This document shows positions 1 through 64,000 of a DNA stretch of 64,000 nt, in pieces (position 1 is the stretch's first letter; every line of letters starts with the position of its first letter). The DNA lies in the NCBI GenBank assembly GCA_006844605.1, contig SPJN01000004.1, positions 78,635-142,634 of the forward strand, in the 5' to 3' direction. Under the pieces are notes generated by a model that saw only the letters and a list, made by a program, of their open reading frames with translations, did no database searches and was not told the origin of the DNA. This DNA comes from Hyphomicrobiales bacterium. GTDB taxonomy: Bacteria > Pseudomonadota > Alphaproteobacteria > SPJN01. The translations under genes were made by a program, and so were the position numbers.

Positions 1-421
1 CGGGGCCACCCAATCCGGCGCGCCGATGAAAACTGACGCTGCCTAATTGTGCATTGCCGATGAAGCCGCCAGCAGTGGCAAGATAGGCCCAGCCGCCCTG
101 TCGTGAAGGGGCCAGCGTCAGTCTATCCCCAGCGCGCAGTAAAAATCGGCTGGTGGGAAAGACGTCGTCGCCGTTGATCGTGGCTGTTCCCATCGGTGCG
201 CAGACGCCAATATGGCAATCTGTTTGTGCCTCACACATGACCCCCATCTGGTCCAGTTCCAGTACCGGCACCTCATCAGAATTACCGACAATGCGATTAA
301 CGGTGCTGGCAGCAAGCCAATCCATCGGTCCGGATGCTGATACGCCGTATCGCTGCCATCTCAGCCGCCCCTTGTCCTGAAGGCTGGCACCGGGGCCGAT
401 TTTGTTGAGCCGCAATGCCAT
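1..421 (-). CDS. pxpC: 5-oxoprolinase subunit C (PxpC/KipA, allophanate hydrolase subunit 2 family), N-terminal part only; gene continues beyond window start
   Basis: Minus-strand translation from ATG at 421..419 gives MALRLNKIGPGASLQDKGRLRWQRYGVSASGPMDWLAAST..., typical KipA/PxpC N-terminus; ATG overlaps the upstream pxpB stop (ATGA). Absent from the ORF track because it runs off the window edge. Confidence 0.6.
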   Translation of the reverse strand, partial: MALRLNKIGPGASLQDKGRLRWQRYGVSASGPMDWLAASTVNRIVGNSDEVPVLELDQMGVMCEAQTDCHIGVCAPMGTATINGDDVFPTSRFLLRAGDRLTLAPSRQGGWAYLATAGGFIGNAQLGSVSFHRRAGLGGP

Positions 422-1116
422 CAATCGCCTCCCGCCTGTTGTAATTTTGCGCTTTCCCACTGGGCGGCATCTATGGGGGTGAAGCTGATTGTGTCGCCGA
501 CTTGGAACGGCGTCACGGGATTTTCATCTGCATTGAAAATGGTCACGGGCGTGCGCCCAATTACGTACCAGCCGGTTGGCATTGCCACGCTGGAAATCAA
601 CGCCTGCTGCCCCCCAATCATAATGCTGCCCGCAGGCACTTCAGGGCGGGGGGTAGTGCGGCGGGGCACATGCAATGCCCTGGGCAGACCTGCAAGATAG
701 GCGCAGCCGGGCATGAAGCCGAACATGGCAATTGTGAATGTGGCGTGCTGATGCAGCGTAATCGCCTGATCAAATGCCAGGCCGCTTGCTGCTTGATACT
801 CTTCCTTGTCCAGCGCGTAGGGCAGGTCATAACAGACTGGTACGTGCCAGTGATTGCCTTGCGCGACGGTCATGACGGTCTGTGCCAGTCGGTCTTTGAC
901 ATGTTCGGTAAGGTGCAGGTGCGTGCATTGCAGGGGATCAAAATGGATCGTCAGACTGCGATAGGTTGGAACGCTTTCAATCACACCCTTGGGCGGGTTT
1001 TTTCTGATGGCGTGATCCAACGCGCTAACGGCCTGCATCAATTCAGGCGCGATCACGTCGCCAAACTCAACCGTTAGGGCGCTGTCGCCAAGCGGTAGGA
1101 AGCGCGGCCCGCTCAC
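421..1116 (-). CDS. pxpB: 5-oxoprolinase subunit B (PxpB/KipI family)
   Basis: 231-aa ORF; N-terminus MSGPRFLPLGDSALTVEFGD matches KipI/PxpB; sits between pxpA and pxpC with 4-nt overlaps. Confidence 0.7.
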   Translation of the reverse strand: MSGPRFLPLGDSALTVEFGDVIAPELMQAVSALDHAIRKNPPKGVIESVPTYRSLTIHFDPLQCTHLHLTEHVKDRLAQTVMTVAQGNHWHVPVCYDLPYALDKEEYQAASGLAFDQAITLHQHATFTIAMFGFMPGCAYLAGLPRALHVPRRTTPRPEVPAGSIMIGGQQALISSVAMPTGWYVIGRTPVTIFNADENPVTPFQVGDTISFTPIDAAQWESAKLQQAGGD

Positions 1117-1883
1117 CGCGTTGTACCATTATAAAGGGGGGAGGCAATGGTCAGCCCCGCGCGCTCCAATGCGTGCCGCAGGTCGGCGGCAATCGTTACG
1201 GCGTTCTTGGTGTCACCATGAACGCAGATTGTATCAATTTGCGCTGGAATGATGGTGCCGCTTGTTGTGATGACGGCCTTGTCACGGATCATCTGCAACA
1301 CCCGCGCCGTAATTTGCAGCGGGTCATGAATAACGGCGTTGGGCGCTGTGCGGGGTGTTAGAAATCCATCATCGCGATAGGTCCTGTCGGCAAAAATTTC
1401 GCCAATAAATTTCAGTCCAAATTTTTCAGCAGCTGCTGCCTGTCCCAACCCGGACATCCCGACCAAGGCGCGGGTGGGGCCGGTGGCGGTAACAGCCTGC
1501 GCAATGGCGTTGGCAATGGCGCTGTCTTCTTCGGCCATATTGGCCAAGGCGCCGTGAACCTTCAAAAATGGCAAGTTGATGTCATGGCGCACAGCGATGG
1601 CGTCACAGTTTGAGATTTGTTCAACCAACAGGGCGGTGATTTCAATCGGCCGCAATGGCAGGCGCGTGCGGCCAAAATTTTCCGGGTCGTTAAAGCCGGG
1701 GTGAATGCCGCACACCACCCCCTTGTCATGGGCCTGTATAATTAGGTCTTCAAACCGTTCCAAACTGCCGGCATGGGCACCGGTCGCGACATTGGCGCTT
1801 GAAACAATCGACAGCATGGCGCTGTCGGCTGTGTCCAACCCTTCGCCCATATCGCAATTCAAATCGATTGTTTTTATGGTCAT
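1113..1883 (-). CDS. pxpA: 5-oxoprolinase subunit A (LamB/YcsF family)
   Basis: MTIKTIDLNCDMGEG... LamB/YcsF signature. Start set to the internal ATG at 1883, which matches the family N-terminus; the longer track ORF extends further upstream. Confidence 0.8.
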   Translation of the reverse strand: MTIKTIDLNCDMGEGLDTADSAMLSIVSSANVATGAHAGSLERFEDLIIQAHDKGVVCGIHPGFNDPENFGRTRLPLRPIEITALLVEQISNCDAIAVRHDINLPFLKVHGALANMAEEDSAIANAIAQAVTATGPTRALVGMSGLGQAAAAEKFGLKFIGEIFADRTYRDDGFLTPRTAPNAVIHDPLQITARVLQMIRDKAVITTSGTIIPAQIDTICVHGDTKNAVTIAADLRHALERAGLTIASPLYNGTTR

Positions 1884-1893
1884 GGTCTGTCGA

Positions 1894-2892
1894 TTATGCC
1901 CGATCCTGTCGCCTGACATTATAGGCACGCCAGCGGTCATGCAGCCAGAACCATTGTGACGGGCGCGCCCGGACCTGCGCTTCGAGCCAATCGTTCATGT
2001 CCTGTGTATAGGTGCGGATGCGTACCTTATCGTCGTCGCCTTGGGGGGCGGGCAGGGGATCATGCACGGTGATCGCGAATTTATAGCTATCTTCGCGGGT
2101 AATCGAAACCGGCAACACAGGCACATCCAATTTCAGCGACAGTTGCAAAACGGTGTGGGCGGTAAACGCGGTATGCCCAAAAAATTTCAGGGGCAGGCCC
2201 TCGCGCATTTTTTGATCAGCAAGCAGGGCAACAATGCCGCCCTGTTTCAAGTGACGTAAAAGCGGGCGGCCCGCCTGCGGCCCCTTTGGGATTTGTAATG
2301 CGGGGGGTGCCCCGGCATCCCTTAAACGATGGACAAATTGATCTATCAGGGGGTTGTTGGGCGCGCGATATATCTCAGCCAGCCTGTCACGATAGGGGCC
2401 AATGGCAAGTGGCAACACTTCCCAATTGGCGAAGTGGCCGGAAATCAGAATGACGCCCTTGCCGGCTGCTTGCGCCTGTTCGAGCCTTTCAAACCCGTTA
2501 ATGGTAATCAGGTCTGACTTCTGGTCGGCAGCATCCAAACTATACTTGTCAAGATGGGCATATTCTGCGGCGGTGCGCCCCAGATTGTCCCACATGCCCC
2601 GTATAATGAGCTGACGTTCAGCTTCGCCCAGTTCCGGCATGGCGCGTTCAAGATTGCGAGCGGCGCGTTTGGTGACGCCAAGGCGAGGGCCGATGCTGTG
2701 GGCAATCCAGCCGCCGAATGCGGACCCTGCCTTGAGGCCTACTATTCTGAAAACCCCCAGCAAAAAGCGCGCGCCAATATATTCCAGCCAATCTTTCAGG
2801 CGTGGTTTGGGCGCTTCTGCGGTTTTTTCAGTCTTGGTAGTCGTGCGATCAGTCAATGCGAATTCCCTGCCAATCGACCATGATTCGACCAT
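1894..2892 (-). CDS. Lipid A biosynthesis lauroyl/myristoyl acyltransferase family protein (LpxL/HtrB-like)
   Basis: ISGHFANWEV (H-x4-E acyltransferase motif), family-length match, C-terminal WFWLHDRW. The first 73 codons of the track ORF are Cys/His-rich junk that would leave no promoter space before argC, so the start was moved to the ATG at 2892; no clear SD, start uncertain. Confidence 0.55.
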   Translation of the reverse strand: MVESWSIGREFALTDRTTTKTEKTAEAPKPRLKDWLEYIGARFLLGVFRIVGLKAGSAFGGWIAHSIGPRLGVTKRAARNLERAMPELGEAERQLIIRGMWDNLGRTAAEYAHLDKYSLDAADQKSDLITINGFERLEQAQAAGKGVILISGHFANWEVLPLAIGPYRDRLAEIYRAPNNPLIDQFVHRLRDAGAPPALQIPKGPQAGRPLLRHLKQGGIVALLADQKMREGLPLKFFGHTAFTAHTVLQLSLKLDVPVLPVSITREDSYKFAITVHDPLPAPQGDDDKVRIRTYTQDMNDWLEAQVRARPSQWFWLHDRWRAYNVRRQDRA

Positions 2893-3024
2893 CCACTGTG
2901 TCAAGCAGGGCACAATATGGCAACAGACAAAACCGCACGGTGGCTTGCAAGTAATTGCGCGTTTCACTGTAATGATGTAAGGCTCCGGTCCCGTATAATG
3001 CACATAAAAGGACGAAAGACGGAC

Positions 3025-4059
3025 ATGACAAGCGCAGCAAATATTCTGATTCTCGGTGCCAGTGGCTATACCGGGGCAGAAGCCGTGCGCCTTCTGTCCG
3101 CGCATCCGCATATTCGCATCGGTGGACTAACCGCTGACAGACGGGCAGGGGAAAGCATGGGCGCGGTCTTTCCGCAGCTTGCCCATCTTGATCTGCCGGT
3201 TTTGCAATCAATCGACGATGTTAAGTTTGAAGATTATGACGGCGTGATTTGCGGCCTGCCACATGCCACGACACAACAGGTGTTGGCCAATGTGCCCAGC
3301 ACAGTAAAGGTTGCAGACCTGTCTGCTGATTTCCGGCTGCGCGATCCTGCGACCTATGAAAAATGGTATGGCCATCCCCATCAGGCGTTGGAGCGTCAGG
3401 GGGAGGCTGTTTACGGGCTGACTGAGTTTTACCGGGACGATATCAAAGGCGCCTCGTTGGTTGCCTGCGCAGGCTGTTATCCGACCAGCGCATTATTGCC
3501 GCTGGTTCCCCTTCTTGAGCAGAAGTTGATCGATACCGACCCGATTGTCATCGATTCCAAATCCGGTGTGACCGGGGCCGGGCGCGGTGTTGCCGAAGGT
3601 AAGCTTTATTGCGAAGTGTCAGATGGTTTCCACGCCTATGGTGTGGCGTGGCATCGGCATGGCCCTGAAATTGATCAGGAGTTGAGCGTGGCCGCAGACG
3701 CTGATGTGGTGGTGACGTTTACGCCCCATTTGGTGCCGATGAACCGGGGTATGCTTTCAACCATCTATGTCCGGGGCGAGGCGGATGTCTGCCATAAAGC
3801 GTTGACGGAACGGTTTGCAGATGAGGCATTCGTGCAGGTTTTACCGTTCGGGCAGATGCCCCAAACGCGGCATGTCCGTGGCTCGAACCTGGCAGTGATC
3901 GGTGTGGTGGCTGATCGGCATTCGGGCCGGTCTATTGTCATTAGTGCCATTGATAATCTGGTTAAGGGCGCATCAGGGCAGGGTGTTCAAAACCTGAACT
4001 TGATGTTGGGCTTTGACGAAACGGCTGGGCTGGATCGGTTTCAACCGGTGTTTCCATAG
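3025..4059 (+). CDS. argC: N-acetyl-gamma-glutamyl-phosphate reductase
   Basis: ILILGASGYTGAEAVRLL Rossmann N-terminus and catalytic Cys region (ACAGCYPTSALL); AAAGGA RBS before the ATG at 3025. The upstream part of the track ORF (2917..3024) has no homology. Confidence 0.85.
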   Translation: MTSAANILILGASGYTGAEAVRLLSAHPHIRIGGLTADRRAGESMGAVFPQLAHLDLPVLQSIDDVKFEDYDGVICGLPHATTQQVLANVPSTVKVADLSADFRLRDPATYEKWYGHPHQALERQGEAVYGLTEFYRDDIKGASLVACAGCYPTSALLPLVPLLEQKLIDTDPIVIDSKSGVTGAGRGVAEGKLYCEVSDGFHAYGVAWHRHGPEIDQELSVAADADVVVTFTPHLVPMNRGMLSTIYVRGEADVCHKALTERFADEAFVQVLPFGQMPQTRHVRGSNLAVIGVVADRHSGRSIVISAIDNLVKGASGQGVQNLNLMLGFDETAGLDRFQPVFP

Positions 4060-4209
4060 GCGAAAAAGCCGATCCGTGTCAGCGGATTGGTTATTTTGCC
4101 GAAAATTCACGCTAATCACCTTGTTTGATTGACCAAATCGGGGCAAATTGGGCAAAAGATCGGGGTGCCGATCATGGCTATTGCGAATTAGGATTGAGGG
4201 GATTCAATC

Positions 4210-5505
4210 ATGGCAAAGGGCGAACAAAATATGGACCGTGGGGCGATTATGACCAAATCAAAAACCATGCTTGGCGTTAGTGTATTGGCGTTGGCGCTGT
4301 CAGCTTGCGGCGGCGATGACCAAACCGCTGCATCATCATCAACCGGGTCTGATGGCCTGTGGACATGGTCAAGCCCGGATGCATGGTATGAAACCGGTGG
4401 ACAACCGGCCAGCGCACCTGCGCCTGCGCAGCCCCAGCAGGCATCTGCGCCGACAGCATCTGCCCAAACCGGCGCATCGGCCCAGATGACCACCCAAACC
4501 TATGAGGTTGAGGAAATTGATCCCGTCACGGGTCGCGTATCGCGCCGTACAGTAACGGAAACTGTGCCGGTATCGGGCTCTGCTATGCAGGGGGCAGGTG
4601 GCGCATCAGTGTCAGCATCCGTCGCAGCGCCGACAGTCAGTGCGTCAACCGGTGGTACGGTTATTCCTGCGGGTAAGTTGCCGTCCAGCGGTTTTGGTGC
4701 TGCTGATACGCGCAATGCAAATTATTCAGGGTCAGTTCGCGGTAGTATGAGCGGTTCTGTTGCCGGCGCGCCTGCAGCTGCACCGACAGTAACCGTTGAT
4801 GCAGCCCCGGTGGCCATGCCCGAACCGGTTGCCGCGCCGCGTGTTTCATCACCGTCAACATCGCCTGACGTGCTTTTGCCGTCTGACATGACGGGTGGGG
4901 CGTCGTCACGCCAAGGGCCGTTGGTAACCTCGCCTGCGGTTGCAGCCTCCGGCCGCACCGTTGGCAGCTTTGATCGTGACTATCTTGATCTGGAAAACGG
5001 CTCAACCCAGCGTTTCACGCGTGAGCCGGGCATGACAGTGTCAGAACGTATGGTGGAACTGGAAACAGAAGTTGTCATGGATTATGACGCTCGCTGGTCC
5101 GATCTTGAGTTTGATGGCGGTGCCATGCGCCAACAGCAGCAACAGGCAATGGCAGGCCCGCAGGCAACCATGCCCTATATGGGTGGCCAGTCAGCGGCTG
5201 CGACCGCACTGTCTTCGACCATTCCGTTTGCGGCAGGTTCTGTGAATCTGTCCACAACAGACCGTCGCCGGATTTTGGAAGCGGTTGTTGCCCAACAGTC
5301 GCGCGGTGGCGTGATTGAGGTTGTTGGCCATGCAGCAGCACCTTCAGTTGACCGTTCTGGGGCGATTTCGGGTTATGACCTTGCCTTGGCGCGCGCGAAC
5401 AAGGTGGGTAAGGCGATGGTTGATGCCGGTGTGCCTGCAAGTGCCGTTCGTCTGCTGGTAATGGGAACAACAGGTCAGGCCAAGGTTGATATCGTCCTGC
5501 GTTAA
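4210..5505 (+). CDS. Lipoprotein with a low-complexity Ala/Ser/Pro/Gln linker and a C-terminal OmpA-like peptidoglycan-binding domain
   Basis: Lipobox LALALSAC after a hydrophobic core; C-terminal ~90 aa follow the OmpA_C pattern (VIEVVGHA...DLALARANKVGKAMVDAGVPASAVRL...VDIVL). GAGGGG SD sits 9 nt before the ATG at 4210; alternative start 4249. Confidence 0.5.
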   Translation: MAKGEQNMDRGAIMTKSKTMLGVSVLALALSACGGDDQTAASSSTGSDGLWTWSSPDAWYETGGQPASAPAPAQPQQASAPTASAQTGASAQMTTQTYEVEEIDPVTGRVSRRTVTETVPVSGSAMQGAGGASVSASVAAPTVSASTGGTVIPAGKLPSSGFGAADTRNANYSGSVRGSMSGSVAGAPAAAPTVTVDAAPVAMPEPVAAPRVSSPSTSPDVLLPSDMTGGASSRQGPLVTSPAVAASGRTVGSFDRDYLDLENGSTQRFTREPGMTVSERMVELETEVVMDYDARWSDLEFDGGAMRQQQQQAMAGPQATMPYMGGQSAAATALSSTIPFAAGSVNLSTTDRRRILEAVVAQQSRGGVIEVVGHAAAPSVDRSGAISGYDLALARANKVGKAMVDAGVPASAVRLLVMGTTGQAKVDIVLR

Positions 5506-5514
5506 GGTATAGCG

Positions 5515-5572
5515 GCGGGGCAGGCCGCGACGCGGCGTCGCTCTCCCCGCTGGCTGAACGGCGTCGTTTTTG
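5515..5572 (+). terminator. Nested GC hairpins followed by a T-run downstream of the lipoprotein gene
   Basis: GCGGGG...CGACGC g GCGTCG...CCCCGC, then AACG-GCGT-CGTTttt. Confidence 0.35.
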
Positions 5573-5731
5573 CCTTACAATTGCCCCGTTCCCCATTGTA
5601 TAAGCAGCTTTCTATTCAGGGTATTGCGGTGGCGTGATGTTGCGCGCCTCGTTATGGCCCGTTTTTCACCGGCCTGACCTTCTGTTGAAGCGCAGGCTTG
5701 TCATTGTGTCGAAGTACCGGAATGCGAAGCT

Positions 5732-6958
5732 ATGTCTGAGGAGTTTCATCGCATCAAGCGATTGCCGCCCTATGTGTTTGAGGAAGTCAACAAACTCAAG
5801 GCGCAGGCGCGAGCGGACGGTCGTGACATCATTGACTTCGGCATGGGCAATCCAGATTCGCCCACCCCGCAGCATATTGTCGATAAGCTGGTGGAGACGG
5901 TAAACAACCCCAAAACGCACCGCTATTCAACATCACGCGGTATTCCGGGGCTGCGTCGTGCGCAGGCCAGCTATTACGAACGTCGCTTTGGCGTCAAGCT
6001 GGACCCAGATACTGAAATTGTGGCGACCCTTGGCTCAAAAGAAGGGCTGGCAAATCTTGCGCAGGCTATCACAACGCCCGGCGATGTGATCCTGACGCCG
6101 AACCCGTCTTACCCGATCCACCCTTATGGTTTTATCATCGCCGGTGCCGTTGCGCGCCATTTGCCGACAGGGCCGGATCACGACTATTTTGAATCGCTCG
6201 ATCGGGCCATGCGCCATTGCCATCCCGCGCCGTCTGCGTTGGTCGTCAATTTCCCGTCAAATCCGACGGCACAGGTGGTTGACCTTGATTTCTATAAGGA
6301 ACTGGTTGCCTATGCGAAAAAGCGTGACTTGATCCTGTTATCTGACCTTGCCTATGCGGAGGTCTATTTTGACGACAATCCGCCGCCGTCAATACTTGAG
6401 GTTGAGGGCGCGCGCGATATTGCTGTCGAATTTACTTCAATGTCCAAAACCTATTCCATGCCCGGTTGGCGTGTTGGTTTTGCCGTAGGGAACAAGCAGT
6501 TGGTCGGGGCACTGACGCGCATCAAGTCCTATCTGGATTATGGGGCATTTACCCCCATTCAGGTGGCTGCTGCCGCCGCATTGAATGGTCCGCAGGACTG
6601 TGTTGATGACATGCGCGCGCTGTATAAAAACCGCCGTGATGTGTTGGTTGAAACAATCGGCCGTGCCGGGTGGGATATTCCCAGCCCGCCTGCCACCATG
6701 TTCGCGTGGGCACCGATCCCGGAACCCTTCCGCCAGCTTGGTAGTCTTGAATTTTCCAAATTGGTCCTGCGGGAAGCTGACGTGGCTGTATCACCGGGCA
6801 TTGGCTTTGGCGAATATGGTGATGGCTATGTCCGTATTGCGTTGGTCGAGAATGAGCAGCGGATCAGGCAGGCTGCCCGCAACCTTAAGAAATTGTTTTC
6901 AAATGCCTCTGACCTTGTTGCCGAGGTTGAGGCTGAACTTGGCCGAAAACCCGCCTGA
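5732..6958 (+). CDS. Class I/II PLP-dependent aminotransferase (AlaC/LL-DAP aminotransferase-like)
   Basis: GMGNPDSPTP...RYSTSRGIPGLR...SMSKTYSMPGWRVGF (PLP-lysine region); conserved position upstream of hom. Confidence 0.7.
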   Translation: MSEEFHRIKRLPPYVFEEVNKLKAQARADGRDIIDFGMGNPDSPTPQHIVDKLVETVNNPKTHRYSTSRGIPGLRRAQASYYERRFGVKLDPDTEIVATLGSKEGLANLAQAITTPGDVILTPNPSYPIHPYGFIIAGAVARHLPTGPDHDYFESLDRAMRHCHPAPSALVVNFPSNPTAQVVDLDFYKELVAYAKKRDLILLSDLAYAEVYFDDNPPPSILEVEGARDIAVEFTSMSKTYSMPGWRVGFAVGNKQLVGALTRIKSYLDYGAFTPIQVAAAAALNGPQDCVDDMRALYKNRRDVLVETIGRAGWDIPSPPATMFAWAPIPEPFRQLGSLEFSKLVLREADVAVSPGIGFGEYGDGYVRIALVENEQRIRQAARNLKKLFSNASDLVAEVEAELGRKPA

Positions 6959-6993
6959 TTACAGGCCCTGACACCTTAGGAACGACGACCCCC

Positions 6994-8310
6994 ATGACTG
7001 AACAGGATCACAAGCCCTTGCGTCTTGCCATTGCCGGATTGGGGACTGTCGGTGTCGGCGTTCTGAAAATCCTCCAAAAGAATGGCGAATTGATTGCTGC
7101 CCGGACAGGGCGCGCTGTCGAAGTGACAGCGGTTTCCGCACGGTCCCGTGACAAGGATCGCGGCGTCGATCTTTCTGCTGTTGCGTGGGAAGATGACCCC
7201 GTTGCGCTCGCCGCGCGGGATGATGTTGATGTCGTGCTTGAACTTATCGGCGGCTCAGACGGTGCTGCCAAGTCCTTGGTCGAGCAGGCGCTAAACAACA
7301 AAAAGCATGTTGTAACGGCGAACAAGGCCCTGATTGCCCATCATGGGGCGGGATTGGCCGATATTGCTGTTGCGAAGGGGGTTGCCCTGAATTTTGAAGC
7401 AGCGGTCGCTGGCGGTATTCCCATTGTGAAGGCGTTGAAGGAAAGCCTGCAGGCCAATGACTATGGCCGGGTTTACGGTATTTTGAACGGCACCTGTAAC
7501 TATATCCTGACCGAGATGGAAGAAACCGGGCGTGATTTTGCTGATGTACTGAAGGATGCGCAGGCGCTGGGCTATGCCGAGGCTGACCCCAGTTTTGACG
7601 TTGGCGGTATTGATGCGGCCCATAAGCTGGCGATATTGGCCGGACTGGCATTTGGCTATGACATCGATTTTGATGCCGTGCAGGTTGATGGGGTTGAGCA
7701 GATTACAGCGAACGATATTAATCTTTCAAAATCATTGGGTTACAGGATCAAGTTAATCGGGTCTACCAGCCTGATTGACGGCGCGTTGGCGCAGGAAGTT
7801 GGCCCCATGCTGGTGCCGCACGGCACGCCGATCTCAGACGTTTCGGGCGTTTTCAACGCCGTGGCGGTTGAGGGTGATTTTATCAATCAATGCTTCTTTG
7901 AAGGTCCCGGCGCGGGAGAGGGGCCGACAGCCTCGGCCGTGATGGGGGATGTGATTGATATTGCCCGTGGGCTTGTCACGCCGCCCTTGGGGCTGGTTGG
8001 TGGTGGCCGTGGGCCGGCAAAAGTTGCCGATAAAGACGCGCATATCGGGGCGTTTTACGTCCATTTGATGCTGCGGGATGAACCCGGCGGCATGGCTGCT
8101 GTTACCAATATATTCTCTGATCACGACATTTCCATTGCCAGCATGTTGCAAAGCGAGCGGGCGGAAATTGCGGGCGATCCTGTGCCTGTCGTTCTGATCA
8201 CACATGAAACCACCGCAGCGCGCCTGAATGTGGCTATTTCAGCCATTTCCGGGTTGAAGGCAAATGCTGCACTGCCGCGTGTTCTACCGATTGCAACATT
8301 CGGTGAATAA
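6994..8310 (+). CDS. hom: Homoserine dehydrogenase
   Basis: LRLAIAGLGTVGVGV NAD-binding N-terminus, catalytic domain, and a C-terminal ACT-like domain; 438 aa. Confidence 0.85.
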   Translation: MTEQDHKPLRLAIAGLGTVGVGVLKILQKNGELIAARTGRAVEVTAVSARSRDKDRGVDLSAVAWEDDPVALAARDDVDVVLELIGGSDGAAKSLVEQALNNKKHVVTANKALIAHHGAGLADIAVAKGVALNFEAAVAGGIPIVKALKESLQANDYGRVYGILNGTCNYILTEMEETGRDFADVLKDAQALGYAEADPSFDVGGIDAAHKLAILAGLAFGYDIDFDAVQVDGVEQITANDINLSKSLGYRIKLIGSTSLIDGALAQEVGPMLVPHGTPISDVSGVFNAVAVEGDFINQCFFEGPGAGEGPTASAVMGDVIDIARGLVTPPLGLVGGGRGPAKVADKDAHIGAFYVHLMLRDEPGGMAAVTNIFSDHDISIASMLQSERAEIAGDPVPVVLITHETTAARLNVAISAISGLKANAALPRVLPIATFGE

Positions 8311-8377
8311 GGTAGAAAGATAATCAAATTGGGGTGAGCGAATCGCCCTTTATTCGAATTTTGGAAAGGAAAGCCGC

Positions 8378-9355
8378 ATGACGCAAACAGGCAGTCAGGG
8401 TATGGGCCGGATGTTGGTAATGGAACTGGCGCGCGTAACGGAGGCTGCAGCTGTTGCTGCATCTCACCTGATTGGGCAAGGCGACGAAAAAGCAGCCGAT
8501 CAGGCCGCTGTTGACGCCATGCGCACCGCGCTGAACGATCTTGATATTCAGGGCCGCGTTGTTATCGGCGAGGGCGAGCGTGACGAAGCCCCCATGCTGT
8601 ATATCGGTGAAGAAGTTGGCACCGGCAATGGCCCCGCAATCGACATTGCGCTGGACCCGTTGGAAGGGACCACCATCACCGCCAAGGCCATGCCCAATTC
8701 ATTGGCCGTGGTGGCCTTTGCGGAAAAAGGCAATTTCCTTTATTCACCTGACGTCTATATGGACAAAATCGCCGTTGGTGGTGGTTTGCCCGAAGGTGTG
8801 ATTGATCTGGATAAAAGCCCGGCTGAAAATGCCCAGGCCATCGCGGATGCCAAGGGCGTGCCGGTGAACCGCATTACTGCCTGTGTGCTGGATCGTCCTC
8901 GCCATGCTGACATCATCGCGTCTTTGCGCGAAGTTGGCGTGCGCGTGAAGCTGATCGGTGATGGCGATGTTGCCGGCGTGATCGACACAACCAACCCCGA
9001 CACAGGCGTTGATATGTATATCGGTCAGGGCGGTGCCCCTGAAGGTGTGCTTGCCGCTGCTGCATTGCGCTGCATTGGTGGACAGATGCAGGCCCGCTTG
9101 GTGTTCCGTAATGACGATGAAAAAGGCCGCGCCACCCGCATTGGTATCGAAGACCTTGATCGTAAATATGATCTGATGGATCTGGCCAGCGGTGACGTGA
9201 TGTTTGCCGCAACAGGCGTGACCCAAGGATCAATGCTGAACGGCATTCGCCGCAACGCGGACGGCTCTGTCGAGACGCACACAATTGTGATGCGCTCCTC
9301 CTCTGGTACGGTGCGGGAAATCAGCGCCCGTCATACAGATGAAAGCAAGTTCTAG
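8378..9355 (+). CDS. glpX: Fructose-1,6-bisphosphatase class II
   Basis: LVMELARVTEAAAVAASHLIGQGDEKAADQAAVDAMR... GlpX signature; GGAAAGG RBS. Confidence 0.85.
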   Translation: MTQTGSQGMGRMLVMELARVTEAAAVAASHLIGQGDEKAADQAAVDAMRTALNDLDIQGRVVIGEGERDEAPMLYIGEEVGTGNGPAIDIALDPLEGTTITAKAMPNSLAVVAFAEKGNFLYSPDVYMDKIAVGGGLPEGVIDLDKSPAENAQAIADAKGVPVNRITACVLDRPRHADIIASLREVGVRVKLIGDGDVAGVIDTTNPDTGVDMYIGQGGAPEGVLAAAALRCIGGQMQARLVFRNDDEKGRATRIGIEDLDRKYDLMDLASGDVMFAATGVTQGSMLNGIRRNADGSVETHTIVMRSSSGTVREISARHTDESKF

Positions 9356-11165
9356 TTCGACGGAACCTGCACGCCCCCTTGTTTTAGGGGTTGATCATTC
9401 CCTTGATGATCGTCGTTGGTGCTATCGCGCCAGCGACGAAGGTTTGATACGCGAGCTGTGCCAGCGTCACGGCTTTGATGATGCCTTGGCGCGCATTGTG
9501 GCCGGGCGCGACACCGGCATTGCCGCGCTTGGCCCCGCTGGGCTTGATCCGAAATTACGTGATTTGATGCCTGACCCATCCACATTGGTGGATATGGAGA
9601 AAGCCGCCGCGCGCTTTGTGCAGGCCATTCGCGACAAACAACAAATTGCGGTTTTCGGTGATTACGATGTGGATGGGGCAACCAGCACATCGGTTTTGGT
9701 GCATTTTTGCCGAGATTTGGGACATGAGGCACTGACCCATATTCCTGACCGGATGGCAGAAGGTTATGGGCCCAATATCCCGGCAATGGAAAAACTGAAG
9801 GCAGCAGGCGCTGATCTGGTGATCACGGTTGATTGCGGCACTCTTGCTTACGAGCCGTTGTCAAAGGCGGCTGAACTTGGGATGGATCTGCTGGTGCTTG
9901 ATCATCACATTGCGGAACCTGCCTTGCCCACCTGTCATGCCTTGGTGAACCCCAATCGGCTGGATGACACATCCGGGCAGGGGCATCTGGCTGCGGTCGG
10001 GGTGACATTCCTGTTCTGCGTTGCTGTGCGCCGCGCACTTGAACAAGCGGGATGGTTTGCCGAAACAGGGCATGACACACCTGACCTGATGAAGCTGCTT
10101 GACTTGGTGGCCTTGGGCACTGTTGCTGACGTTGTGCCCCTACAGGGGCTTAATCGCGCCTTTGTGGTGCAGGGGCTGAAGGTTATGGCAGCCCGGCGCA
10201 ATCAGGGCCTTGTTGCCCTGTCTGATGTGGCCCGGCTGGATGAAACGCCAACCCCCTATCATTTGGGGTTTGTTTTCGGTCCCCGCGTCAATGCAGGGGG
10301 TAGGGTGGGCGAAGCGTCGCTTGGTACACAATTGCTGACCGAAACTGACCCCATTAAAGCTGAAGAGATGGCCAAGGCGCTGGACCTTTATAATCGTGAG
10401 CGCAAGACGATTGAGGCACAGGTGCAGGAGCAGGCGATTGACTATGCTGCCCAAACCTATGTGGGCAATCAGGCAGATGCGCCAATTATCATCGCGCAAG
10501 GGGCAGGCTGGCATCCCGGCGTGATCGGCATTGTCGCCAGCCGCCTGAAAGAAGCGTGGCGTCGGCCCAGTTTCGTCTTGGCAGTCGGAGACGATGGCTT
10601 GGCCAAGGGGTCAGGCCGATCTGTGCCGGGGGTCGACCTTGGCTCTGCCGTGACTGCGGCGTCTGAAGCTGGATTGCTGGTGAATGGTGGTGGTCACGCC
10701 ATGGCCGCAGGGCTGACGGTTGCCGTTGATAAAATTCCCGCCATGCAAGAGTTTTTGGAAACACGTCTGGCCCCGCAGGTGCGGGCATTGGGTACAGCCC
10801 ATGAATTGGGTGTTGATGCTGTTTTGTCCGCCGGGGCAGCAAGCCGTGAGTTCTTGGACAAGATTGCGGGCGCCGGTCCATTTGGGCAGGGCAATCCAGA
10901 GCCGCGATTCGTTTTGGCGAATATGCAGATCAGCTTTGCCAAACCTGTCGGGGATGGCAGCCATATCCGTTTCTCAGCCCGGGACAAGGATGGAACCGGC
11001 AAAATCGACGGTATTGCCTTCCGTGTTAGCGAAACCCCGCTGGGCGAGGCGCTTTTGGCCCGGAAAACCGCCCTTCATTTGGCCGGACATTTGCGGATTA
11101 ACCGTTATAACGGCAGGGAATCGGTTCAATTGGTGCTTGAAGACGCCGTGTCTGCGGCCGGGTAA
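9339..11165 (+). CDS. recJ: Single-stranded-DNA-specific exonuclease RecJ
   Basis: 608 aa with DHH (VFGDYDVDGATS...DHH) and DHHA1 domains; conserved hom-glpX-recJ neighbourhood. Confidence 0.85.
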   Translation: MKASSSSTEPARPLVLGVDHSLDDRRWCYRASDEGLIRELCQRHGFDDALARIVAGRDTGIAALGPAGLDPKLRDLMPDPSTLVDMEKAAARFVQAIRDKQQIAVFGDYDVDGATSTSVLVHFCRDLGHEALTHIPDRMAEGYGPNIPAMEKLKAAGADLVITVDCGTLAYEPLSKAAELGMDLLVLDHHIAEPALPTCHALVNPNRLDDTSGQGHLAAVGVTFLFCVAVRRALEQAGWFAETGHDTPDLMKLLDLVALGTVADVVPLQGLNRAFVVQGLKVMAARRNQGLVALSDVARLDETPTPYHLGFVFGPRVNAGGRVGEASLGTQLLTETDPIKAEEMAKALDLYNRERKTIEAQVQEQAIDYAAQTYVGNQADAPIIIAQGAGWHPGVIGIVASRLKEAWRRPSFVLAVGDDGLAKGSGRSVPGVDLGSAVTAASEAGLLVNGGGHAMAAGLTVAVDKIPAMQEFLETRLAPQVRALGTAHELGVDAVLSAGAASREFLDKIAGAGPFGQGNPEPRFVLANMQISFAKPVGDGSHIRFSARDKDGTGKIDGIAFRVSETPLGEALLARKTALHLAGHLRINRYNGRESVQLVLEDAVSAAG

Positions 11166-11229
11166 ACCAAATCCCAATTCGTGCGACAATGCGCACAGGG
11201 TAAAGTGACATCTGGGTGAAATTCCCCTC

Positions 11230-11258
11230 TTGAACAGGCCAAGAATCCGTATATAAAT
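11230..11258 (+). promoter_or_regulatory. Candidate sigma70 promoter for tRNA-Glu
   Basis: TTGAAC, a 14-17-nt spacer, then TATATAAAT, about 20 nt upstream of the tRNA. Confidence 0.3.
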
Positions 11259-11277
11259 CCACTCCACTAGCCGATGC

Positions 11278-11352
11278 GGTCCCTTCGTCTATCGGTTAGG
11301 ACGCCAGGTTTTCAACCTGGAAAGAGGGGTTCGATTCCCCTAGGGACTACCA
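11278..11352 (+). tRNA. tRNA-Glu (anticodon UUC)
   Basis: Cloverleaf read by eye: anticodon stem CCAGG/CCTGG with loop TTTTCAA, T-loop GGTTCGATTCC, 3' CCA encoded. Confidence 0.8.
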
Positions 11353-11357
11353 ATTAA

Positions 11358-11395
11358 ACACCCCGTGCGCCGCCCGCGCCGGGGTGTTTTCTTTT
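11358..11395 (+). terminator. Rho-independent terminator (possibly bidirectional)
   Basis: CACCCCG-N14-CGGGGTG followed by TTTTCTTTT, immediately after the tRNA. Confidence 0.5.
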
Positions 11396-11422
11396 GTGTG
11401 GTGTAGTTGATGGTTGGCGCGT

Positions 11423-12157
11423 TTATGCCCAACCGCCGGCATAGGGCAGCACATGACCGGTAATGAAGTCTGATTCAGGCCCTGCCAAAAAGGCGACAAC
11501 CTCGCCGGCCTCTTCAGGTTTGGACAGGCGGCGCAGAGGAATGCGGCTTGTAATCCGTTCATAGACTTTCGGGTCGTTCAAAAGATCGTCCGGGAAGTAG
11601 GTGGGGCTTTCCACGAAATTGGCTGCCATCGCATTAACGGTGATATTGTGCTTGCCCAATTCCAGCGCCATCGTGCGCGTCATCGCGTTTGTTGCCCCCC
11701 GTGCGGTGGCATAGACGCTGTAATTGGGAATGCCCTGCAAGGGCGCAGCGGATGATAACAGCACAATTTTGCCATAGCCGCGTTCTTTTAGATGGGGCAC
11801 AGCGGCATTGATCATGGCGAAGGGGCGCACGGTCAACCGTTCCAACGCCTCGGTCAGGATTTTTGGACTGGTCTCGCCCAGCGGGCTGGGGTCGGCAGGG
11901 TGTGAATCATTGCAGATCAGGCAGGTCAAATGCCCGGCACGGTCAACAACAGCGTCGATCAATTCCTGTGGTTGGGCGGGGGCAAGGGCAACTGCGCCTG
12001 CAACCTCATCTTCAAACGCGGCGCGGGCTGCGTCATCAGTGAAGCTGTCATCAACGGCGAAAACTTGCCACCCGCGCGACAGGAGCGAGCAGCTACCCGG
12101 TTTACCGATAAAGTGAACGGCATCTGTTATCAGCGCGACGGATTGTGTGTCAGTCAT
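11423..12157 (-). CDS. Atypical SDR-family oxidoreductase
   Basis: Rossmann-like N-terminus, NYSVYATARGA active-site region (Y-x3-R variant); 4-nt overlap with the upstream sufU-like gene. Confidence 0.55.
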   Translation of the reverse strand: MTDTQSVALITDAVHFIGKPGSCSLLSRGWQVFAVDDSFTDDAARAAFEDEVAGAVALAPAQPQELIDAVVDRAGHLTCLICNDSHPADPSPLGETSPKILTEALERLTVRPFAMINAAVPHLKERGYGKIVLLSSAAPLQGIPNYSVYATARGATNAMTRTMALELGKHNITVNAMAANFVESPTYFPDDLLNDPKVYERITSRIPLRRLSKPEEAGEVVAFLAGPESDFITGHVLPYAGGWA

Positions 12158-12603
12158 GATGAATTCCCTGTTTTGGCTTGTGCGTCTTTGACGGCCTGTG
12201 TCAGTGCTTCAAACGGCATCAGCACGCAGGCGTGCCGTGCGGTGTGATCGGTCACTGCCGCGAATATGCCAAACCCCTTGGCCTGTGTGGGCAGTGTGCC
12301 GCTGCCCTGTTCAAGGACCTGTGTGACGGCCTGATGCGTTTCAGTGATCAGGGTGGCTGTCGCCCCCTCAAGCGTGCTGCCGATCAGACCCGCACTGGCC
12401 TGACACAGCACACATGCCTCAGTTTCATGGGTATAGGCGCTGAGTGTGTTGTCGGGCGCAAGTGTGATGTCGATTGTGATCTTGTCACCGCACAGGGGAT
12501 TATTCACCGTGGCACTGCCGTCGGGCCGGGGTAGGCGGCCTGCGTGGCTGGCGTCTGCGGCAGCGCGCAGCAAGTCCCTTTGATAAAGGTCCAGTGAAGA
12601 CAT
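12154..12603 (-). CDS. NifU/IscU/SufU-like Fe-S cluster scaffold protein
   Basis: NNPLCGDKITIDI ... EACVLCQAS conserved-cysteine pattern of U-type scaffolds; immediately downstream of sufS. Confidence 0.6.
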   Translation of the reverse strand: MSSLDLYQRDLLRAAADASHAGRLPRPDGSATVNNPLCGDKITIDITLAPDNTLSAYTHETEACVLCQASAGLIGSTLEGATATLITETHQAVTQVLEQGSGTLPTQAKGFGIFAAVTDHTARHACVLMPFEALTQAVKDAQAKTGNSS

Positions 12604-13859
12604 TAGGTTCCCTTTAACAGGTTAATGGCATCTTTGATGGCATTGATAGCGGCGTCCATATCATCGGGCGTGTTGTATCCGGCGATGGAGGCGCGGGTGG
12701 AGGCCAACAGGCCGAAATGCCCCATCAATGGCTGGGCGCAGTGGTGCCCGCCGCGCATGGCAACGCCACTGCGGTCCGCCAATTGGCAAATGTCATGCGG
12801 GTGGCATCCGGTAATGGCAAAGCTGACAAGGGGTGCCCGGTCGCGGCTGAAGTCGGCACCGCCCAATATAGTGGTGTCGAGCGGTGGCTGCGCGGCCAGT
12901 GTTGCGGCCAGTGTTGCGGCAAGCGTGACTTCGTGGGCGCGAATGGCCCGATGGTCCAACCCGGTCAGAAACCCAACCGCCGCGCCAAAACCAATTGCCT
13001 GTGTGATGGGGGGTGTGCCTGCCTCAAACCTAGTGGGGGGCTGTGCAAAACCGGTACCATCAAAACTGACATTTGTGATCATCTCGCCACCACCCAGCAG
13101 CGGCGGCATATTTTCCATCAAATCACTACGGCCCCAAAACATGCCAACCCCTGTGGGGCCGAACATTTTGTGGGCGGAGCATGCATAGAAATCTATCGGC
13201 AGGTCCGGCAGGGCTGTTTCAAACAGCGGCCAGTGACAGGCTGACTGCGCCCCATCAACAATGATGGCGGCGTTGGGTGCCTTGGCCCGGATCATGCTGC
13301 CGATTTTGTTCAGGTCTACTTCCCAGCCCGTGACATTGGAAATATGGCTTAACGCCACAATGCGCACCTTGTCCGTCAGTTGGGCGGCAAGGGCATCTTC
13401 GTCAATTTGCCCCAAGGGGGTCAGGGCAATGGGCGTGATGGTGGCACCCTTGGCAGCGGCATGGATTTGCCACGAAACAATGTTGGCGTGGTGATTATCT
13501 GCCGCCACCAGCACCTCATCCCCCGTTTGCAGGCCATCAGACAGGCCATAGGCAATGATATTCAGCGCCTGGGTTGTGCCACTTGTCAGAACAATCTCAG
13601 CCCGTGGGGTGCCGAAATAGGCGGCAAGGGTATCTCTTGCCGCTTCAAAGGCCTGTGTGGCCTGTTCGGCCCAATAATGAACTGACCGATGGACATTGGC
13701 CCTTAGGCGTGTGTCATGGTCCGCCATTGCAGCAATGACGGGGGCAGCAACCAGCGTGCTGGCACCGCTGTCCAGATAATGAAAGTCCCGACCCTCGTCA
13801 CGCATGGCGGCGAAGGCGGGGAAGTGGTTACGAAAGGCAAGCGGATCGAATGATGTCAT
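12603..13859 (-). CDS. sufS: Cysteine desulfurase, SufS subfamily (class V aminotransferase)
   Basis: HYLDSGASTL..., PLP-lysine motif SAHKMFGPTGVG, catalytic cysteine RGGHHCAQPL. Contains an in-frame 12-bp tandem repeat (ATLAATLAA). Confidence 0.85.
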   Translation of the reverse strand: MTSFDPLAFRNHFPAFAAMRDEGRDFHYLDSGASTLVAAPVIAAMADHDTRLRANVHRSVHYWAEQATQAFEAARDTLAAYFGTPRAEIVLTSGTTQALNIIAYGLSDGLQTGDEVLVAADNHHANIVSWQIHAAAKGATITPIALTPLGQIDEDALAAQLTDKVRIVALSHISNVTGWEVDLNKIGSMIRAKAPNAAIIVDGAQSACHWPLFETALPDLPIDFYACSAHKMFGPTGVGMFWGRSDLMENMPPLLGGGEMITNVSFDGTGFAQPPTRFEAGTPPITQAIGFGAAVGFLTGLDHRAIRAHEVTLAATLAATLAAQPPLDTTILGGADFSRDRAPLVSFAITGCHPHDICQLADRSGVAMRGGHHCAQPLMGHFGLLASTRASIAGYNTPDDMDAAINAIKDAINLLKGT

Positions 13860-13898
13860 CCCGATGCTGCTGGCTGCTCCTCTATCAAAGACTTTGGT

Positions 13899-15614
13899 TT
13901 AGAGATAGAGCAGCAATATAACAGCAAGTCCAATCATTACCCATAGCACCATATTCCCAACGGCAATGGATCGACCCATCGTGCCGGATGGTCCGTGATG
14001 GCGCGCCGCCAGTGCGCGGATATTGTCGACCCATTCGCGGATTAGGCCCCATATGCCGCCCGACAGATGTGTCACGGCCTTGCCCATTTCTTTCAGCATG
14101 GATGGTGCTAAGCGCCGATACAGCCAATCAGTATCAAGATTGACTGACGGAATTTCCGGCGGATAAAGCCCGGTACGCACCAACACCACAAAGGCCAGCA
14201 CAGCAAACATCAGCAGCTGCATCTGGGTGATGATATGGCCGGGTGTATAGGGCTCATAATCCATGGCATGGGGCAGGATGGCGTACAAATATTCGGGCCA
14301 TACACCGATGCCGATACAAAGCGCGGCGGCGATACCCATGGCGGCCAACATGTTCCACGGCGCTTCCTTGGGGCGTTTGCCGCTGTCATGGGCGAAGAAG
14401 CTGAAATAGGGGATCTTGATGCCCGAATGTTCCAGCACACCGGCGCTGGCGAATAACAGCACCGTCCAGGCAAGCCACATATGTTCTTGCGCGAGGGCTG
14501 CCAAGATCAGTGACTTTGAAATAAAGCCTGAGAAAAACGGGAAGGCCGAAATCGACATGGCACCGATGATGGTGAAAACGGTCGTCCACGGCATTGATTT
14601 ATATAACCCGCCCAACTCCGTCGCCTTGGTTGTGCCGACACGGTGCAACACCGCGCCCATCCCCATAAACAGCAATGCCTTATAAAGGATATGGCTGAAT
14701 GCGTGAGCCGCCGTGCCGTTCAGGGCAAGGGCGGAACCGACGCCAACACCCACGACCATAAAGCCCAGCTGGTTATTCAGTGAATATGCCAGCACCCTGC
14801 GCAGATCATTTTCAATCACAGCGAAAAAGACCGGGAAGGCGGTCATCGTTGCGCCGATGGGGATCAAAATATCCAAACCCGCATAACCGCGCGCTAATGA
14901 ATAAACCGCCAGCTTTGTTGTGAAGGCTGACAATATGACTGTGCCCGTCGGTGTGGCCTGTGGATAGGCGTCCTGCAACCAATTGTGCAGGAAGGGGAAG
15001 GCACATTTGATGCCAAAGGCAAAGAAAATCAAGAACGTCCCGGCGGTAAAGTCCGCCATGGTTGTGACGCCGAAATGATCAAACGCAATGCTGCCGGTTT
15101 CTGCTTTATGCATGACAAGTCCGGCCAGCAACAACACGCCGGAGCCGACTTGCACAATCAAATAACGAATGCCGGTTTTGTAAGCGATGTCAGTGCCGCG
15201 CGCCCAAATCAGGAAGACGGAGGCAATCGCCGTCAGTTCCCAAAAAATGAACAGCGTCATCAGATCGCCCGCAAACACCGCACCAACGCCTGCGCCCGCA
15301 TAGATCAGGGCGGCAACGTGCTGCATCGTGTCGGACGCAGTGTCCTTCAAGTGCAGGGCATAAAGAATGCCAAGGAAGGCGGCGATGTGAAAGATCAGCC
15401 CGAAAACAAAGCTGAGCTGATCGAGGCGATAGGTTTCAAGCACCATCCCCATCATCTCATAGTCACCATAGGTGCCGTGGGGCGTGTTCAACAGGTGCAT
15501 AACACCGAACACAGGCAGCAACAGCATATAGATTTTGCGTACAGGGCCACGCAATAGGGGTACCAACACGGCCCCCAAAATCAGGATCAGGCCGGGGTTA
15601 AGCTCACTCAGCAT
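13899..15614 (-). CDS. Antiporter-like subunit, NuoL/MrpA N-terminal-domain-like (PF00361-type), without a fused MrpB-like domain
   Basis: 571 aa, about 16 TM segments; FIFWELTAIASVFLI and LYKALLFMGMGAV motifs of the proton-pumping NuoL/M/N / MrpA/D family. Last gene of the Mrp-like operon. Confidence 0.7.
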   Translation of the reverse strand: MLSELNPGLILILGAVLVPLLRGPVRKIYMLLLPVFGVMHLLNTPHGTYGDYEMMGMVLETYRLDQLSFVFGLIFHIAAFLGILYALHLKDTASDTMQHVAALIYAGAGVGAVFAGDLMTLFIFWELTAIASVFLIWARGTDIAYKTGIRYLIVQVGSGVLLLAGLVMHKAETGSIAFDHFGVTTMADFTAGTFLIFFAFGIKCAFPFLHNWLQDAYPQATPTGTVILSAFTTKLAVYSLARGYAGLDILIPIGATMTAFPVFFAVIENDLRRVLAYSLNNQLGFMVVGVGVGSALALNGTAAHAFSHILYKALLFMGMGAVLHRVGTTKATELGGLYKSMPWTTVFTIIGAMSISAFPFFSGFISKSLILAALAQEHMWLAWTVLLFASAGVLEHSGIKIPYFSFFAHDSGKRPKEAPWNMLAAMGIAAALCIGIGVWPEYLYAILPHAMDYEPYTPGHIITQMQLLMFAVLAFVVLVRTGLYPPEIPSVNLDTDWLYRRLAPSMLKEMGKAVTHLSGGIWGLIREWVDNIRALAARHHGPSGTMGRSIAVGNMVLWVMIGLAVILLLYL

Positions 15615-15900
15615 CTTGGGCCTCCTCCTGATCGTCGTAATAGTCTTCAGGGCGCATGATCAGCTTGCGCAATTGCGCACCTGCCAGGACCACAAAGAAA
15701 AAGGCGGCAAAGCCGAACAGACCGTAAAAGGCCGGTATTTCTTCAGCCGAAAAATGCGGATGCTTGTGATAAAAGAAATCCGCAGCACCAAAGCCAACGC
15801 AGATCAGCACGGTCAGCAGGATCAGCAGGCGGTGATTTTCCACTCGCTCAAACCAGCCAAGCTCTTGATCGTCTTGAGTATGATTGTGATTGTCAGACAT
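15604..15900 (-). CDS. Small two-TM membrane protein with acidic tails, embedded in the Mrp-like operon
   Basis: 98 aa; two hydrophobic helices (LLILLTVLICVGFGAADFF, FYGLFGFAAFFFVVLAGA); translationally coupled (11-nt overlaps) to flanking antiporter-like genes. Confidence 0.4.
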   Translation of the reverse strand: MSDNHNHTQDDQELGWFERVENHRLLILLTVLICVGFGAADFFYHKHPHFSAEEIPAFYGLFGFAAFFFVVLAGAQLRKLIMRPEDYYDDQEEAQDAE

Positions 15901-15911
15901 CAGTGGTGCCT

Positions 15912-17396
15912 CTAATTCAAAATCGGGGCTATCAGGCCTTCAACCGCGTCAACGGCGAAGAACATGACAAAACACAGGAACGCGGTGAAGCATAGCGGTG
16001 CCAACACCATAAATGGTGCCTCTTTCACGCCATCCCAGCTAAACGGGGCAGGGGTGTCTTCACCATCGGGTTTCAGGAAGAAGCCGCGCACAGTAATCGG
16101 CAGCAGATAGGCGATATTCAATAATGATGAGATGATCAGCACCGCAATCAACAGCGGTTGCCCCGCATCAACGGCACCTTCCATCAAAACGAATTTGGGC
16201 CATGCCCCGCCGAACGGTGGCAGGCCGATAATTGACAGCGCGCCGATAGTATAGGCGATAAAGCTTAGGGGCATTTTGCGTCCCAAGCCATTCAACTGTG
16301 AAACTTCGGTCTTGTGATGGGCGACATAAATCGCGCCCGCGAAATAGAACAGGGTGATTTTGCCAACCGCATGCATGGCGATTTGCAACGATCCACCCAT
16401 AAATCCCGCAGCAGTTGCCAATGATAGACCAAACACGACATAGGCCAGTTGACTGATGGTTGAATAGGCCAACCGCGCTTTCAAATTGTCTTTGGTCAGC
16501 GCAATAATCGATGCCGTCACCAGTGTGAAGGCAGAAACCGCCTGCAACCAGAAAGTCAGGTCAGCGTCTGCCAGATAATCAATGCCGAAAATATAAATGC
16601 CGATTTTCAACACGCTGAACACGCCGGCTTTCACAACCGCAACGGCGTGCAAAACTGATGAAACAGGGGTCGGTGCCACCATTGCTGAGGGTAGCCATTT
16701 ATGGAATGGCATCAGCGCAGCCTTGCCGATGCCGAACATAAACAGGGCCAACAGGATTGTTGCTGTCGTGGGGCTGACATGATCTGCCAAGATGCCACCG
16801 GCGGTAAAGTCGGTGGTGCCGGTCAACATATAGGTCGCGATAATGGCGGGTAGCAACAACCCGATAGAGGTTGTCAGCAACACACCCAAATAGATGCGCG
16901 CACCCTTTTTGGCTTCCTCTGTTTCGCGATGGGCAACCAGTGGATAGGTGGACAGGGTCAACACTTCATAAAAGATAAACAGTGTGAACAGATTGCCTGC
17001 ATAGGCCATGCCCAGTGCGGCACCGATTGAAATCGGGAAGCACATGAAAAAGCGGGTGTGATTAACCTCGCCGGTATTGCGCATATAGCCGATGGCATAG
17101 ATTGAATTTACAATCCATAGCCCGCTGGCAATCGTTGCAAACAACATACCCAGCGGTTCGATCACGAATTTCAGCGGCATTCCCGGCAGAACTTCAAAGA
17201 AGCTGACCTCAGGGCGGGCACCAGCTGCCACCTGCGGCAATAGCCACAATGTAACGGCAAACAGGCTGATGGCTGTCAGCAGGGTGACAGTCTCGCGCTG
17301 GTTGGGACGATCACCGGACATGCCGATCAGGATTGTACCGACCACAGGAATGATCAGCGACAGGGCAATGGCTAAATCAAAACTCATACTAATCAT
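15912..17396 (-). CDS. MrpD/NuoM-like antiporter subunit (paralogue 2)
   Basis: 494 aa polytopic; LFIFYEVLTLSTYPLV and conserved-lysine region HKWLPSAMVAPTPVSSVLHAVAVVKAG typical of the PF00361 family. Confidence 0.75.
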   Translation of the reverse strand: MISMSFDLAIALSLIIPVVGTILIGMSGDRPNQRETVTLLTAISLFAVTLWLLPQVAAGARPEVSFFEVLPGMPLKFVIEPLGMLFATIASGLWIVNSIYAIGYMRNTGEVNHTRFFMCFPISIGAALGMAYAGNLFTLFIFYEVLTLSTYPLVAHRETEEAKKGARIYLGVLLTTSIGLLLPAIIATYMLTGTTDFTAGGILADHVSPTTATILLALFMFGIGKAALMPFHKWLPSAMVAPTPVSSVLHAVAVVKAGVFSVLKIGIYIFGIDYLADADLTFWLQAVSAFTLVTASIIALTKDNLKARLAYSTISQLAYVVFGLSLATAAGFMGGSLQIAMHAVGKITLFYFAGAIYVAHHKTEVSQLNGLGRKMPLSFIAYTIGALSIIGLPPFGGAWPKFVLMEGAVDAGQPLLIAVLIISSLLNIAYLLPITVRGFFLKPDGEDTPAPFSWDGVKEAPFMVLAPLCFTAFLCFVMFFAVDAVEGLIAPILN

Positions 17397-19009
17397 CAGT
17401 TGGCCCCTCCCGTCAGACCCAGCAAGCCACGGGCTGCTGTTTCCGCAAGATTGACAGTTGTCGTGGCGTTAAGGCCAAACCAGAAATTGGCCAGCACCAG
17501 CGCCCATGTGGGTATCAGAAGCAATAGCGGGGCTTCGCCCTTTTGCACGCCTTCAGGGGCGGGTCTTAAATAGGCCACCTCAAACACGCGCCACATATAA
17601 ACGGCCGCCATCAGGGATGTGATCAACAAGATTGCGATCAGCCAATACCACTCACGCTCAAACGCCGCGTTCAACAAATACCATTTTGATATAAAGCCGA
17701 CAGTTGTGGGCACGCCAACAAGGCTTAACCCCCCGCCAACAAAGGCCGCCATTGTCCACGGCATGAGCTTGCCTGCGCCGCGCATTTTATCCAGCGTAAC
17801 GCCGCCAAGTTTCCACATCACAGCACCAAGGGCAAAGAACAAGGCCCCCTTCATCAGCGCGTGATTGAACATGTGCAGCATGGTGGCGGTCAGGCCGGTC
17901 AGGCTCATCAGTCCAAGACCGACAAGCATATAGCCGATTTGCGCGACAGAGCTGAAGGCCAGAATGCGTTTGGCATTCACCTGCCAAATCGCGACCAGTG
18001 ATCCGGCAATGATGCCGATCAGGCCAAGGGGCAGCAGCACCTTGCCGAACAATTGTGCCTCGACCGCGAAATCAGCCCCAAACACGGTGAAGATAAAGCG
18101 GATCAGCGCATAGACGGCAACCTTGGTCGCGGTCGCGGCCAGGAAGCCCGTCACAACGCTTGGCGCATAGGTGTAGGCATTGGGCAGCCAGAAATGCAGC
18201 GGGAACATCGCCAGTTTGGTCGCCAAACCGATCGTGATGAAGCCGAAGGCGACCCACAATGTGCCGGAGCCCATCAGGTCAGGCAGGCGCTGGGCCAAAT
18301 CAGCCATATTCAACGTGCCGGTCATCATATAGGCAAGGCCCAGACCAATGACATAGAAGGTCGCGCCGACCGTACCCAAAATCAGGTAATTATAGGCGGC
18401 ATTCAGCGCGCGGCGATCTTGCTTGGCACCCATTGCCACCAAGGCATAGGTGGAGAGGGAGGAAATTTCGAGGAAGACAAACAGGTTAAATGCGTCGCCC
18501 GTAATCGTCACACCCAATAGACCAGAGAAGCACAACAGGAACGCCGTATAGAATAGCGGCTGTTCGGTCATGCCCAGCTCTTTGTCGACACTTGGGCGCG
18601 CATAAATGGCGGCACATGTCCCAATCGCCGCGACGATCAGTAGAACAAGGGCGTTTGCAGCATCAACCCGCAGCTCAATCCCCAATGGTGGGGCCCAATT
18701 GCCAAGGGCATAGCTGATGACGCTGCCATCCAGCACTTGGGTTGTCAGAACCACAGCGATCAAAAGCGATACACTCGTCCCGACCATAGCCAGCAACCAG
18801 CTTAAGTTCCGGTTGTTCAACAAGGTGATCAGCGGTGCCAATGTTAAGGGCACCAAAACCTGCAGGGCAGGCAGATTGTTGCGGATGATGTCCAGCAGGC
18901 CGGGCGCTTCGTGATGTGTCGCGCCATGTGTTCCTACATGTGTTCCGGCAGCAGCGGTCACTATATGGCCCGCCTCTGCGGCGGCCAAAATAATCTCAGG
19001 AGATGCCAT
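17396..19009 (-). CDS. MrpD/NuoN-like antiporter subunit (paralogue 1) with a His/Gly/Thr-rich N-terminal extension
   Basis: 537 aa; FNLFVFLEISSLSTYALVA, WLPNAYTYAPSVVTGF motifs; N-terminus AGHIVTAAAGTHVGTHGATHHEAP. Confidence 0.75.
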   Translation of the reverse strand: MASPEIILAAAEAGHIVTAAAGTHVGTHGATHHEAPGLLDIIRNNLPALQVLVPLTLAPLITLLNNRNLSWLLAMVGTSVSLLIAVVLTTQVLDGSVISYALGNWAPPLGIELRVDAANALVLLIVAAIGTCAAIYARPSVDKELGMTEQPLFYTAFLLCFSGLLGVTITGDAFNLFVFLEISSLSTYALVAMGAKQDRRALNAAYNYLILGTVGATFYVIGLGLAYMMTGTLNMADLAQRLPDLMGSGTLWVAFGFITIGLATKLAMFPLHFWLPNAYTYAPSVVTGFLAATATKVAVYALIRFIFTVFGADFAVEAQLFGKVLLPLGLIGIIAGSLVAIWQVNAKRILAFSSVAQIGYMLVGLGLMSLTGLTATMLHMFNHALMKGALFFALGAVMWKLGGVTLDKMRGAGKLMPWTMAAFVGGGLSLVGVPTTVGFISKWYLLNAAFEREWYWLIAILLITSLMAAVYMWRVFEVAYLRPAPEGVQKGEAPLLLLIPTWALVLANFWFGLNATTTVNLAETAARGLLGLTGGAN

Positions 19010-19452
19010 CAGTGTGCCCCTCCGCGATTATCATCTGCGCCAAGGATGTCGGCGGCAAGCTGTGCTTCTTCTGCTTCGGTCTTGTTATCGGCTTCTTCAA
19101 GCTCATCTTCTTCAATCGTGCCATAGACGGCCTTGATGCGCAGGACCAATGCCAGCGCCAATGCCGTGGTTGCGATGCCGACCACAATGGCGGTCAGGAT
19201 CAACACATGGGGAAGGGGGTTTGAGAACGGGCGGGTCAGCCCTTCTTCCAAGATCGGCGCTGTGCCGCCATCAACCTTGCCCAACGAGATGTAGAGCATG
19301 AAGACAGAAGTTTGGAAGATGTTCAGGCCAACAATCTTTTTAATCAGATTGCCGCGTGCAATCACGGCATAAAGCCCGACCATCATCAGCACGATGATGA
19401 TCCAGTAATTGTAATGGCCCCAATTCAGGTTTGATAACAGGTCGGAGATCAT
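19009..19452 (-). CDS. mrpC: Mrp subunit C (NuoK-like)
   Basis: NLIKKIVGLNIFQTSVFMLYISLG...NPLPHVLILTAIVVGIATTALALALV; acidic C-terminal tail. Confidence 0.8.
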   Translation of the reverse strand: MISDLLSNLNWGHYNYWIIIVLMMVGLYAVIARGNLIKKIVGLNIFQTSVFMLYISLGKVDGGTAPILEEGLTRPFSNPLPHVLILTAIVVGIATTALALALVLRIKAVYGTIEEDELEEADNKTEAEEAQLAADILGADDNRGGAH

Positions 19453-19892
19453 CAGTCGTCATCTCCTTCCTTGGGCAGGCGGCCATGTTCGGCGAAATAA
19501 TTGAAAATTGTAATCATGGTCGATGCCACTGTGATCCCGACGCCGCCCTCGACTAACAAAATGCCGTAATGCTGGCCATGTATGGGGTCATGCGCGAGGA
19601 CGCTGTAATCAAGGAATGGTGCGCCTAAAAACAGGCTCCACACGCCGACGCCGATATAAAGCAACCAGCCGACAGCGGTAAAGCCGCGAACAATGTGGGG
19701 CGGGGCAACGTCATTGGCGGCATCAAGGCCGAAGATCAGCGCATAAAGCACAAAGGCAGCAGCAAAGATCACGCCGGCCTGAAAGCCACCACCGGGCCCG
19801 TAGTCACCGTGGAACTGAACATAAAGCGCAAACAGCAAAATCGGCGGGATCAGAATTTTCGTGATCACGCGAAGAATCAGATGATGGTTCAT
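19452..19892 (-). CDS. mrpB: Mrp subunit B (MnhB domain)
   Basis: HGDYGPGGGFQAGVIFAAAF MnhB signature. Confidence 0.8.
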   Translation of the reverse strand: MNHHLILRVITKILIPPILLFALYVQFHGDYGPGGGFQAGVIFAAAFVLYALIFGLDAANDVAPPHIVRGFTAVGWLLYIGVGVWSLFLGAPFLDYSVLAHDPIHGQHYGILLVEGGVGITVASTMITIFNYFAEHGRLPKEGDDD

Positions 19893-20482
19893 GCTGTTTC
19901 TCCCGTCTTGTCGGTTGCAGCTTTTTTCTTGCGGCGTGAACCTAAAAGCAACATCACGCCGATACCGGCGGTGAAAATCACGCCGGTTTCGCCCAAGGTG
20001 TCAAAACTACGATAGGACGCAAGGACAGAGGTAACGATATTGGGCACGTCGATGTCTTCTTCACTGCCCTTAATATAGTCGGGCGCAACATGCAGGTTCG
20101 CAGGTGCATTCGGATCCCCGAAATCAGGCATGTCAGCGGTGCCATACAGCAACGCGCCACCGACAACCAGTGTCACCAAAAGCGGTACGATATTGCTGCT
20201 GCTGGAAACCTTGCGCCGCCACCCGGTGACGGACAATGTTGCCAGCATCAAGACGGTTGAAATACCTGCGCCGACCGATGCTTCGGTAAAGGCAACGTCA
20301 ACCGCGTCCAGCACCACAAACAACACAGCCGATAGTAGCGAGTAGGCACCGGTCAACATGACCACGGCAAACAGATTGGTCAGGCGCAGAACCGCAATGG
20401 CGGTCACTGCCAACAGGACGAATAACAATATCGTCACCGCATGTTCCATAAACGAGGTGGAGATAAAGTCAGTCATGATCAA
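19889..20482 (-). CDS. DUF4040-like membrane protein (MrpA C-terminal-domain / MbhD-like), free-standing
   Basis: 197 aa, 3-4 TM; sits where the MrpA C-terminal domain / MbhD sits in archaeal-type clusters, directly upstream of mrpB. Assignment is by position and topology, not a firm motif. Confidence 0.5.
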   Translation of the reverse strand: MIMTDFISTSFMEHAVTILLFVLLAVTAIAVLRLTNLFAVVMLTGAYSLLSAVLFVVLDAVDVAFTEASVGAGISTVLMLATLSVTGWRRKVSSSSNIVPLLVTLVVGGALLYGTADMPDFGDPNAPANLHVAPDYIKGSEEDIDVPNIVTSVLASYRSFDTLGETGVIFTAGIGVMLLLGSRRKKKAATDKTGETA

Positions 20483-20862
20483 TCCTCCGCCTTTTCGCCG
20501 GGTTCAACAGCCGGTAGGGAAAAAGCTGCCGCGCTTTGTTTGCTGACATGGTTGGCTTTCAATTGCGGCTTGCGCCCGGCATAAAGCGATGCCTGCGCCA
20601 GCGCGTGACTGGCGACGGGGCTGGTCATCCACATGAAGGCCAAAATCAACAACAACTTGAAACTGATTAGGCTAAATCCAGCCTGGATGCCCAAACCCGC
20701 CAATATCAAAAAAGTGCCCAGCGTATCTGTCACGCCCGCTGCATGAAGTCGTGCATAGACATCCGGCAGGCGCAAAACGCCAATGCCGCCTACCAAAAGG
20801 AAGAAGGAACCGCCAAGCAGCAGCGCCCAACTGGCGTAGTTTGCAATCTCAGCAACGGTCAT
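20479..20862 (-). CDS. mrpG: Mrp subunit G
   Basis: LRLPDVYARLHAAGVTDTLG...MWMTSPVASHALA typical MnhG/PhaG. Confidence 0.8.
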   Translation of the reverse strand: MTVAEIANYASWALLLGGSFFLLVGGIGVLRLPDVYARLHAAGVTDTLGTFLILAGLGIQAGFSLISFKLLLILAFMWMTSPVASHALAQASLYAGRKPQLKANHVSKQSAAAFSLPAVEPGEKAED

Positions 20863-21158
20863 TGCGCGCCCTCCTGATCCTGAAGTTCTGCGGTTGAGGC
20901 ACCAAGCGTGCGGTAGCGGAAGAACTTAAGAATGGCGATGGTGCCGATGAAGTTGATCAGGGCATAAACAATCGCGATGTCCAAAAATTCCGGGCGGCCT
21001 GTCAAAAAGCCGAACACCGCAATCAGCAGCACAGTTTTGGTGCCGAACATATTCACCGCCAACACGCGGTCATATACGGTCGGGCCGGACAGCAGCCGGA
21101 CAAGCGCCATTAACATTGTCACCATCAGCGCGATGGCGGTGGCAGCAAACATGGTCAT
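20859..21158 (-). CDS. mrpF: Mrp subunit F
   Basis: 99 aa; VYDRVLAVNMFGT...LDIAIVYALINFIGTIA typical MnhF. Confidence 0.8.
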   Translation of the reverse strand: MTMFAATAIALMVTMLMALVRLLSGPTVYDRVLAVNMFGTKTVLLIAVFGFLTGRPEFLDIAIVYALINFIGTIAILKFFRYRTLGASTAELQDQEGAQ

Positions 21159-21661
21159 GCGTCACCTCTGGCAATTTTGGCATTTTTGCGTTCATGTTCC
21201 GCCGCTGAAACCTTTCGGTCCATCGTGCCTTCTTCAAGGTCTTTTGCGGCATCTTCAGATAGGGCGTGGACCAAAAACTCGTCCCCCTCAATGGCAACGG
21301 TTACAGTGCCGGGGGTTAAGGTGATGGAATTGGCGTAAAGCACCTTGCCCAAATCTGAATGCTGGCTTGATTTCAGCGTGAACAGCGTGGGGGAGATGTT
21401 CAGGGACGGGGCCAATATACGCTTGGTCACGTCGATATTGGCTTTGACGATTTCGATAAACAGCCATGGCCAATAGATCAGAATCGAAAACCCGATTTCA
21501 TAAGGCGTGCCTTCGATATCGACGATGCCTTTACGCAGCGCAATATAGACAACGCCCAAGACGGATGCTGCCCCGAATGATAAAAGTAATGTACTGAAAT
21601 GGCCGGACATGCCGATCCATAATAGTGACAAGACGACAGTGAGCGTGAAGGCGCGTGCCAA
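21155..21661 (-). CDS. mrpE: Mrp subunit E
   Basis: [13 protein letters not shown] signature of MnhE; TTG start at 21661 (alternative ATG at 21610); first gene of the operon. Confidence 0.75.
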
Positions 21662-21910
21662 TTTTGCCCCCCAAAAATTGCATTGACCAATAGTGGCCCG
21701 TCCGACTCATTTAGATTGAGGCGTATAGGCCATGAATTGCCCCTTATGCCACAAGATATGGGCAGCGCAAAGGGTTTGCGCGCCGCACCTTTTTTGGGTT
21801 TGTCGGCGCAGAAAATGTCGCTTTGCGTAAAACATATGGCCATGTCGATTTCTATCTTGAGTTGCGTGACGGCCCTGATAATATGCGTTGGGGTATTGGA
21901 GGGCGTTGAG

Positions 21911-22522
21911 ATGGCCGTGACTGAAACGGTTGACCGACAGATAGAATGCAGATCAACCGATAGCGGCGGCGAAATTGCGCCGAACACACTGGTGACAGGT
22001 CGCGTAAAGTGGTTCGATCCGGTCAAGGGCTATGGCTTTATAGTCCCAGATGATGGCGCGCGCGATATTCTGCTCCATATTAGTTGTTTGCGCGATCATG
22101 GCACGCGCACCACATTTGAAGGCGCAACAATTCAGATCAGCACCATTGAAACCGAAAAGGGCCTTCAGGTTGATGAGGTTTTAGAGCTGGACAATTCAAC
22201 AGCAGTGTCCGGCGCAGTGATGAGCCAGCGTGGCGAATTCAGTCCTGTTACCGGTGACGGCCCGGTGGGCGGACAAGGCGTCTTGCGTAATGGCAAGCGT
22301 GTTGAGGCGATAGGCGAATTTTTGCCCGTGACGGTAAAATGGTTCAATCGCGTCAAAGGTTATGGCTTTGTTTGCGAAGACGGCGACGATGCCCCGGACA
22401 TATTCATCCATATGGAAACCTTGCGGCAGTTCGGCTTTGCCGGACTTGAACCCGAAGAGGAACTTGAAGTTCGGGTGGGTGAGGGTAAAAAGGGCCTGCA
22501 GGTCGCTGAAATCCGTATTTGA
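21911..22522 (+). CDS. Protein with two tandem cold-shock (CspA-like) domains
   Basis: [20 protein letters not shown] and [24 protein letters not shown]1-like motifs in two repeats; GGAGGG SD 8 nt before the ATG at 21911. The longer track ORF (from 21683) is probably leader. Confidence 0.7.
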
Positions 22523-22608
22523 CAGGCCGTCCCGCATTAGGTCGGGCTTGTGTGTTTAGCCGTAATTGCTTTACCTAGATGGTAAGTATTGGCTGACCGG
22601 ATTGTTTG

Positions 22609-23118
22609 ATGCATTCACTTTATAGATATGTGCTTGTGGGGCTGGGTGTCCTGTTGTTTGCGGCGACTGCTGTGGCGACCGCTGTGACGACCGCTGCGGC
22701 GATGAGTGATCGGGCTGCGGGCAATGCACCAGACGGTTATTCCCGGTTGACCATCCAGCGCGGCGATATCACGATTGCGACTTATCAGGTGGAGGTCGCC
22801 GCAACCGAAGGGCAGCGCGCGCAGGGGCTGATGTTTCGGCAAAAACTACCGGCTGATCAGGGCATGTTGTTTATATATGAACAGCCGCGGCCCGTGCGCA
22901 TGTGGATGAAAAACACCTATATCCCGCTTGATATGCTGTTTGCTGACGATAGTGGCCTTATCACCCATATCCATCGGGGGGCCAAGCCCCATGATTTGAC
23001 ACCGATAGCCGGCGGTGCGGCGGTTCGTTATGTACTGGAAATCAGGGCAGGGCATGCGTCTGCACGGGGCTTGCGAGTCGGTGACTATTTGATCCATAAA
23101 AATATCAACAAACAATAA
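22609..23118 (+). CDS. DUF192 (COG1430) family protein, secreted or membrane-anchored
   Basis: QGLMFRQKLPADQGMLFIYE...RMWMKNTYIPLDMLFADDSGLI matches the DUF192 core; hydrophobic N-terminus containing a 12-bp tandem repeat. Confidence 0.7.
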   Translation: MHSLYRYVLVGLGVLLFAATAVATAVTTAAAMSDRAAGNAPDGYSRLTIQRGDITIATYQVEVAATEGQRAQGLMFRQKLPADQGMLFIYEQPRPVRMWMKNTYIPLDMLFADDSGLITHIHRGAKPHDLTPIAGGAAVRYVLEIRAGHASARGLRVGDYLIHKNINKQ

Positions 23119-23141
23119 TAACTCATTGAAAAGAGAAGATT

Positions 23142-23663
23142 TTGACTGATTTTCCTGAAGCTGTATTTGCGCATAGCTTTTATGCCACTTATGAGGATGA
23201 CGACACCCCGGATGATGCGCCCGAAGAGTACAGCGTCAATCCCCATTCGGGGCCTTTTTCAGTACGGAACGGACCGATATATCACCGTGCGGCAACTGAT
23301 CAGGAAATGGCAGCGCGCCCTGAACTGGCCCCTTTTGTCCGTGCGTTTCGGGCGCGAACCCGTCACTGCAATGGGGCGGGTATTGTGCATGGCGGCTGTT
23401 TGATGAGCTTTGCTGACGGTGTGTTGGGGCGCACGGCATGGGATGCCGCCCAAGGTCCATCGCTGACGATCCGTATGAATTCCGATATTTTACACATGGC
23501 GCGGCCCGGTGACTGGGTTGAAGGGCGCGGGCGTGTGGTGCGCAAAACCGATTCTGTCGTGTTTGTGGAAGCGGAAATCACGGTCGAAGGGCGCATGATC
23601 GTGTCCGCCAACGGCATATTCAAGATTATGCGCCGTCGTGGCTGGCGGAAGGAACAGAAATAG
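23142..23663 (+). CDS. PaaI/YbgC-type hotdog-fold thioesterase
   Basis: NGAGIVHGGCLMSFADGVLG hotdog thioesterase motif. Confidence 0.65.
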   Translation: MTDFPEAVFAHSFYATYEDDDTPDDAPEEYSVNPHSGPFSVRNGPIYHRAATDQEMAARPELAPFVRAFRARTRHCNGAGIVHGGCLMSFADGVLGRTAWDAAQGPSLTIRMNSDILHMARPGDWVEGRGRVVRKTDSVVFVEAEITVEGRMIVSANGIFKIMRRRGWRKEQK

Positions 23664-23770
23664 CATCATTGTTCTGCCCACGCGGCAGATTGCCCGCCTT
23701 TTTAGGGGATTGATCACCTTGCCCACCCCGGTGCAAAGGTGTAAGCCAACAGCCAACCGTTGAATAAATG

Positions 23771-23847
23771 CGGGGCGTAGCTCAGCCTGGTAGAGCGCCT
23801 GCTTTGGGAGCAGGAAGTCGTCAGTTCGAATCTGGCCGCCCCGACCA
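23771..23847 (+). tRNA. tRNA-Pro (anticodon UGG)
   Basis: CGGGGCGTAGCTCAGCCTGGTAGAGC...anticodon loop TTTGGGA...GGTTCGAATC...CGCCCCGACCA; CCA encoded. Confidence 0.85.
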
Positions 23848-23908
23848 TTTCATGAGACAATGCGGCTGTGACTGTCTATTGTTAGCCGTTGATCATCGAA
23901 GGGCGTTT

Positions 23909-24208
23909 ACTATGACCAAGGCTCGGATTTATAAACCTGCGAAAACTGCCATGCAGTCAGGGCGCGCCAAAACCCAAAATTGGGTGTTGGAATTTGAACC
24001 TGCTGAACAAAAGCAGCTGGACCCGTTGATGGGCTGGACAGGTTCGGGTGACATGAATGGGCAGGTGCGTTTGCGCTTTGCCGACAAGGCCGCTGCCATC
24101 AGCTATGCTGAAAAGCACAATATCGCCCATGATGTAATTGAGCCGCAGGTCAGAACGCCCAAGCGTAAATCCTATGCGGATAATTTCCGGCCAACCCTGC
24201 CAGAGTAA
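23909..24208 (+). CDS. NDUFS4-like small protein (ETC complex I subunit conserved region, PF04800-like)
   Basis: 99 aa from the ATG at 23909: PLMGWTGSGDMNGQVRLRFADKAAAISYAEKHNI matches the alphaproteobacterial NDUFS4-related family. The track ORF's N-terminal extension overlaps tRNA-Pro and was rejected. Confidence 0.6.
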   Translation, partial: TMTKARIYKPAKTAMQSGRAKTQNWVLEFEPAEQKQLDPLMGWTGSGDMNGQVRLRFADKAAAISYAEKHNIAHDVIEPQVRTPKRKSYADNFRPTLPE

Positions 24209-24245
24209 GGCGTCGTCGGGGCGCAAGCTGCCCCGATTATTTGCG

Positions 24246-24322
<77 letters not shown>

Positions 24323-24450
24323 TTTTCCTGCCAATTCAACCCTGTATCTCCAGTTTGTAGGTGTGATCAGCCTTGCGCCAATGGGGGGTGGTCTGTAATC
24401 ATCACGACTCATAAAGACAGCTATTCAATAGCTTGAAAAAATTAGGGTAG

Positions 24451-25515
<1,065 letters not shown>

Positions 25516-25532
25516 CGCGAAAGATCGCTTCC

Positions 25533-26681
25533 ATGATCCCTTACGGTCGCCAGTCAATCAGTGATGAAGACATTAAGGCCGTTGAAGATGTGCTGCGCTC
25601 CGATTGGTTGACGCAAGGCCCCGCCGTACCGCGTTTTGAACAGGCATTATGCGACGCGACAGGCGCACAGTTTGCGGTGGCTGCAAACAGCGCCACCTCC
25701 TCCCTTCATGCGGCCTGTCTGGCGCTTGGGCTGGGGGAAGGGGGCTTGTTGTGGACCAGCCCCAATACATTTGTGGCATCGGCCAATTGCGCGCTTTATT
25801 GCGGGGCCGATGTTGATTTCGTTGATATTGATCCTGTCAGCAGGAATATGTGTGTTCAGGCCTTGGCCGACAAATTGGCTGCCGCTGACCGCCTGCCGGA
25901 CATCGTTGTGCCTGTTGCCTTTTCCGGGCGCAGTGCAGAGATGGACGCGCTGGCCAAACTTGCCAATCAATATGGCTTTGCCGTTATTGAAGATGCCAGC
26001 CATGCCATTGGCGGCAGTTTCATGGACGCGGCGATCGGTTGTAATGACTATGCCGACATTACGATTTTCAGCTTTCATCCCGTTAAGATCGTCACAACGG
26101 CAGAGGGTGGGGCCGCACTGACCAATAGTGCTGAGCTTGAGGCGCGGTTGCGTCTTTATTGTTCTCACGGTGTGACCCGCGACCCTGATTTGCGTGCGCG
26201 CACCGATGATCCTGATCCGTGGAGTTATGATCAGATTGCGCTTGGCTATAATTACCGCATGACGGATATGCAGGCAGCCCTTGGTGCCAGCCAGATGGCA
26301 CAGTTGCCCGCGTTTAATCGGGCGCGTGCAAAACTGGCGCGCCGCTACGATGAATTGCTCGCGGACTTGCCTGTCAAATGCCCGTTGCCAGATGATAATC
26401 GTCACAAATCGGGGTGGCACCTATATGTGGTTGAACTTGCGCAGGGGATTGATCGGCGCAAGGTGTTTGAGGTTATGCGCGCATCCGGCATTGGCGTTAA
26501 TGTTCATTATCAGCCTGTTCACACCCAGCCCCATTATCAGGCGCTTGGATTTGCCGAAGGGGACTTCCCCCATGCAGAAAATTATTATGCACAGGCAATC
26601 AGCCTGCCGCTTTACGCCACCCTGACTGAGGCGGAGCAGGATCAGGTCGTGGCCGCATTGCGGGGGGCGATTGATGGCTGA
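25533..26681 (+). CDS. pseC: UDP-4-amino-4,6-dideoxy-N-acetyl-beta-L-altrosamine transaminase (DegT/DnrJ/EryC1 family)
   Basis: MIPYGRQSISDEDIKAV...FSFHPVKIVTTAEGG (PLP-lysine) typical PseC. Confidence 0.8.
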   Translation: MIPYGRQSISDEDIKAVEDVLRSDWLTQGPAVPRFEQALCDATGAQFAVAANSATSSLHAACLALGLGEGGLLWTSPNTFVASANCALYCGADVDFVDIDPVSRNMCVQALADKLAAADRLPDIVVPVAFSGRSAEMDALAKLANQYGFAVIEDASHAIGGSFMDAAIGCNDYADITIFSFHPVKIVTTAEGGAALTNSAELEARLRLYCSHGVTRDPDLRARTDDPDPWSYDQIALGYNYRMTDMQAALGASQMAQLPAFNRARAKLARRYDELLADLPVKCPLPDDNRHKSGWHLYVVELAQGIDRRKVFEVMRASGIGVNVHYQPVHTQPHYQALGFAEGDFPHAENYYAQAISLPLYATLTEAEQDQVVAALRGAIDG

Positions 26682-27366
26682 CGCGGTTTGCATTATTCCC
26701 GCTCGTGGTGGATCAAAACGAATACCGCGCAAGAATGTGCTGCCATTTTGCGGCAAGCCGATGATTGCCTGGTCGATTGATGCGGCGAATAAAAGTAATT
26801 TGTTCACCCAAATTGTCGTGTCCACTGATGATGAAGAGATTGCCACGATCGCGCGGGCGTCAGGGGCCCAAACCCCTTTTATCCGTGATGCGTCGCTGGC
26901 TGATGATTTGACCGGCACGCAGCCAGTTATTGCAGATGCGATTGAACGGCTTGGGTTGGCTGACGATGTTGCGGTTTGTTGCCTTTATCCCACCGCACCG
27001 TTCGTAACGCCGGAAAGTTTGCGGAATGGTGCTGCGGCGCAGGATGATGCGCCCGGGTTTGCGATGACCGTCACGGCTTTTTCATTTCCTGTGCAGCGCG
27101 GTTTGCTTCTTGACGGCAGCCATCTCACCCCACGGGAACCACAACACATGACCGCCCGTTCGCAAGACCTTGACGAAGTGTATCATGACGCAGGCCAGTT
27201 CTATTGGGCGCGGGCCGCGGTGTGGTGTGATCCGGGCCAAAAAATTTGGGAAGATGCGCGCCCCGTGATTTTGCCGCCTTGGCAGGTGCAGGACATTGAT
27301 ACGCCAGATGATTGGCGGCAAGCAGAACTGAAAATGGCTGCACTTGCGGACATGCAGGATCAGTGA
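26674..27366 (+). CDS. pseF: Pseudaminic acid cytidylyltransferase (CMP-sugar synthetase family)
   Basis: CIIPARGGSKRIPRKN N-terminal cytidylyltransferase motif; 8-nt overlap with pseC. Confidence 0.75.
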   Translation: MADAVCIIPARGGSKRIPRKNVLPFCGKPMIAWSIDAANKSNLFTQIVVSTDDEEIATIARASGAQTPFIRDASLADDLTGTQPVIADAIERLGLADDVAVCCLYPTAPFVTPESLRNGAAAQDDAPGFAMTVTAFSFPVQRGLLLDGSHLTPREPQHMTARSQDLDEVYHDAGQFYWARAAVWCDPGQKIWEDARPVILPPWQVQDIDTPDDWRQAELKMAALADMQDQ

Positions 27367-28475
27367 TGCCAGGATCAGTTAAGAAGGTTCTGTTCCGCGT
27401 TGATAGCGCAACCATGATCGGTGCCGGACACGTCATGCGGTGCCTGACCTTGGCGGAGGCATTGCGCGCAGAAGGAGCCGACTGTCGCTTTATTTGTCGT
27501 GATTTGCCCGGTGCCATTCAGGACAAGGTGCGGGATGCCAGATTTGATCTGACAGTGTTGCCAGCACCCGCAACTGACTATAGCGCAACAACAGATGACC
27601 CCGCCCACGCCCCGTGGCTTGGTGTGTCATGGCAGGACGACCTTACCCAGACCAAGGCGGTCATCGACGGTCCGGTGGATTGGTTGGTGGTTGATCACTA
27701 TGGCATAGATGTGCGCTGGCATAAGGGTATGCGCGCGCATGCCTCTCGCATCGCAGTGATTGATGAATTGGCGGACCGACCACTTGATTGTGATGTGCTG
27801 GTTTGTCAAAGCCTGCCGCATCAAATGATCAGTGCGCAGTTTGATCAATGTTTGTCTGAAAACGTTGTGCGCAACATTGGTCCGGACTATGCGTTATTGC
27901 GCCCGGAATTTGTGTCCGTGCGTGACCGTGCGGTTGCCCGCCGCAATTTGTTGGCGGTGCCGCAACGGGTGTTTGTTGCAAACGGTTATATGGATGCTGG
28001 TGGATTGGTGCCATTGGCGCTAAAGGCGTTGCGAGATTTTACTGATCTGGCTGTGGATGTCGCCATCGGGTCGGTAAGCCCCGTGATTGCTGAGGTGCGC
28101 GCCCTTGCCAATGCTTTGCCACATGTGTCCTTGTATGAGGATGCATCAGATATGGCAGGGTTGATGGCGCAGGCTGATCTGGCAATTGGTGGCGGCGGTG
28201 TCAGCAGTTTTGAACGCGCAACGGTCGGCCTGCCAACACTGGCAGTCAGTGTTGCTGACAATCAGACCGATTTGTTGCGCTTTGTGGCGGCGCACGGCGC
28301 TGTATCCTTTTTAGGAACGCTGGACGAAGTAACAACCAAGGTTATCAGACTTGCGGTGCAGGGGATGCTGGATGACCCCGCGCATTGGCAACAGATGGCT
28401 TCGGATAGCCTAGCGTTGTGTGACGGGCAGGGTGCTGCGCGTGTTGTCGAAACGATGCAGGGCCTGTCAGTATGA
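27366..28475 (+). CDS. pseG: UDP-2,4-diacetamido-2,4,6-trideoxy-beta-L-altropyranose hydrolase
   Basis: KVLFRVDSATMIGAGHVMRCLTLAEAL typical PseG N-terminus (GT28-like fold); ATG overlaps the pseF stop. Confidence 0.75.
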   Translation: MPGSVKKVLFRVDSATMIGAGHVMRCLTLAEALRAEGADCRFICRDLPGAIQDKVRDARFDLTVLPAPATDYSATTDDPAHAPWLGVSWQDDLTQTKAVIDGPVDWLVVDHYGIDVRWHKGMRAHASRIAVIDELADRPLDCDVLVCQSLPHQMISAQFDQCLSENVVRNIGPDYALLRPEFVSVRDRAVARRNLLAVPQRVFVANGYMDAGGLVPLALKALRDFTDLAVDVAIGSVSPVIAEVRALANALPHVSLYEDASDMAGLMAQADLAIGGGGVSSFERATVGLPTLAVSVADNQTDLLRFVAAHGAVSFLGTLDEVTTKVIRLAVQGMLDDPAHWQQMASDSLALCDGQGAARVVETMQGLSV

Positions 28476-28999
28476 GTTTCAAGAGCGCCATGATATTGCG
28501 TCCGGTCGGTGCACAAGATCGAATCCGTTTACGTGATTGGCGCAATCAGGATTTCATCCGGCAGGCCAGCTTGACTGATCACAAGATTACCGTTGATGAA
28601 CATAATGCGTGGTTTGACAATATTCTGTCGCGCGATGACGGGGTGTGGTGTGTTGCTGAATTGCACGGCAACCCTGTCGGCCACGTCAATGCAGTGATGC
28701 AGGATGGCGATACATGGCAGTGGAGCTTTTATATCGGTGACCAGAATGCCCCCAAAGGGACGGGGGCAGCGATGCTGACGCTGTTTTTGGCGGAACTGTT
28801 TTCGCGTGATGGTGTGCAGGCTATTGCGGCACAGACTGTGGCGTCCAACGCGGCCTCCCGCCATCTTCATGAAAAGCTGGGGTTTGTGGTGACAGGTGAG
28901 GCTGATGATGTCCTGGACCTTTCCCTAAGCCGCGCCCGGTGGCAGGATAGTCAGGCAATATATGACGCGTGCCTGTCACGTGTGCCGAAAGGGGAGTAG
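28472..28999 (+). CDS. pseH: UDP-4-amino-4,6-dideoxy-N-acetyl-beta-L-altrosamine N-acetyltransferase (GNAT)
   Basis: ILRPVGAQDRIRLRDWRNQDFIRQ... GNAT fold; sits between pseG and pseI. Confidence 0.7.
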   Translation: MSFKSAMILRPVGAQDRIRLRDWRNQDFIRQASLTDHKITVDEHNAWFDNILSRDDGVWCVAELHGNPVGHVNAVMQDGDTWQWSFYIGDQNAPKGTGAAMLTLFLAELFSRDGVQAIAAQTVASNAASRHLHEKLGFVVTGEADDVLDLSLSRARWQDSQAIYDACLSRVPKGE

Positions 29000-29005
29000 G
29001 CCGTC

Positions 29006-30061
29006 ATGGCTGATGAAATGCAGATTGCTGGACGCAAGATCGGGCCGGGTCACCCGCCCTATATCATTGCGGAAATGTCCGGCAATCATAATGGTGACAT
29101 TGATCGTGCGTTTGCTTTGATTGAGGCAGCGAAGGAAGCCGGCGCAGATGCGGTAAAGCTGCAAACCTATACTGCCGATACAATCACCATTAAATCAGAC
29201 CGGCCTGAGTTCAAGATTTCCGGCGGGTTGTGGGATGGCTATACGCTTCATGATTTATATGATGAGGCACATACGCCGTGGGACTGGCATCCGCGCCTGT
29301 TTGAAAAGGCAAAGGAAGTCGGTATCACGATTTTCTCGTCCCCGTTTGATTTTACGGCTATCGATTTTTTGGAAAGTCTTGATGCGCCCGCCTATAAAAT
29401 CGCGTCGTTTGAGCTGGTTGACCTGCCGCTGATCAAACGCGCTGCGGCAACGGGCAAGCCGCTGATCATGTCCACCGGCATTGCCAATTTGGACGAGATT
29501 GAGGATGCCATTGCTGCTGCCAAATCAGCGAATGTCAGTGCGCTATGCGTCCTTCACTGTATTTCTGCCTATCCGGCACCGGCAAGCCAAAGCCATCTGC
29601 AAACCATTCCAGATCTTGCCAAACGCTTTGATGTGTTAAGTGGATTGTCTGATCACACAATGGGTACGGCAGTGGCAACCACGGCAATTGCCATGGGGGC
29701 CTGCTTGATTGAAAAGCATTTTACGCTGGCGCGCGCTGATGGTGGTGTGGATTCAGACTTTTCGTTGGAACCGCATGAATTGAAGCGATTGGTTGATGAT
29801 TGCCGTACCGCTTGGGAGGCGATGGGCCCCGCACAATATGAGTTAAAGGGCGTTGAGGAAGCGAACCAACAGTTCCGCCGGTCGCTCTACATCACCGCAG
29901 AAATGAAGGCAGGTGATGTGTTGAGCGCGGATAACTTACGGTCCATCCGGCCCGGAAACGGCCTGCCGCCGCGGCACTATGATGAGCTGCTGGGCAAGGC
30001 GGTGTCGGCGGATATTGCTGCAGGCACGCCGCTATCTTGGGATATGATTAAACAAAACTAA
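29006..30061 (+). CDS. pseI: Pseudaminic acid synthase (NeuB family)
   Basis: IIAEMSGNHNGDIDRAFALIEAAKEAGADAVKLQTY...SDHTMG typical NeuB/PseI. Confidence 0.8.
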   Translation: MADEMQIAGRKIGPGHPPYIIAEMSGNHNGDIDRAFALIEAAKEAGADAVKLQTYTADTITIKSDRPEFKISGGLWDGYTLHDLYDEAHTPWDWHPRLFEKAKEVGITIFSSPFDFTAIDFLESLDAPAYKIASFELVDLPLIKRAAATGKPLIMSTGIANLDEIEDAIAAAKSANVSALCVLHCISAYPAPASQSHLQTIPDLAKRFDVLSGLSDHTMGTAVATTAIAMGACLIEKHFTLARADGGVDSDFSLEPHELKRLVDDCRTAWEAMGPAQYELKGVEEANQQFRRSLYITAEMKAGDVLSADNLRSIRPGNGLPPRHYDELLGKAVSADIAAGTPLSWDMIKQN

Positions 30062-30082
30062 AACTAATTAGGGAGCGATTTT

Positions 30083-30511
30083 ATGAGCTTTTCATCAACC
30101 ATTCCGACATCCGGTTATTCGCCAAATCTGCAACGATGGATGGATTACCTGTTGGGCGATCATGACAAGGATGAGCTGTATGATATGCTTGATCCGGACG
30201 CGGTTTTCTTCAGCCCCGTTGTGTTTCGCGGACAGGAAGGGCGCGACCTGACATTCGCCTATTTGACTGCCGCTGGCCAAACACTGAATGATGACTTCAA
30301 ATATGTGAACGTGTTTGATTGTGGTGATCAGGCGATTTTGGAATTTGAAGTAAATGTGGATGGCATGTATGTGAACGGCATCGACATGATTTTTTGGAAT
30401 GATGCAGGCAAAATCACAAAGTTTAAAGTGATGCTGCGCCCGATGAAGGCGCTTGAAGTAACCCGCCAGAATATGGCCAAGGCGCTTGCGGCGATGAACG
30501 ACGCAGGCTGA
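30083..30511 (+). CDS. SnoaL-like / NTF2-fold protein
   Basis: 142 aa with the periodicity of a ketosteroid-isomerase-like fold; GGGAG RBS. Confidence 0.45.
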   Translation: MSFSSTIPTSGYSPNLQRWMDYLLGDHDKDELYDMLDPDAVFFSPVVFRGQEGRDLTFAYLTAAGQTLNDDFKYVNVFDCGDQAILEFEVNVDGMYVNGIDMIFWNDAGKITKFKVMLRPMKALEVTRQNMAKALAAMNDAG

Positions 30512-30531
30512 CTATATCGGAGCGTAATCAG

Positions 30532-31218
30532 GTGGAATTTGCAAAACCCTGTTTTGATGTAGGGCTGTATACAGAACAGCTCGACCCCATGTTGACCTTT
30601 TGGCAGCAAAAGGTCGGCACGCAGTTTGATCATATGGTGCCGTTGGGTGGCGGCAAGCGTCAGCACCGCCACGATGCCCACGGGTCTGTCGTCAAAATTA
30701 ATCACAGCCGCAATCCTTTGCCTGACAACCCGCCGACCGGTTATCGCGAGGTGCTGATTGCACGTGATGGCGTGTTGGGGGTGAAGGCCCTGTCTGATCC
30801 AGATGGGAACAATGTCGCCTTGGTTGAGCCGGGAATGCACGGAGTTGCGCAGTTGGCCATGCGCATGGCCGTCCGCTCAGTTGAGGCGCATAGCCGTTTT
30901 TACCGCGATGCGTTCGGGCTGGTTGAAATGCCCTATGACAAGGGCGTTGCCTTTGGATTGGGGCATGGGGCGTTGCTGCTGGAACAGGCTGATGATGCGC
31001 CGTCCAATGCCATGAATGAGGGGAAGGGCTGGCGCTACATTACGTTTCAGGTCTTCAATGCCGATGAGGCGCATGTTAAGGCGCTGAATGCCGGCGGGGT
31101 TGAGGGGATGGCCCCCACAACATTGGGCACCACCGCGCGTATCAGTTTTGTGCGTGACCCTGATGGCAACTGGATCGAACTATCCCAACGGGCGTCACTG
31201 GTTGGGGCGCTTGACTAA
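30532..31218 (+). CDS. VOC-family (glyoxalase/bleomycin-resistance/dioxygenase fold) protein, two modules
   Basis: 228 aa; two beta-alpha-beta-beta-beta-like halves with His/Glu ligands (HRHDAHG..., EAH...); GTG start. Confidence 0.5.
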   Translation: MEFAKPCFDVGLYTEQLDPMLTFWQQKVGTQFDHMVPLGGGKRQHRHDAHGSVVKINHSRNPLPDNPPTGYREVLIARDGVLGVKALSDPDGNNVALVEPGMHGVAQLAMRMAVRSVEAHSRFYRDAFGLVEMPYDKGVAFGLGHGALLLEQADDAPSNAMNEGKGWRYITFQVFNADEAHVKALNAGGVEGMAPTTLGTTARISFVRDPDGNWIELSQRASLVGALD

Positions 31219-31290
31219 GCCTGTTGCCTTGCAATCGGGCGACCGCGCGCCTACATAATGGCTGAACAAATTTATAGATAAGGTTTCAAA

Positions 31291-31569
31291 ATGGTTTCCC
31301 TGCTTGCTCTGGCGTCCCTTCTGGTCGACATTTATGTCTGGATTATCATTGCCAGCGTGGTGATGAGTTGGCTGATCGCGTTCAACGTGGTGAACCAGCA
31401 TAACCAGATCGTACGACAGGTGATCTACTTTATCGCCCGCGTGACGGAGCCTGTGTTGGAACCCATCCGCCGCATCCTGCCGCCCATGGGGGGGCTTGAT
31501 CTATCCCCGATGCTTGTCATCATCGGTCTGTGGTTTTTGCGCAATTTGATGTGGGAATATCTTGGCTGA
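31291..31569 (+). CDS. yggT: YggT-family membrane protein
   Basis: 92 aa, two TM, IYVWIIIASVVMSWL...PMGGLDLSPMLVIIGLWFL typical YggT. Confidence 0.7.
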   Translation: MVSLLALASLLVDIYVWIIIASVVMSWLIAFNVVNQHNQIVRQVIYFIARVTEPVLEPIRRILPPMGGLDLSPMLVIIGLWFLRNLMWEYLG

Positions 31570-31873
31570 TTGGTTGGCAGCGCGTGGTGATGACCTTGTG
31601 CTTTATGTGCGGTTAAGTCCGTCAGCCTCGACAGATCGTATCGGCGCACCATTTGAGGATGATGCAGGGCAACAGCGTCTGAAAATCAGCGTTACGGCAG
31701 TGCCGGAAAATGGCAAGGCCAACAAGGCGCTGATCAAACTATTATCCAAAAAGTTAAAGCTGGCGAAATCGTCGGTTGAGGTTGTGAGCGGTCATACTGA
31801 TCGCAACAAAAGGCTAAGCCTGCCTGCTTGCGCAGACAGGCTTGCTGAATTTCAGAATATTTTGGGCAGCTAG
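31562..31873 (+). CDS. DUF167 (YggU-like) protein
   Basis: LYVRLSPSASTDRI...AVPENGKANKALIKLLSKKLKLAKSSVEVVSG matches the DUF167 consensus; conserved yggT-yggU pairing. Confidence 0.7.
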   Translation: MADWLAARGDDLVLYVRLSPSASTDRIGAPFEDDAGQQRLKISVTAVPENGKANKALIKLLSKKLKLAKSSVEVVSGHTDRNKRLSLPACADRLAEFQNILGS

Positions 31874-31877
31874 TTCG

Positions 31878-33617
31878 CTATTCCGCAGCTTGCGCAGGCA
31901 TGTCCGGCGCGGGCTGTGCTCCACGGATCAGCTTGCCATTCAAAGCGCCGGTTGGTTGCCCATCTTCAAACGCGACGACACCTGACACGATTGTTTTGGT
32001 ATAGCCATCGGCCTTCTGGATCAGGCGACGGCCCCCGGCGGGCAGGTCGTATACGACCTCAGGCGCGTGCAGGACCATATTGTCAAAGTCGATAATATTG
32101 ACATCGGCCTTGTACCCGGGTTTCAGCAACCCACGATCTTGAATGCCCACAAGTTCCGCCGTTTCCTTTGTCTGCATTGAGATCAGTTGTTCAAGCGGCA
32201 ATTTCGGCCCGCGTGTCCGGTCACGTCCCCAATGCTGGATCAGTGTGGTGGGAAAGCTTGAATCGCATAGCGCGCCGCAATGGGCACCACCGTCGCCCAA
32301 CCCGAATACCGTATGCGGGTGGGTCAGCATTTCATGCACAATGTCCAGATTGCCCGTGTAGTAGTTGAACAGCGGGAAATACAGCATGGCATGGCCATCG
32401 CGTTCCAGCATCATGTCGAGCGCGACTTCATAGGCGCTTTTGCCATCCCGTTCTGCAACAGCGGCCACTGACTCTTCTGGGGCAGGTTCATAATTTGCAG
32501 GTTCCCCCAAATCAAACATTTTGTGGTGGCTTTCCATAATGTGATCAACCACTTCATTGTTCAGCTTGATGGGTTCCTGACTTAGCAACAGCGCGCGGAA
32601 TTCAGGGTCTTTCAGTTTTGCCACCTTGTCATCATGGGGCAGGGCAGCAACCTCCAGAAATGCGGGGTGGAAGGTGAACGGGTTCAGCGTACAATCCAGC
32701 CCCAGCAACACACCTGTGGGGCGGGGCGGCACCTGTCCACGCATGGGCAGGCCATCGGCCTGTGCCTCATTTATTGCGGTCAGCAATTGTTTCCACCAAT
32801 CGGGACGGACGTCTTGTTGTTCCACAGTAATGGAAATCGGCAGGCCGCTTTCTTTCACCATACGGCGAAAGATTTTCCATTCCGCGTCGAAATCATAAAA
32901 GTCGGAAATGCCCTGCAACACACCCTTGCCCGTTTTGGCCACCGCCTTGGCGATGCCAACCAGCTCTTCCTCAAGCGCATTGATGGTGGGGGCCAGATTG
33001 CCGTCACTATCGCGGTGCTTTTCGGTGCGGGAGGTTGAGAATCCTAATGCGCCAGCCTCAATCGCCTCGGCGGCGACGCGGCCCATTTCTTCAATCTCTT
33101 CAGGGGTAGCAGGTTCCTGCGCGGGACCGCGTTCGCCCATCACATAGGCCCGCACAGCGCCGTGGGGCACCTGCGTGGCAACGTCGATGGCGAGCGGTGT
33201 TTTATCTAGCGCATTCAAATAGTCGGGAAAGCTTTCCCATTGCCAGTTGATGCCTTCATGAAGGGCGGTGCCGGGAATATCCTCAACCCCCTCCATCAAC
33301 TTGATCACCCAGTCACGCTGGTCTTTATGGATTGGGGCAAAGCCGACGCCGCAATTGCCCATCACGATGGTTGTCACACCATGAAAGGTTGAGGGCTGCA
33401 AATAGGGGTCCCATGTGACCTGCCCATCATAATGGGTGTGGGCATCGACAAAGCCGGGGGTAACGATTTGGCCAGCGGCGTCAATCTCGTCACGGCCCTT
33501 GCTCGGCACAGTCCCAACGGCTGTGATTTTGCCATCATCAATGGCCACATCACCCATAAAGGGCGCATCGCCCGTGCCATCGTAAATTTTCCCGTTACGG
33601 ATCACCAGATCATGCAT
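31878..33617 (-). CDS. N-acyl-D-amino-acid deacylase family amidohydrolase
   Basis: [16 protein letters not shown]...[14 protein letters not shown]...metal-ligand His/Asp pattern of the D-aminoacylase family. Confidence 0.75.
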
Positions 33618-33661
33618 GAATTTTCCCCGTTTCTAATTATGTGATGGCCTATTTTGGCTGA

Positions 33662-34846
33662 TTAGTCCTCTGAACGCAAACCGCTGAAAAACTGCCGAAC
33701 GTCCGCGATATAAAGGTTCGGTTGTTCAAGTGCCGCGAAATGGCCGCCTAATTCCATATCTGTCCAATGCTGGACATTATAGGCCCGTTCGGCCCATTCA
33801 CGCTTGGGCCATGTGATCAGGGGGTCATGGGGGAAGTTGGCGACGCCAACCGGTACTTCGATCCGGTTGCCCTTGGGCAGGCCTGCACCGCCTTCTTCCA
33901 TCAGGCCACGATACATCCAGCTTGCGGTGTTAAACGTGCGCGTGACCAGATAGATCATGATGTTGGTCAATAGCTGGTCTTTTGAATAGGCGTTGTCGAT
34001 ATTGTCTTCGGGTGTGTGTGACCATGTGTTGAACTTTTCAACCAGCCATGCCGCCACGCCAACGGGGCTGTCCATCATGGCATAGGAAAGCGATTGCGGC
34101 TTGGTCATTTGCAGGCGGAAATAGGCGCCCTCCATCTCAAATGTCAGGCGCTGTCCATCACGCCATTGCTGTTCTTCGTCTGACATGTCGCCTTCCGGCG
34201 CGGGGGGCGAAAAGCCCATCATGTTCAGGTGAATGGCCTCGCAGGGGGCATGGTCCTTGCCCAGATAACAGGTGGTCATGGCGCCCCAGTCGCCGCCCTG
34301 CGCAAGATAGCTGTCATAGCCCAGCACATCTGTCATCAAACCGTTCATATATTTTGCGGCAGTCATGGGGCCAATCGGGTTCGCGGGCTTGTCCGAAAAG
34401 CCATAGCCGGGCAGGGATGGTACGATCACATCAAACCCGTCTTCGGCATCGCCGCCAAATCGTTCGGGATGGGCAAGCGGTTCGATAACCTCCATAAACT
34501 CGTAAAAGCTGCCGGGCCATCCATGGATGATGATCAAGGGTTGCGGGTTGGAGCCTGAGCCCTTTTCATAAATGTAATGAAGGTTGAGTGTTTGGCCATC
34601 AATGGTGACCGGGGCCTTGAATTGTGGAAAACGGTTCAGGCCTGTTTCGGCCTTGCGCCAACTAAACCCATCAAGCCAATAGGCGCACAGGTCCTTCATA
34701 TAGTCGAGATTAGCCCCATAGGCCCAGCCGCCATTTTGCGGCATCTCATGCCATTCATAGTCCGCAACACGGGATGCAATTTTGTCCAGACGGTCCTGCG
34801 GAATGTCGATGGTGAATGGTGTTGGTATGGTTTTCTGCGCGCTCAT
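33662..34846 (-). CDS. Epoxide hydrolase (microsomal EH-like, alpha/beta fold with EH N-terminal domain)
   Basis: IIIHGWPGSFYEF (HGWP oxyanion motif), EH N-terminal domain FTIDIPQDRLD. GAGGGG SD serves the second ATG (MSAQKT...), so start set at 34846. Confidence 0.7.
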   Translation of the reverse strand: MSAQKTIPTPFTIDIPQDRLDKIASRVADYEWHEMPQNGGWAYGANLDYMKDLCAYWLDGFSWRKAETGLNRFPQFKAPVTIDGQTLNLHYIYEKGSGSNPQPLIIIHGWPGSFYEFMEVIEPLAHPERFGGDAEDGFDVIVPSLPGYGFSDKPANPIGPMTAAKYMNGLMTDVLGYDSYLAQGGDWGAMTTCYLGKDHAPCEAIHLNMMGFSPPAPEGDMSDEEQQWRDGQRLTFEMEGAYFRLQMTKPQSLSYAMMDSPVGVAAWLVEKFNTWSHTPEDNIDNAYSKDQLLTNIMIYLVTRTFNTASWMYRGLMEEGGAGLPKGNRIEVPVGVANFPHDPLITWPKREWAERAYNVQHWTDMELGGHFAALEQPNLYIADVRQFFSGLRSED

Positions 34847-34913
34847 GAAAATGCCCCTCAACCGTGATAAGTGATTGAGGGGCAGGGTGCAGAATTAGTG
34901 CTGTCAAATCAAA

Positions 34914-37223
34914 CTAAAACTCGACAGCAAACCGAGCCGAGAATGTCCGGGGCGGGGCAACCGCTGCAAAGTGGGACCCTGCGAATAGCGGCACGTCAAA
35001 GCTTTCCTGTTTGATGGTTTCATCCAACAGGTTTTTGCCGATGACGGAAAAGCTCCACAAATTGTCAGGGTGCCGCAAACCGATGCGGGCGCTGACCTGT
35101 GTATAGGCTTCTTGTGAGTCAGCCTTATCAAGGTCCGGCGTCAGGAACATTTCGGTTTGGTAATACACATCACCACCGATAAAGGCCAACATGTTGACGG
35201 TGTTGATATCATGCTCGTAAAGCGCTGAAACAGAGCCGTTGAACTCAGGTGCCTGGTTCAGGCGATCACCAGACAGATCGCAGCCCTTGCCCTGTCCGGC
35301 AAGACAGGGGCCGTTTTTGAAACTGTCATAGGTGGCGTCAATCCACCCCGCAGCAATTGACAGGAACAACCCTTCAACAGGGACGATCATGCTTTCCAGT
35401 TCAAGCCCCTGTGTGGTGGCTTCTTCGGCATTTGTCACGACAAAGCCCGTGCCGTCCCAAACAGCAACCTGAAGGTTTTCAAAGTTGGTGTAGAAATAGG
35501 TCAGGTTCAATGTCAGCTGGCGGTTGAACCATGTTGACTTGATCCCGCCTTCGATTGTGTCGGAGAGTTCTTCGTTAAACTCCATATCGTCGGGGCTGGT
35601 GGCCATTTCGTTAAATCCGCCGGCCTTGAAGCCCTTGGCATAGGTCACATAGGCCATCGCATCCTCAAGGAAGGCATATTTCACGGCAAATTTGGGTGAC
35701 CAATTATCTTCGTCACGGCTGGCATTGGCTGCGAAATCTGTATCGCCGGTTAGCAGACGGAAGGGGATGCCACCATTTTCAAATGTCTGTTCCTGAAAAT
35801 GGTCTTTTTCTTCGGTCGTGTAACGCAGGCCGGCAATCAATTCTAAATCTTCCCACAAGGTCAGGTTGGCCTGACCATAGGCGGCGATATGAGTGGTTTC
35901 CTGCATGAAGTCTTTATGCCGATTGTCACCATTAAATGACGGCCCGGCCAGCGCCAGAATATCCTGCAATGCAGCAGGCAATACTAACCCCGTTACGGTG
36001 CCCAGCGCATCAAAGTCGGGCAACATGGTGAAGTCGGTATTCGCATCATAGTCAGAGAAGAAATAGTAAAGCCCAGCCACATATTCGAATGGCCCGTCAG
36101 GAGAGGTCAGGCGAATTTCACCGCTATACTGTTCGAACTCATCATCATAAAGAAAGCTCAACAACGGGGCGGGGCCAAAGTCCACATCGTCCGACACTTC
36201 AAACTCATAGCTTGACCACCCGGCGATAAAGGCCAGTTCATGTTCTGCAATGTCCAGCTTGGCCGTTGCGGTTGCGCCCAGCGTATCGCGATAGGTGTAG
36301 CCGGGATAATCCAATGACGTTTCGTAGTCGTCCAAATCAGTTTCGACATTCGGGTCAAATGCTGTGTACAGCAGACGCGCATCGTCGCCCAATTCAGAAA
36401 GCTGATAGCCATTGCCGCGCGCCTTGAGCGAGCCGTAATCGACACTGACAACCAGTTCGAAAGTTTCAGTGCCCAGTAGGCCAAGTTTGGCGCGGGCATA
36501 GGTCTTGTCTAGATTGGCTTCGTCGCGGTCCAGCAGACGGTTATAGATATAGCCATCACGCTGATTGTCCTTGGCGGCGATACGCAAACCGGCAACATCG
36601 GACCAGAAGGGAATATTGACTGCCGCTTCAAAACGCTGCTGGTTATATTCGCCAAACAGGGCGCTGCCGTAAACTTCCCATTCGGTGCTGGGATCGCGAG
36701 TTGTGATGTTCAGGGCACCGGCAACTGTGTTCTTGCCGAACAATGTGCCTTGCGGGCCACGCAACACTTCGATCCGTTCAATGTCGATCATCGCATCATT
36801 CAGATATTCTGCGCGGCCATAATAAATGCCATCAACAAACAGGCCGATTGATTGTTCAAAGCCCTTATTGTCGCCTGACCCCAGACCACGAATGCGAATG
36901 TATGAGCTGCGGGGCAGGGCGGCGATATCAAGGTTGGGGGCCAGATAGCCGATATCATCAACCTTATCGACAGCGCGTGCTTCAAGCAGGTCACCGGCAA
37001 CGGCGGTCACTGACAGGGGCACGTCCTGCACGTCTTCGGATCGTTTTTGCGCAGTGACGATGATTTCGGGAATGGCTGGCGGGGCCTTTGTTTCCGCGCT
37101 TGCCTCTATCTCTGCTGAGGTTCCAGCCTCAACCGCTGCGTCCTGTGCCCATACCGGCAGGGCAATGGTGGTCGCAATTGCGGCAATGCTGGTGGTGCGG
37201 ATCAAAAAATGGCGCATTGTCAT
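34914..37223 (-). CDS. TonB-dependent receptor
   Basis: Signal peptide, plug-domain motifs (VTAQKRSEDVQDVPLSVTAV), 769 aa, terminal aromatic (RFAVEF). Confidence 0.8.
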   Translation of the reverse strand: MTMRHFLIRTTSIAAIATTIALPVWAQDAAVEAGTSAEIEASAETKAPPAIPEIIVTAQKRSEDVQDVPLSVTAVAGDLLEARAVDKVDDIGYLAPNLDIAALPRSSYIRIRGLGSGDNKGFEQSIGLFVDGIYYGRAEYLNDAMIDIERIEVLRGPQGTLFGKNTVAGALNITTRDPSTEWEVYGSALFGEYNQQRFEAAVNIPFWSDVAGLRIAAKDNQRDGYIYNRLLDRDEANLDKTYARAKLGLLGTETFELVVSVDYGSLKARGNGYQLSELGDDARLLYTAFDPNVETDLDDYETSLDYPGYTYRDTLGATATAKLDIAEHELAFIAGWSSYEFEVSDDVDFGPAPLLSFLYDDEFEQYSGEIRLTSPDGPFEYVAGLYYFFSDYDANTDFTMLPDFDALGTVTGLVLPAALQDILALAGPSFNGDNRHKDFMQETTHIAAYGQANLTLWEDLELIAGLRYTTEEKDHFQEQTFENGGIPFRLLTGDTDFAANASRDEDNWSPKFAVKYAFLEDAMAYVTYAKGFKAGGFNEMATSPDDMEFNEELSDTIEGGIKSTWFNRQLTLNLTYFYTNFENLQVAVWDGTGFVVTNAEEATTQGLELESMIVPVEGLFLSIAAGWIDATYDSFKNGPCLAGQGKGCDLSGDRLNQAPEFNGSVSALYEHDINTVNMLAFIGGDVYYQTEMFLTPDLDKADSQEAYTQVSARIGLRHPDNLWSFSVIGKNLLDETIKQESFDVPLFAGSHFAAVAPPRTFSARFAVEF

Positions 37224-37340
37224 CGGTCCTGTCGCAGAATTCCGTAAATAATCAGTGGAACTTATATGGAAATGTCAGATAGTGGCTTCAAGTAAGGGAA
37301 ATTCATATTTTCCACAATGCGACAGAAAAACAAAACATAT

Positions 37341-37400
37341 CACATTGACTATGTGTGTAATTATATATTGACCATTTTGTATATTCATATTATTGAATAT
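37341..37400. promoter_or_regulatory. AT-rich divergent control region with inverted repeats (candidate operator(s))
   Basis: CACAT-tgact-ATGTG (37341..37355) and a perfect ATATTCA-tattat-TGAATAT (37381..37400), plus repeated ATTGACyAT; located between the TBDR and the yeeE-like genes. Confidence 0.3.
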
Positions 37401-37445
37401 AAAAGTGGCTGCTTTCAGCCATTATTAGGGATGCAGGAGGGCGCA

Positions 37446-37892
37446 ATGGCAGCACTGACCTTGGAAACCATACTTATTTCACTGGCAGGGGGCGTCATGA
37501 TTGGCCTGTCGGCTGTCATGTTGATGGCCCTGAATGGCCGCATTGCGGGAATCAGTGGCATTATTGGCGGGCTGGTCAATCCGGTCATGCTGAAGGGCGG
37601 TCTTGATCAATGGGGCTGGCGACTGGCCTTTGTTGCCGGGCTGGTAATTTCGCCCTTCATTTATGGGCTTGTGGGGGGGGAGCTTCCCGCCCTTGTCCAA
37701 CCGCGCAGCATCGGCGTGATCATACTGGGGGGCTTGATCGTCGGATTCGGCACCCGTTTGGGCGGCGGCTGTACGTCCGGTCATGGGGTTTGCGGTATGG
37801 CGCGCCTGTCACAACGGTCAATCGTGGCAACGATCACCTTCATGCTGACGGGATTTGCCACCGTCTATGTCTTTAACATGGTCGGAGGATAA
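37446..37892 (+). CDS. YeeE/YedE-family membrane protein, half-size (N-terminal-type)
   Basis: LAGGVMIGLSAVMLMALNGRIAGISGII motif of YeeE/YedE; GGAGG SD before the ATG at 37446. Confidence 0.6.
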   Translation: MAALTLETILISLAGGVMIGLSAVMLMALNGRIAGISGIIGGLVNPVMLKGGLDQWGWRLAFVAGLVISPFIYGLVGGELPALVQPRSIGVIILGGLIVGFGTRLGGGCTSGHGVCGMARLSQRSIVATITFMLTGFATVYVFNMVGG

Positions 37893-37896
37893 TCTG

Positions 37897-38346
37897 ATGA
37901 AAGCGATTTTGGGTGCCCTGGCAGCAGGGCTGTTATTTGGTTTAGGGTTGATAGCCTCAGAAATGGTGAACCCCACGAAAGTCATCAGCTTCCTTGATTT
38001 GTTCGGGGCATGGGACCCGTCGTTGGCGTTTGTGATGGGCGGTGCATTGGTCACAACCTTTATCGGTTACCGTTTCGTGTTGAAGCGGGAACGGCCCGTT
38101 AATGCGGAAAAGTTTGATTTGCCGACCAAGACTGATCTTGATCCGCGTTTGATCGGCGGCGCCAGCTTGTTTGGCATCGGGTGGGGCATGGCTGGGTATT
38201 GTCCCGGTCCGGCCATTGCGGCCCTACCGTTTATGTATACCGAAACCTTTATCTTTGTTGCGGCAATGGCGGTTGGCATGGCAGTTTACAATCTGGTCGA
38301 TGGGATGCTGCAACAACGGGCGCAGCCGGTTTTGATCGACGGCTAA
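37897..38346 (+). CDS. YeeE/YedE-family membrane protein, half-size (C-terminal-type)
   Basis: LAAGLLFGLGLIASEM...GIGWGMAGYCPGPA motif; GGAGGA SD before the ATG at 37897. Confidence 0.6.
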   Translation: MKAILGALAAGLLFGLGLIASEMVNPTKVISFLDLFGAWDPSLAFVMGGALVTTFIGYRFVLKRERPVNAEKFDLPTKTDLDPRLIGGASLFGIGWGMAGYCPGPAIAALPFMYTETFIFVAAMAVGMAVYNLVDGMLQQRAQPVLIDG

Positions 38347-38367
38347 ATTTAAACTTGATGGGCGTAT

Positions 38368-39267
38368 ATGCTGCCAAATCTGATCATTCCCGGTGCCCCG
38401 AAAAGCGGCACCTCTACCCTGTATCGTTGGTTGAGCGATCATCCGGCGGTGCAAGGCGCTCGTTTGAAAGAGGTTGAGTTCTTTATCGACCTCGGTTGGC
38501 ACAGCCAGAATGAGGAAGCGAATGCCCATTCTGCCAACCTCGATGCCTATGAACGGTTTTTTGATGGGTGGACGGGCACGGGTGAACCCCGCCTGATCGT
38601 GGAATCAACACCTGCCTATATGTATCAACAAACAGCCTTGCGTGATTTGCCGGACCTACCCAGCAAGCCGCATCTGTTGTTTTTGGTGCGGGAGCCTGCC
38701 GCCCAAATAAAATCCACGTTCGATTATTTCCAAAATAATTGGCAACACATCCCCGCCGATTGGGCCTTTGCCGACTATGTTGCGGCATTGGAAGCGGGCC
38801 GCGCAGACTTTTCCCAAAATGAGCTGGTGGTCAATGCGCTGGACTATGCACGGTATGACAAATGGTTGGATAAGTGGCGCGATGCTGTGGGCACAGAACG
38901 GATGACGGTGTTGGGCATGGAACGTTTTTTCAGTGACGCCCGGTCCGGCATGGTGTCACTTTGTGACCAATTCGGGCTCGATCCCGCCTTTTATGACAGC
39001 TATGACTTCCCACGGGAAAACGAAACCTATCGGGTGAAATCGCAGGCGCTGCAATCGCTGAATGTGCGGGTGCGGGCGCTGCTGCCGCGCAATAATGCAC
39101 TGTATAACGGCTTGCGGACGGTGTATCGCAAGGTGAACACCGGGTCAAAACAAGCCATTGGGGATGACGCTGACGGGGCAGCAATGGACCGTTTGAAGGC
39201 GCGCTATGCAGCCTTGCCCGCGACATTGGCGCAGACCTATGGGCTTGATCTAAGCCACTGGCGCTGA
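38368..39267 (+). CDS. Sulfotransferase-family protein (PAPS-dependent type)
   Basis: 5'-PSB P-loop GAPKSGTSTL near the N-terminus and a 3'-PB-like LFLVREPAAQIKS motif. Confidence 0.6.
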   Translation: MLPNLIIPGAPKSGTSTLYRWLSDHPAVQGARLKEVEFFIDLGWHSQNEEANAHSANLDAYERFFDGWTGTGEPRLIVESTPAYMYQQTALRDLPDLPSKPHLLFLVREPAAQIKSTFDYFQNNWQHIPADWAFADYVAALEAGRADFSQNELVVNALDYARYDKWLDKWRDAVGTERMTVLGMERFFSDARSGMVSLCDQFGLDPAFYDSYDFPRENETYRVKSQALQSLNVRVRALLPRNNALYNGLRTVYRKVNTGSKQAIGDDADGAAMDRLKARYAALPATLAQTYGLDLSHWR

Positions 39268-39294
39268 TACATCGACTGCACCACAGGCTGGTGT

Positions 39295-39445
39295 AGGGAA
39301 TACGGTGCGCTCTGAATTTAGGGCAATTCCGCAACTGTCCCCGCAACTGTAATCGGTAAGTGGGCTGCCAAACCACTGTCTTGCAAAAGATGGGAAGGGG
39401 CCGCACCACGGTTGAGCCGAAAGTCAGGAAACCTTGCCGCCTGTC
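39295..39445 (+). ncRNA. Cobalamin (B12) riboswitch
   Basis: GGTGCGCTC...AGGGCAA...CCGCAACTGTAA...GGGAAGGGGCCGCACCACGG...AAGTCAGGAAACCTTGCCGCC: the B12-box AGTCAGGAAACCTTGCC fits rAGYCMGgAgaCCkGCc with one insertion; directly upstream of a TonB-dependent receptor and ABC importer. Confidence 0.55.
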
Positions 39446-39564
39446 CGTCCTCATGGCCGTCCGGGTTGAGCCTGCCATGTCGGAACTTTCCGAAGCGACG
39501 GATGAACCGCACATACCCAGTGGGTGTGTTGCTAATGTCGTTTTTGCGGAAAGAGGTGCTTTCC

Positions 39565-41403
39565 ATGACTTTATCACGTTGCGCGGTCGCCACGGCCATC
39601 GCCCTTTGTTCATTTTCAACCTATGCCGACGAACCGGCTGACGAAATTTTGATTGTCGGCTCACTCACCCCCATCAGCGCGGCAGAGCTTGGCGCGTCTG
39701 TCACTGTCTTTGATGCCGATGATATTCGCCAGCGGCAGGACTTCTTTTTGCCTGATCTTTTGCGCGGTATGCCGGGGGTTGCGATTACCCAATCGGGCGC
39801 AACCGGGTTGACGGAAATCAGAATTCGCGGTGCGGAGGCGGATCATTCACTGACGCTGCTTGATGGCATCGAAGTGACGGACCCTGCCTCAATCGGAACG
39901 GTGATCGACTATTCCCATCTATCGACTGCAAATGTCGGGCGGGTGGTTTTGTTGCGTGGGGCGCAAAGCTCATTTTATGGCGCGGACGCCTTGGGCGGTG
40001 TGATTGCCATCGAAACTCCCGCGCTGTTCGGACGTGATGATACCTATATTGAGGGGGAGGCAGGCTCCTTCGGGACGCGGCGCTATGGTGCCGGGCTGAC
40101 ACGCAGCAATGATAGTGTTGGCGTGCATGTGTCCTACAGCAATTATGAAACCGATGGCTTTAATGCGGTGACCAATGGGTCAGAAAAAGACAATGCGGAC
40201 CGTGAATTGCTGCACGCCAAACTGGGCATGAAACTGTCTGACGGGTTGGAGCTAAACATTGTTGGGCTGCGCAGTGATATTTTCACCAATACAGATGGCT
40301 TTGGCGGCGTTGATTCTAATACTGATCAGGTCGCTGTTGTGCGCAAGGCCGGGCGCGCAGCGCTGACCTATGAAACTGCTGACCGCAATTGGCGGATTGA
40401 TGCGGCAGCCCAACTGATGGCAAGCCAACAGGACTTTCTATTTGGTGGCTTTGCAGCCGCATCGGACGGGTTGCGCCAAAAGCGTGACCTGCAAGTGTCG
40501 CGCCGGTTTGTGGCGGGTAATTTTGAACATCGCGTGACCGCCGCCTATCAAACAGAGAAAGAAAGCGTCACCGCAGGCGGCAACAAGTTCCTGCGCCAAC
40601 AAAACAGCATTGTTGGTGAATATCGGCTTGTTACCAATGCTGGTCATGCAGGCAGTGTCAGCGTGCGCCATGACGATAATAAATCCTATGAAGATTTCAC
40701 CAGTTGGCGCGCACAGGCCGTTGTGCAATTGGCTGAGATGACACGCCTACACGCCAGTGCAGGCACAGGGATCAAGGCCCCTGACTTTACTGAGTTTTCA
40801 AACCAGTTTGGCTGTACACCCAATTTTGACCTGAAGCCGGAAAAAAGCCGTTCCTATGATGTCGGCGTGACCCATGATGTCGATCATCGCGCGGTAAGCG
40901 GGCAACTTGATGTGACCTATTTCGATGCGACCCTAGAGGATGAGGTGAAATTTTGTTTTGCCGCGCCGTTTTCCGCGCAATCAACCAATCAGGTGGGAGA
41001 GAGTAAGCGTAAGGGTATTGAAGTCAGCGGCGGCTTTATCCTGCCACATATGATCATGGCCGACCTGTCATATACTTGGCTTGACGCTGAGGAGCCGTCC
41101 GGTGTTGAAGAACCGCGCCGGCCTGAACATTCGGGCAGCCTTACCCTATCTCGCCATTTTGTGCAGGACCGTTTGCTGGCCAGCATGACCTATACCTATT
41201 CAGGCGATACGGTGGACAATAACCGTCAGGCCATTCGTGCCTATGATCTTGTTAATCTGGCACTTTCCTATAGCGTTTCGGATGAGGTGGCCCTGACTGC
41301 ACGGGCAACCAATCTGTTTGATGAAACATATGTAGAGGCTGTGGGTTTTGCCACGGCGGGACGAGGGGTCTTTGTTGGTTTGCGTGCCTCATTGGGTGAC
41401 TAA
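39565..41403 (+). CDS. btuB: TonB-dependent receptor, BtuB-like (vitamin B12 / corrinoid uptake)
   Basis: Signal peptide, TonB box-like EILIVGS, plug motifs (RGAQSSFYGADALGGVIAI); AAGAGG RBS before the ATG at 39565; B12 riboswitch in the leader. Confidence 0.7.
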   Translation: MTLSRCAVATAIALCSFSTYADEPADEILIVGSLTPISAAELGASVTVFDADDIRQRQDFFLPDLLRGMPGVAITQSGATGLTEIRIRGAEADHSLTLLDGIEVTDPASIGTVIDYSHLSTANVGRVVLLRGAQSSFYGADALGGVIAIETPALFGRDDTYIEGEAGSFGTRRYGAGLTRSNDSVGVHVSYSNYETDGFNAVTNGSEKDNADRELLHAKLGMKLSDGLELNIVGLRSDIFTNTDGFGGVDSNTDQVAVVRKAGRAALTYETADRNWRIDAAAQLMASQQDFLFGGFAAASDGLRQKRDLQVSRRFVAGNFEHRVTAAYQTEKESVTAGGNKFLRQQNSIVGEYRLVTNAGHAGSVSVRHDDNKSYEDFTSWRAQAVVQLAEMTRLHASAGTGIKAPDFTEFSNQFGCTPNFDLKPEKSRSYDVGVTHDVDHRAVSGQLDVTYFDATLEDEVKFCFAAPFSAQSTNQVGESKRKGIEVSGGFILPHMIMADLSYTWLDAEEPSGVEEPRRPEHSGSLTLSRHFVQDRLLASMTYTYSGDTVDNNRQAIRAYDLVNLALSYSVSDEVALTARATNLFDETYVEAVGFATAGRGVFVGLRASLGD

Positions 41404-42229
41404 ACTTACCCTGGTGTTAAGCGTGGTGCTGTCACTTGTGACGGCACCCGCCTTGGCGCGTCCACTGCGGGTTGTTTCGTTGAACCTGTGCAGCGATCAG
41501 CTGTTGATGGCGCTGGCGGATCGGGACCAAATAGCCTCTCTTAGTTTCTTTGCCGCTGATCCGCGCTTTTCGCTGATCACTGATCAAATCGAAGGGCTGC
41601 CCCTAAATCACGGATTGGCAGAGGAAGTGTTGGCACTGCGCCCTGATCTGGTGATCACCGGGAACTACACCGCGCGCTATGCCGTTCAACATATCAAGGC
41701 GTTGAACATTCCGATTGTTGAGCTTGCGCCCGCGCAGGATTTTGATCAAATCGCCGCCCGGCTTTTAACCGTGGGGCAGGCTATTGGGCAAACTGGCAGG
41801 GCGCAGGCCCTTGTCACGAGGATGCAAGCGCGCCTTGAAGAGGTTGACCGCATCAATGTTCAGCAGCCCTTGCGCGTTCTGTCATTTGCATCAGGTGGGG
41901 CGACAATTGGTGCGCCTAGCCTGTTCAACGCTGTCGTGACGCGGGCCGGGCACAGTAACTTGCCAGCGACAGAGCTAGGCATGGGCAGTTGGGGCCAAAT
42001 CGGGCTTGAAGGGATTATTCAATTGCAGCCTGATTTTGTATTGTTGGAAGGGTTGCGGCAGGAGCATAATTCCCTGACGCGCAACCTGATGCAGCATCGG
42101 GCAATTCGTAAATTACTGGCAACTGACAAGATGCGCCTTGCCCCGGTTGATGGTCGCCTGTGGTCCTGCGGTGGCCCCCATACTGTTGAGGCTGTGGCCG
42201 CCTTCAAATCATTGGGGGCAAATCAATGA
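41396..42229 (+). CDS. btuF: ABC transporter periplasmic substrate-binding protein (BtuF/FecB class)
   Basis: Signal peptide MTKLTLVLSVVLSLVTAPALA, cluster 8 SBP fold features; GTG start overlaps the btuB stop. Function inferred from the riboswitch context. Confidence 0.55.
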   Translation: MTKLTLVLSVVLSLVTAPALARPLRVVSLNLCSDQLLMALADRDQIASLSFFAADPRFSLITDQIEGLPLNHGLAEEVLALRPDLVITGNYTARYAVQHIKALNIPIVELAPAQDFDQIAARLLTVGQAIGQTGRAQALVTRMQARLEEVDRINVQQPLRVLSFASGGATIGAPSLFNAVVTRAGHSNLPATELGMGSWGQIGLEGIIQLQPDFVLLEGLRQEHNSLTRNLMQHRAIRKLLATDKMRLAPVDGRLWSCGGPHTVEAVAAFKSLGANQ

Positions 42230-43227
42230 CCGCGCGTCGCCTATCATTATTGTTACTGGTGCTGGCGGTGTTGGGGGCGCTTGGGTCGGCGTTTTTGGAA
42301 CGTGGCGCGATCAGTCTGTTTGGAGAGTATCAATTGCTGTTGGAGACCGACCCCGAAACCGCAGCCATATTGTTTTGGGACATTCGCCTGCCACGCGCCT
42401 TGTTGGCGTTGATGGTGGGGGCATCCCTTGGTCTATCCGGCGCGGCGCTGCAGGGGCTGACCCGCAATCCGCTGGCGGAGCCGGGCTTGATCGGTGCCTC
42501 AAGCGGTGCAGCGCTGGGCGCGGTCGCGATTTTCTATTTCGGCCTATTTGGCACAACAGGTCTTAGTTTGTTGAGCTTGCCTGTCGGTGGTTTGGTCGGT
42601 GCAGGACTGTCGATGATTGTGCTGGTTGCGCTGTGGGGTGATGACACCCGCATCGCGACGCTGGTCCTTGCCGGGGTTGCGATTAACGCGCTGACCAATG
42701 CATTTGTCGCCCTGTTGCTGACCGTTGCGCCAAGCCCCTTTGCAATTTATGAGATCATGTTTTGGATGATGGGGTCCCTCGCAGATCGTTCCTATGATCA
42801 TGTGTTGATCGCCTTGCCCTTTATGCTGGCCGGGTGGACGATGCTGCTGTTGTCCGGGCGCGGGCTTGATGCCATGACGCTTGGCCCGGAAAGCGCACGC
42901 AGCCTTGGCGTGTCGATCCGTCGAACCCGCTTTTTAACGGTGATGGGCACTGCGCTATGTGTTGGCGCTGCGGTCAGCGTGTCGGGTGTGATCGGCTTTG
43001 TGGGATTGGTGGTGCCCCATCTGGTGCGCCCCTTTACCGGGCACATGCCGGGGGCAAGCCTGTTGCCATCTGCCTTGGCGGGGGCTGTGTTGCTGGTCTT
43101 TGCCGATATTGGCGTGCGCATATTGACCCCGGGGGTTGAGCTGCGGTTGGGCGTTGTCACGGCCTTTATCGGTGTGCCGTTCTTTGTTCTGTTGTTGTTG
43201 CGGGCAAAGCGGGGGCTGCTTGCATGA
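42226..43227 (+). CDS. btuC: FecCD-family ABC permease (BtuC-like)
   Basis: 333 aa, ~9 TM, FecCD signature region (GLIGFVGLVVPHLVR). Confidence 0.7.
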   Translation: MTARRLSLLLLVLAVLGALGSAFLERGAISLFGEYQLLLETDPETAAILFWDIRLPRALLALMVGASLGLSGAALQGLTRNPLAEPGLIGASSGAALGAVAIFYFGLFGTTGLSLLSLPVGGLVGAGLSMIVLVALWGDDTRIATLVLAGVAINALTNAFVALLLTVAPSPFAIYEIMFWMMGSLADRSYDHVLIALPFMLAGWTMLLLSGRGLDAMTLGPESARSLGVSIRRTRFLTVMGTALCVGAAVSVSGVIGFVGLVVPHLVRPFTGHMPGASLLPSALAGAVLLVFADIGVRILTPGVELRLGVVTAFIGVPFFVLLLLRAKRGLLA

Positions 43228-43985
43228 CGACATTGTCGATACAAAACCTGTCGCTGACGATTGACCGAAACAGGCTGCTGGATGATGTCAGCCTGTCCAT
43301 TGGTACGGGTGAGCTTGTTGGATTGATCGGCCCCAACGGTGCCGGTAAGTCGAGCCTGCTGCGCGCCATCACAGGCAATTTACAAGGCTGGGAAGGCGCG
43401 ATTGATTTGGATGGTCAGCCGCTTGATGCTGTGTCCCGTCAGGACCGGGCAAAGGCGATTGCCTATCTGCCGCAAACCCATGAAGGGCTGTGGCCGATAT
43501 CCGGTCGGCGGCTGGTGATGTTGGGCCGCTTGCCCCATTTGGGGCCGTTCAGTGGCGCGACAGATCAAGATCATGCCTTGGTTGAGCAGATATTGCGGGA
43601 TGTCGATGCGCTGGCTTTCGCAGACCGCCCCGTCACGCATCTTAGCGGGGGGGAGCTGGCACGTATTTGGCTGGCCCGCGCTTTGGCAGTGCAAGCGCCG
43701 TTATTGCTGGCGGATGAGCCGATTGCCGCCCTTGATCCCGCGCATCAATTGGCAACCATGTCCTTGTTCCACAATGCCGTTAAACAGGGGCAGGGGGTGA
43801 TGGTCGTGTTACATGATTTGGGATTGGCGGCGCGCCTTTGTGATCGGTTGGTGCTGATGGACCGGGGCAAGGTCGTCGCAGATGGGACGCCCCAAAACGT
43901 GTTGACGGCGGACCGTGTGGCCGCCGTCTACAAAGTTCGATTGATCCGTGATGGATCAGGCGGTTTTAGCTTGCTGCCGCTGTAA
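43224..43985 (+). CDS. btuD: ABC transporter ATP-binding protein (BtuD/FecE-like)
   Basis: Walker A GPNGAGKSSLL, signature LSGGELAR, Walker B LLLADEP. Confidence 0.75.
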   Translation: MTTLSIQNLSLTIDRNRLLDDVSLSIGTGELVGLIGPNGAGKSSLLRAITGNLQGWEGAIDLDGQPLDAVSRQDRAKAIAYLPQTHEGLWPISGRRLVMLGRLPHLGPFSGATDQDHALVEQILRDVDALAFADRPVTHLSGGELARIWLARALAVQAPLLLADEPIAALDPAHQLATMSLFHNAVKQGQGVMVVLHDLGLAARLCDRLVLMDRGKVVADGTPQNVLTADRVAAVYKVRLIRDGSGGFSLLPL

Positions 43986-45420
43986 GCTGAACGCCGGCAC
44001 AAGGCATGGCAGGGGCTTCGCCCGTGAATGTCATGCGCAGGGTGCCGTTTTCATAGCTGCCTTCAATCTCACCACCATCAAGGCGGCGCAGGGCAAGCTG
44101 CCCATCAAGGCCATCAATCTGCACGGTCACTTCACCTGATGCAGGCAGATCACTGACCAGTGCGTAAACCGCGCCGTTCTTACCCCTTGTCAGGTTCAGT
44201 TCAGCGCCGTCCTTGGCGATCACAGTGCCGGGACCAAATGGCTTGCTGTCATAGACAGCCTCGTCATTGGCGCGCAGCCAGTCACCAACGGCCAGAATGC
44301 GGCTTGCCTGATCAGCGGGGATCTGGGCATGGCCATCGGGGCCGATGTTCAGCAGATAATTGCCGTTCCGTGCCACAACGCGGGCCAGGTCGGTAATCAA
44401 CTCATCAGATGACAGGAAGTCTTCTTCAGTTTCGGTGCGGTTATAGCCAAAGCCCCAACCAAGACCGCGTGTGGTTTCCCATTTCTTTTCCTGTGGTTCT
44501 TCAAAGAATGAGAATTCAGGCGTGCGGAAATCACTATGGGCGGGTTCTGCCCCCACCAAAGGCCCATCAAATTTTTTCATGGCCAGTTTGCCGAATTGGG
44601 TGGCAAGCCATTTTAGCGGCTGATAGCGGAAATATTTGTTGATCGGTTTGGCTGCCTGCCAACGGTCATTCACCACCCCGTCAGGGACGGCCTTATAATA
44701 ATCCTTGAACAGATCAGCCATGCCATCCATCAGCGGGTAGGAGATGTCGTTCCACAGGACGGACGGTTTATACCGTTCAATCAACTCGCGATAATGCGCA
44801 TCAACATAACGGTTATAGGCGGGGTCTGCGATTGTGGTCGCCAGCGTATCGACAGCAGATTCGATGCTGGTCGTCTCCCACGTCCAATCAAGACCGCCGG
44901 AATAATAGATGCCGAATTTCAACCCTTCGGCACGGACTGCATCTGCCAGTTCGCCGACAATATCGCGTTCTGATGACCAGCCCGGCTTATGGGGGTTTTC
45001 AACGTCAGACGGCCACAATGTGTAGCCATCATGATGCTTGGTCACCAACACAACATATTTGGCACCGGACTGTTTGAACAGCTTGGCCCATTCTTTGGCA
45101 TCGAACCCTTCCAGATTCTTTTCCCAAGGGGCGCGGAAATCCTCATAGGGCGCGTCGCCGTAATTTTCCTTGTGAAATGCGGCGGCAGAACTGCCCTCAA
45201 CCCGCATATTCTGCCAGTACCATTCCACATAGGGATTGTGCTTGATCAGATTTTCGAAGTCATTCTTCAATAGGTCAGGAAAATGCTGACCCTTTTCCGC
45301 ATAGGCGGGAATTGAATAGATGCCCCAATGGATAAAGATGCCGAACTTGCCGCCATCATACCAGTCTGGTACCTGCCGATCCTGAAGGTCCTCAAAACCG
45401 GGTTGAACTTTTTGTGCCAT
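43966..45420 (-). CDS. Alpha-L-fucosidase, glycoside hydrolase family 29
   Basis: GKFGIFIHWGIYSIPAY, YVVLVTKHHDGYTLWPS GH29 signatures. GAGGGGG SD serves the second ATG (MAQKVQ), so start set at 45420. Confidence 0.8.
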   Translation of the reverse strand: MAQKVQPGFEDLQDRQVPDWYDGGKFGIFIHWGIYSIPAYAEKGQHFPDLLKNDFENLIKHNPYVEWYWQNMRVEGSSAAAFHKENYGDAPYEDFRAPWEKNLEGFDAKEWAKLFKQSGAKYVVLVTKHHDGYTLWPSDVENPHKPGWSSERDIVGELADAVRAEGLKFGIYYSGGLDWTWETTSIESAVDTLATTIADPAYNRYVDAHYRELIERYKPSVLWNDISYPLMDGMADLFKDYYKAVPDGVVNDRWQAAKPINKYFRYQPLKWLATQFGKLAMKKFDGPLVGAEPAHSDFRTPEFSFFEEPQEKKWETTRGLGWGFGYNRTETEEDFLSSDELITDLARVVARNGNYLLNIGPDGHAQIPADQASRILAVGDWLRANDEAVYDSKPFGPGTVIAKDGAELNLTRGKNGAVYALVSDLPASGEVTVQIDGLDGQLALRRLDGGEIEGSYENGTLRMTFTGEAPAMPCAGVQLTAAAS

Positions 45421-45560
45421 GACAGAAGCCCCCTCTATCAATGTATTGAACTACAGCAATACCTATGTCATAGATTATTTACCCTGGCAAGCGCGCCATT
45501 TTGACGGAACTGCGGGCAATTGCCTATCGACATGCGTGATCACATGTCTATAACGGCGCC

Positions 45561-47408
45561 ATGGCACCTCCTTTACTGACATGTCGAGAAATCAATTTAA
45601 CCTTTGGTGGCAAGCCTTTGCTGGCTGGCGCGGAACTAATGGTAGAGCCGGGGGCACGCCTGTGTCTGGTTGGCCGTAATGGGTCGGGCAAGTCAACTTT
45701 GCTCAAAATCGCCGCAGGCATGGTGGAACCGGATAATGGGGACATATTCCTGCAGCCAGGCACGACAATCCGCTATTTGGCGCAGGAACCGGACCTAACC
45801 GGGTATGACACTGTGCGTGATTTCGTGCAGGCGGGTTTGGGGCCGACGGACGATCCCTATCGGGCGGACTATCTGCTGGGGTCATTGGATGTGAATCCTG
45901 AGGCTGACCCTGCCAATTTGTCAGGGGGCGAGGTACGCCGTGCTGCCCTTGCGCAAGTGTTGGCACCTGAACCTGACATCCTGATGCTGGATGAGCCGAC
46001 CAACCATCTTGATCTACCCATTATTGAATGGCTGGAAAGTGAGCTGAAGCAGTTTCGCGGCGCGCTGATCCTGATCAGCCATGACCGCCGCTTTTTGGAA
46101 AACCTGACCCGCAGCACCGTTTGGCTCGACCGGGGCCGGACCCGCACGCTGCAACAGGGCTTTGCCAAGTTTGAAGGCTGGCGCGATGAAGTGCTGGCGC
46201 AGGAACAAGAAGCAGCACACAAACTGTCACGCAAAATCGAACGCGAGGAAGACTGGGTACGTTATGGCGTGACCGCGCGCCGGAAACGGAATGTGCGCCG
46301 CATGGCGGGGTTGGATAATCTGCGTGAACAAAAGCGCGAGCTGACAGCCCATAACAGACAGGCACAAGAGAAGGTTAGCTTCTCAGTGAATGAGGGGCAG
46401 AAGTCCGGCAAGGCCGTGATAGAGGCCGAGCATGTCGGCCATAGCTGGCCGGGCAAGCTGATTGCGCAGGATTTTTCTATCCGCATCATGCGGGGTGACC
46501 GGATTGGTCTTGTTGGTCCCAATGGGTCAGGCAAGACCACGATGCTGAACATCCTGACCGGTGCGCTGGCCCCTGATATGGGGAAGGTGACGCTGGGTCA
46601 TAATCTACAAATGCTGACCATTGATCAAAAGCGTGAATCGCTCGACCCCGATACGTCATTGCGCGATGTGTTGACCGGCGGCGGTACCGACCTTGTGCAG
46701 ATCGCCGGTGGTGATGGAGAGGCAGCAGACAGCCGCCGTCATGTTGTGTCCTATATGAAGGACTTTTTGTTTGCCCCTGAACAGGCAGGCACGCCTGTGC
46801 GTGAATTGTCAGGGGGGGAACGTGGCCGGCTGATCCTTGCGCGTGCTTTGTGCAAGCCGTCAAACCTGTTGGTGCTTGACGAGCCGACCAATGATCTTGA
46901 TATGGAAACGCTGGACCTGTTGCAGGAACTGATCGCCGATTACCCCGGTACAGTTTTGCTGGTCAGCCATGACCGTGATTTTCTTGATCGCACGGTTGGT
47001 GCCGTCATCACGACAGAGGGTGAGGGTGATTGGACCGCCTATGCGGGCGGCTATTCAGATATGCTGCGCCAGCGCGGCGAAAAGATACGCGCACAAAACG
47101 CCGAAAAGAAAAAGGCGGTGGAAGCCAAAACGACAAGCGATAAGAATTCCCCCGGTAAATCATCATCCAAACGCAAGCTGTCCTATAAGGAACAATATGC
47201 GCTGGATAATTTGCCGGATGAAATCGCCACTTTGGAAGACAAAATACAAAGCCTGAAGGGTGAGCTTGCCGATCCCAATCTATTCTCAAAAAAGCCTGAG
47301 CGTTTTAACCAGGCGGTAGCGGAATTGGAAACGGCTGAGATTGATTTGGTCGCAAAAGAAGAAGAATGGCTGCGCCTTGAAATGCTGAAAGAAGAACTGG
47401 GCCTTTAG
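45561..47408 (+). CDS. ABC-F family ATPase (Uup/EttA-like, two ABC domains and a C-terminal coiled coil)
   Basis: Two Walker A motifs (GRNGSGKSTLL, GPNGSGKTTML), two LSGGE signatures, no TM domain; 615 aa. Confidence 0.8.
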   Translation: MAPPLLTCREINLTFGGKPLLAGAELMVEPGARLCLVGRNGSGKSTLLKIAAGMVEPDNGDIFLQPGTTIRYLAQEPDLTGYDTVRDFVQAGLGPTDDPYRADYLLGSLDVNPEADPANLSGGEVRRAALAQVLAPEPDILMLDEPTNHLDLPIIEWLESELKQFRGALILISHDRRFLENLTRSTVWLDRGRTRTLQQGFAKFEGWRDEVLAQEQEAAHKLSRKIEREEDWVRYGVTARRKRNVRRMAGLDNLREQKRELTAHNRQAQEKVSFSVNEGQKSGKAVIEAEHVGHSWPGKLIAQDFSIRIMRGDRIGLVGPNGSGKTTMLNILTGALAPDMGKVTLGHNLQMLTIDQKRESLDPDTSLRDVLTGGGTDLVQIAGGDGEAADSRRHVVSYMKDFLFAPEQAGTPVRELSGGERGRLILARALCKPSNLLVLDEPTNDLDMETLDLLQELIADYPGTVLLVSHDRDFLDRTVGAVITTEGEGDWTAYAGGYSDMLRQRGEKIRAQNAEKKKAVEAKTTSDKNSPGKSSSKRKLSYKEQYALDNLPDEIATLEDKIQSLKGELADPNLFSKKPERFNQAVAELETAEIDLVAKEEEWLRLEMLKEELGL

Positions 47409-47611
47409 TCCATCTTCGCAGGGCGGCACAATGGCGCGCTTGCATCCTTTCATTATTGGGCCTATATGCACCCCTAGTTGGGTGCCTTGCAGATGCGCCC
47501 CGCCCGCCGAAAGCCATGGCAATCTGCCTATTGGATGCGCTGATTTAAAAATCGTGGCGCTTCTTTCAGACCTTTATGGAGCGGGAAGGTCAGTTCTGAA
47601 AGGAGTATGTC

Positions 47612-48136
47612 ATGGAGCATCATGACCCTTTTGATAGTATGAAACGCTATGCCAAGCGCCTTGCAAAACAGGCGTCTGAAGACGGCATAGATCTGAAACA
47701 TCGTGAAGCCTTGGCCCAAATTGCCAAACAGATCGGCTTTAACGGTTGGTCCCATGCTGTGCATGTGATCGAAGGGAAAGAAACCCAAGATTACGGTACG
47801 TTGCTTTATGGCGCTGCCGGGGCAACCTATCCCAATATTTGGGAGGCTGATTTGGCACGCGCTCGCGCGATCAGGCAGGATCATGGGGGCATATTATTGC
47901 CCTACAAGACCCAGTTTTTGATTGTGGAGCCAAGCTATTTGGCAGCCCATGATATGCCTGCTGAATTGCCTGAATGGCAGTTGGTGGGTAGGGATTGGAC
48001 CGATCCGCAGGATATGGCGGCACGCACGCGCCTATATGGGTTGCGTGTGGCTGGTCATTTGGCGCGGTTGGGGCAAGTTGACGGGCCGCCCAAACGGGGC
48101 ACACCGTCTGCTGCAATTACCAACGCAGCGCGCTAG
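47612..48136 (+). CDS. Hypothetical protein
   Basis: 174-aa ORF with a strong AAAGGAG SD; no family recognised; followed by a TATGGCGG...CCGCCATA hairpin. Confidence 0.4.
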   Translation: MEHHDPFDSMKRYAKRLAKQASEDGIDLKHREALAQIAKQIGFNGWSHAVHVIEGKETQDYGTLLYGAAGATYPNIWEADLARARAIRQDHGGILLPYKTQFLIVEPSYLAAHDMPAELPEWQLVGRDWTDPQDMAARTRLYGLRVAGHLARLGQVDGPPKRGTPSAAITNAAR

Positions 48137-48206
48137 TGCTGCTACGATTGGGTTAGGTTTATGGCGGGGGGCGCTTGCCTTCCGCCATAATTTTGCGGCC
48201 ATCAGA

Positions 48207-48593
48207 TCAATCGAATGCCGTCGCCAAATAATCAATATAGTCTTCGTCGGTTCCGAAACGTGTACATGATTTGGCGCGTTCCACATATTTGTTAATCGTC
48301 GCCTGCTGTAGGGACCCGGTAGCCTGTGCCGCCGCAAAATCGATTTCAATTTCTTCGGCTGATTTATCGATCAGCAGGCCCCAGAGTTGTTGTTTTTCTT
48401 CTGGTCCGGTACCTATGAATATGTCGTACAACGCGGAATAAACTAGGTCGTGGGGCCTGCCGACATTCTGGGAAAATAGACTTTCATCAAAACCTTCTCG
48501 CTTGGTCAGTAAGTTTAAGGCGTATAAAAAATGTGTGCCGCTTAAACACTGTTGCAAATCCTTAATGGTCGTCCGGTTCCAGTCGCCCCACAC
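48207..48593 (-). CDS. Hypothetical small cytoplasmic protein (low-GC island)
   Basis: 128-aa ORF, GTG start, no signal peptide; last gene of the four-gene minus-strand cassette. Confidence 0.35.
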   Translation of the reverse strand: MWGDWNRTTIKDLQQCLSGTHFLYALNLLTKREGFDESLFSQNVGRPHDLVYSALYDIFIGTGPEEKQQLWGLLIDKSAEEIEIDFAAAQATGSLQQATINKYVERAKSCTRFGTDEDYIDYLATAFD

Positions 48594-48602
48594 AACATTG
48601 AT

Positions 48603-49433
48603 CTAGGTTTGTAGTGTGTCGGGGTTGATCTGAAAATCGAAGCAATAGTCAACTTGGGAAAGTTGGGTTTGTGGGGTGCTGTTTACCGGAAAGGGATACC
48701 ACGCGCCTTTAAGGCGATGTGGTGCAACTTGCGCAATTGTTTTGTCGAGTGTTGCGTGAAGGGCGATAAACTGGACCGGTGTGCCGGTGTCGGGTTTGGA
48801 TGTCATTTGCTGTGTCAGCCCATATGACAGTCCGGTTTTGCAAAGCTTGGCCTTCAGGGCTGCGCGCATAAGATCGTGACTTTGATCGGCCAGCAAAAAT
48901 TCATTTGGGTCATCGCTATATTCTTCGACAAAACTGCCAACAACGCCGGAATAGAAGGCAAGCGTGTATAAGGGAAAATTTGTGAGACGATAGCCGTTGG
49001 GGATGATGACTGCCAACAGCAGCGCAACAATCACTGTCGTTTCCTTATGGGATGACAGTGCCGCAAGGGCACAGATCAAAACGACAGGCAAAATTACGAC
49101 GGCAGAAATGTTGGAAACGATTTGGCCGCCGCCATGCCCAAGCACGTTATGGCCGACGGTCAATAAATACTCTGACACCGCAATTGTCACAAAGGCAACG
49201 ACCAGCACTGTTTTCATTACTTGCGATGGGGCTAGCTTAAACAAAAAACGGGCGACCAGAAACGTAAGCAGGGTGGTCGTTGCCAGTATTGGTATTGATA
49301 GAGCCAGATGCATAACCCCATCGTCGATATGAGAGGCGACTAGGTTTCTGATTGATGGATCGTCCACGTGCTTAACGGCTTTGCCTATTTTCCGCCAGAT
49401 CCATAAATGCAAACAAATAGCTCTGCGGATCAA
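48603..49433 (-). CDS. Hypothetical polytopic membrane protein (low-GC island)
   Basis: N-terminal ~150 aa with 4 predicted TM helices, C-terminal soluble domain. Start uncertain: 49433 overlaps the upstream gene by 62 nt; alternative ATG at 49313. Confidence 0.4.
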   Translation of the reverse strand: MIRRAICLHLWIWRKIGKAVKHVDDPSIRNLVASHIDDGVMHLALSIPILATTTLLTFLVARFLFKLAPSQVMKTVLVVAFVTIAVSEYLLTVGHNVLGHGGGQIVSNISAVVILPVVLICALAALSSHKETTVIVALLLAVIIPNGYRLTNFPLYTLAFYSGVVGSFVEEYSDDPNEFLLADQSHDLMRAALKAKLCKTGLSYGLTQQMTSKPDTGTPVQFIALHATLDKTIAQVAPHRLKGAWYPFPVNSTPQTQLSQVDYCFDFQINPDTLQT

Positions 49434-50121
49434 TGCCTATAAAATGGCATTGCAGAATGTCGTTAACAAAACCGTTTTCGAGATCATCTGTAATTGTGGA
49501 AATGCCATTATTGGCGGCCATGGTGACATCCAAAAAACTCTTTAGTGCAGTCTGTTTTTGTTCCGAAGGGTTCATTGTTGTGAAAAGAAGATTCTGCTCA
49601 CTGTAACGGGTAACCAGAAGTTGACTGACTTCTTTTGTTTCGCTGATCGTATCGAAAAATCCGCGGCCTGCCTTGTCTGACAAAATCAGAATGCTAAGTA
49701 GGGCTTTGCCACATGCATCGATGACTGCTTTTCCTAACGGATAATCATGCCCCGACATGGCGAGTATAAGCATGTCGATATGGGACTGCCGCAAACCTAT
49801 TTCAGCACAACCCAACAGGCCTTCAGGATCGGCGACGTGCGTGATGCTTACTTCGCTTGGATCGATGTCAAATCTGTGTGCAATTTCCTCGATAGACTCC
49901 GCTGATGCTTGCTCTCGAACCGTTGTGAAATTGTCGCTTAGCAGGGTGTTTGCGTATATCAATGAGTCTAGGCATTTAACGGCGATCGCTCGTTTTGCGG
50001 GATCTGTTGCGCTGTCATTTGCGTTTTCATCGGCGAATGTTGCTGGAACGGGCAAAATCAAACAGGCCAGCAATCCGCCGGCGATGAATTTTTTGAAGCG
50101 GGATTGTGTCCTACTCGTCAT
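49372..50121 (-). CDS. Hypothetical secreted protein, paralogue A (4 conserved Cys)
   Basis: Sec signal peptide (LLACLILPVPATFA-DE); alignable by eye with the upstream paralogue (GCAEIGLRQSHIDMLILAMSG vs ECFNIGMPKYEIMIGLQLIS). Confidence 0.45.
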   Translation of the reverse strand: MTSRTQSRFKKFIAGGLLACLILPVPATFADENANDSATDPAKRAIAVKCLDSLIYANTLLSDNFTTVREQASAESIEEIAHRFDIDPSEVSITHVADPEGLLGCAEIGLRQSHIDMLILAMSGHDYPLGKAVIDACGKALLSILILSDKAGRGFFDTISETKEVSQLLVTRYSEQNLLFTTMNPSEQKQTALKSFLDVTMAANNGISTITDDLENGFVNDILQCHFIGIDPQSYLFAFMDLAENRQSR

Positions 50122-50866
50122 TGTCTGTCTCCGCTTCCGTATTGGCGATGTGTTGACTTGCTGCTTTTAGGAACAGCCTTGTAGTGATGCCCACGTCGTC
50201 GCATTGATCAATATGGTCCCTGAATTTGTCCATATCCAAATCAGCGACGGTATGGCTTGCGTAATTACCCTTGTGCGTGGTTTCTGAAATGACGGTCTTA
50301 ACATAGTTTTCGGTTGCGTCATCTGCCGCATCCGGATGCGTAATATTGTGAATTACAGTCAGCGCATAATTGGCCTGATACAACATTTCATCATAGACAC
50401 GAATGCGTGACGCGGCGGGCATATTGCGGTAAACAGCAATGCCAAGAAACTGCGTTGCCGCACCAAGGCAGTTTGTAATATAGCCTTCGACCATTTCGGG
50501 AGGGTCATCGGAAATAAGCTGAAGACCGATCATGATCTCGTATTTGGGCATTCCGATGTTGAAACACTCGACAATGTCGTTAACGGAGAATTCATCGGCT
50601 GTAGCCGGATAATCCACGCCGGGAATATCAGCAATCTTCCGCATCACTTGCTGTGCAAATATTGAATAGGTGAGTGTGCCGTATTGTGGATAATTGTTTT
50701 CCATTTGTGCTGCCAGCCAATCTACCTGTGAGATACAGGCATAATGCTTTTCAACATCTGGCTGTGTTGCCTGCGTAGCCATTGTCGTTCCCGACAGCAC
50801 GGTTAACGCAACCGCAACTGCAGCAACGTAGCGCGGCCATGACTGGATGGATTTTCTTGAAGGCAT
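50111..50866 (-). CDS. Hypothetical secreted protein, paralogue B (4 conserved Cys)
   Basis: Start set at the internal ATG at 50866, giving signal peptide MPSRKSIQSWPRYVAAVAVALTVLSGTTMATQA; paralogous to the adjacent gene. Confidence 0.45.
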   Translation of the reverse strand: MPSRKSIQSWPRYVAAVAVALTVLSGTTMATQATQPDVEKHYACISQVDWLAAQMENNYPQYGTLTYSIFAQQVMRKIADIPGVDYPATADEFSVNDIVECFNIGMPKYEIMIGLQLISDDPPEMVEGYITNCLGAATQFLGIAVYRNMPAASRIRVYDEMLYQANYALTVIHNITHPDAADDATENYVKTVISETTHKGNYASHTVADLDMDKFRDHIDQCDDVGITTRLFLKAASQHIANTEAETDNDE

Positions 50867-51010
50867 TGCCTGCCATAATGTATGGAAAAGTGTGCGCATT
50901 GCTGTCGCCCCCCCGCCGACTTTACGTGCTTTGCAGTGCGCCAAATAGGGGCGCATTGATTCTTGTGAATAATATTGGAATTGGGGCGGGGCAACAACCC
51001 AAGGTGGTAA

Positions 51011-51490
51011 CTATTTGTTCGCGAACCGCGCCTTGACGACTGGGTGGGCACCTTTGCGTGCCACGGGCCGCAGGTTCACAGGCCGGGTTACCAAGCTGCC
51101 ATCTTCAAAGGCAAGCTTCATGGGGCCAAGCCTTTTGCCGCTGTCTTTATCTTCGAAACCAACCTGCGGGCCTTCCTCAGCGAAGGCCCACTTGTCACCC
51201 CATTGGGCCATCGACATTAGGACGGGAAACAGGTCCTTGCCCTTTTGGGTTAGGGTATAGGCATAGCGCGTGCCCTTGTCGCCAATGTCCTGGCGGTCCA
51301 TCACGCCTTGTTCAACCAACATGGCAAGACGGTCTGACAGAATGTTTTTGGCGATACCGGTATGGGTGCGAAACTCGTTAAAGCGCGTTGCGCCGTAAAA
51401 CGCCTCACGCACGACCAGCAATGTCCATGAATCGCCAACAAGGTTGAGCGCACGGGAAATCGGACAGTAATGTTTATGCTGCTTGGTCAT
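51011..51490 (-). CDS. HxlR-family winged-helix transcriptional regulator
   Basis: CPISRALNLVGDSWTLLVVREAF...FNEF typical HxlR/DUF24 signature; ~50-aa C-terminal extension. Confidence 0.75.
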   Translation of the reverse strand: MTKQHKHYCPISRALNLVGDSWTLLVVREAFYGATRFNEFRTHTGIAKNILSDRLAMLVEQGVMDRQDIGDKGTRYAYTLTQKGKDLFPVLMSMAQWGDKWAFAEEGPQVGFEDKDSGKRLGPMKLAFEDGSLVTRPVNLRPVARKGAHPVVKARFANK

Positions 51491-51509
51491 GGCGGCAGTA
51501 TAGAATATT

Positions 51510-51534
51510 TTGGTTGCTATTCAAAACCAAAATA
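51510..51534. promoter_or_regulatory. Perfect 8-bp inverted repeat TTTTGGTT-N9-AACCAAAA (candidate HxlR operator and/or terminator of the upstream cupin gene)
   Basis: Seen directly in the 70-bp spacer between the cupin stop and the hxlR start. Confidence 0.3.
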
Positions 51535-51560
51535 AACAAGTCAAAACCCAAATAGAAAGG

Positions 51561-52118
51561 CTAGTCCTCGCCGATGACGATCAGCTTGGAAATGTCTTCC
51601 CCAGCCGCCTCACATGCACCACGATAAAGCGACAGGGCGGCAGGCGCATCAATGATTGACAGAACATTGCCATCATCATCCACATTCAGGTTGGCGCCAT
51701 AAATGGCAAACCAAACCTCGGTCTCGCCGTCTTGATCTTCTGGTACACATAATGTGTGGAGCGAGCCTGCGGGCTCAAACAAATAGGATCCGGGCTCATT
51801 CACCTCTGTCGGGTATTCCTTATAGAACCATTTGCCTTTCAAGGTGACCGCATAAACCAAGCCGGTGTGATAATGTTTGGTGATTTGGGTGCCCGGTTGA
51901 AAGCGTGTTTTGCTGATCCACAGCCCGATATTCAAATCAACTTGCAGCAACTGCAATTCTGTTCCGTCACCCAATGCGACATAGGGCAATTCTTCATGCT
52001 TGATCAGGCTGGTTACACCATCGACTGATAGCGGCACGGTTGAGGCACCGCGTGCTTCCATTGTGGCGGCCATTTTCGGCAACTGATCGATCAGGGACAC
52101 GGTTTTGGGGGCAGTCAT
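51561..52118 (-). CDS. Cupin-fold protein, 2,4'-dihydroxyacetophenone dioxygenase (DAD)-like
   Basis: HYHTGLVYAVTLKGKWFYKEY...EPAGSLHTL cupin metal-binding His pattern. Start moved to the internal ATG (~52118, MTAPKTVSL); the upstream extension is Arg/Pro-rich junk; coordinate +/-1. Confidence 0.5.
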   Translation of the reverse strand: MTAPKTVSLIDQLPKMAATMEARGASTVPLSVDGVTSLIKHEELPYVALGDGTELQLLQVDLNIGLWISKTRFQPGTQITKHYHTGLVYAVTLKGKWFYKEYPTEVNEPGSYLFEPAGSLHTLCVPEDQDGETEVWFAIYGANLNVDDDGNVLSIIDAPAALSLYRGACEAAGEDISKLIVIGED

Positions 52119-52201
52119 GGCAGCTCCACGAATATTGGAAAAGGGGATGGGGGTAGGGCGGCGGCACACCATCATGTGCGGATGCGCCGCCAAAGGTTTA
52201 A

Positions 52202-53407
52202 CTAGGCAACTTCGAACAGGCCCGCTGCGCCCATGCCGCCACCGATGCACATGCTGACGACGACATATTTTTCGCCGCGCCGTTTGGCTTCGATCAGGGC
52301 GTGGCCTGTGCTGCGCGCACCTGTCATGCCGTAGGGGTGCCCGATTGAAATCGCGCCGCCATTGACGTTATAGCGTTCGGGGTCAATCCCAAGTGTGTCG
52401 CGGCAGTACAGGCACTGGCTGGCGAACGCTTCGTTCAATTCCCACAACCCGATATCGTCAACCTTCAGGCCCGCGCGCTCCAACAGACGGGGCACGGCAT
52501 AGACCGGACCGATGCCCATTTCATCAGGTTCGCACCCGGCAACGGCAAAACCGCGGAAAATGCCAAGCGGATCGATGTTGCGTTTTTCAGCTTCCTTGCC
52601 ATTCATAATAATGCAGGCAGACGCACCGTCAGACATTTGCGAGGCATTGCCAGCGGTGACGAACTTGCCTTGTTTGACAACATTGCCGCCCGCAAAAACC
52701 GGGTTCAGTGCCTGTAGGTTTTCAATGGTTGTACCGGGGCGATTGCACTCATCGCCGGTTACGGTCACTTCCTCTTCGGAAACGTCACCGGTTTCCTTGT
52801 TGACCTTTTTCCATGTGGTGGTCATCGGCACAATTTCATCATCGAATTTTCCCGCGGCCTGTGCAGCGGCGGTGCGTTGCTGGCTTTGCAGGGCATATTC
52901 GTCCTGATATTCGCGGCTGATGCCATACCGATCTGCCACAATCTCTGCCGTTTCGATCATCCCCATGTAAAGGCCGGGATGGCTTTCGATCAGTGACTTC
53001 TCAACCGCTTCATGGCGGTTCATCTTGCCGCTTAACTGAACAAGTGACAGGCTTTCAACGCCGCCCGCGCCCATAACAGGAACACCTTCATTCATCACGC
53101 GGCCAGCGGCTGTTGCAATCGCTTGCAGGCCGGATGAGCAAAAGCGGTTGATTGTGGTGCCGGACGTGGTCACCGGGCACCCGGCGCGCAGGGCTGACAG
53201 GCGCGCAATGTTGGAACCTGTGGCCCCTTCGGGATGGGCGCAGCCCATGACCACATCTTCAACCTCGCCCGGATCAATGCCGGCCCGGTCAATGGCGTGT
53301 TGCAATACATGACCGCCCAATGTGGCACCGTGGGTGTTGTTGAATGACCCGCGGCCTGATTTGGCAAGGCCTGTGCGGGCGGTTGATACGATGACGGCTT
53401 CGGTCAT
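52202..53407 (-). CDS. Acetyl-CoA C-acyltransferase (thiolase)
   Basis: [11 protein letters not shown] (Cys active site), [30 protein letters not shown] thiolase signatures. Confidence 0.85.
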
Positions 53408-53515
53408 GGGGCTCTCCTGTTAAATTGTTTTTGTGCAGGCGGTATTTGACTGTTTGTCGCGCGCCATGTCTATACTCACGTCACAAATATTTACGACTGA
53501 CGCCGAAAAGGGACC

Positions 53516-54304
53516 GTGATGGACTTCGTGACAATAGAGAAGAATGACCGCATTGCAGAGGTTACGTTTTCCCGTGGGGATGGCATGAATGCCCTGTCTG
53601 CACAGGCCATGACTGAATTACGCGATACAGGCCGCGCATTGCAGGACGACCCTGATCTTGTGGCGGTGATCCTGAAAACAGATGGCAGGTTCAGCGCCGG
53701 GGCCGACCTGAAGGATCGCAGCCAAATGGTCATGCAATCAGGCACGATGATGCAGAAGCGCCATCACCTGAAGCTTGGTCCCGACATGTGTCAGGCGTGG
53801 CACGATATCGAAGCCTATACCATCGTTGCCATAGAGGGGTTTTGTATCGGCGGCGGTTCCGCCCTTGCGTCGGCGATTGATTATCGGGTCATGGGGCAGG
53901 GGGCGCACATGCGCCTGCCTGAAGTGCCGTTGGGCATGAATATGAGCTGGCAGACAATTCCGCGTCTGGTTGCCCAAATCGGCCCCGCCCGCACCAAACA
54001 ATATGTGATCATGGGGGAGCCTGTCAGCGCCCAACAGGCGCTTGATTGGGGCCTGGTTGAGGAGGTGGTGGATGATGGCAGCACCATCGACGCGGCGCGC
54101 GCCTATGCGGCACGGGTGGCGAAGTTGCCGCCGCTACCGGTGAGGATGAGCAAACAGGCCATCAACGCCGCTGCCTATGCCGTGGCACAGGCGACAACCT
54201 TTATGGACCGCGATCAATTTATGCTCGCCACTTCGTCAGAAGATTACCGTGAATCGGTGAAAGCGTTTTTGCAGCGGCGAGACCCTGAATTTAAGGGAAA
54301 CTAG
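53516..54304 (+). CDS. Enoyl-CoA hydratase/isomerase (crotonase) family protein
   Basis: VAVILKTDGRFSAGADLKD and IVAIEGFCIGGGSALA oxyanion-hole motifs. Confidence 0.8.
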   Translation: MMDFVTIEKNDRIAEVTFSRGDGMNALSAQAMTELRDTGRALQDDPDLVAVILKTDGRFSAGADLKDRSQMVMQSGTMMQKRHHLKLGPDMCQAWHDIEAYTIVAIEGFCIGGGSALASAIDYRVMGQGAHMRLPEVPLGMNMSWQTIPRLVAQIGPARTKQYVIMGEPVSAQQALDWGLVEEVVDDGSTIDAARAYAARVAKLPPLPVRMSKQAINAAAYAVAQATTFMDRDQFMLATSSEDYRESVKAFLQRRDPEFKGN

Positions 54305-54455
54305 GTTGGCACTAATCCGCGACTGTCGATTGATACTGCGGCACAAGTAAAAAACCGCTAGAATCAGTTGCAAATTAATCTGGGTTTGCTGTAAACCCTC
54401 GTCAATTTGCGTGCGTATAAGACATGCAAAGCCACAATATGAAAGAGGTACGCCA

Positions 54456-55016
54456 ATGATTAGACCCAACCCGTCAGGTGATCGGCCGATCATCGCCCCG
54501 TCAGCCTTTATTGACCCGACCGCCATTATTTGCGGCAAGATCATCATTGAGGAAGAGGCATTTATCGGCCCCTATGCGGTCATTCGTGCTGATGAAACCA
54601 AACCAGAAGGCGGCATGGACCCGATCATTATCGGTGCCCGTTCCAACGTGCAGGACGGTGTTGTGATCCATTCGAAGGATGGCGGCGCGGTTACGATTGG
54701 CAAGCAAGTGTCAATCGCCCATCGTTCGATCGTTCATGGGCCGTGTACTGTGGAAGATGAATGTTTCATCGGTTTCAACTCGGTGCTGTTTAATTGCACA
54801 GTCGGTGCCCGGTCGGTCATTCGCCATAATTCAGTGGTTGAGGCGTGTGAAATTCCTGCCGGTTTCCATGTGCCCAGCGCAACATCAATCCATAATGATG
54901 ATGACGTTGCCAAGATCGTACAAATCACACCGGACGAGGCGACATTCTCAGAAAGTGTGGTGTCAGCCAATCGTTGGTTGGCTGAAGGCTATAAGAGGAT
55001 TGCCAACGAGCTTTAG
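54456..55016 (+). CDS. Gamma-carbonic-anhydrase / PaaY / CaiE-like hexapeptide-repeat protein
   Basis: Left-handed beta-helix hexapeptide periodicity (IAPSAFIDPTAIICGKIIIEEEAFIGPYAVIRADE...) with the His ligands typical of gamma-CA; AAGAGG SD before the ATG at 54456. Confidence 0.6.
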   Translation: MIRPNPSGDRPIIAPSAFIDPTAIICGKIIIEEEAFIGPYAVIRADETKPEGGMDPIIIGARSNVQDGVVIHSKDGGAVTIGKQVSIAHRSIVHGPCTVEDECFIGFNSVLFNCTVGARSVIRHNSVVEACEIPAGFHVPSATSIHNDDDVAKIVQITPDEATFSESVVSANRWLAEGYKRIANEL

Positions 55017-55050
55017 GCGCAGGCAATTAGCCAAAGATTCTGGCCAAAGT

Positions 55051-56601
55051 TTAAAGCACCTTCAGCAATTGTTCGAAGGCCCAAACCATAGGTGCGGTGT
55101 ACCACGGGGCCTCAGGCTCTGCCGCCGGGTCTACCATGTATAGCGTCCGCTGGGCAGCCAGTTCCTGTTCCAGCTGGCGCGTGATCTGCTCGTAACCGGG
55201 CTGGCCATGCAGGCTGATCTGTTCATTCGGGTCAGCTTGCAGGTCAAATAATTCCCATTCCCCGATGCGGTAATAGTGGATCAGTTTCCACCGGTCTGTC
55301 CTGACGCCATAATGACGGGGCACATTGTGGAAGCCGGGGTGTTCATAATAATGATAATAGATCGCCTGCCGCCAATCTGCCGCGACGCCTTGGGTCAGTG
55401 GCAGTATGGACTGGCCATGCATTGGCTGATCCGGCGTTACATTCGCGGCATCAAGCAAGGTCGGTGCAAGGTCGATATTCTGCACCAGCGCATCATTGAT
55501 GCTGCCCGGTTTGATGTGACCGGGCCATTGCATCAGCAGCGGCACACGGGTTGATATGTCATACATCCAGCGTTTGTCGAACCAGCCATTTTCGCCCAGA
55601 TAAAATCCCTGATCGGATGTGTAAAGGATAATTGTATCGTCGGTTAGCCCGGCAGCATCAACCGCGTCCAGCAAGCGGCCGATGGACCGATCCATCCCCT
55701 CAACCGATGCCAAATAGGATTTGATGTAGCGCTGATATTTCCAGCGGGTCAGATCATCACCCTTTAGTTGCGCGTTTTCGAATGCCTGATTGCCGGGGCC
55801 GTAGGTTTCCTCAAAAACTTTCTTTTGCGCTTCGGTCAGGTAGGAGGGGACAGATAACTTCACATCCAAACGGGTCATGTGATCGTCGATGCGCATTTTG
55901 TTTTGGCTGCGCGCGGTACCTTTTTTGGCATGGGCTGAAAACAAGGTGGCAGGTTCGGCAACCGTGGCGGCCTCGTCCCAGTTTTGCATTTCTTCAATTG
56001 ATGGCAGCCAATCGCGGTGGGGGGCCTTGTGCTGCACCATCAACAAGAACGGCTTGTCACCCTCCCGCTTGTTGGTCAGCCAGCGCAACGCCTTGTCGGT
56101 AATTTCGTCAGTTGTGTAGCCTTCTGTTTGTTCAACGCCGTTCGGGCTGCGGAAGCTGGCATTATAATAGGTGCCTTGTTCCCCCACATTGTCGATCACG
56201 GCCCAGTCATCAAATCCTGTGGGGTCGCTGTAAAGGTGCCATTTGCCGAACAGCGCGGTTTGATAGCCTGCCGCCTGTAACAATTTGGGGAAGGTTTGCT
56301 GTGTGCCATTAAATGCGCCGCCCCATTCATTGACCATGTGGCCATGAACATGGCTGTGGACCCCGGTCAGCAAGGTGGCGCGGCTGGGACCGCATACAGC
56401 GTTCCCGACAAAGGCATTGTTGAACCGCATGCCGCCTTGGGCCAGCCGATCAATTGCAGGTGTATTGATCAGGTTTGAGCCATAGGAGGAGATGGCAGTC
56501 GTCGCATGATCGTCTGAAAATATCACGATGATGTTCGGGCGTGCTGCTGCCCAACCGGATGTGAGTGCCAACAAGGCAGTTATAAGTGCGGTGCGCAGCA
56601 T
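55051..56601 (-). CDS. Sulfatase (formylglycine-dependent, Cys-type)
   Basis: Signal peptide; NIIVIFSDDH, the C-x-P-S-R motif (AVCGPSRATLLTG), GKWHL. Confidence 0.8.
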   Translation of the reverse strand: MLRTALITALLALTSGWAAARPNIIVIFSDDHATTAISSYGSNLINTPAIDRLAQGGMRFNNAFVGNAVCGPSRATLLTGVHSHVHGHMVNEWGGAFNGTQQTFPKLLQAAGYQTALFGKWHLYSDPTGFDDWAVIDNVGEQGTYYNASFRSPNGVEQTEGYTTDEITDKALRWLTNKREGDKPFLLMVQHKAPHRDWLPSIEEMQNWDEAATVAEPATLFSAHAKKGTARSQNKMRIDDHMTRLDVKLSVPSYLTEAQKKVFEETYGPGNQAFENAQLKGDDLTRWKYQRYIKSYLASVEGMDRSIGRLLDAVDAAGLTDDTIILYTSDQGFYLGENGWFDKRWMYDISTRVPLLMQWPGHIKPGSINDALVQNIDLAPTLLDAANVTPDQPMHGQSILPLTQGVAADWRQAIYYHYYEHPGFHNVPRHYGVRTDRWKLIHYYRIGEWELFDLQADPNEQISLHGQPGYEQITRQLEQELAAQRTLYMVDPAAEPEAPWYTAPMVWAFEQLLKVL

Positions 56602-57050
56602 GTGATCCCCCCGGATGCTGTAACTGGTTTGATTGTGATCATCCTAAATTGATTAACTAATCAAGAAAACCGAAAAGTCGAATCAACTTGTTTGCAGTTT
56701 GGGGGAGGTGAGGGCGTATCGCATAGGTGCGACATAAAGATCATCACATATTCTGTAAGGAGTGTTATGGCCGTTTCGCTTGAATTGGGCGATCAAGAAA
56801 AAAGAATACACATCAGCTATTTACGGGCGTTTCGGCTGCGACAGTCAGGCGCTTGACGCTAAGTGACAAAATATCATATAAGCACATATCGGCTGACAAA
56901 AAATCATTCAGACTTGACTTACTTGCCGGTAACAATTACCTAGGGGCTTGTAAGTAGGAGCCGCGCTGAAGCGGCCACGGGCTGGAAACGTAACAAAATA
57001 AAAGCTATCGGCATGACGCAGGTAGCAATAACAGAAGAAGAGGCGAGATC

Positions 57051-58541
57051 ATGACAGATCATCTCGACGTCGTCATTGTTGGTGCAGGCATCTCAGGTAT
57101 TTGCGCTGCGTACCACATGCAAAAAGAATCTCCGAACAAAAGCTATGCCATTTTGGAAGGCCGCGCCGATATGGGCGGCACGTGGACATTGTTCACCTAT
57201 CCTGGCATCCGCTCAGACTCAGACATGTATACGCTGGGTTTCCCCTGGCGTCCGTGGCGCGATCCGAAGGCCATTGCCGATGCGCCCGATATTATGAATT
57301 ATCTGCGCGAGACGGTTGAAGAAACCGGGATCGACAAAAAGATCCGCTATAACTCAAAAGTTGTTGCCGCATCTTGGAGCAGCGACAAGGGCCAATGGGC
57401 AATCACCGTGCGCAATAGCGAAACCGGTGAAGACAAGGAAATGACCTGTAACTTCCTGTTCATGTGCTCAGGCTATTACAAATATGAAGAAGGCTTCACA
57501 CCGGAATTTCCGGGCCGTGATGACTTTAAGGGTGAGGTGATTCATCCGCAGCACTGGCCTGAAAATCTTGACTACACCGGCAAGAAAGTTGTCGTCATCG
57601 GTTCAGGTGCAACAGCGGTGACGCTGGTGCCTGCCATGACTGATAAGGCTGCCAAGGTCACTATGTTGCAGCGGACGCCTTCTTATGTTGTGTCGCGTCC
57701 CAATAAGGGCGAGGCCGCCGAAAAGCTGGCGAAGTTCATGCCCCTGTCATGGCGTGATCAGGTGATGCGCTGGACAGCCATCATCATGGGGATCGTCACA
57801 TTCAACATGCTGCGCAAGAACCCTGAACGCGGTAAGAAAATTCTGACCGGAATGGTGCGTGAAGAGTTGGGGCCGGAGCTGACGAAAAAGCATTTCACCC
57901 CTGACTACAATCCGTGGGACCAGCGTATTTGCGCGGTGCCGGATGCAGATATGTTTGATGCTATCCGTGAAGGCACAGCAGAAGTGGTCACAGACCATAT
58001 CGACCGCTTTGTCGAAAACGGTATTCTGCTGAAATCAGGTGATCTGTTGGAAGCTGACATCATCATCACCGCAACCGGTCTGAACCTGCAATTGTTCGGC
58101 GGTATGGATGTGGAAGTTGATGGCAAGGCTGTCGATTTTTCAGAAACATTGGCCTACAAGGGTATGATGTTCTCTGACGTGCCGAACTTTGCAAACACGA
58201 TGGGTTACACCAACGCATCTTGGACATTGAAGGCCGATCTGACCGACCAATATGTCTGCCGTCTGATCAACCACATGGACAAACATGGCTATTCGCAATG
58301 TGTGCCGCGTGTTGATGATGATGTTGAAATTGAAAACTTCCTCGACTTCACATCAGGTTATGTGCAGCGTGCCGTTGCCTTCCTGCCCAAACAGGGTGAT
58401 CGCAAGCCGTGGAAGGTCAACCAGAACTACATCAAGGATTTGATGTTCTTCAAGTTCAGTCGACTTGATGATGGCGTTATGAAATTTTCGAACGAGGTTA
58501 AGGCCGCACCAGAACAAGGTGCCGACAAAAAGGCAGCTTAA
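57051..58541 (+). CDS. Type I Baeyer-Villiger monooxygenase (class B flavoprotein monooxygenase)
   Basis: VVIVGAGISG FAD motif, BVMO fingerprint FKGEVIHPQHWP (F-x-G-x3-H-x3-W-P), second Rossmann VVVIGSGATA. Confidence 0.8.
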   Translation: MTDHLDVVIVGAGISGICAAYHMQKESPNKSYAILEGRADMGGTWTLFTYPGIRSDSDMYTLGFPWRPWRDPKAIADAPDIMNYLRETVEETGIDKKIRYNSKVVAASWSSDKGQWAITVRNSETGEDKEMTCNFLFMCSGYYKYEEGFTPEFPGRDDFKGEVIHPQHWPENLDYTGKKVVVIGSGATAVTLVPAMTDKAAKVTMLQRTPSYVVSRPNKGEAAEKLAKFMPLSWRDQVMRWTAIIMGIVTFNMLRKNPERGKKILTGMVREELGPELTKKHFTPDYNPWDQRICAVPDADMFDAIREGTAEVVTDHIDRFVENGILLKSGDLLEADIIITATGLNLQLFGGMDVEVDGKAVDFSETLAYKGMMFSDVPNFANTMGYTNASWTLKADLTDQYVCRLINHMDKHGYSQCVPRVDDDVEIENFLDFTSGYVQRAVAFLPKQGDRKPWKVNQNYIKDLMFFKFSRLDDGVMKFSNEVKAAPEQGADKKAA

Positions 58542-58567
58542 CCTTACGTAAATTGACTAATTTTGTG

Positions 58568-58599
58568 CCGGCCTGGACCAGTTCCGGGCCGGTTCTTTA
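58568..58599 (+). terminator. Hairpin plus T-rich tail after the BVMO gene
   Basis: CCGGCCTGGA-N5-TCCGGGCCGG then TTCTTTA. Confidence 0.35.
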
Positions 58600-58666
58600 T
58601 TGAATAATGCCCTTCGTGTCGTGTAGCTTTCGTTCAACTGCTATTTGACATTGAAGGATATGATCT

Positions 58667-59670
<1,004 letters not shown>

Positions 59671-59671
<1 letters not shown>

Positions 59672-60621
59672 TGTCCGTCACTGCTGCACAAACCAGCAAC
59701 CCTTATGGGGAGCCTACTGCCCATTTTTTTGATGCGGGGGCCGGGCCGAACATTGCATGGTATGAATGGGGCAATCCTGATGGGCCTGTCCTGTTTTTGT
59801 GCCATGCCACGGGCTTCCACGCGCAGGTTTGGCGGCAGACGATTGCCAACCTGCCCGAAGGCTATCGCATCATTGCGGTTGATATGTGTGGACATGGGCA
59901 CAGCGATGCTGACGGGTTCATGACGAACTGGCGTGATCCGGTTGATGATATCATCGCGTTGATCGAAGCGTTGGACCTGCATGACATTATCGGCGTGGGC
60001 CATTCATTTGGCGGGATGGTCACGGCCACCGCGACGACGCTTATTCCTGAACGGTTTGCGCGGCTGGTGTTGATTGATCCTGTGATCCTGCCGCCTGAAG
60101 CCTATGCCAATGACGCCATGACTGATTTCCCCCATCCGTCAAAACACCCGATGGCAAAGCGTCGGTATGAGTGGCATTCAGTGGCTGAGATGGTGGACCG
60201 TTTTGCCCATCGGCATCCTTACGATAAATGGTTGCCTGAGGCGTTGGTGGATTATTGCCAGTATGGATTGGTGCCCAATCCGGCGGGCGAGGGGGTGGTG
60301 TTGGCCTGTCATCCACATTTTGAAGCCTCAATCTATATGACCAGCAATAGCTTTCGGGTGCATGATGATTTGCACAAAATCAACTGCCCTGTAAAAGTGC
60401 TGCGCGCCAAACAACGGACAGAACTTGATCCCGCCCGGATCGACTTTTCGCTGTCCCCCACATGGCCGGTGCTGGCCGACAAAATTCCGCAAGGGGTAGA
60501 TATTTATCTGCCCCAGCTCACCCATTTTATGCCGATGCAGGACCCCCATTTGGTTGCGCGCCTTATTGCGGATCCTGACTATTTGGCAGAAGATATAACC
60601 AAACATGAAAACGTGGAGTGA
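59671..60621 (+). CDS. Alpha/beta-fold hydrolase (esterase/lactonase candidate)
   Basis: HATGFHAQVW oxyanion region and nucleophile elbow GVGHSFGG; ATG overlaps the upstream stop. Confidence 0.7.
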
Positions 60622-61946
60622 ACGTCATGAAATTGATCAGTGAAGAAGCGTGGGAAGACGTTATTGGCTATAAGCCTGCCCATCCGATCACCTATCCGAC
60701 ACCGCCGGGTTTCGACCTTGCCGATGTGTCTATGTGGACCAAGGGGCATCCGTTTGATTTTTATAAGCAATTGCGCGAAGAAGCGCCCGTTGCCTGGTTC
60801 GATGTGCCGGAGGCTCAGGGTTTTTGGGCCGTCACCCGTTACGAAGATATTAAACAAGTTGAATTGCACCCTGAGATTTTCTCCTCACAAATGGGCGGCA
60901 TCAACATGGCTTATGGCAAGCCAAATGAACGGCACCCCCGGTTGCACAGCGCGACACTGAACACGTTGATCAGTATGGATCGGCCGCAGCACATCGACCT
61001 GCGGATGCAACACCGTGATTTCTTTACCCCCCAATATGTGGAAAGCCTGCGCGAACGTGTGCGTGGGGAAGTGACCCGCCTGTTGGACAATGTAGAGAAA
61101 AATGGGCCGAAAACAGATTTCGTCAAACATTTTTCAACTCGTCTGCCATTGTTTACCCTTTGTGAAATGATGGGCATTCCCGAACGTGACCGGGCCAAGG
61201 TTGTGCGGTGGATGTACTATCTTGAACAGGCTGCGGCCTTGTTTTCGCAACGGACAAAGGGGGGGATCCCGCCTTATCTGTTCATTATGCGCTTTATGTG
61301 GAACATCCGTCAGATGTTCAAATATGGCGAAAAGGCATTGAATGGCCGCCGCGCCAATCCGCAAGATGACCTGATGACGAAAATTGCCCAAGCCACCATA
61401 GGGGATGAACAATTGCGTCAGGAATTTTTGGATGGTGCATGGCTGCTGATTATTTTCGCCGGTAATGACACCACACGTAATTCGCTGTCAGGCACGATGC
61501 GTCTGCTGACCGAATTCCCTGACCAACGCCAGCGTGTGTTGGATGATCCGTCATTGATCCCGCAAATGGCACAGGAAGCTGTCCGCATGACGTCGCCTGT
61601 TATTCATATGCGTCGGACTGTGACGCAGGATACTGAACTGAACGGCCAGAAAATGGTGCGCGGTGAAAAAGTGATCATGTGGTACGGCTCAGCCAATCGT
61701 GACCCGGCGGTGTTTGAAGACCCGGATCGGTTTGATGTGACACGTGCCAATGCAACCGACCATATGGCATTCGGCTTTGGTCCCCATGTTTGCCTTGGCC
61801 AGCGAATTGCTGCCATGCAGATTGAGGAAGCCTATAAGCAAATCCTTGAACGCTTCCCCAACATCAAATGGACAGGCAAGCAGGACATTTCGATGAACAA
61901 TTTCGTTCACGCGATTAATGGACTGGAGGTTGATATCCGGGGCTAG
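60618..61946 (+). CDS. Cytochrome P450
   Basis: Heme-binding loop FGFGPHVCLGQRIA, I-helix AGNDTTRN, EXXR (EAVRMTSP). Confidence 0.85.
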   Translation: MNVMKLISEEAWEDVIGYKPAHPITYPTPPGFDLADVSMWTKGHPFDFYKQLREEAPVAWFDVPEAQGFWAVTRYEDIKQVELHPEIFSSQMGGINMAYGKPNERHPRLHSATLNTLISMDRPQHIDLRMQHRDFFTPQYVESLRERVRGEVTRLLDNVEKNGPKTDFVKHFSTRLPLFTLCEMMGIPERDRAKVVRWMYYLEQAAALFSQRTKGGIPPYLFIMRFMWNIRQMFKYGEKALNGRRANPQDDLMTKIAQATIGDEQLRQEFLDGAWLLIIFAGNDTTRNSLSGTMRLLTEFPDQRQRVLDDPSLIPQMAQEAVRMTSPVIHMRRTVTQDTELNGQKMVRGEKVIMWYGSANRDPAVFEDPDRFDVTRANATDHMAFGFGPHVCLGQRIAAMQIEEAYKQILERFPNIKWTGKQDISMNNFVHAINGLEVDIRG

Positions 61947-61987
61947 ACCTGTCCTGAACGGATGATCAACCGAAGACAGTTGTGATT

Positions 61988-62029
61988 GATGGCGCGGTGC
62001 CGGGGTTATCCCGCCGCGCCATCTTTTTT
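61988..62029. terminator. Bidirectional terminator hairpin between the convergent P450 and MFS genes
   Basis: Perfect 10-bp stem GATGGCGCGG...CCGCGCCATC followed by TTTTTT on the plus strand; overlaps the last codons of the MFS gene. Confidence 0.5.
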
Positions 62030-63478
62030 GTCGCCACGTGCCATCAGGGCAAGGTGAATATTCTTCAGCCGTTCCTTGGTGATGTCGTAACGCATCACAA
62101 ACAGCAGTGCCAAAATACTCAACGGTGCCCAAATCGGTCCGCCCAGCAAGGCCACCCAATTCAATGTCTCTTGCGGAATGTCACCAGCCTGCGAGGCGTT
62201 TTCGGGGAAACCGATCAGGTCCAGACCAACACCGCCCAGCAATGTGCCGACACCGGTTGCCGCCTTCGCTGAAAATGAGCGCGCGCCAAAAAATATGCCT
62301 TCTTGTCGGTCGCCATAGCGGGCCTCGTAATCATCGGTGATGTCAGCCATCATGCTGTCGCCAATCACAAGTGTGATCCCGACCAGCAAGGCCCACATGG
62401 CCGTCCAGCCAGATACATGCCAGATCAACATGGGGTCGCCGTTTTCAGGAAACACGCCGTAAAGACGGGATAGGACGGGTACGGCTCCAACCAGTATAGA
62501 TGCGGCCAACGCCCCCAGAAACAATGTTTTCTTTTCCATATGGGGGGCAAGCGAAGCAGCTGTGGGAATACCGATCATGATGCCGAACATCAATGACATG
62601 GCATAAATGAACAACTGGTCTGTTGTGAATTCCCAAAAGAAAACCCCAACATGATTGGTAAATGCCTTTTGAATGCCAGACAGGATAAAGATGGCAAGAA
62701 GACCACTGAACAAGGCGCTGAAGCTGCGGACGCTCAACGCCTGTTTCAGTTCGCGAAAGGCCTTTCGAAGGGCACGGATCGGATGGCTGTCGGTTAAATT
62801 GGCGTTGCGCGAGATGTCCCGAAATTTGGTCGTGCGCCAGATCATGACCATCGCGCTGACTGCAATCATAATGACCGTCATGATGATATAGGAGCGATAG
62901 CCGTCAGGGTTCAACATGCCATTGGCATAGTCCGGTGTTTCGGCAAAGAAGACACCGAAAGCCAAACCCAAAATGATGATAGAGGCGACATAGCCAACCA
63001 TTTGCCGCCACACAACGATACTAGTCCGTTCATGATAATCTGAGCTCATCTCAGCGCCGAGCGAGATATAGGGGACGCCCAACAACGTCATGGCCCCACG
63101 TGCCAGAATGGTGAACACCAACATCCAGAGGAACAACTGCATATCAGCCAGTCCGGCTGGAGGTTGGAAAATGGCATAGATACTAAGCGTCAGTGGAATG
63201 ATTGATGCCATCATAAACGGATGACGCCGGCCAAACCGCTTGCCCCGCCACCCGTCAGAGAGGGAGCCGACCAAGGGGTCCGTGACCGCATCAAAGACAA
63301 GGGCAATGGCAACGGCCAATCCCGCCAATGTGCCGGGCAGGCCCAAAACCTGATTATAGTAAAAGAACAAAAACGTATCGAACGCGACAAAGTTTGCCGA
63401 TTCAGCTATTTGCCCAGTGGCATAGCCGAGTTTGTCTTTTACGCTGACAGTCTTTTTCGGTGCCGCCAAGTCGGTCAT
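62006..63478 (-). CDS. MFS transporter, glycoside-pentoside-hexuronide (GPH) cation symporter family
   Basis: N-terminal DKLGYATGQ motif typical of MelB/GPH, 12 TM, 490 aa. Confidence 0.7.
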   Translation of the reverse strand: MTDLAAPKKTVSVKDKLGYATGQIAESANFVAFDTFLFFYYNQVLGLPGTLAGLAVAIALVFDAVTDPLVGSLSDGWRGKRFGRRHPFMMASIIPLTLSIYAIFQPPAGLADMQLFLWMLVFTILARGAMTLLGVPYISLGAEMSSDYHERTSIVVWRQMVGYVASIIILGLAFGVFFAETPDYANGMLNPDGYRSYIIMTVIMIAVSAMVMIWRTTKFRDISRNANLTDSHPIRALRKAFRELKQALSVRSFSALFSGLLAIFILSGIQKAFTNHVGVFFWEFTTDQLFIYAMSLMFGIMIGIPTAASLAPHMEKKTLFLGALAASILVGAVPVLSRLYGVFPENGDPMLIWHVSGWTAMWALLVGITLVIGDSMMADITDDYEARYGDRQEGIFFGARSFSAKAATGVGTLLGGVGLDLIGFPENASQAGDIPQETLNWVALLGGPIWAPLSILALLFVMRYDITKERLKNIHLALMARGDKKDGAAG

Positions 63479-63613
63479 TGTCTGCTAATCCCCCAACGCT
63501 GCGTGTTGCAGCCAGTCATCAGTTTTATTGTCACTTGTCAGATAGGTAAAGAAATATTCTTGATTGCTTGATCAATTTTTAGTTCACTATGTGAAACAAA
63601 ATGGGCAGGTAAA

Positions 63614-64000
63614 ATGAAACTAACAAAGCACCCTATGAACACCGGATTTGATTGGCAGGATCGGCAGGGGCCATTTAAGCTGATTACCGATGCGCAGGCT
63701 GCGCAATATAACAATCAGGGTTTTTTCGTTCTTGAAAATGTTTTTTCTGCGGAAGAAATCGCTGCGGTTGAAGCGGCGATTGACCCATTGGAACAACAGA
63801 CCGAGGCGTTTTTGCGCACACAGGCTGATGGCAAATTGTTTATCGCGCAGGCTGATCAAATCACCTTCACTATCAACTGTGTGTTGCATAACGAAGTCTT
63901 GAAACGGTTTACCCAGCATAATGTGTTTGCTGATTTGTGCCATGACTTGATGGGGCCTGACTGTCGGTTGTATTGGGATCAAGCGGTTTACAAAAAGCCT
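63614..64000 (+). CDS. Phytanoyl-CoA dioxygenase (PhyH)-family protein, N-terminal part (runs off the window end)
   Basis: Own translation: MKLTKHPMNTGFDWQDRQGPFKLITDAQAAQYNNQGFFVLENVFSAEEIAA...CHDLMGPDCRLYWDQAVYKKP, a PhyH-like N-terminus. Not in the ORF track because it has no stop within the window. Confidence 0.55.
   Translation, partial: MKLTKHPMNTGFDWQDRQGPFKLITDAQAAQYNNQGFFVLENVFSAEEIAAVEAAIDPLEQQTEAFLRTQADGKLFIAQADQITFTINCVLHNEVLKRFTQHNVFADLCHDLMGPDCRLYWDQAVYKKP

Follow-up and report, generated by a model that had tools for sequence, protein, structure and literature searches.

Ten co-directional open reading frames lie on the minus strand between positions 21661 and 13899 of the window (the whole 64,000-nucleotide stretch of Hyphomicrobiales DNA analysed here), all with the limits given in an earlier note on this DNA (Table 1). 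Read 5' to 3', they encode MrpE, MrpF, MrpG, a free-standing protein designated Bn, MrpB, MrpC, two antiporter-like proteins (D1 and D2), a small protein (x) and a third antiporter-like protein (L). From mrpE to L, the junctions are four overlaps of 4 nt, three of 1 nt, an 11-nt spacer (D2/x) and an 11-nt overlap (x/L). The earlier note had described overlaps of 4 to 11 nt; overlaps were indeed present at 8 of the 9 junctions (1 to 11 nt), but three of them are of 1 nt, and D2 and x are separated. Shine-Dalgarno-like sequences (GAGG / AGGAGG) precede both x and L, and the mrpB product carries the motif GPGGGFQAG. In a 95%-identical relative (L082), an independent gene caller found these ten genes again, with unchanged Pfam content. 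Neighbouring genes in the window encode SufS, SufU, an SDR, RecJ, a CSD protein and a DUF192 protein, with sufS after the last three genes of the operon (D2-x-L). Looked up by exact sequence, the window's L protein matched no record. Horizontal acquisition of the operon was considered; composition gave no signal beyond strand and membrane-protein skew.

Table 1. Genes of the operon in the window, in order of transcription
Gene and product	Positions	Strand	Evidence
mrpE, 168 aa, TTG start	21155..21661	-	PF01899 MNHE, E=1.3e-27; orthologue first in operon in related loci
mrpF, 99 aa	20859..21158	-	PF04066 MrpF_PhaF, E=2.9e-21; 4-nt overlap with mrpE
mrpG, 127 aa	20479..20862	-	PF03334, E=3.4e-27; TIGR01300, 88 bits (cut-off 63)
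Bn, 197 aa, free-standing MrpA C-terminal domain (MbhD+MbhE fusion, "DUF4040")	19889..20482	-	PF13244, NF009159
mrpB, 146 aa, MbhF equivalent	19452..19892	-	PF04039 MnhB, E=4.7e-30; NF009162, 189 bits (cut-off 120)
mrpC, 147 aa, NuoK-like	19009..19452	-	PF00420, E=2.8e-21; NF005621, 140.5 bits (cut-off 126)
D1, 537 aa, MrpD / NuoN-type antiporter-like subunit	17396..19009	-	PF00361, 206 bits
D2, 494 aa, second antiporter-like subunit	15912..17396	-	PF00361, 175 bits; sub-threshold PF00662
x, 98 aa, two-helix membrane protein	15604..15900	-	No Pfam match; conserved between D2 and L
L, 571 aa, MrpA TM1-16 / NuoL-like with predicted lateral helix	13899..15614	-	PF00361, 146 bits; NF009310

Distribution of the gene order

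A scan of species-representative genomes found an L homologue in at least 598 of them, the best matches being mostly Alphaproteobacteria. The identical ten-gene order was present in at least 61 of 80 fetched loci, spread over several phyla; the rest are truncated contigs or loci in which x was missed by tblastn, and essentially every locus that is long enough has the order. Alphaproteobacteria account for 54 loci, and the others belong to Gamma- and Betaproteobacteria, Gemmatimonadota, Latescibacterota and Planctomycetes. According to record titles, marine, sediment or soda-lake samples were the source of several related MAGs. The operon is far beyond chance, because in dozens of other genomes the orthologues of every gene stand in an identical order.

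The arrangement had been expected to be unusual in an apparent alphaproteobacterium, which is not supported: the exact order is the family's usual form. Since it recurs in hundreds of bacterial species, the operon is an ordinary member of a known family. Annotation pipelines already name this common operon, and the window's standard copy has little import by itself. Genome papers name the cluster MrpEFGBBCDD or MrpEFGBCD1D2D3. The earlier note had also left it to a synteny search whether the order is common and already characterised; it proved common, but as to characterisation only genome annotations were found, and the literature yielded neither functional nor structural work on the ten-gene type.

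Subunit identities

Matches above the Pfam gathering score were obtained for PF01899, PF04066, PF03334, PF13244, PF04039, PF00420 and three PF00361 proteins, which confirms each subunit call and the gene order previously read from the open reading frames and leaves only the 98-aa protein without a match. All Mrp subunit domain families are accordingly encoded together in ten contiguous genes, as in Mrp (CPA3) antiporters. Four NCBIfam equivalog models were also passed (NF009310, NF009159, NF009162 and NF005621).

Bn matched PF13244 (MbhD, 57 bits) and fell just under the cut-off of 27 for PF20501 (MbhE, 26.3 bits), whereas NF009159 was well passed (195 bits, cut-off 141); in NCBIfam, Bn also aligned to residues ~600 to 800 of the MrpA models. 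These profile matches identify Bn as the TM17-21 part of MrpA. In PDB sequence searches, D1 matched MbsH (6u8y_H, 214 bits), MrpD (7qru_D, 203 bits) and MbhH (6cfw_H, 183 bits), with MrpA chains at 81 to 108 bits, and in a neighbour-joining (NJ) tree it grouped with NuoN; by sequence, D1 is the MrpD orthologue. D2 has a 14-helix core without a C-terminal extension, and its scores lean towards NuoL/MrpA (NdhF 129, NuoL 115 and MrpA 112 bits, against 93 to 103 for MrpD and 61 to 78 for NuoM/N). D2 orthologues formed a clade of their own in the NJ tree, and D2 is the one extra antiporter-like paralogue that had been suspected beside D1.

L scored 718.3 bits (cut-off 564) against NF009310 (PRK12668, "Na(+)/H(+) antiporter subunit D"), its residues 2 to 570 aligning to model positions 4 to 581 of 584, i.e., over the full length. 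An AF2 model of L (pLDDT 72) placed TM15 at residues 458 to 480, a lateral helix of 45 residues at 496 to 540 and a final helix at 551 to 570, and its top Foldseek matches were MrpA chains (9a6h_A, 7qru_A and 6z16_A). On the strength of this model, L is the TM1-16, NuoL-like part of MrpA, including the predicted lateral helix and final anchor helix.

Channel residues are kept in all three antiporter-like proteins of the window: E181, K265, H272, K296, H383, K387 and K442 in D1; E144, K225, H232, K256, H342, K346 and K401 in D2; and E126, K203, H210, K234, H308, K312 and K367 in L. The TM5 Glu, TM7 Lys, TM8 Lys and TM12 Lys typical of Mrp (CPA3) channels are thus present in each, and 23 to 24 of 24 sampled operons retain the whole chain of Glu(TM5), Lys(TM7), Lys(TM8), His/Lys(TM11) and Lys(TM12) in these proteins.

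The small protein x, with the motifs D-x-x-Y-H-K-H and R-P-E-D-Y-Y-D, gave only chance-level matches in single-sequence and profile searches of Pfam, NCBIfam and PDB. In ~70 of the 80 related loci it was detected in the interval separating D2 from L. A word-indexed homologue search returned 9 proteins only, and an exhaustive HMM search of a 1.84-billion-protein library was needed to see the family, which comprises 2134 clusters at 50% identity; the top 150 matches were all small proteins. The AF2 model is a hairpin of two helices (residues 20 to 45 and 55 to 81) at low confidence (pLDDT 62). The most likely packing partners of x are D2 and L. It is a widespread, conserved small membrane protein that Pfam and NCBIfam do not cover.

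Relation to known Mrp systems and respiratory complexes

Group 3 Mrp systems have been defined by an irregular gene order and the lack of a full-length mrpA, with mrpD-like genes only, sometimes in several copies (Ito et al. 2017, PMC5703873; Haja et al. 2021, PMC8415708). The window's operon has such an irregular order, and its largest PF00361 protein (571 aa) carries no fused MrpB-like domain. Neither the mrpABCDEFG order of groups 1 and 2 nor their MrpA of ~800 to 950 aa with C-terminal MrpB-like domain(s) was found; a gene of its own, six genes upstream of L, encodes the MrpA C-terminal domain as a 197-aa protein. The earlier proposal of a group-3-like Mrp with a split MrpA is borne out, with L as the TM1-16 part (Foldseek on the predicted model) and Bn as the TM17-21 part (NCBIfam and Pfam). 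Group 1/2 complexes of known structure (Anoxybacillus flavithermus, 6z16; Bacillus pseudofirmus, 7qru; Dietzia, 7d3u) share the same seven domain families and conserved channel residues with the window, where L is closest to MrpA by fold and D1 to MrpD by sequence; the window differs in its EFG-first order, in the division of MrpA into L and Bn, and in the additional D2 and x.

The archaeal-type order previously proposed was also recovered. The first seven genes are collinear with the stand-alone group-3 Mrp of Pyrococcus furiosus (mrpEFGBB'CD, PF1147-53), including the MbhD-MbhE fusion, which is followed in both by an MbhF/MnhB-type protein, the NuoK-like MrpC and MrpD (PMC8415708). Both operons lack a full-length mrpA and a redox module, and deletion of mrp in P. 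furiosus affects Na+-coupled pH homeostasis (PMC8415708). The window's operon is bacterial, not archaeal, and adds D2, x and L, giving three antiporter-like subunits; an equivalent of MrpA TM1-16 with its lateral helix, absent from the P. furiosus Mrp, is restored by L. Cyanobacterial group-3 Mrp clusters (Aphanothece halophytica mrpCD1D2EFGAB; Synechocystis slr2006-2013) are likewise bacterial and contain small A/B proteins and multiple MrpD-like genes, but their gene order is different and they have only two D-type genes. The Aphanothece cluster confers Na+/H+ antiport in E. coli, according to the summary in PMC5703873.

Gene order in the mbh and mbs operons, for their membrane part, is matched as well, and a redox-driven respiratory complex like MBH, MBS or complex I might use the ten proteins as its membrane arm, with a peripheral electron-transfer module, encoded elsewhere, docking onto it. 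MBS of P. furiosus (6u8y) shares the A/B/C-D-E-G-H-H' type of order and has at least two antiporter-like subunits, the last with TM15, helix HL and TM16 (PMC7684303). MbsH and MbsH' are the best PDB sequence matches of D1 and L, respectively, and in rhizobia D2-x-L is used within a true complex I operon. MBS, however, has two pump subunits where the window has three, possesses MbsM and a J/K/L/N redox module where the window has none, and has no x-like subunit as far as a PDB profile search shows. No NuoH/MbhM-like anchor and no NuoB, NuoC, NuoD or NuoI-like gene was found among the operon's neighbours in the window, nor among the gene families that the flanks of 64 related loci share, in agreement with the earlier note's reading of the operon, and the gene calls of L082 gave the same result. 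In MBH, MBS and complex I, genes for the arm are invariably accompanied by that for the anchor (PMC7684303). Flanking gene families are not conserved across loci: when 719 flanking ORFs from the 64 loci were clustered, no redox-related family was shared, and the widest-shared families, generic ABC ATPases and DUF192, reached 16 and 12 of the 64 loci, respectively. We regard a membrane arm of this kind as very improbable.

The proposed complex and its D2-x-L cassette

The operon probably encodes one self-contained ten-subunit Mrp (CPA3) cation/proton antiporter of the loosely defined group 3. MrpE, MrpF, MrpG and MrpB would make up the cation (probably Na+) module; Bn, as the MrpA C-terminal domain, would form the connecting proton path together with MrpC; and D1 (MrpD-type), D2 and L would stand in a row as three antiporter-like proton channels, L supplying an amphipathic lateral helix and a terminal anchor helix. 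In MrpA, NuoL and MbsH', the lateral and anchor helices clamp the neighbouring pump subunit. The length of the TM15-TM16 linker was rejected as an unreliable count of the subunits that the lateral helix spans, and the modelled helix length, which permits a weak inference, was used instead. The predicted helix spans about one neighbour, so that one of the two pump-pump interfaces would be left unclamped, which counts against the ten-subunit complex.

By analogy with known Mrp systems, the proton-motive force would drive the complex, with H+ entering via three or four channels and Na+ (or K+) being expelled. The extra channel would give a higher H+-per-cation ratio than that of a seven-subunit Mrp, and such a ratio would suit saline or alkaline conditions. 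A single Mrp-type complex might also do another job than Na+ extrusion, namely K+/H+ or Ca2+/H+ exchange, or the use of a Na+ gradient to expel protons. Ion specificity varies among Mrp systems: S. meliloti has Pha1, and Thermomicrobium a Ca2+/H+ antiporter (PMC5703873). At low pH, the P. furiosus Mrp has been suggested to take up Na+ and expel H+ (PMC8415708), and the role suggested for the cyanobacterial group-3 cluster is to energise the uptake of Na+/HCO3- (PMC4390856). Sequence does not discriminate among these options; a marine/saline habitat favours a Na+ role without proving one. We consider the other jobs unlikely. The proposed ten-subunit Mrp with three antiporter-like subunits is abundant in marine/saline Proteobacteria and other phyla.

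D2-x-L is a portable three-gene cassette. It occurs alone in two gammaproteobacterial loci (L034 and L038), flanked by unrelated genes on the opposite strand, and the same cassette is present in the "green complex I" of rhizobia (nuo2 of Sinorhizobium/Rhizobium megaplasmids) and in Complex_I_3 of Ca. Manganitrophaceae. Given these occurrences, the assembly of D2, x and L with the other seven subunits is inferred here rather than proven. One operon could then serve two machines, an archaeal-type Mrp of seven subunits (E, F, G, Bn, B, C and D1) and a separate D2-x-L unit acting alone or on another complex. L's predicted lateral helix could clamp D2, which would make the cassette structurally self-contained, and the seven-gene set suffices in P. 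furiosus (PMC8415708). Set against this, a 1-nt overlap joins D1 to D2, and the operon is contiguous over all ten genes in ~60 loci of several phyla. We also know of no antiporter-like subunits that are active without a connecting NuoK/J-like module, and judge the division into two machines improbable.

In green complex I, where two MrpD-like subunits replace NuoL (PMC9040806), the D2-like and L-like proteins are 47% and 48% identical to those of the window, and hhalign gives a probability of 98.4% for homology between the small protein and x. There nuoJK and nuoMN of an NADH dehydrogenase operon enclose the cassette; in the window it ends the Mrp operon, following mrpC-D1 and preceding sufS, with no adjacent nuo genes. 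Tentatively, x may be a hitherto undescribed and obligatory structural subunit of a portable "pump-extension" cassette that is plugged onto different connecting modules, namely the archaeal-type seven-subunit Mrp in the ten-subunit form, and the place of NuoL in the rhizobial/Manganitrophus complex I variants. If so, the ten-gene Mrp would be the natural reservoir of the MrpD-like pair in those unusual complexes, and a simple redox-free system for the effect of added antiporter-like subunits on H+/cation stoichiometry. Because its last three genes are the cassette that makes complex I four- or five-pump in rhizobia and manganese oxidisers, this Mrp could be a tractable model of pump-number tuning in the complex I superfamily. 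In the NJ tree, the rhizobial cassette was sister to the Mrp-operon clades for D2 as well as for L, a placement that gives no direction of transfer. Both the Lys and the His of TM7, which the window's L keeps, are replaced in the L-like protein of rhizobia (K203N and H210N).

Gene content of the ten-gene operon

Ten co-directional open reading frames fill the operon exactly (mechanical ORF list), in the order E, F, G, Bn (a free-standing MrpA C-terminal domain of 197 amino acids [aa]), B, C, D1 (537 aa), D2 (494 aa), x (98 aa), and L (571 aa). The identical ten-gene set, with its neighbors, was called by an independent gene caller in a 95%-identical relative (L082), and Pfam searches of each product, as proposed in an earlier note on this DNA, assigned nine of the ten above the gathering score (see table), leaving x without a match; together these confirmed the ten genes that the note had listed. 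Its description of 4- to 11-nt overlaps was close but inexact, as the junctions from E through D2 overlap by 4, 4, 4, 4, 1, 1, and 1 nt in order, D2 and x are separated by an 11-nt spacer, and x and L overlap by 11 nt. Shine-Dalgarno-like sequences lie at the proper distance ahead of both x and L.

Features of the operon, its surroundings, and related loci (coordinates are those of the window unless another sequence is named)
Feature	Location	Strand	Remarks
Ten-gene operon	21661-13899	-	E-F-G-Bn-B-C-D1-D2-x-L
E			MNHE (Pfam, above gathering score)
F			MrpF_PhaF (Pfam, above gathering score)
G			PhaG_MnhG_YufB (Pfam, above gathering score)
Bn			MbhD (Pfam, above gathering score); MbhE slightly below cut-off
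B			MnhB (Pfam, above gathering score)
C			Oxidored_q2 (Pfam, above gathering score)
D1, D2			Proton_antipo_M each (Pfam, above gathering score)
L	13899-15614	-	Proton_antipo_M (Pfam, above gathering score)
SufS-like cysteine desulfurase, SufU/NifU-like scaffold, SDR	11423-13859	-	after L
tRNA-Glu(TTC)	11278-11352	+	few kb from operon, past immediate neighbor genes
tRNA-Pro	23771-23847	+	overlaps start of NDUFS4-like ORF
Mechanical ORF with NDUFS4-like domain (PF04800)	23768-24208	+	5' end overlaps tRNA-Pro
tRNA-Arg(TCT)	24246-24322	+	few kb from operon, other side, past immediate neighbor genes
Cobalamin riboswitch	39245-39455	+	RF00174, 80 bits, full-length match
Rhizobial cassette locus	L081 (S. 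meliloti LMB1 plasmid pB) 9487-16678		
Rhizobial L-like protein	L081 12001-13761		
Rhizobial cassette locus	pSymA NC_003037.1 849059-850600		
Free-standing cassette	L034 8206-11698		Gammaproteobacterial locus

The split of MrpA suggested in the earlier note was borne out, with L as the N-terminal pump and Bn as the C-terminal domain. L matched the NCBIfam equivalog NF009310 (PRK12668) over its full length at 718 bits (cut-off, 564), and its best PDB matches by Foldseek were the MrpA chains 9a6h_A, 7qru_A, and 6z16_A (>600 columns aligned). In an AlphaFold model of L built from 19 homologues (pLDDT, 72), a 14-helix core is followed by helices at residues 458 to 480, 496 to 540 (45 residues), and 551 to 570 (the last); these correspond to TM15, the lateral helix HL, and TM16, an arrangement described for MrpA, NuoL, and MbsH' (PMC7684303). 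Bn aligned with MrpA models at residues ~600 to 800 and is the same MbhD+MbhE fusion as the "MrpB" of the stand-alone Mrp of P. furiosus (Haja et al., PMC8415708).

D1 scored 214, 203, and 183 bits against the MrpD-type chains MbsH, B. pseudofirmus MrpD, and MbhH, respectively, versus 81 to 108 bits against MrpA chains, and clustered with NuoN in a neighbor-joining tree; by sequence comparison it is the MrpD orthologue. The one extra antiporter-like paralogue, also proposed previously, is D2, which has the 14-helix core, no C-terminal extension, and a sub-threshold Pfam match to Proton_antipo_N. D2 appears to lie closer to NuoL, NdhF, and MrpA (112 to 129 bits) than to NuoM/NuoN (61 to 78 bits). 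In the window, D1, D2, and L all retain Glu(TM5), Lys(TM7), His, Lys(TM8), His/Lys(TM11), and Lys(TM12), and this channel-residue set is kept in 23 to 24 of 24 sampled orthologous operons, so none of the three looks degenerate.

Distribution of the gene order

The locus is real and was mostly well read by the earlier note, with the exception of its rarity, which is refuted. A search with L returned at least 8,000 scored candidates (E ≤ 1e-20), the best 120 of which were nearly all full length (~563 aa), mostly 62 to 66% identical to L and, where named, called "Na(+)/H(+) antiporter subunit D" of Alpha- and Gammaproteobacteria; L itself is identical to a protein from a metagenome-assembled genome (MAG) labeled "Alphaproteobacteria bacterium." Among GTDB representatives, taken at one genome for each species, a pattern scan matched at least 600 stretches, and at least 598 of these were confirmed. 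When 80 related loci were searched with all ten window proteins (tblastn), 61 had the exact order E-F-G-Bn-B-C-D1-D2-x-L, 3 had everything except a detectable x, 13 were contigs shorter than the whole operon, and 3 (L033, L034, and L038) had the D2/L end alone. By record title, 54 of the 80 were Alphaproteobacteria (including Rhodospirillales, Hyphomicrobiaceae, Parvibaculum, Kiloniellaceae, Thalassobaculum, and Nisaea), 13 Gammaproteobacteria, 4 Betaproteobacteria, and 4 bare Proteobacteria/Pseudomonadota, with 5 labeled as other phyla (Gemmatimonadota, Latescibacterota, Planctomycetaceae, and one Oceanobacillus). Carriers available in culture include Parvibaculum, Thalassobaculum, Sinimarinibacterium flocculans, and Thermohalobaculum xanthum. 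The arrangement is therefore common, and calling it unusual in an alphaproteobacterium was wrong.

Two side observations concern the other phyla. The record titled Oceanobacillus sp. HTM 045 (L073) carries a complete ten-gene operon (L, 60% identical) under a Firmicute label, in contrast to the Proteobacteria and few other Gram-negative phyla that make up almost all of the remaining carriers; contamination, mislabeling, or horizontal transfer is possible. Two Latescibacterota loci (L052 and L065) have extra PF00361-like genes, two upstream and one downstream of the ten-gene operon, and these genomes may encode even larger assemblies or an adjoining second cluster.

Group 3 Mrp has been defined as clusters of irregular order (PMC5703873) and, alternatively, as lacking mrpA and having mrpD-like genes alone, at times in multiple copies (PMC8415708). 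Clusters of this type have been given as "MrpEFGBBCDD" in the Solemya velum symbiont genome (PMC4287430) as "Mnh/MrpEFGBCD1D2D3" in that of Verruconatronum (PMC13274419), and, for a haloalkalitolerant Nitrospira, as a group 3 Mrp with two additional NuoM/NuoL-like genes behind it (PMC7784846). Solved Mrp structures are of groups 1 and 2, and our literature search found no functional or structural study of the ten-gene form. The interest lies in the family and not in this locus: its ten-subunit architecture is uncharacterized, it holds a conserved, unannotated small subunit (x), and it has a cassette in common with unusual complex I variants.

Small protein x and the D2-x-L cassette

A copy of x was detected in the interval from D2 to L in ~70 of the 80 loci; the consensus starts ...W-L-D-x-P-x-N-V..., continues into a TM1 ending A-D-x-x-Y-H-K-H-x-H-F-x-x-E, and closes with TM2 and L-R-x-x-L-M-R-P-E-D-Y-Y-D. 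Searches of Pfam, NCBIfam, and PDB, with the single sequence and with a profile, gave no match to x. When 1.84 billion cluster representatives were searched exhaustively by HMM, 2,134 clusters matched at E ≤ 1e-3 (984 at E ≤ 1e-10), the best 150 of which were all free-standing proteins of 73 to 167 aa; an AF2 model gave a two-helix hairpin at low confidence. We conclude that x is a genuine and widely distributed small protein, unannotated so far, and a putative subunit of the complex.

Searches with L against plasmids (tblastn) hit 98 megaplasmids of Sinorhizobium, Rhizobium, and Ensifer, including pSymA of S. meliloti 1021. The annotated rhizobial locus reads nuoJ, nuoK, three middle genes, nuoM, nuoN, and then nuoA-G. 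The middle genes encode an "MrpD family" protein (487 aa; 47% identical to window D2), a hypothetical protein (84 aa; homologous to x at an hhalign probability of 98.4% and ending R-R-E-D-Y-Y-D), and a "Na+/H+ antiporter subunit D" (586 aa; 48% identical to window L). According to PMC9040806, which cites Degli Esposti & Martinez-Romero 2016, the five-pump Complex_I_3 of Ca. Manganitrophaceae also has the MrpD-like pair; the small gene goes unmentioned in the main text of PMC9040806. In two Gammaproteobacterial loci, L034 and L038 (a "Proteobacteria" MAG label among them), long upstream flanks without Mrp genes indicate free-standing cassettes, flanked on the opposite strand by TRAP-transporter genes upstream and ion-channel and mechanosensitive-channel genes downstream. 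Occurring in Mrp operons, in nuo operons, and alone, D2-x-L behaves as a portable cassette. The rhizobial copies were sister to the Mrp-operon clades for both D2 and L (neighbor-joining tree), so the tree gives no direction of transfer. The rhizobial L-like protein lacks the TM7 Lys and His (K203N and H210N), whereas window L retains both; as these residues are invariant in 24 of 24 sampled Mrp-operon L proteins, the first half-channel of the rhizobial protein may be altered in complex I.

Proposed mechanism and genomic neighborhood

Homology with complexes of known structure (Mrp, MBH, and MBS) would assign E, F, G, and B to the cation path and Bn and C to the connecting proton path, with D1, D2, and L as three proton channels in a row. 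The modeled lateral helix of L is ~45 residues (~67 Å) long and, at the published ~26 residues for each added pump subunit (PMC9040806), would span about one neighbor. This moderate-confidence model suggests that L may hold D2 in the way that MrpA clamps MrpD, with x packed nearby, and the membrane row would be L-D2-D1 or D2-L-D1. A third pump subunit should, by analogy, increase the ratio of H+ to cation, a probable benefit at high salt or pH; judged by their record titles, several related MAGs are from marine, sediment, or soda-lake samples, in line with such a role.

The earlier note's view that the complex is not a hydrogenase was also supported. When 719 flanking ORFs from 64 loci were clustered into families, the most widespread family reached at most 16 of the 64 loci, and no NuoH, NuoB, NuoD, or other redox family was common to the flanks. 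This pattern of gene content argues that the complex is self-contained and against a docked peripheral arm.

Downstream of L, SufS, SufU, and SDR follow after a 39-nt gap, with RecJ further on. No terminator-like site was found in this gap, so the three genes may be co-transcribed with the operon; they are also present in the 95%-identical relative and absent from most other loci. Upstream, on the opposite strand, are genes for a cold-shock-domain protein, DUF192, a thioesterase, and an NDUFS4-like protein. Overlap with tRNA-Pro places the real start of the NDUFS4-like gene further downstream than that of the mechanical ORF, and in the relative the gene call is 98 aa long. The NDUFS4-like protein is of complex I accessory type; its gene lies ~2 kb from the Mrp operon and shows no apparent connection with it.

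Follow-up and report, generated by a model that had tools for sequence, protein, structure and literature searches.

Several described systems resemble, in one respect or another, the locus analyzed in this study. Disulfide-stabilized helical exported proteins include the Helicobacter cysteine-rich Sel1-like repeat proteins and the LprI/DUF1311-type domains. The T6SS immunity proteins of the Tai, Tsi, and Tli types, as well as the clusters of orphan immunity or "acquired interbacterial defence" genes, are small exported tandem paralogs with variable copy number and rapid divergence, and orphan immunity gene arrays are a known phenomenon (for example, PMC10470768). Finally, the MarR/DUF24 (HxlR) regulons are represented in B. 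subtilis by those of YodB, CatR, HypR, and HxlR. The DUF24/HxlR family senses redox changes through a conserved N-terminal cysteine, which lies where helix alpha-1 begins, and the known regulon cargo consists of cytoplasmic detoxifying enzymes, namely azoreductase, nitroreductase, dioxygenase, and flavin oxidoreductase (PMC3351151).

Here we describe a small operon, formed by a regulator gene and three related genes for putatively exported proteins, in a window of 64,000 nt (the whole stretch of DNA that was analyzed). It is similar to the DUF24 regulons in the Pfam HxlR match and the N-terminal cysteine of its regulator, and in a palindrome over the regulator's own promoter, as expected of an autoregulated winged-helix regulator. 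In contrast to these regulons, the putatively regulated cargo is a new exported and apparently non-enzymatic family, and the regulator has one cysteine only. The cargo is similar to the T6SS and orphan immunity clusters in being small exported tandem paralogs of variable copy number and rapid divergence, but it shows no sequence match to any such family, no annotated effector or secretion gene nearby, a strict alternation of two protein types, and a stress-type regulator in the first position. Like the Sel1-like and LprI types, the family is predicted to be all-helical and exported, with conserved positions that are mainly cysteines; however, its cysteine spacing is long-range (55-57/32/88-89 residues) and not a short repeat, and it has no Pfam match. 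The Dsb, thioredoxin-fold, and DsbD/CcdA oxidoreductases differ from it further, since the family has no CxxC motif, no vicinal cysteines, and no match to any of these families. The features of the locus are as follows; the cassette proper extends from 48207 to 50899.

51510 to 51530: perfect palindrome TTGGTT-N9-AACCAA, overlapping the hxlR promoter-like site
51497 to 51530, minus strand: promoter-like site upstream of hxlR from a promoter scan (-35 TTGAAT, 16 nt, -10 TATACT)
51011 to 51490, minus strand: hxlR, a 159-aa winged-helix regulator of the HxlR/MarR-DUF24 family, directly upstream of gene A
50900 to 51010, minus strand: spacer of 111 nt between hxlR and gene A
50111 to 50899, minus strand: gene A, predicted exported four-cysteine protein of the A type, 262 aa
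49372 to 50121, minus strand: gene B, predicted exported four-cysteine protein of the B type, 249 aa
48207 to 49367, minus strand: gene C-D, one ancestral gene of 386 codons, with a GTG start at 49367 and an alternative ATG at 49313
48603 to 48605, minus strand: in-frame amber TAG in C-D, specific to the window, a Tyr codon elsewhere
48159 to 48190, unstranded: stem-loop with 14-nt arms between the convergent C-D and Glyoxalase_8-like genes

The initial annotation placed an HxlR-family gene immediately upstream of the cassette on the same strand, and its product indeed matches Pfam PF01638 with 75.9 bits (cut-off 20.8) and E 2.3e-21, the match spanning positions 1-87 of the 91-position model. 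The only cysteine, Cys9, lies in an N-terminal "CP" motif (HYCPISRA) eight residues ahead of the Pfam match, and is present also in the ortholog from L003, a related MAG (labels in L or P denote the other assemblies, contigs, or proteins compared). Judging by this position, Cys9 corresponds to the N-terminal sensing cysteine of the HxlR/DUF24 regulators. The palindrome over the promoter-like site is the sole perfect copy in the 64 kb, and with up to two mismatches allowed the sites in the window are no more numerous than expected by chance. Upstream of the 85%-identical hxlR gene of L003, the -35 and -10 boxes and both half-sites, one of them with a single mismatch, are kept. We consider the palindrome to be a candidate HxlR operator. 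A second palindrome of this type was searched for upstream of gene A and was not found. HxlR regulators often have divergent or upstream genes as targets, and a cupin gene is located just upstream of hxlR in the window; thus the array may not be the target of HxlR.

The co-directional arrangement described initially is confirmed, with hxlR, A, B, and C-D all reading from the minus strand. The frames of A and B share 11 nt, and the stop codon of B lies 4 nt ahead of the GTG of C-D. No canonical minus-strand terminator was found between hxlR and A, which suggests that the two genes are co-transcribed; the spacer contains a hairpin at 50934-50958, without a U-tract on the minus strand. The relatives have G5 in place of the G7 tract seen at 50908-50914 of the spacer. 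The stem-loop at 48159-48190, which corresponds to the border hairpin of the initial annotation, folds with -19.6 kcal/mol on the minus strand and -24.7 kcal/mol (centroid) on the plus strand (z -3.1 and -2.3), and is followed by a T-run on the plus strand only. It is likely the terminator at the end of the operon. In L003, the last gene of the array is followed by a different, stronger hairpin with a T-rich tail (-23.7 kcal/mol, z -5.8). An Rfam search of positions 47300-51700 yielded nothing real.

The products of genes A and B have similar predicted architectures. The A protein has a signal peptide of about 41 aa, a mature part of 24.7 kDa with pI 4.4 and an acidic C-terminal tail, and cysteines at positions 55, 112, 144, and 233; the B protein has a signal peptide of about 30 aa, a mature part of 24.0 kDa with pI 4.5, and cysteines of the mature part at positions 50, 105, 137, and 225. 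Both N-termini contain a basic stretch, a hydrophobic stretch, and an AxA-like site, as read by eye and from hydropathy, in agreement with the signal peptides proposed earlier. The start of gene A is set by its relatives, where the upstream ATG is out of frame; the length is 262 aa and not 281 aa, and the start lies 19 codons later than annotated. The suggested paralogy of A and B with four shared cysteines was confirmed by comparison of their profiles: the cysteines are in register with spacing 55-57/32/88-89, the profile-profile alignment has an E-value of 4.3e-5 over 200 columns, and the cross-type HMM score was reached by none of 1000 shuffles. By this measure, A and B are true paralogs. 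Both genes are intact in every assembly examined.

In the A/B family as a whole, only the four cysteines and one glycine are invariant, and a C-x-x-[IV]-G motif is found after Cys2 and Cys4. The four cysteines and their spacing are kept among members with 13-48% identity, each mature protein has exactly four of them (the lipobox cysteine of L003 A2 aside), and the mature pI is 4.3-5.1. The cysteines are 32-89 residues apart, and CxxC or other vicinal cysteine motifs are absent in the family. An export signal, either a signal peptide or a lipobox (LAGC in L003 A2), is present in all six distinct members. An internal duplication of the whole domain was considered and rejected, as only an 18-residue motif "D-L-x-x-C-x-x-I-G-I" aligns, at Cys2 and Cys4. 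The AF2 model of B, built from a four-row alignment, is all-helical and of low confidence (pLDDT 56.5), and a fold search with this low-confidence model gave no match. The exported products are probably disulfide-bonded and helical.

Gene C-D was described initially as two genes, for a 4-TM membrane protein and for a small cytoplasmic protein of 128 aa. The four TM helices are seen in a hydropathy scan (about 48984-49307), with one cysteine within TM3, and are followed by a soluble C-terminal region of about 220 aa with four cysteines. The amber codon, which falls between Cys2 and Cys3 of this putative domain, splits the gene into a membrane fragment of 254 aa (236 aa from the ATG) and the 128-aa ORF, which are in the same frame and one TAG apart. 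The codon is TAC (Tyr) in every other assembly examined, including L001 and L009, the latter with a single G/C difference at 48603; besides the window, the species is represented by four assemblies, all of which keep Tyr. The fused product, 368-386 aa long, is found in three other assemblies (P0003, P0015, and P0018), L001 reads through, and C-D is intact in all assemblies but the window's lineage. Inspection by eye of the sequence ahead of the GTG at 48593 showed nothing like a Shine-Dalgarno site. On the evidence of these alleles, the membrane protein and the 128-aa protein are one gene, split here by a nonsense codon. Thus the four genes of the initial annotation are reduced to three, and the two annotated "hypothetical proteins" of this genome, with 236 and 128 aa, are the halves of a single gene.

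The C-terminal region of C-D probably represents another copy of the A/B domain, the third in the cassette and anchored in the membrane, a link that is statistically weak and rests largely on cysteine spacing. This spacing is 66/32/94 against 55-57/32/88-89 in the A/B family; random placement of four cysteines gives such a likeness with p ~2e-4, the likeness having been noticed post hoc. The hhalign comparison of C-D with A/B brings Cys2, Cys3, and Cys4 into register over 133 columns with a statistically weak score (E 0.019, probability 2.4%), the A/B HMM gives 5.1 bits, a score reached by 7 of 3000 shuffles, and in a six-frame family search of 105 kb C-D appears with E 3.7. Compared with the family motif C-x-x-[IV]-G, C-D has CTRFG at Cys4 but CFDFQ at Cys2. 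As such a copy, the region would be periplasmic and not cytoplasmic, contrary to the first description. The positive charges in TM loops 1 and 3 fit an N-out/C-out topology; owing to a weak fifth hydrophobic stretch (FPLYTLAFYSGVVGSFV), the C-terminal region could instead lie on the cytoplasmic side. A single-sequence structure model of the fused protein is of low confidence (pLDDT 41.1). The earlier suggestion of an envelope or periplasmic module agrees with the presence of a signal peptide, a lipobox, or TM helices in all products.

The family has no detectable match to any described immunity, defence, toxin, or other curated family in the searches made, and the corresponding statement of the initial annotation on defence and toxin families holds. 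Pfam and NCBIfam searches with all cassette products and eight family members yielded sub-threshold noise only; the rejected hits include DUF6455 (E 0.012, with the 128-aa ORF), PSD3, DMT_6, and a sub-threshold "antisigma" match confined to the signal-peptide region. Neither Sel1, DUF1311, nor any other Pfam family matches at E up to 1, and the thioredoxin-fold, DsbD/CcdA, and DoxX families of Pfam and NCBIfam are likewise without a match. The same holds for PADLOC, searched to an E-value of 0.1 with seven family members and the neighbouring Glyoxalase_8-like protein, for PHROGs, and for PDB, where the family alignment served as the profile and E-values up to 10 were considered. Word-index protein searches with A, B, and the 128-aa ORF retrieved nothing beyond 98%-identical copies of A and B, the ORF having no match at all, these negatives being weak, as L003 B1, 46% identical to B and present in the same collection, was missed. 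An exhaustive HMMER search with the membrane ORF found the fused allele only, apart from a spurious match to the repeat protein P0004 (E 5e-4). No relatives were found with the B-type and A-type alignments in JGI metagenomes (two pattern scans) and IMG/VR (one scan), and tblastn gave no match in plasmids with B or P0015 (fused C-D) as the query, or in phages with A. So far, the four-cysteine family has been seen in two related alphaproteobacterial lineages only.

One of them is that of L003, where the same slot is occupied by four genes of the A and B types in the order A-B-A-B, with 4-nt overlaps, low GC content, and no TM protein; the array has the 85%-identical hxlR at its head and an 80%-identical downstream neighbour. 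Thus, in the one related species covered by this comparison, the family and its neighbourhood are conserved, but the composition is A-B-A-B instead of A-B-CD. Between the two genomes, the hxlR, Glyoxalase_8, and ABC-F proteins are 80-92% identical, whereas A is 27-28% identical to L003 A1 and B is 46% identical to L003 B1. No further copies of the family were found elsewhere in the window, L003, or L009. Within the species, comparison with the 99%-identical strain L009 shows 24 SNPs in the 2.7-kb cassette, a density equal to that over the whole 21-kb alignment (0.98%). The cassette has 13 synonymous and 10 nonsynonymous changes, the flanks have 15 and 6, respectively, and the cassette counts give a dN/dS ratio of ~0.26 as a rough estimate with a 3:1 site ratio. 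By these counts, the cassette genes are under purifying selection and not decaying, and, as the ratio is below 1, an arms race is not directly indicated.

The cassette was initially thought to be a horizontally acquired low-GC module, and its base composition is indeed peculiar. Its GC content of 47.6% is the lowest in the window (54.3% overall; same-size windows have a mean of 54.3% and sd of 2.0%) and lies 3.3 sd below the mean; the difference is real, although its size is about 7 points (48 against 54-58) rather than low-to-mid 40s against high 50s. The GC fall begins directly past the stop codon of hxlR, which itself has a flank-like GC of 55.6%, and ends at the hairpin at 48159-48190, and GC3 is 47-52% in the cassette genes and 54-66% in five flanking genes. 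Together with the rarity of the family in databases, this could point to a recently acquired genomic island, a foreign module next to hxlR. However, GC1 and GC2 are lowered too, so amino-acid composition explains part of the drop; the SNP density against L009 is even; no integrase or transposase was found among the called genes within ~10 kb on each side; no tRNA lies within 24 kb; and a search for direct repeats flanking the cassette gave none. A recent acquisition is not supported, because mobility genes are missing from this region and L003 carries the family in the same slot at equally low GC, with flanking proteins 80-92% identical, and we consider the island quite improbable; the cassette may have been acquired long ago, or cassettes may have been exchanged here repeatedly. 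The low GC, the nonsense mutation in one of the three genes, the fast divergence, and the absence of homologs of known function could also indicate functionless, decaying, or mis-called genes, that is, leftover ORFs under relaxed selection. This seems very improbable given the integrity of A and B everywhere examined and of C-D outside the window's lineage, the retention of four cysteines at 13-48% identity, the excess of synonymous changes, the export signals in six of six members, and the coupled overlapping starts kept in L003.

An orphan array of periplasmic immunity proteins or inhibitors, neutralizing competitors' toxins (T6SS amidases or lipases, bacteriocins) and diversified by an arms race, would account for small, acidic, exported tandem paralogs that are helical and disulfide-stabilized, for the variable content and copy number (A-B-CD and A-B-A-B), and for a divergence far above that of the neighbours. 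Against it, the genes within ~10 kb on each side are metabolic and transport genes with no toxin, effector, or secretion-system annotation, the family matches no immunity, defence, or toxin family, dN/dS within the species gives no sign of positive selection, and the strictly alternating A and B types point to a unit of two subunits, not to a set of independent immunities. A stress-type HxlR regulator at the operon head is, moreover, atypical of immunity arrays, and we regard this explanation as unlikely. A periplasmic thiol-redox module, with catalytic or electron-carrying cysteines as in Dsb or Scs proteins, a TM protein passing electrons, and HxlR matching expression to thiol stress, would agree with cysteines as the only invariant residues apart from one glycine, with the cysteine in TM3 of C-D, and with a regulator from a thiol-sensing family. 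The lack of CxxC or vicinal cysteines and of any thioredoxin-fold, DsbD/CcdA, or DoxX match, the all-helical, though low-confidence, model of B, and the L003 array without any TM protein make it highly improbable.

Our own proposal, tentative and held with somewhat less than even confidence, is a chromosomal regulator-plus-cargo operon of a narrow lineage, autoregulated by HxlR and encoding fast-evolving, non-enzymatic periplasmic binding or protective proteins. The HxlR/MarR-DUF24-type regulator with its putative N-terminal sensing cysteine would come first, behind a conserved promoter with a palindromic operator, and hxlR would probably be transcribed together with the genes downstream, up to the terminator hairpin. 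The cargo proteins would constitute a new periplasmic family, acidic and all-helical, with a mass of ~24 kDa and two structural disulfides, most simply Cys1-Cys2 and Cys3-Cys4. A and B are always adjacent, with overlapping or abutting reading frames, from which we infer a translationally coupled A-B heterodimer. The third gene, which probably encodes one more copy of the domain, would anchor it in the inner membrane by four TM helices, with both termini out and the domain in the periplasm, and would have just been knocked out in this genome by the amber mutation. The products would be made once HxlR senses thiol-reactive stress, such as an oxidant, electrophile, or aldehyde. The lack of conserved polar or catalytic residues, the fast evolution, and the variable copy number point to non-enzymatic binding or protective proteins of the envelope. 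The gene structure, the paralogy of A and B, the amber split, the conservation of the slot, and the lack of known homologs are results of the analysis; export, the disulfides, the heterodimer, control by HxlR, and the binding or protective role belong to the proposal.

The locus is a well-delimited piece of genomic dark matter, which is not surprising and has no bearing on long-standing open questions. Strains with the intact and the amber-split third gene, as well as genomes with the A-B-CD and A-B-A-B arrays, provide a natural comparison for experiments. If our reading holds, a new exported protein family would be added to the cargo of the HxlR/DUF24-type stress regulons. A bolder, and in our opinion improbable, version is that the A/B pairs and the anchored copy constitute an undescribed HxlR-switched periplasmic two-subunit protection or immunity system of polysaccharide-degrading alphaproteobacteria, with a fold that has no known relatives. 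If true, it would represent an inducible defence of the envelope, new in kind, that is directed against chemical or biological attack.

The locus is real and well delimited, with an unclassified family of exported proteins standing behind a classifiable regulator, and its anatomy as described here is highly probable. The hxlR gene and the cassette genes all lie on the minus strand, regulator first and tightly packed in an operon-like arrangement.

Features of the locus (window coordinates)
51524..51497, minus strand: promoter-like site TTGAAT-16-TATACT, just upstream of hxlR
51490..51011, minus strand: hxlR, first gene, regulator
50899..50111, minus strand: gene A
50121..49372, minus strand: gene B
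49367..48603, minus strand: membrane-protein ORF (C)
48593..48207, minus strand: 128-codon ORF (D)
48159-48190: stem-loop, 3' of the 128-codon ORF
47612..48136, plus strand: convergent gene with a weak Glyoxalase_8 match, beyond the stem-loop

The initial annotation, which had described a horizontally acquired low-GC cassette of four genes, was largely right; it erred in the number of genes, in calling the small protein cytoplasmic and in inferring horizontal transfer. The upstream regulator gene on the same strand passes the Pfam HxlR threshold (75.9 bits, cut-off 20.8), and the hairpin reported at the cassette border is present. The single cysteine of the regulator is located in an N-terminal 'CP' motif; the N-terminal cysteine is conserved in the DUF24/HxlR family and is the redox-sensing residue in HypR, YodB, and CatR (PMC3351151). 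A perfect palindrome TTGGTT-N9-AACCAA (51510-51530), the sole perfect copy in the window, overlaps the promoter-like site, and both the palindrome and the promoter hexamers are also present ahead of the hxlR ortholog of L003, a contig from a related MAG. A canonical minus-strand terminator was not found in the hxlR-A spacer, and hxlR-A-B-CD may form an autoregulated transcript. The G-tract directly upstream of the A start codon (50908-50914) has seven residues in the window and five in L001 and L009, two contigs of the same species; in the predicted spacer fold (z -2.5) it pairs with a C-rich stretch just past the hxlR stop. This 2-nt difference sets whether an upstream ATG at 50956 reads in frame, and since that ATG is out of frame in the relatives, the true start of A is evidently the ATG at 50899, giving 262 aa; the NCBI annotation of this genome gives A a length of 281 aa, against 262 or 223 aa in other assemblies.

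As had been proposed for two secreted cysteine proteins, A and B are paralogs, members of a family of exported proteins that is new. The similarity is hardly visible to plain BLASTP; in a global alignment their four cysteines are in register (spacing 57/32/89 for A, 55/32/88 for B), A-type and B-type profiles with relatives added align over 200 columns (E 4.3e-5), and A of the window scores 11.0 bits against the B-type HMM, a value reached by none of 1000 shuffles. A six-frame search covering 105 kb gave no cross-match with E below 0.02 other than family members. Each member has a predicted export signal, judged by eye and hydropathy, in which a basic N-terminus and hydrophobic core precede an AxA-like cleavage site or, in one L003 member, a lipobox (LAGC). 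The mature proteins (214-239 aa, pI 4.3-5.1) contain exactly four cysteines, the lipobox cysteine aside, and these together with one glycine are their only invariant residues in eight sequences, six of them distinct. An 18-residue motif, D-L-x-x-C-x-x-I-G-I, is present at both Cys2 and Cys4, and beyond it no duplication of the halves is detectable. The same 12-nt stretch GTTAACGACATT (coding strand, encoding VNDI) occurs at 49456-49467 and 50573-50584, preceding Cys4 of B and Cys2 of A, which are non-equivalent cysteines; this agrees with the short motif recurring at these two positions.

No match to the cassette products was found in Pfam, NCBIfam, PADLOC, or PHROGs, in line with the earlier statement that they resemble no known defence or toxin family. 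PDB sequences, plasmids, phages, Rfam and, by pattern scan, JGI metagenomes and IMG/VR gave no match either, and the structure models were of too poor quality for fold comparison. Negatives of the word-index search need cautious reading: with B as query it missed L003 B1 (P0020), a cluster representative in the searched collection that is 46% identical to B over 230 aa and has several words of 6-10 residues in common with it. Because of this miss, and because the exhaustive HMMER search used the membrane ORF as query, the rarity of the A/B family is weakly established. The family matches nothing known.

The two remaining ORFs, previously counted as separate, are one gene. The TAG that ends the membrane ORF (48605-48603) shares the reading frame of the 128-codon ORF and stands three codons ahead of its GTG, and no Shine-Dalgarno-like sequence is visible before that GTG. 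The exhaustive search found a 368-aa protein, 99% identical and continuous across the stop position, with Tyr instead. The contig encoding this protein, L009 (78 kb; Logan SRR25010646), shares 99.0% identity and its gene order with window positions 38207-59315, and its sole difference at the C/D junction is G/C at 48603; L001, from a second sample (SRR19733637), likewise reads TAC. Cluster look-up yielded two further fused alleles, of 386 aa (NCBI MAG, MEN8722852.1) and 368 aa (41-kb Logan contig); annotation as a 236-aa plus 128-aa pair is confined to the NCBI assembly or assemblies whose products are identical to C and D of the window at every residue. Given the TAC or Tyr in relatives and the lack of a visible Shine-Dalgarno sequence, the window evidently has a 386-codon gene with a nonsense allele of recent origin, or else with a base-calling error. 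Hydropathy of the 386-aa form gives four strong transmembrane segments (residues ~21-43, 50-72, 87-105, and 108-126) and a weak fifth hydrophobic stretch; positive charges in loops 1 and 3 are consistent with an N-out/C-out topology, which the fifth stretch makes tentative. The soluble C-terminal region has four cysteines spaced 66/32/94, a spacing given by random placement in about 2 of 10,000 trials (a post hoc test). Aligned to this region over 133 columns, the family profile brings Cys2, Cys3, and Cys4 into register (hhalign E 0.019), and 7 of 3000 shuffles score as high as the 5.1 bits given by the HMM. This region is rather likely to be a third, diverged, membrane-anchored copy of the A/B domain. 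If so, the amber codon interrupts this domain after Cys2 and before Cys3, and the supposed small cytoplasmic protein would be neither separate nor cytoplasmic.

The GC content is 47.6% in the cassette (48207-50899) against 54.3% in the window; among same-size windows (mean 54.3%, sd 2.0%) the lowest starts at 48201, which makes the cassette the most GC-poor stretch of its size in the 64 kb. The fall is real, at about 7 points rather than the low-to-mid 40s against high 50s estimated by eye. GC3 is 47-52% in the four cassette ORFs versus 54-66% in ABC-F, Glyoxalase_8, hxlR, cupin, and thiolase genes, and GC1 and GC2 are also reduced, so that amino-acid composition contributes to the drop. Other short low-GC pockets, at 56600-56999 (44.5%; mostly the gap between divergent FMO-like and sulfatase genes) and 45200-45599 (46.5%; the fucosidase/ABC-F gap with adjoining gene ends), both placed by L009 gene calls, probably represent AT-rich promoter regions and not islands.

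A GTDB genome scan with the HxlR protein gave one close relative, L003 ('Alphaproteobacteria bacterium' MAG).

Protein identity between L003 and the window
hxlR: 85%
Glyoxalase_8-like: 80%
ABC-F: 86-92%
A-type genes: 22-28%
B-type genes: 29-46%

In L003, four family genes occupy the hxlR/Glyoxalase_8-like interval, arranged A-B-A-B and overlapping by 4 nt, with no transmembrane gene; the array is likewise low in GC (about 48-49% against about 55%) and terminates in a strong hairpin and a T-rich tail. Synteny is conserved (sulfatase, hexapeptide transferase, ..., hxlR, array, Glyoxalase_8, ABC-F, fucosidase), and around the cassette we found neither a nearby tRNA nor flanking repeats, and the genes called for about 10 kb to each side include no mobility gene. 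SNP density against L009 does not differ between the cassette and the 21-kb alignment as a whole. The locus is therefore older than the split of the two lineages, and the recent island proposed originally is not supported; the low GC content is a property of the A/B gene family itself. The cassette may have been acquired long ago, or cassettes may have been exchanged at this fixed slot. Between the hexapeptide transferase and hxlR the gene content differs, with enoyl-CoA hydratase, thiolase, and a ChrR-like cupin in the window (51561-53407) and, in L003 (6256-9977), biotin carboxylase and carboxyltransferase read from the opposite strand, so that the upstream edge of hxlR is exactly where synteny is lost. 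ABC-F of L003 (14404-16238) aligns with the window protein partly in one frame (residues 1-143) and partly in another (143-614), suggesting a frameshift or assembly error in the MAG. Sulfatase, alpha-L-fucosidase, TonB-dependent receptor, iron-siderophore-type ABC transporter, and sulfotransferase genes at 38207-59315 suggest a bacterium that degrades sulfated polysaccharides.

Decaying genes are one rival reading. Against L009 the cassette differs at 13 synonymous and 10 nonsynonymous sites, besides the nonsense change, and the five flanking genes at 15 and 6; these numbers, though small, indicate purifying selection, perhaps somewhat relaxed. The other rivals are a recent island, an orphan immunity array and a thiol-redox module. 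The A/B subtypes alternate, diverge rapidly, and vary in content between related genomes. No polar or catalytic residue is conserved across them, suggesting a non-enzymatic binding or protective role for the products. In the function that we propose, itself doubtful, each domain would hold two structural disulfides, A and B would form a translationally coupled heterodimer, the anchored C-D domain would lie in the periplasm, and HxlR would control the array in response to thiol-reactive stress. The locus is best filed as an HxlR/DUF24-type regulon with a new, exported cargo.

Follow-up and report, generated by a model that had tools for sequence, protein, structure and literature searches.

Results

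A marine alphaproteobacterium carries a cluster of genes that probably cleaves lipid-like ketones by means of a Baeyer-Villiger monooxygenase (BVMO) and an esterase, in the company of a reductase and a cytochrome P450. The cluster is of an ordinary catabolic type, and its line-up is restricted to a single lineage. All coordinates refer to the window, by which we mean the whole 64-kb stretch of DNA that was analysed. Six genes, encoding the BVMO, an MDR-family oxidoreductase, an alpha/beta hydrolase, the P450, an MFS transporter and a PhyH-family dioxygenase, lie where the original prediction had placed them, as judged by ORF coordinates and Pfam families, and the three motifs it quoted were all recovered by a regular-expression check of the translations. 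Three genomes (the window, L003 and L171), with proteins 65–91% identical, share the order BVMO-MDR-hydrolase-P450-MFS(-)-PhyH(+), which is weak evidence because the three are close relatives; the four-gene order BVMO-MDR-hydrolase-P450 is confined to this one lineage.

The first gene (57051..58541, plus strand) encodes a type I BVMO of 496 aa and of the short EthA/AlmA-like kind, as indicated by Pfam FMO-like and Pyr_redox_3 matches and by motifs located with regular expressions: the BVMO fingerprint FKGEVIHPQHWP at residues 159–170, a second fingerprint, GGTWTLFTYPGIRSD, at residues 42–56, and two GxGxx[GA] Rossmann motifs. Solved BVMO structures align to its N-terminal half only. Homologues at 57–61% identity number in the thousands, one of them bearing the source name EthA, and orthologues (58–61% identity) in other genomes are solitary, with variable neighbours. 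Linear rather than cyclic ketones are the known substrates of short EthA/AlmA-like BVMOs; EthA-type enzymes act on sulfur compounds too, so that a ketone substrate is an assumption here.

The partner of the BVMO would be a serine alpha/beta hydrolase of 316 aa, a probable esterase (59671..60621, plus strand; Pfam Abhydrolase_1 and Abhydrolase_6), with a nucleophile elbow, GHSFG, at residues 110–114. A set of 21 homologues shows no variation at Ser112 (in GHSFG), His285 or Asp136 and almost none at Asp258, and the AlphaFold model (pLDDT 91) retrieves generic esterases and thioesterases with Foldseek (TM 0.6–0.72). Among 70 metagenomic loci holding a relative of this hydrolase at 43–50% identity, there are five in which a same-strand ORF with BVMO motifs precedes it by one or two genes, in two gene-order types (L095/L097/L099 and L100/L107), and 65 have no adjoining BVMO; the control, 1.36 Mb of sequence surrounding P450 orthologues, contained three BVMO-motif ORFs, none of which adjoins the P450. 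In L107 a single strand carries genes for a CoA ligase, an aldo-keto reductase, a BVMO, a P450, a member of the hydrolase family, an enoyl-CoA hydratase and an SDR. Furthermore, plasmid pMP1 of Deinococcus radiodurans encodes an 833-aa protein (WP_010884002.1) in which a BVMO domain is fused to an Abhydrolase_3 esterase domain, from another alpha/beta-hydrolase family than the window hydrolase. Adjacency of a BVMO to relatives of the hydrolase thus arises independently in two other lineages, and the BVMO-esterase core is the best-supported part of our interpretation.

The two remaining enzymes fit less readily into the roles first given to them. The second gene (58667..59671, plus strand) encodes a 334-aa, zinc-free MDR-family NAD(P)(H) oxidoreductase (Pfam ADH_N and ADH_zinc_N). 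A regular-expression search found no GHE motif; its Cys residues number just two, at 138 and 141, with none nearer the N-terminus, and the ligands of both the catalytic and the structural zinc are missing. Its best NCBIfam match, a PIG3-type quinone oxidoreductase, falls under the cut-off, and its best solved structure, 9vey (E 1e-107), itself has no Cys at the position of Cys141. A quinone/ene-type reductase is a likelier identity for the enzyme than a secondary-alcohol dehydrogenase, and the dehydrogenation to a ketone once proposed for it is not assignable to a protein that lacks every zinc ligand.

The P450 (60627..61946, plus strand; 439 aa) belongs to the CYP125/124/126/153 neighbourhood by its Pfam p450 and solved-structure matches, and its AGNDT, EAVR and FGFGPHVCLG motifs were found by regular expression. 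It matches best a reconstructed CYP125 ancestor (E 6e-80, 38% identity), followed by CYP153-, CYP126- and CYP124-type structures, and its identity to 7ant is 37%; its nearest solved relatives are terminal hydroxylases of lipids, sterol side chains and alkanes. If it is such a hydroxylase, it would not supply the ketone precursor expected of it, because terminal hydroxylation does not yield one. None of the ORFs in the 64-kb window has a ferredoxin-type Cys motif. Orthologues of the P450 (52–62% identity) have variable neighbourhoods and are never beside a BVMO in 80 other genomes. With P450 and BVMO orthologues solitary in other genomes, the linear four-step pathway does not form a conserved unit, nor do the four genes amount to a functional unit of ancient origin.

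The genes for the MDR, hydrolase and P450 either overlap by 1 nt or lie 5 nt apart, with a conserved ribosome-binding site within the preceding gene. The overlap formerly described for all three holds for MDR and hydrolase (1 nt, TGATG) and fails for hydrolase and P450: the P450 start, ATG 60627 with a GGAG ribosome-binding site, is conserved in three genomes and lies 5 nt past the hydrolase stop (an alternative GTG at 60618 would give 442 aa and a 4-nt overlap). The BVMO gene is separated from the MDR gene by 125 nt containing a strong hairpin and U-tract. A terminator scan identified this element (58567..58603, plus strand) as intrinsic-terminator-like, with 11–12 base pairs followed by UUCUUUAUU; its free energy is −23.2 kcal/mol (z −4.3), none of 200 shuffles folds as well, and in L003 and L171 wobble and double changes preserve the pairing of the stem, with an invariant tail. 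Because this conserved hairpin parts the BVMO gene from the three downstream genes, co-transcription of all four is not assured.

These observations bear on two other readings. One could envision a strict linear route encoded by one operon, in which the P450 hydroxylates an alkane, cycloalkane or terpenoid subterminally or on the ring, the MDR oxidises the resulting secondary alcohol to a ketone, the BVMO turns this into an ester or lactone and the hydrolase cleaves that product, a logic that is established (PMC6304351). The cluster does contain the four enzyme classes in close spacing, L107 unites the same classes, and 37–38% identity is too low to read the regioselectivity of the P450. However, the missing zinc ligands of alcohol-dehydrogenase-type MDRs, the terminal hydroxylases nearest the P450, its separation from BVMOs in 80 genomes, the hairpin and the linear substrates of short BVMOs all argue against this route, which we consider unlikely. 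Alternatively, general-purpose oxidative or detoxifying enzymes might have come together by chance in one lineage, sharing no pathway; orthologues of each gene are solitary elsewhere with variable neighbours, and the order is conserved among close relatives only. The spacing of the last three genes, the independent recurrence of BVMO-hydrolase linkage and the existence of a fusion protein make such an assembly improbable.

The surroundings of the cluster are catabolic or housekeeping in character. A thiolase and an enoyl-CoA hydratase (Pfam) lie 3–5 kb upstream, a position occupied in L003 by an acyl-CoA carboxylase, and neither the 64-kb window nor the 9.5 kb beyond it contains a core biosynthetic gene such as a PKS, NRPS or terpene synthase. 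The top NCBIfam matches of the BVMO (PtlE) and the P450 (SolI) do carry biosynthetic names, as would suit tailoring enzymes of a secondary-metabolite cluster; however, both scores are far under their cut-offs (90 versus 1100 bits and 179 versus 850 bits, respectively), and given this gene neighbourhood a biosynthetic role is very improbable. On this point the original prediction of a catabolic, oxygenative cluster is supported, with a type I BVMO and a serine hydrolase at its centre, but its linear four-step route is not.

Divergent from the BVMO gene is a context gene (55051..56601, minus strand) for a periplasmic Cys-type sulfatase (Pfam Sulfatase, E 4e-57; SGSH_C, E 1e-59), whose translation starts with an N-terminal signal-like sequence and has the formylglycine motif CGPSR at residues 70–74 (by regular expression); L003 has a sulfatase gene at the same place. 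Convergent with the P450 gene is one for a 490-aa MFS_2 (GPH-superfamily) transporter (62006..63478, minus strand; Pfam MFS_2, E 2.7e-66). It scores under the NCBIfam GPH and MelB cut-offs, and among solved structures it matches MFSD2A lysolipid symporters best (E 2e-17 to 1e-14), with MelB behind them (7e-10). Because the transporter is at least as near to MFSD2A as to MelB, the glycosylated substrate once read from a MelB-like symporter does not follow. The last gene, for a PhyH-family Fe(II)/2-oxoglutarate dioxygenase (63614..64000, plus strand), is cut by the window end after the first 129 of its 271 codons, and this fragment alone has no Pfam match. The full gene, present on L002 (99.45% identical to the window, 11 mismatches over 2,000 nt) and in L003, belongs to PF05721 (E 3.9e-36 for the L003 orthologue) and has an HQD motif at residue 138 of the full protein, bearing out the earlier assignment.

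The leader suspected of being regulatory measures 449 nt rather than 450 (56602..57050) and is common to the BVMO and the divergent sulfatase gene. Aligned with L003 it has invariant blocks within diverged sequence; no Rfam family matches it. One block invariant between the window and L003 contains a putative promoter read from the sequence, TTGACG-18 nt-TATAAG (56854..56883, plus strand), which a consensus scan did not list because its −10 hexamer ends in G. The leader also contains an operator-like palindrome, TTGATTAACTAATCAA (TTGAT-N6-ATCAA; 56649..56664), conserved in L003 at 9602–9617. A second perfect copy, TTGATTGCTTGATCAA (63560..63575), precedes the PhyH ATG by 38 nt, with the MFS start 81 nt away, and is conserved with its flank in L003 and L171 within diverged sequence. 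TTGAT-N6-ATCAA has exactly two perfect matches in 64 kb (expected 0.15; none of 100 shuffles has two or more), one in each of the divergent intergenic regions that bracket the cluster. This arrangement suggests a shared regulator linking the sulfatase and PhyH genes, and perhaps the transporter. The first copy is 47 nt from the sulfatase start but 386 nt from the BVMO ATG, upstream of both; being so much closer to the sulfatase, it counts against our best explanation.

The palindrome pair also bears on whether the cluster might remodel the cell's own envelope or storage lipids, as proposed for the mymA operon of Mycobacterium tuberculosis, whose enzyme mix is similar when judged on gene content (PMC13234193). 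The widespread single BVMO orthologues are what a housekeeping-like role would predict. However, lipid-biosynthesis genes are absent nearby, and the flanking genes that share the palindrome, for a periplasmic sulfatase and an importer-type MFS_2 transporter, indicate that an outside compound is taken up; remodelling is thus a doubtful explanation.

Discussion

We lean, at slightly better than even confidence, towards a lineage-specific catabolic gene set built around a core that converts ketone to ester and hydrolyses it. The BVMO would insert oxygen beside the carbonyl of an aliphatic ketone that is hydrophobic and probably has a long or methyl-branched chain, and the serine hydrolase would cut the resulting ester to an alcohol and a carboxylic acid bound for beta-oxidation. 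Our best guess for the substrate is accordingly broad: a long-chain or methyl-branched lipid. We infer an accessory role for the zinc-free MDR as an NAD(P)H oxidoreductase, most likely reducing an enone C=C or a quinone/carbonyl; for the P450 the likeliest role is hydroxylation of the same chain at its remote (omega) end, and it would draw on a ferredoxin and ferredoxin reductase encoded elsewhere. The BVMO gene would be transcribed from a promoter in the 449-nt leader, with the hairpin and U-tract behind it lowering or gating read-through into MDR-hydrolase-P450, and the sulfatase, MFS_2 transporter and PhyH dioxygenase may be tied in through the shared TTGAT-N6-ATCAA site.

Several known systems resemble parts of this cluster. 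BVMOs and esterases act in subterminal alkane oxidation, and TOL_0709 and TOL_0906 of Thalassolituus oleivorans form a BVMO/esterase module for subterminal alkane/ketone oxidation, in which the initial hydroxylase and the alcohol-to-ketone step are postulated (PMC6304351). That module likewise pairs an EthA-type BVMO having both fingerprints with an esterase, in a marine bacterium and for a hydrophobic substrate (PMC6304351). Unlike its scattered BVMO, esterase and dehydrogenase genes, those described here are clustered and include a P450 and a zinc-free MDR. AlmA/EthA-type flavin monooxygenases share the length of about 490–500 aa and the BVMO fingerprints. Like the homologues of the window BVMO, they are widespread single genes in marine Proteobacteria; almA is found in marine bacteria including Parvibaculum, and in Alcanivorax pristane and phytane induce both it and a P450 (PMC3664771).

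The P450 resembles CYP125, CYP124 and CYP153 in its near-full-length structure match and its conserved I-helix acid-alcohol pair, ExxR and heme loop; however, its 37–38% identity lies under the 40% convention for a CYP family, and it has no steroid or alkane pathway context and no adjoining redox partners. The mymA operon, compared by gene content only, likewise begins with an EthA-like BVMO gene, after which come genes for hydrolases and dehydrogenases, an MDR (adhD) among them; esterase and SDR genes are among its members. It has seven genes, the fourth being adhD; its BVMO is MymA and its regulator VirS (PMC13234193). It differs in belonging to another phylum, in having acyl-CoA synthetase and TAG-synthase-like genes and no P450, in the adjacency of its AraC-type regulator VirS, and in its links to the cell envelope and drug activation.

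L107 and L100 place a same-family hydrolase (46–47% identity) directly after P450 and BVMO genes on one strand, in company with an NAD(P)H oxidoreductase and beta-oxidation genes. Because their BVMO is of the long, 597-aa type (24% identity), their P450 is 30% identical and their oxidoreductase is an aldo-keto reductase rather than an MDR, such clusters were assembled independently. The Deinococcus fusion, an uncharacterised protein, joins esterase to BVMO covalently; its esterase is unrelated in sequence to the window hydrolase, and its BVMO domain is 49.5% identical to the window BVMO.

Results

The four enzyme genes of the original prediction were found on the plus strand in the order BVMO (Baeyer-Villiger monooxygenase), MDR (medium-chain dehydrogenase/reductase), alpha/beta hydrolase and cytochrome P450, with a convergent MFS gene and a plus-strand ORF at the end of the window, all of the families predicted, and regular-expression searches recovered every BVMO, hydrolase and P450 motif that had been quoted. 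The BVMO gene (57051-58541, plus strand; ORF and Pfam) encodes a 496-aa flavin monooxygenase which passes, by sequence, as a type I BVMO because both Rossmann motifs of the form GxGxx[GA] (GAGISG, residues 11-16, and GSGATA, residues 184-189) and both fingerprints are present: regular expressions for FxGxxxHxxxW[P/D] and [A/G]GxWxxxx[F/Y]P[G/M]xxxD are matched by FKGEVIHPQHWP (residues 159-170) and GGTWTLFTYPGIRSD (residues 42-56), respectively. Alignment of solved CHMO/PAMO-type structures to this protein is restricted to residues ~2-247, and a homologue 57% identical to it carries the source name EthA; together with the length of 496 aa, these are indirect pointers to a possible place in the EthA/AlmA/MymA subgroup of BVMOs.

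The alpha/beta hydrolase (59671-60621, plus strand, 316 aa; ORF and Pfam) has the nucleophile elbow GxSxG in the form GHSFG, and in 21 homologues S112, H285 and D136 never vary and D258 hardly does. With these residues and a predicted structure (pLDDT 91) whose Foldseek neighbours are generic esterases and thioesterases, none of them specific, the protein has the predicted features of a serine alpha/beta hydrolase of the esterase type. Among 70 metagenomic loci with hydrolase relatives at 43-50% identity, an ORF with BVMO motifs lies one or two genes upstream on the same strand in five, in two types of gene order. Three of these (L095, L097 and L099) have an EthA-like BVMO of ~510 aa that is 43-44% identical to the window BVMO; in the others (L100 and L107) the BVMO has 597 aa, and after it come a P450 (30% identity), the hydrolase and an enoyl-CoA hydratase; in L107 the co-directional genes are a CoA ligase, aldo-keto reductase, BVMO, P450, hydrolase and enoyl-CoA hydratase, with an SDR further along. 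Three ORFs with BVMO motifs occur in the 1.36 Mb surrounding P450 orthologues, which served as a control, and none of them adjoins the P450. The neighbourhoods of the hydrolase family are, in our view, the best evidence for a putative BVMO-hydrolase functional core.

This functional pairing is also supported by a single 833-aa protein of Deinococcus radiodurans plasmid pMP1 (L174:2933-5434, WP_010884002.1), in which an Abhydrolase_3 esterase is fused to an EthA/AlmA-like BVMO domain 49.5% identical to the window BVMO. The Abhydrolase_3 domain and the window hydrolase are unrelated in sequence, and the fusion therefore backs functional pairing, not homology. A Streptomyces plasmid match (H9) is annotated as the same esterase-BVMO fusion. 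A separate feature of the 70 loci is a type 1 isopentenyl-diphosphate isomerase-like gene (SNSCCSHP motif) beside the hydrolase relative in 19 (L106, L108, L111-L115, L127, L128, L144, L149, L151, L152, L159, L163 and L165-L168), just upstream of it (two genes upstream in two loci) and mostly on the opposite strand. We rejected this neighbour as a sign of an isoprenoid substrate; it is probably synteny inherited inside one gammaproteobacterial clade.

The MDR gene (58667-59671, plus strand; Pfam ADH_N and ADH_zinc_N) encodes 334 aa with the nucleotide-binding loop GTGGVS at residues 166-171. The GHE motif is absent and residues 1-137 are without cysteine, so the protein has neither the catalytic nor the structural zinc site of alcohol-dehydrogenase-type MDRs; cysteine occurs only at positions 138 and 141, and 9vey, the best solved-structure match, has a different residue where C141 stands. 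It thus lacks the catalytic ligands and four-cysteine structural lobe of zinc-dependent MDR alcohol dehydrogenases and combines the fold, the nucleotide-binding loop and the absence of zinc ligands that define zinc-free MDRs. Zinc-free members of the superfamily usually reduce C=C bonds or quinones, and the predicted role of this enzyme in oxidizing an alcohol to the ketone is weakened by the missing ligands. The top NCBIfam match, to the PIG3 quinone-oxidoreductase subfamily, reaches 175 bits where the cut-off is 297, and because this score is too low no exact subfamily is assigned. Close homologues, 9vey among them, bear only the automatic name "NAD(P)-dependent alcohol dehydrogenase"; we found no publication on PDB entries 9VEY and 8WKC, and the plasmid neighbourhood of a 58.6%-identical homologue was uninformative.

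The P450 (60618/60627-61946, plus strand, 439-442 aa; Pfam p450, E 1e-25) has the heme loop FGFGPHVCLG (residues 382-391), EAVR (317-320) and the I-helix motif AGNDT (278-282), found by regular expression and corresponding to the FxxGxxxCxG, ExxR and [A/G]GxxT signatures of cytochromes P450. Its top solved-structure match is a reconstructed CYP125 ancestor, at 38.4% identity over aligned residues, which is below the 40% or more that CYP nomenclature takes for family membership and places it outside CYP125 (steroid C26-monooxygenase); scores for extant CYP125 entries are far lower (E 1e-53 to 1e-57), and the next matches are CYP153-, CYP126- and CYP124-type enzymes. At ~38% identity the protein belongs to none of these families. 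These matches hydroxylate the terminal position of sterol side chains, methyl-branched lipids and alkanes, which, as far as sequence relatives can indicate activity, weakens the classical four-step reading. A strict linear subterminal pathway, in which the P450 and an alcohol-oxidizing MDR would together deliver the ketone to the BVMO, has the gene content of the cluster in its favor and is disfavored by both the zinc-free MDR and the terminal specificity of the P450 relatives. No ferredoxin-type Fe-S cysteine motif was found in any ORF of the 64-kb window.

The original prediction that the last three genes overlap at their stop and start codons holds for MDR and hydrolase, which share one base, and fails for hydrolase and P450: the ATG at 60627, kept in three genomes and preceded by GGAG, lies five bases after the hydrolase stop. 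An exact look-up of the P450 using a GTG start gave no match, and gene callers take ATG 60627. The 125-nt gap between BVMO and MDR holds a GC-rich hairpin of 11-12 base pairs followed by UUCUUUAUU, with a folding energy of -23.2 kcal/mol (z -4.3; no equally stable fold in 200 shuffles). Two related genomes preserve the stem by wobble and double substitutions, with a variable loop and an invariant tail, a covariation that in only three sequences is suggestive and not proof. The element looks like an intrinsic terminator or attenuator within the presumed operon; no clear promoter was seen in the 73 nt preceding the MDR gene. The convergent gap between P450 and MFS is not conserved and contains no convincing terminator.

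The order BVMO-MDR-hydrolase-P450 with minus-strand MFS and plus-strand PhyH is kept in two relatives, L003 (3.07 Mb; cluster proteins 75-91% identical to those of the window) and L171 (65-88%). In a scan of species-representative genomes that yielded 80 P450 orthologues at 52-62% identity, from Parvibaculales, Caulobacterales, Hyphomonadaceae, Halieaceae and others, none had an adjacent BVMO, MDR or hydrolase homologue, and neighbourhoods were highly variable; a hydrolase relative near one orthologue (L008) was treated as chance, as unrelated genes intervene. A 67%-identical P450 at a further locus (L170) adjoins a mobile-element integrase, outside any such cluster. Three other alphaproteobacterial loci, including those of Parvibaculum (L086) and Caulobacter segnis (L088), have BVMO orthologues (58-61% identity) that are likewise solitary, without conserved partners. 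Because P450 and BVMO orthologues outside the lineage are without these partners, the four-gene line-up is, by the distribution of its sequences, a recent, lineage-specific assembly. Chance juxtaposition of the genes would agree with these solitary orthologues and with an order kept only among close relatives; on the other side stand the tight spacing of MDR, hydrolase and P450 and the repeated pairing of BVMO with hydrolase.

The MFS_2 transporter (62006-63478, minus strand, 490 aa; Pfam MFS_2), convergent with the P450 gene, scores 143.5 bits against the GPH model TIGR00792 (cut-off 231) and 117.8 bits against the MelB NCBIfam model (cut-off 456), and among solved structures the lysolipid symporter MFSD2A outscores MelB. 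It falls short of both curated thresholds and is nearer MFSD2A, and therefore gives no argument for a glycoside, the hint that had been drawn from a MelB-like symporter. At L086:6493-9488 (Parvibaculum sp.) an MFS_2 transporter 25% identical to that of the window directly precedes the 60%-identical BVMO orthologue on the same strand. The PhyH ORF starts at 63614 on the plus strand and leaves the window; the truncated ORF has no Pfam match, and the full gene (271 aa on L002, a contig of a 99.45% identical strain) bears out the predicted PhyH-like dioxygenase, the full-length orthologue matching PF05721 (E 3.9e-36) with HQD of the iron triad at residue 138. Its nearest characterised relatives are distant (E 1e-18).

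Beyond the window end, L002 and L003 continue with a 457-aa Coq4-domain protein, a second PhyH gene and an SDR on the opposite strand, then purF and housekeeping genes, so that the window strain (window and L002) and L003 have the block from sulfatase to SDR in common. The Coq4-like block (L003:17528-20671, minus strand; L002:5825-8948) lies ~1-4 kb beyond the window end; its protein has a C-terminal Coq4 domain with an intact HDxxH-x11-E zinc motif and an N-terminal region of ~270 aa without family match, and the gene is bracketed by PhyH dioxygenase genes, with the SDR beyond the second. Bacterial Coq4-like proteins in such a PhyH-flanked context are uncharacterised.

The BVMO gene and a divergent, minus-strand gene for a periplasmic sulfatase of the Cys type share a 449-nt leader. 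Comparison with L003 reveals invariant blocks in it, one a promoter-like TTGACG-18-TATAAG and another the perfect palindrome TTGATTAACTAATCAA; no known RNA or riboswitch was matched in Rfam, and a leader hairpin at 56917-56955 is not significant alone (z -1.3). A pattern search for TTGAT-N6-ATCAA found exactly two occurrences in the 64-kb window (expected 0.15; none of 100 shuffles had two): at 56649-56664 in the leader, 47 nt before the sulfatase start, and at 63560-63575, within the 135 nt that separate the divergent MFS and PhyH genes, 38 nt ahead of the PhyH start. L003 retains both copies, and the second, with its flank, is also retained in L171 despite diverged surroundings. A third palindrome in L003, 45 nt before the second PhyH gene, is missing from the window's own strain and is therefore not counted. 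The putative sites suggest one dimeric regulator for the sulfatase and PhyH genes, and the MFS and BVMO units, which share the palindrome-bearing intergenic regions, are possibly under it as well. As predicted, no regulator gene adjoins the cluster, the nearest being of the HxlR type (51011-51490).

Beside that HxlR-type gene, three consecutive minus-strand ORFs (48603-50956; 276, 249 and 281 aa) match no Pfam family, an arrangement kept in the sister genome (L003:546-2901). From HxlR to a hexapeptide-repeat gene the window (51561-54304) has a ChrR-cupin, a thiolase and an enoyl-CoA hydratase, and the corresponding L003:3572-7191 instead encodes both subunits of a biotin-dependent acyl-CoA carboxylase, which makes this slot beside the conserved cluster variable. 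Elsewhere in the window, a cobalamin riboswitch (39245-39455, plus strand, 80 bits) immediately upstream of a TonB-dependent receptor looks like part of a B12 uptake operon with the genes at 39412-43985 (that receptor, a periplasmic binding protein, FecCD permease and ABC ATPase). Genes for biosynthesis of a nonulosonic-acid sugar (pseudaminic or legionaminic-like) occupy 24487-30061 (plus strand) in the order Polysacc_synt_2 dehydratase, DegT aminotransferase, cytidylyltransferase, an ORF without family match, GNAT acetyltransferase and NeuB, and an amidohydrolase, an epoxide hydrolase (EHN N-terminal domain and alpha/beta fold) and a TonB-dependent receptor share the minus strand at 31878-37223. 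A YeeE/YedE-type sulfur-transport protein, its DUF6691 partner and a sulfotransferase-family protein (37317-39267, plus strand) and an alpha-L-fucosidase (43966-45441) hint, with the sulfatase, at metabolism of sulfated compounds in the neighbourhood.

Discussion

We lean, by a modest measure, towards a catabolic core in which the BVMO would turn a hydrophobic aliphatic ketone into an ester, cleavage of that ester by the hydrolase would follow and the products would pass to beta-oxidation, with the zinc-free MDR and the P450 as accessory enzymes that may carry out enone or quinone reduction and remote hydroxylation of the chain, respectively. Our best guess for the substrate is a long-chain or methyl-branched lipid, because lipids, sterol side chains and alkanes are the substrates of the P450 relatives, because the transporter resembles a lipid symporter, and because in Alcanivorax pristane and phytane co-induce almA and a P450 (PMC3664771). 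On the side of beta-oxidation are a thiolase and an enoyl-CoA hydratase 3-5 kb upstream of the cluster, where L003 has the acyl-CoA carboxylase. A rival of low probability is remodelling of the cell's own lipids, the role proposed for the mymA operon (PMC13234193). Biosynthetic tailoring, the secondary-metabolite reading, we rejected because NCBIfam scores are far below the cut-offs.

A far more speculative reading, and one we consider improbable, would place the whole block from sulfatase to SDR under common control through TTGAT-N6-ATCAA sites, as a single regulon that degrades an algal lipid, sulfated or prenylated (for instance a sterol sulfate, phytyl lipid or prenylquinone). Its members, on the same slender chance, would be the sulfatase, BVMO, MDR, hydrolase, P450, MFSD2A-like transporter, PhyH, Coq4-like protein, second PhyH and SDR; periplasmic desulfation would be followed by lipid-type MFS import, CYP124/125-like omega-hydroxylation and PhyH-type alpha-oxidation past methyl branches, and the last steps would be quinone or enone reduction and Baeyer-Villiger cleavage. 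We know of no genetically linked bacterial pathway of this kind. The paired sites offer a testable route to the regulator and the inducing substrate, and a handle by which the oxygenase genes could be tied to the sulfatase, the lipid-type transporter and the PhyH dioxygenases.

If the favored reading of a BVMO-hydrolase core is true, the cluster is a further example of a BVMO-esterase pair for hydrophobic ketones, from an uncultured marine alphaproteobacterium; this would not be surprising, and would aid annotation, in ocean metagenomes, of the very large EthA/AlmA-like family. In similar clusters, a "dehydrogenase" without zinc ligands should not be presumed to be an alcohol dehydrogenase. 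All enzyme classes of the cluster are known, and it is their assembly that is peculiar to one lineage: an earlier proposal for marine lipid degradation, drawn from scattered genes, already brought together P450, alpha- and beta-oxidation, dehydrogenase and BVMO (PMC5395668), and the logic of the window cluster is the same as that of the BVMO-esterase route (PMC6304351).
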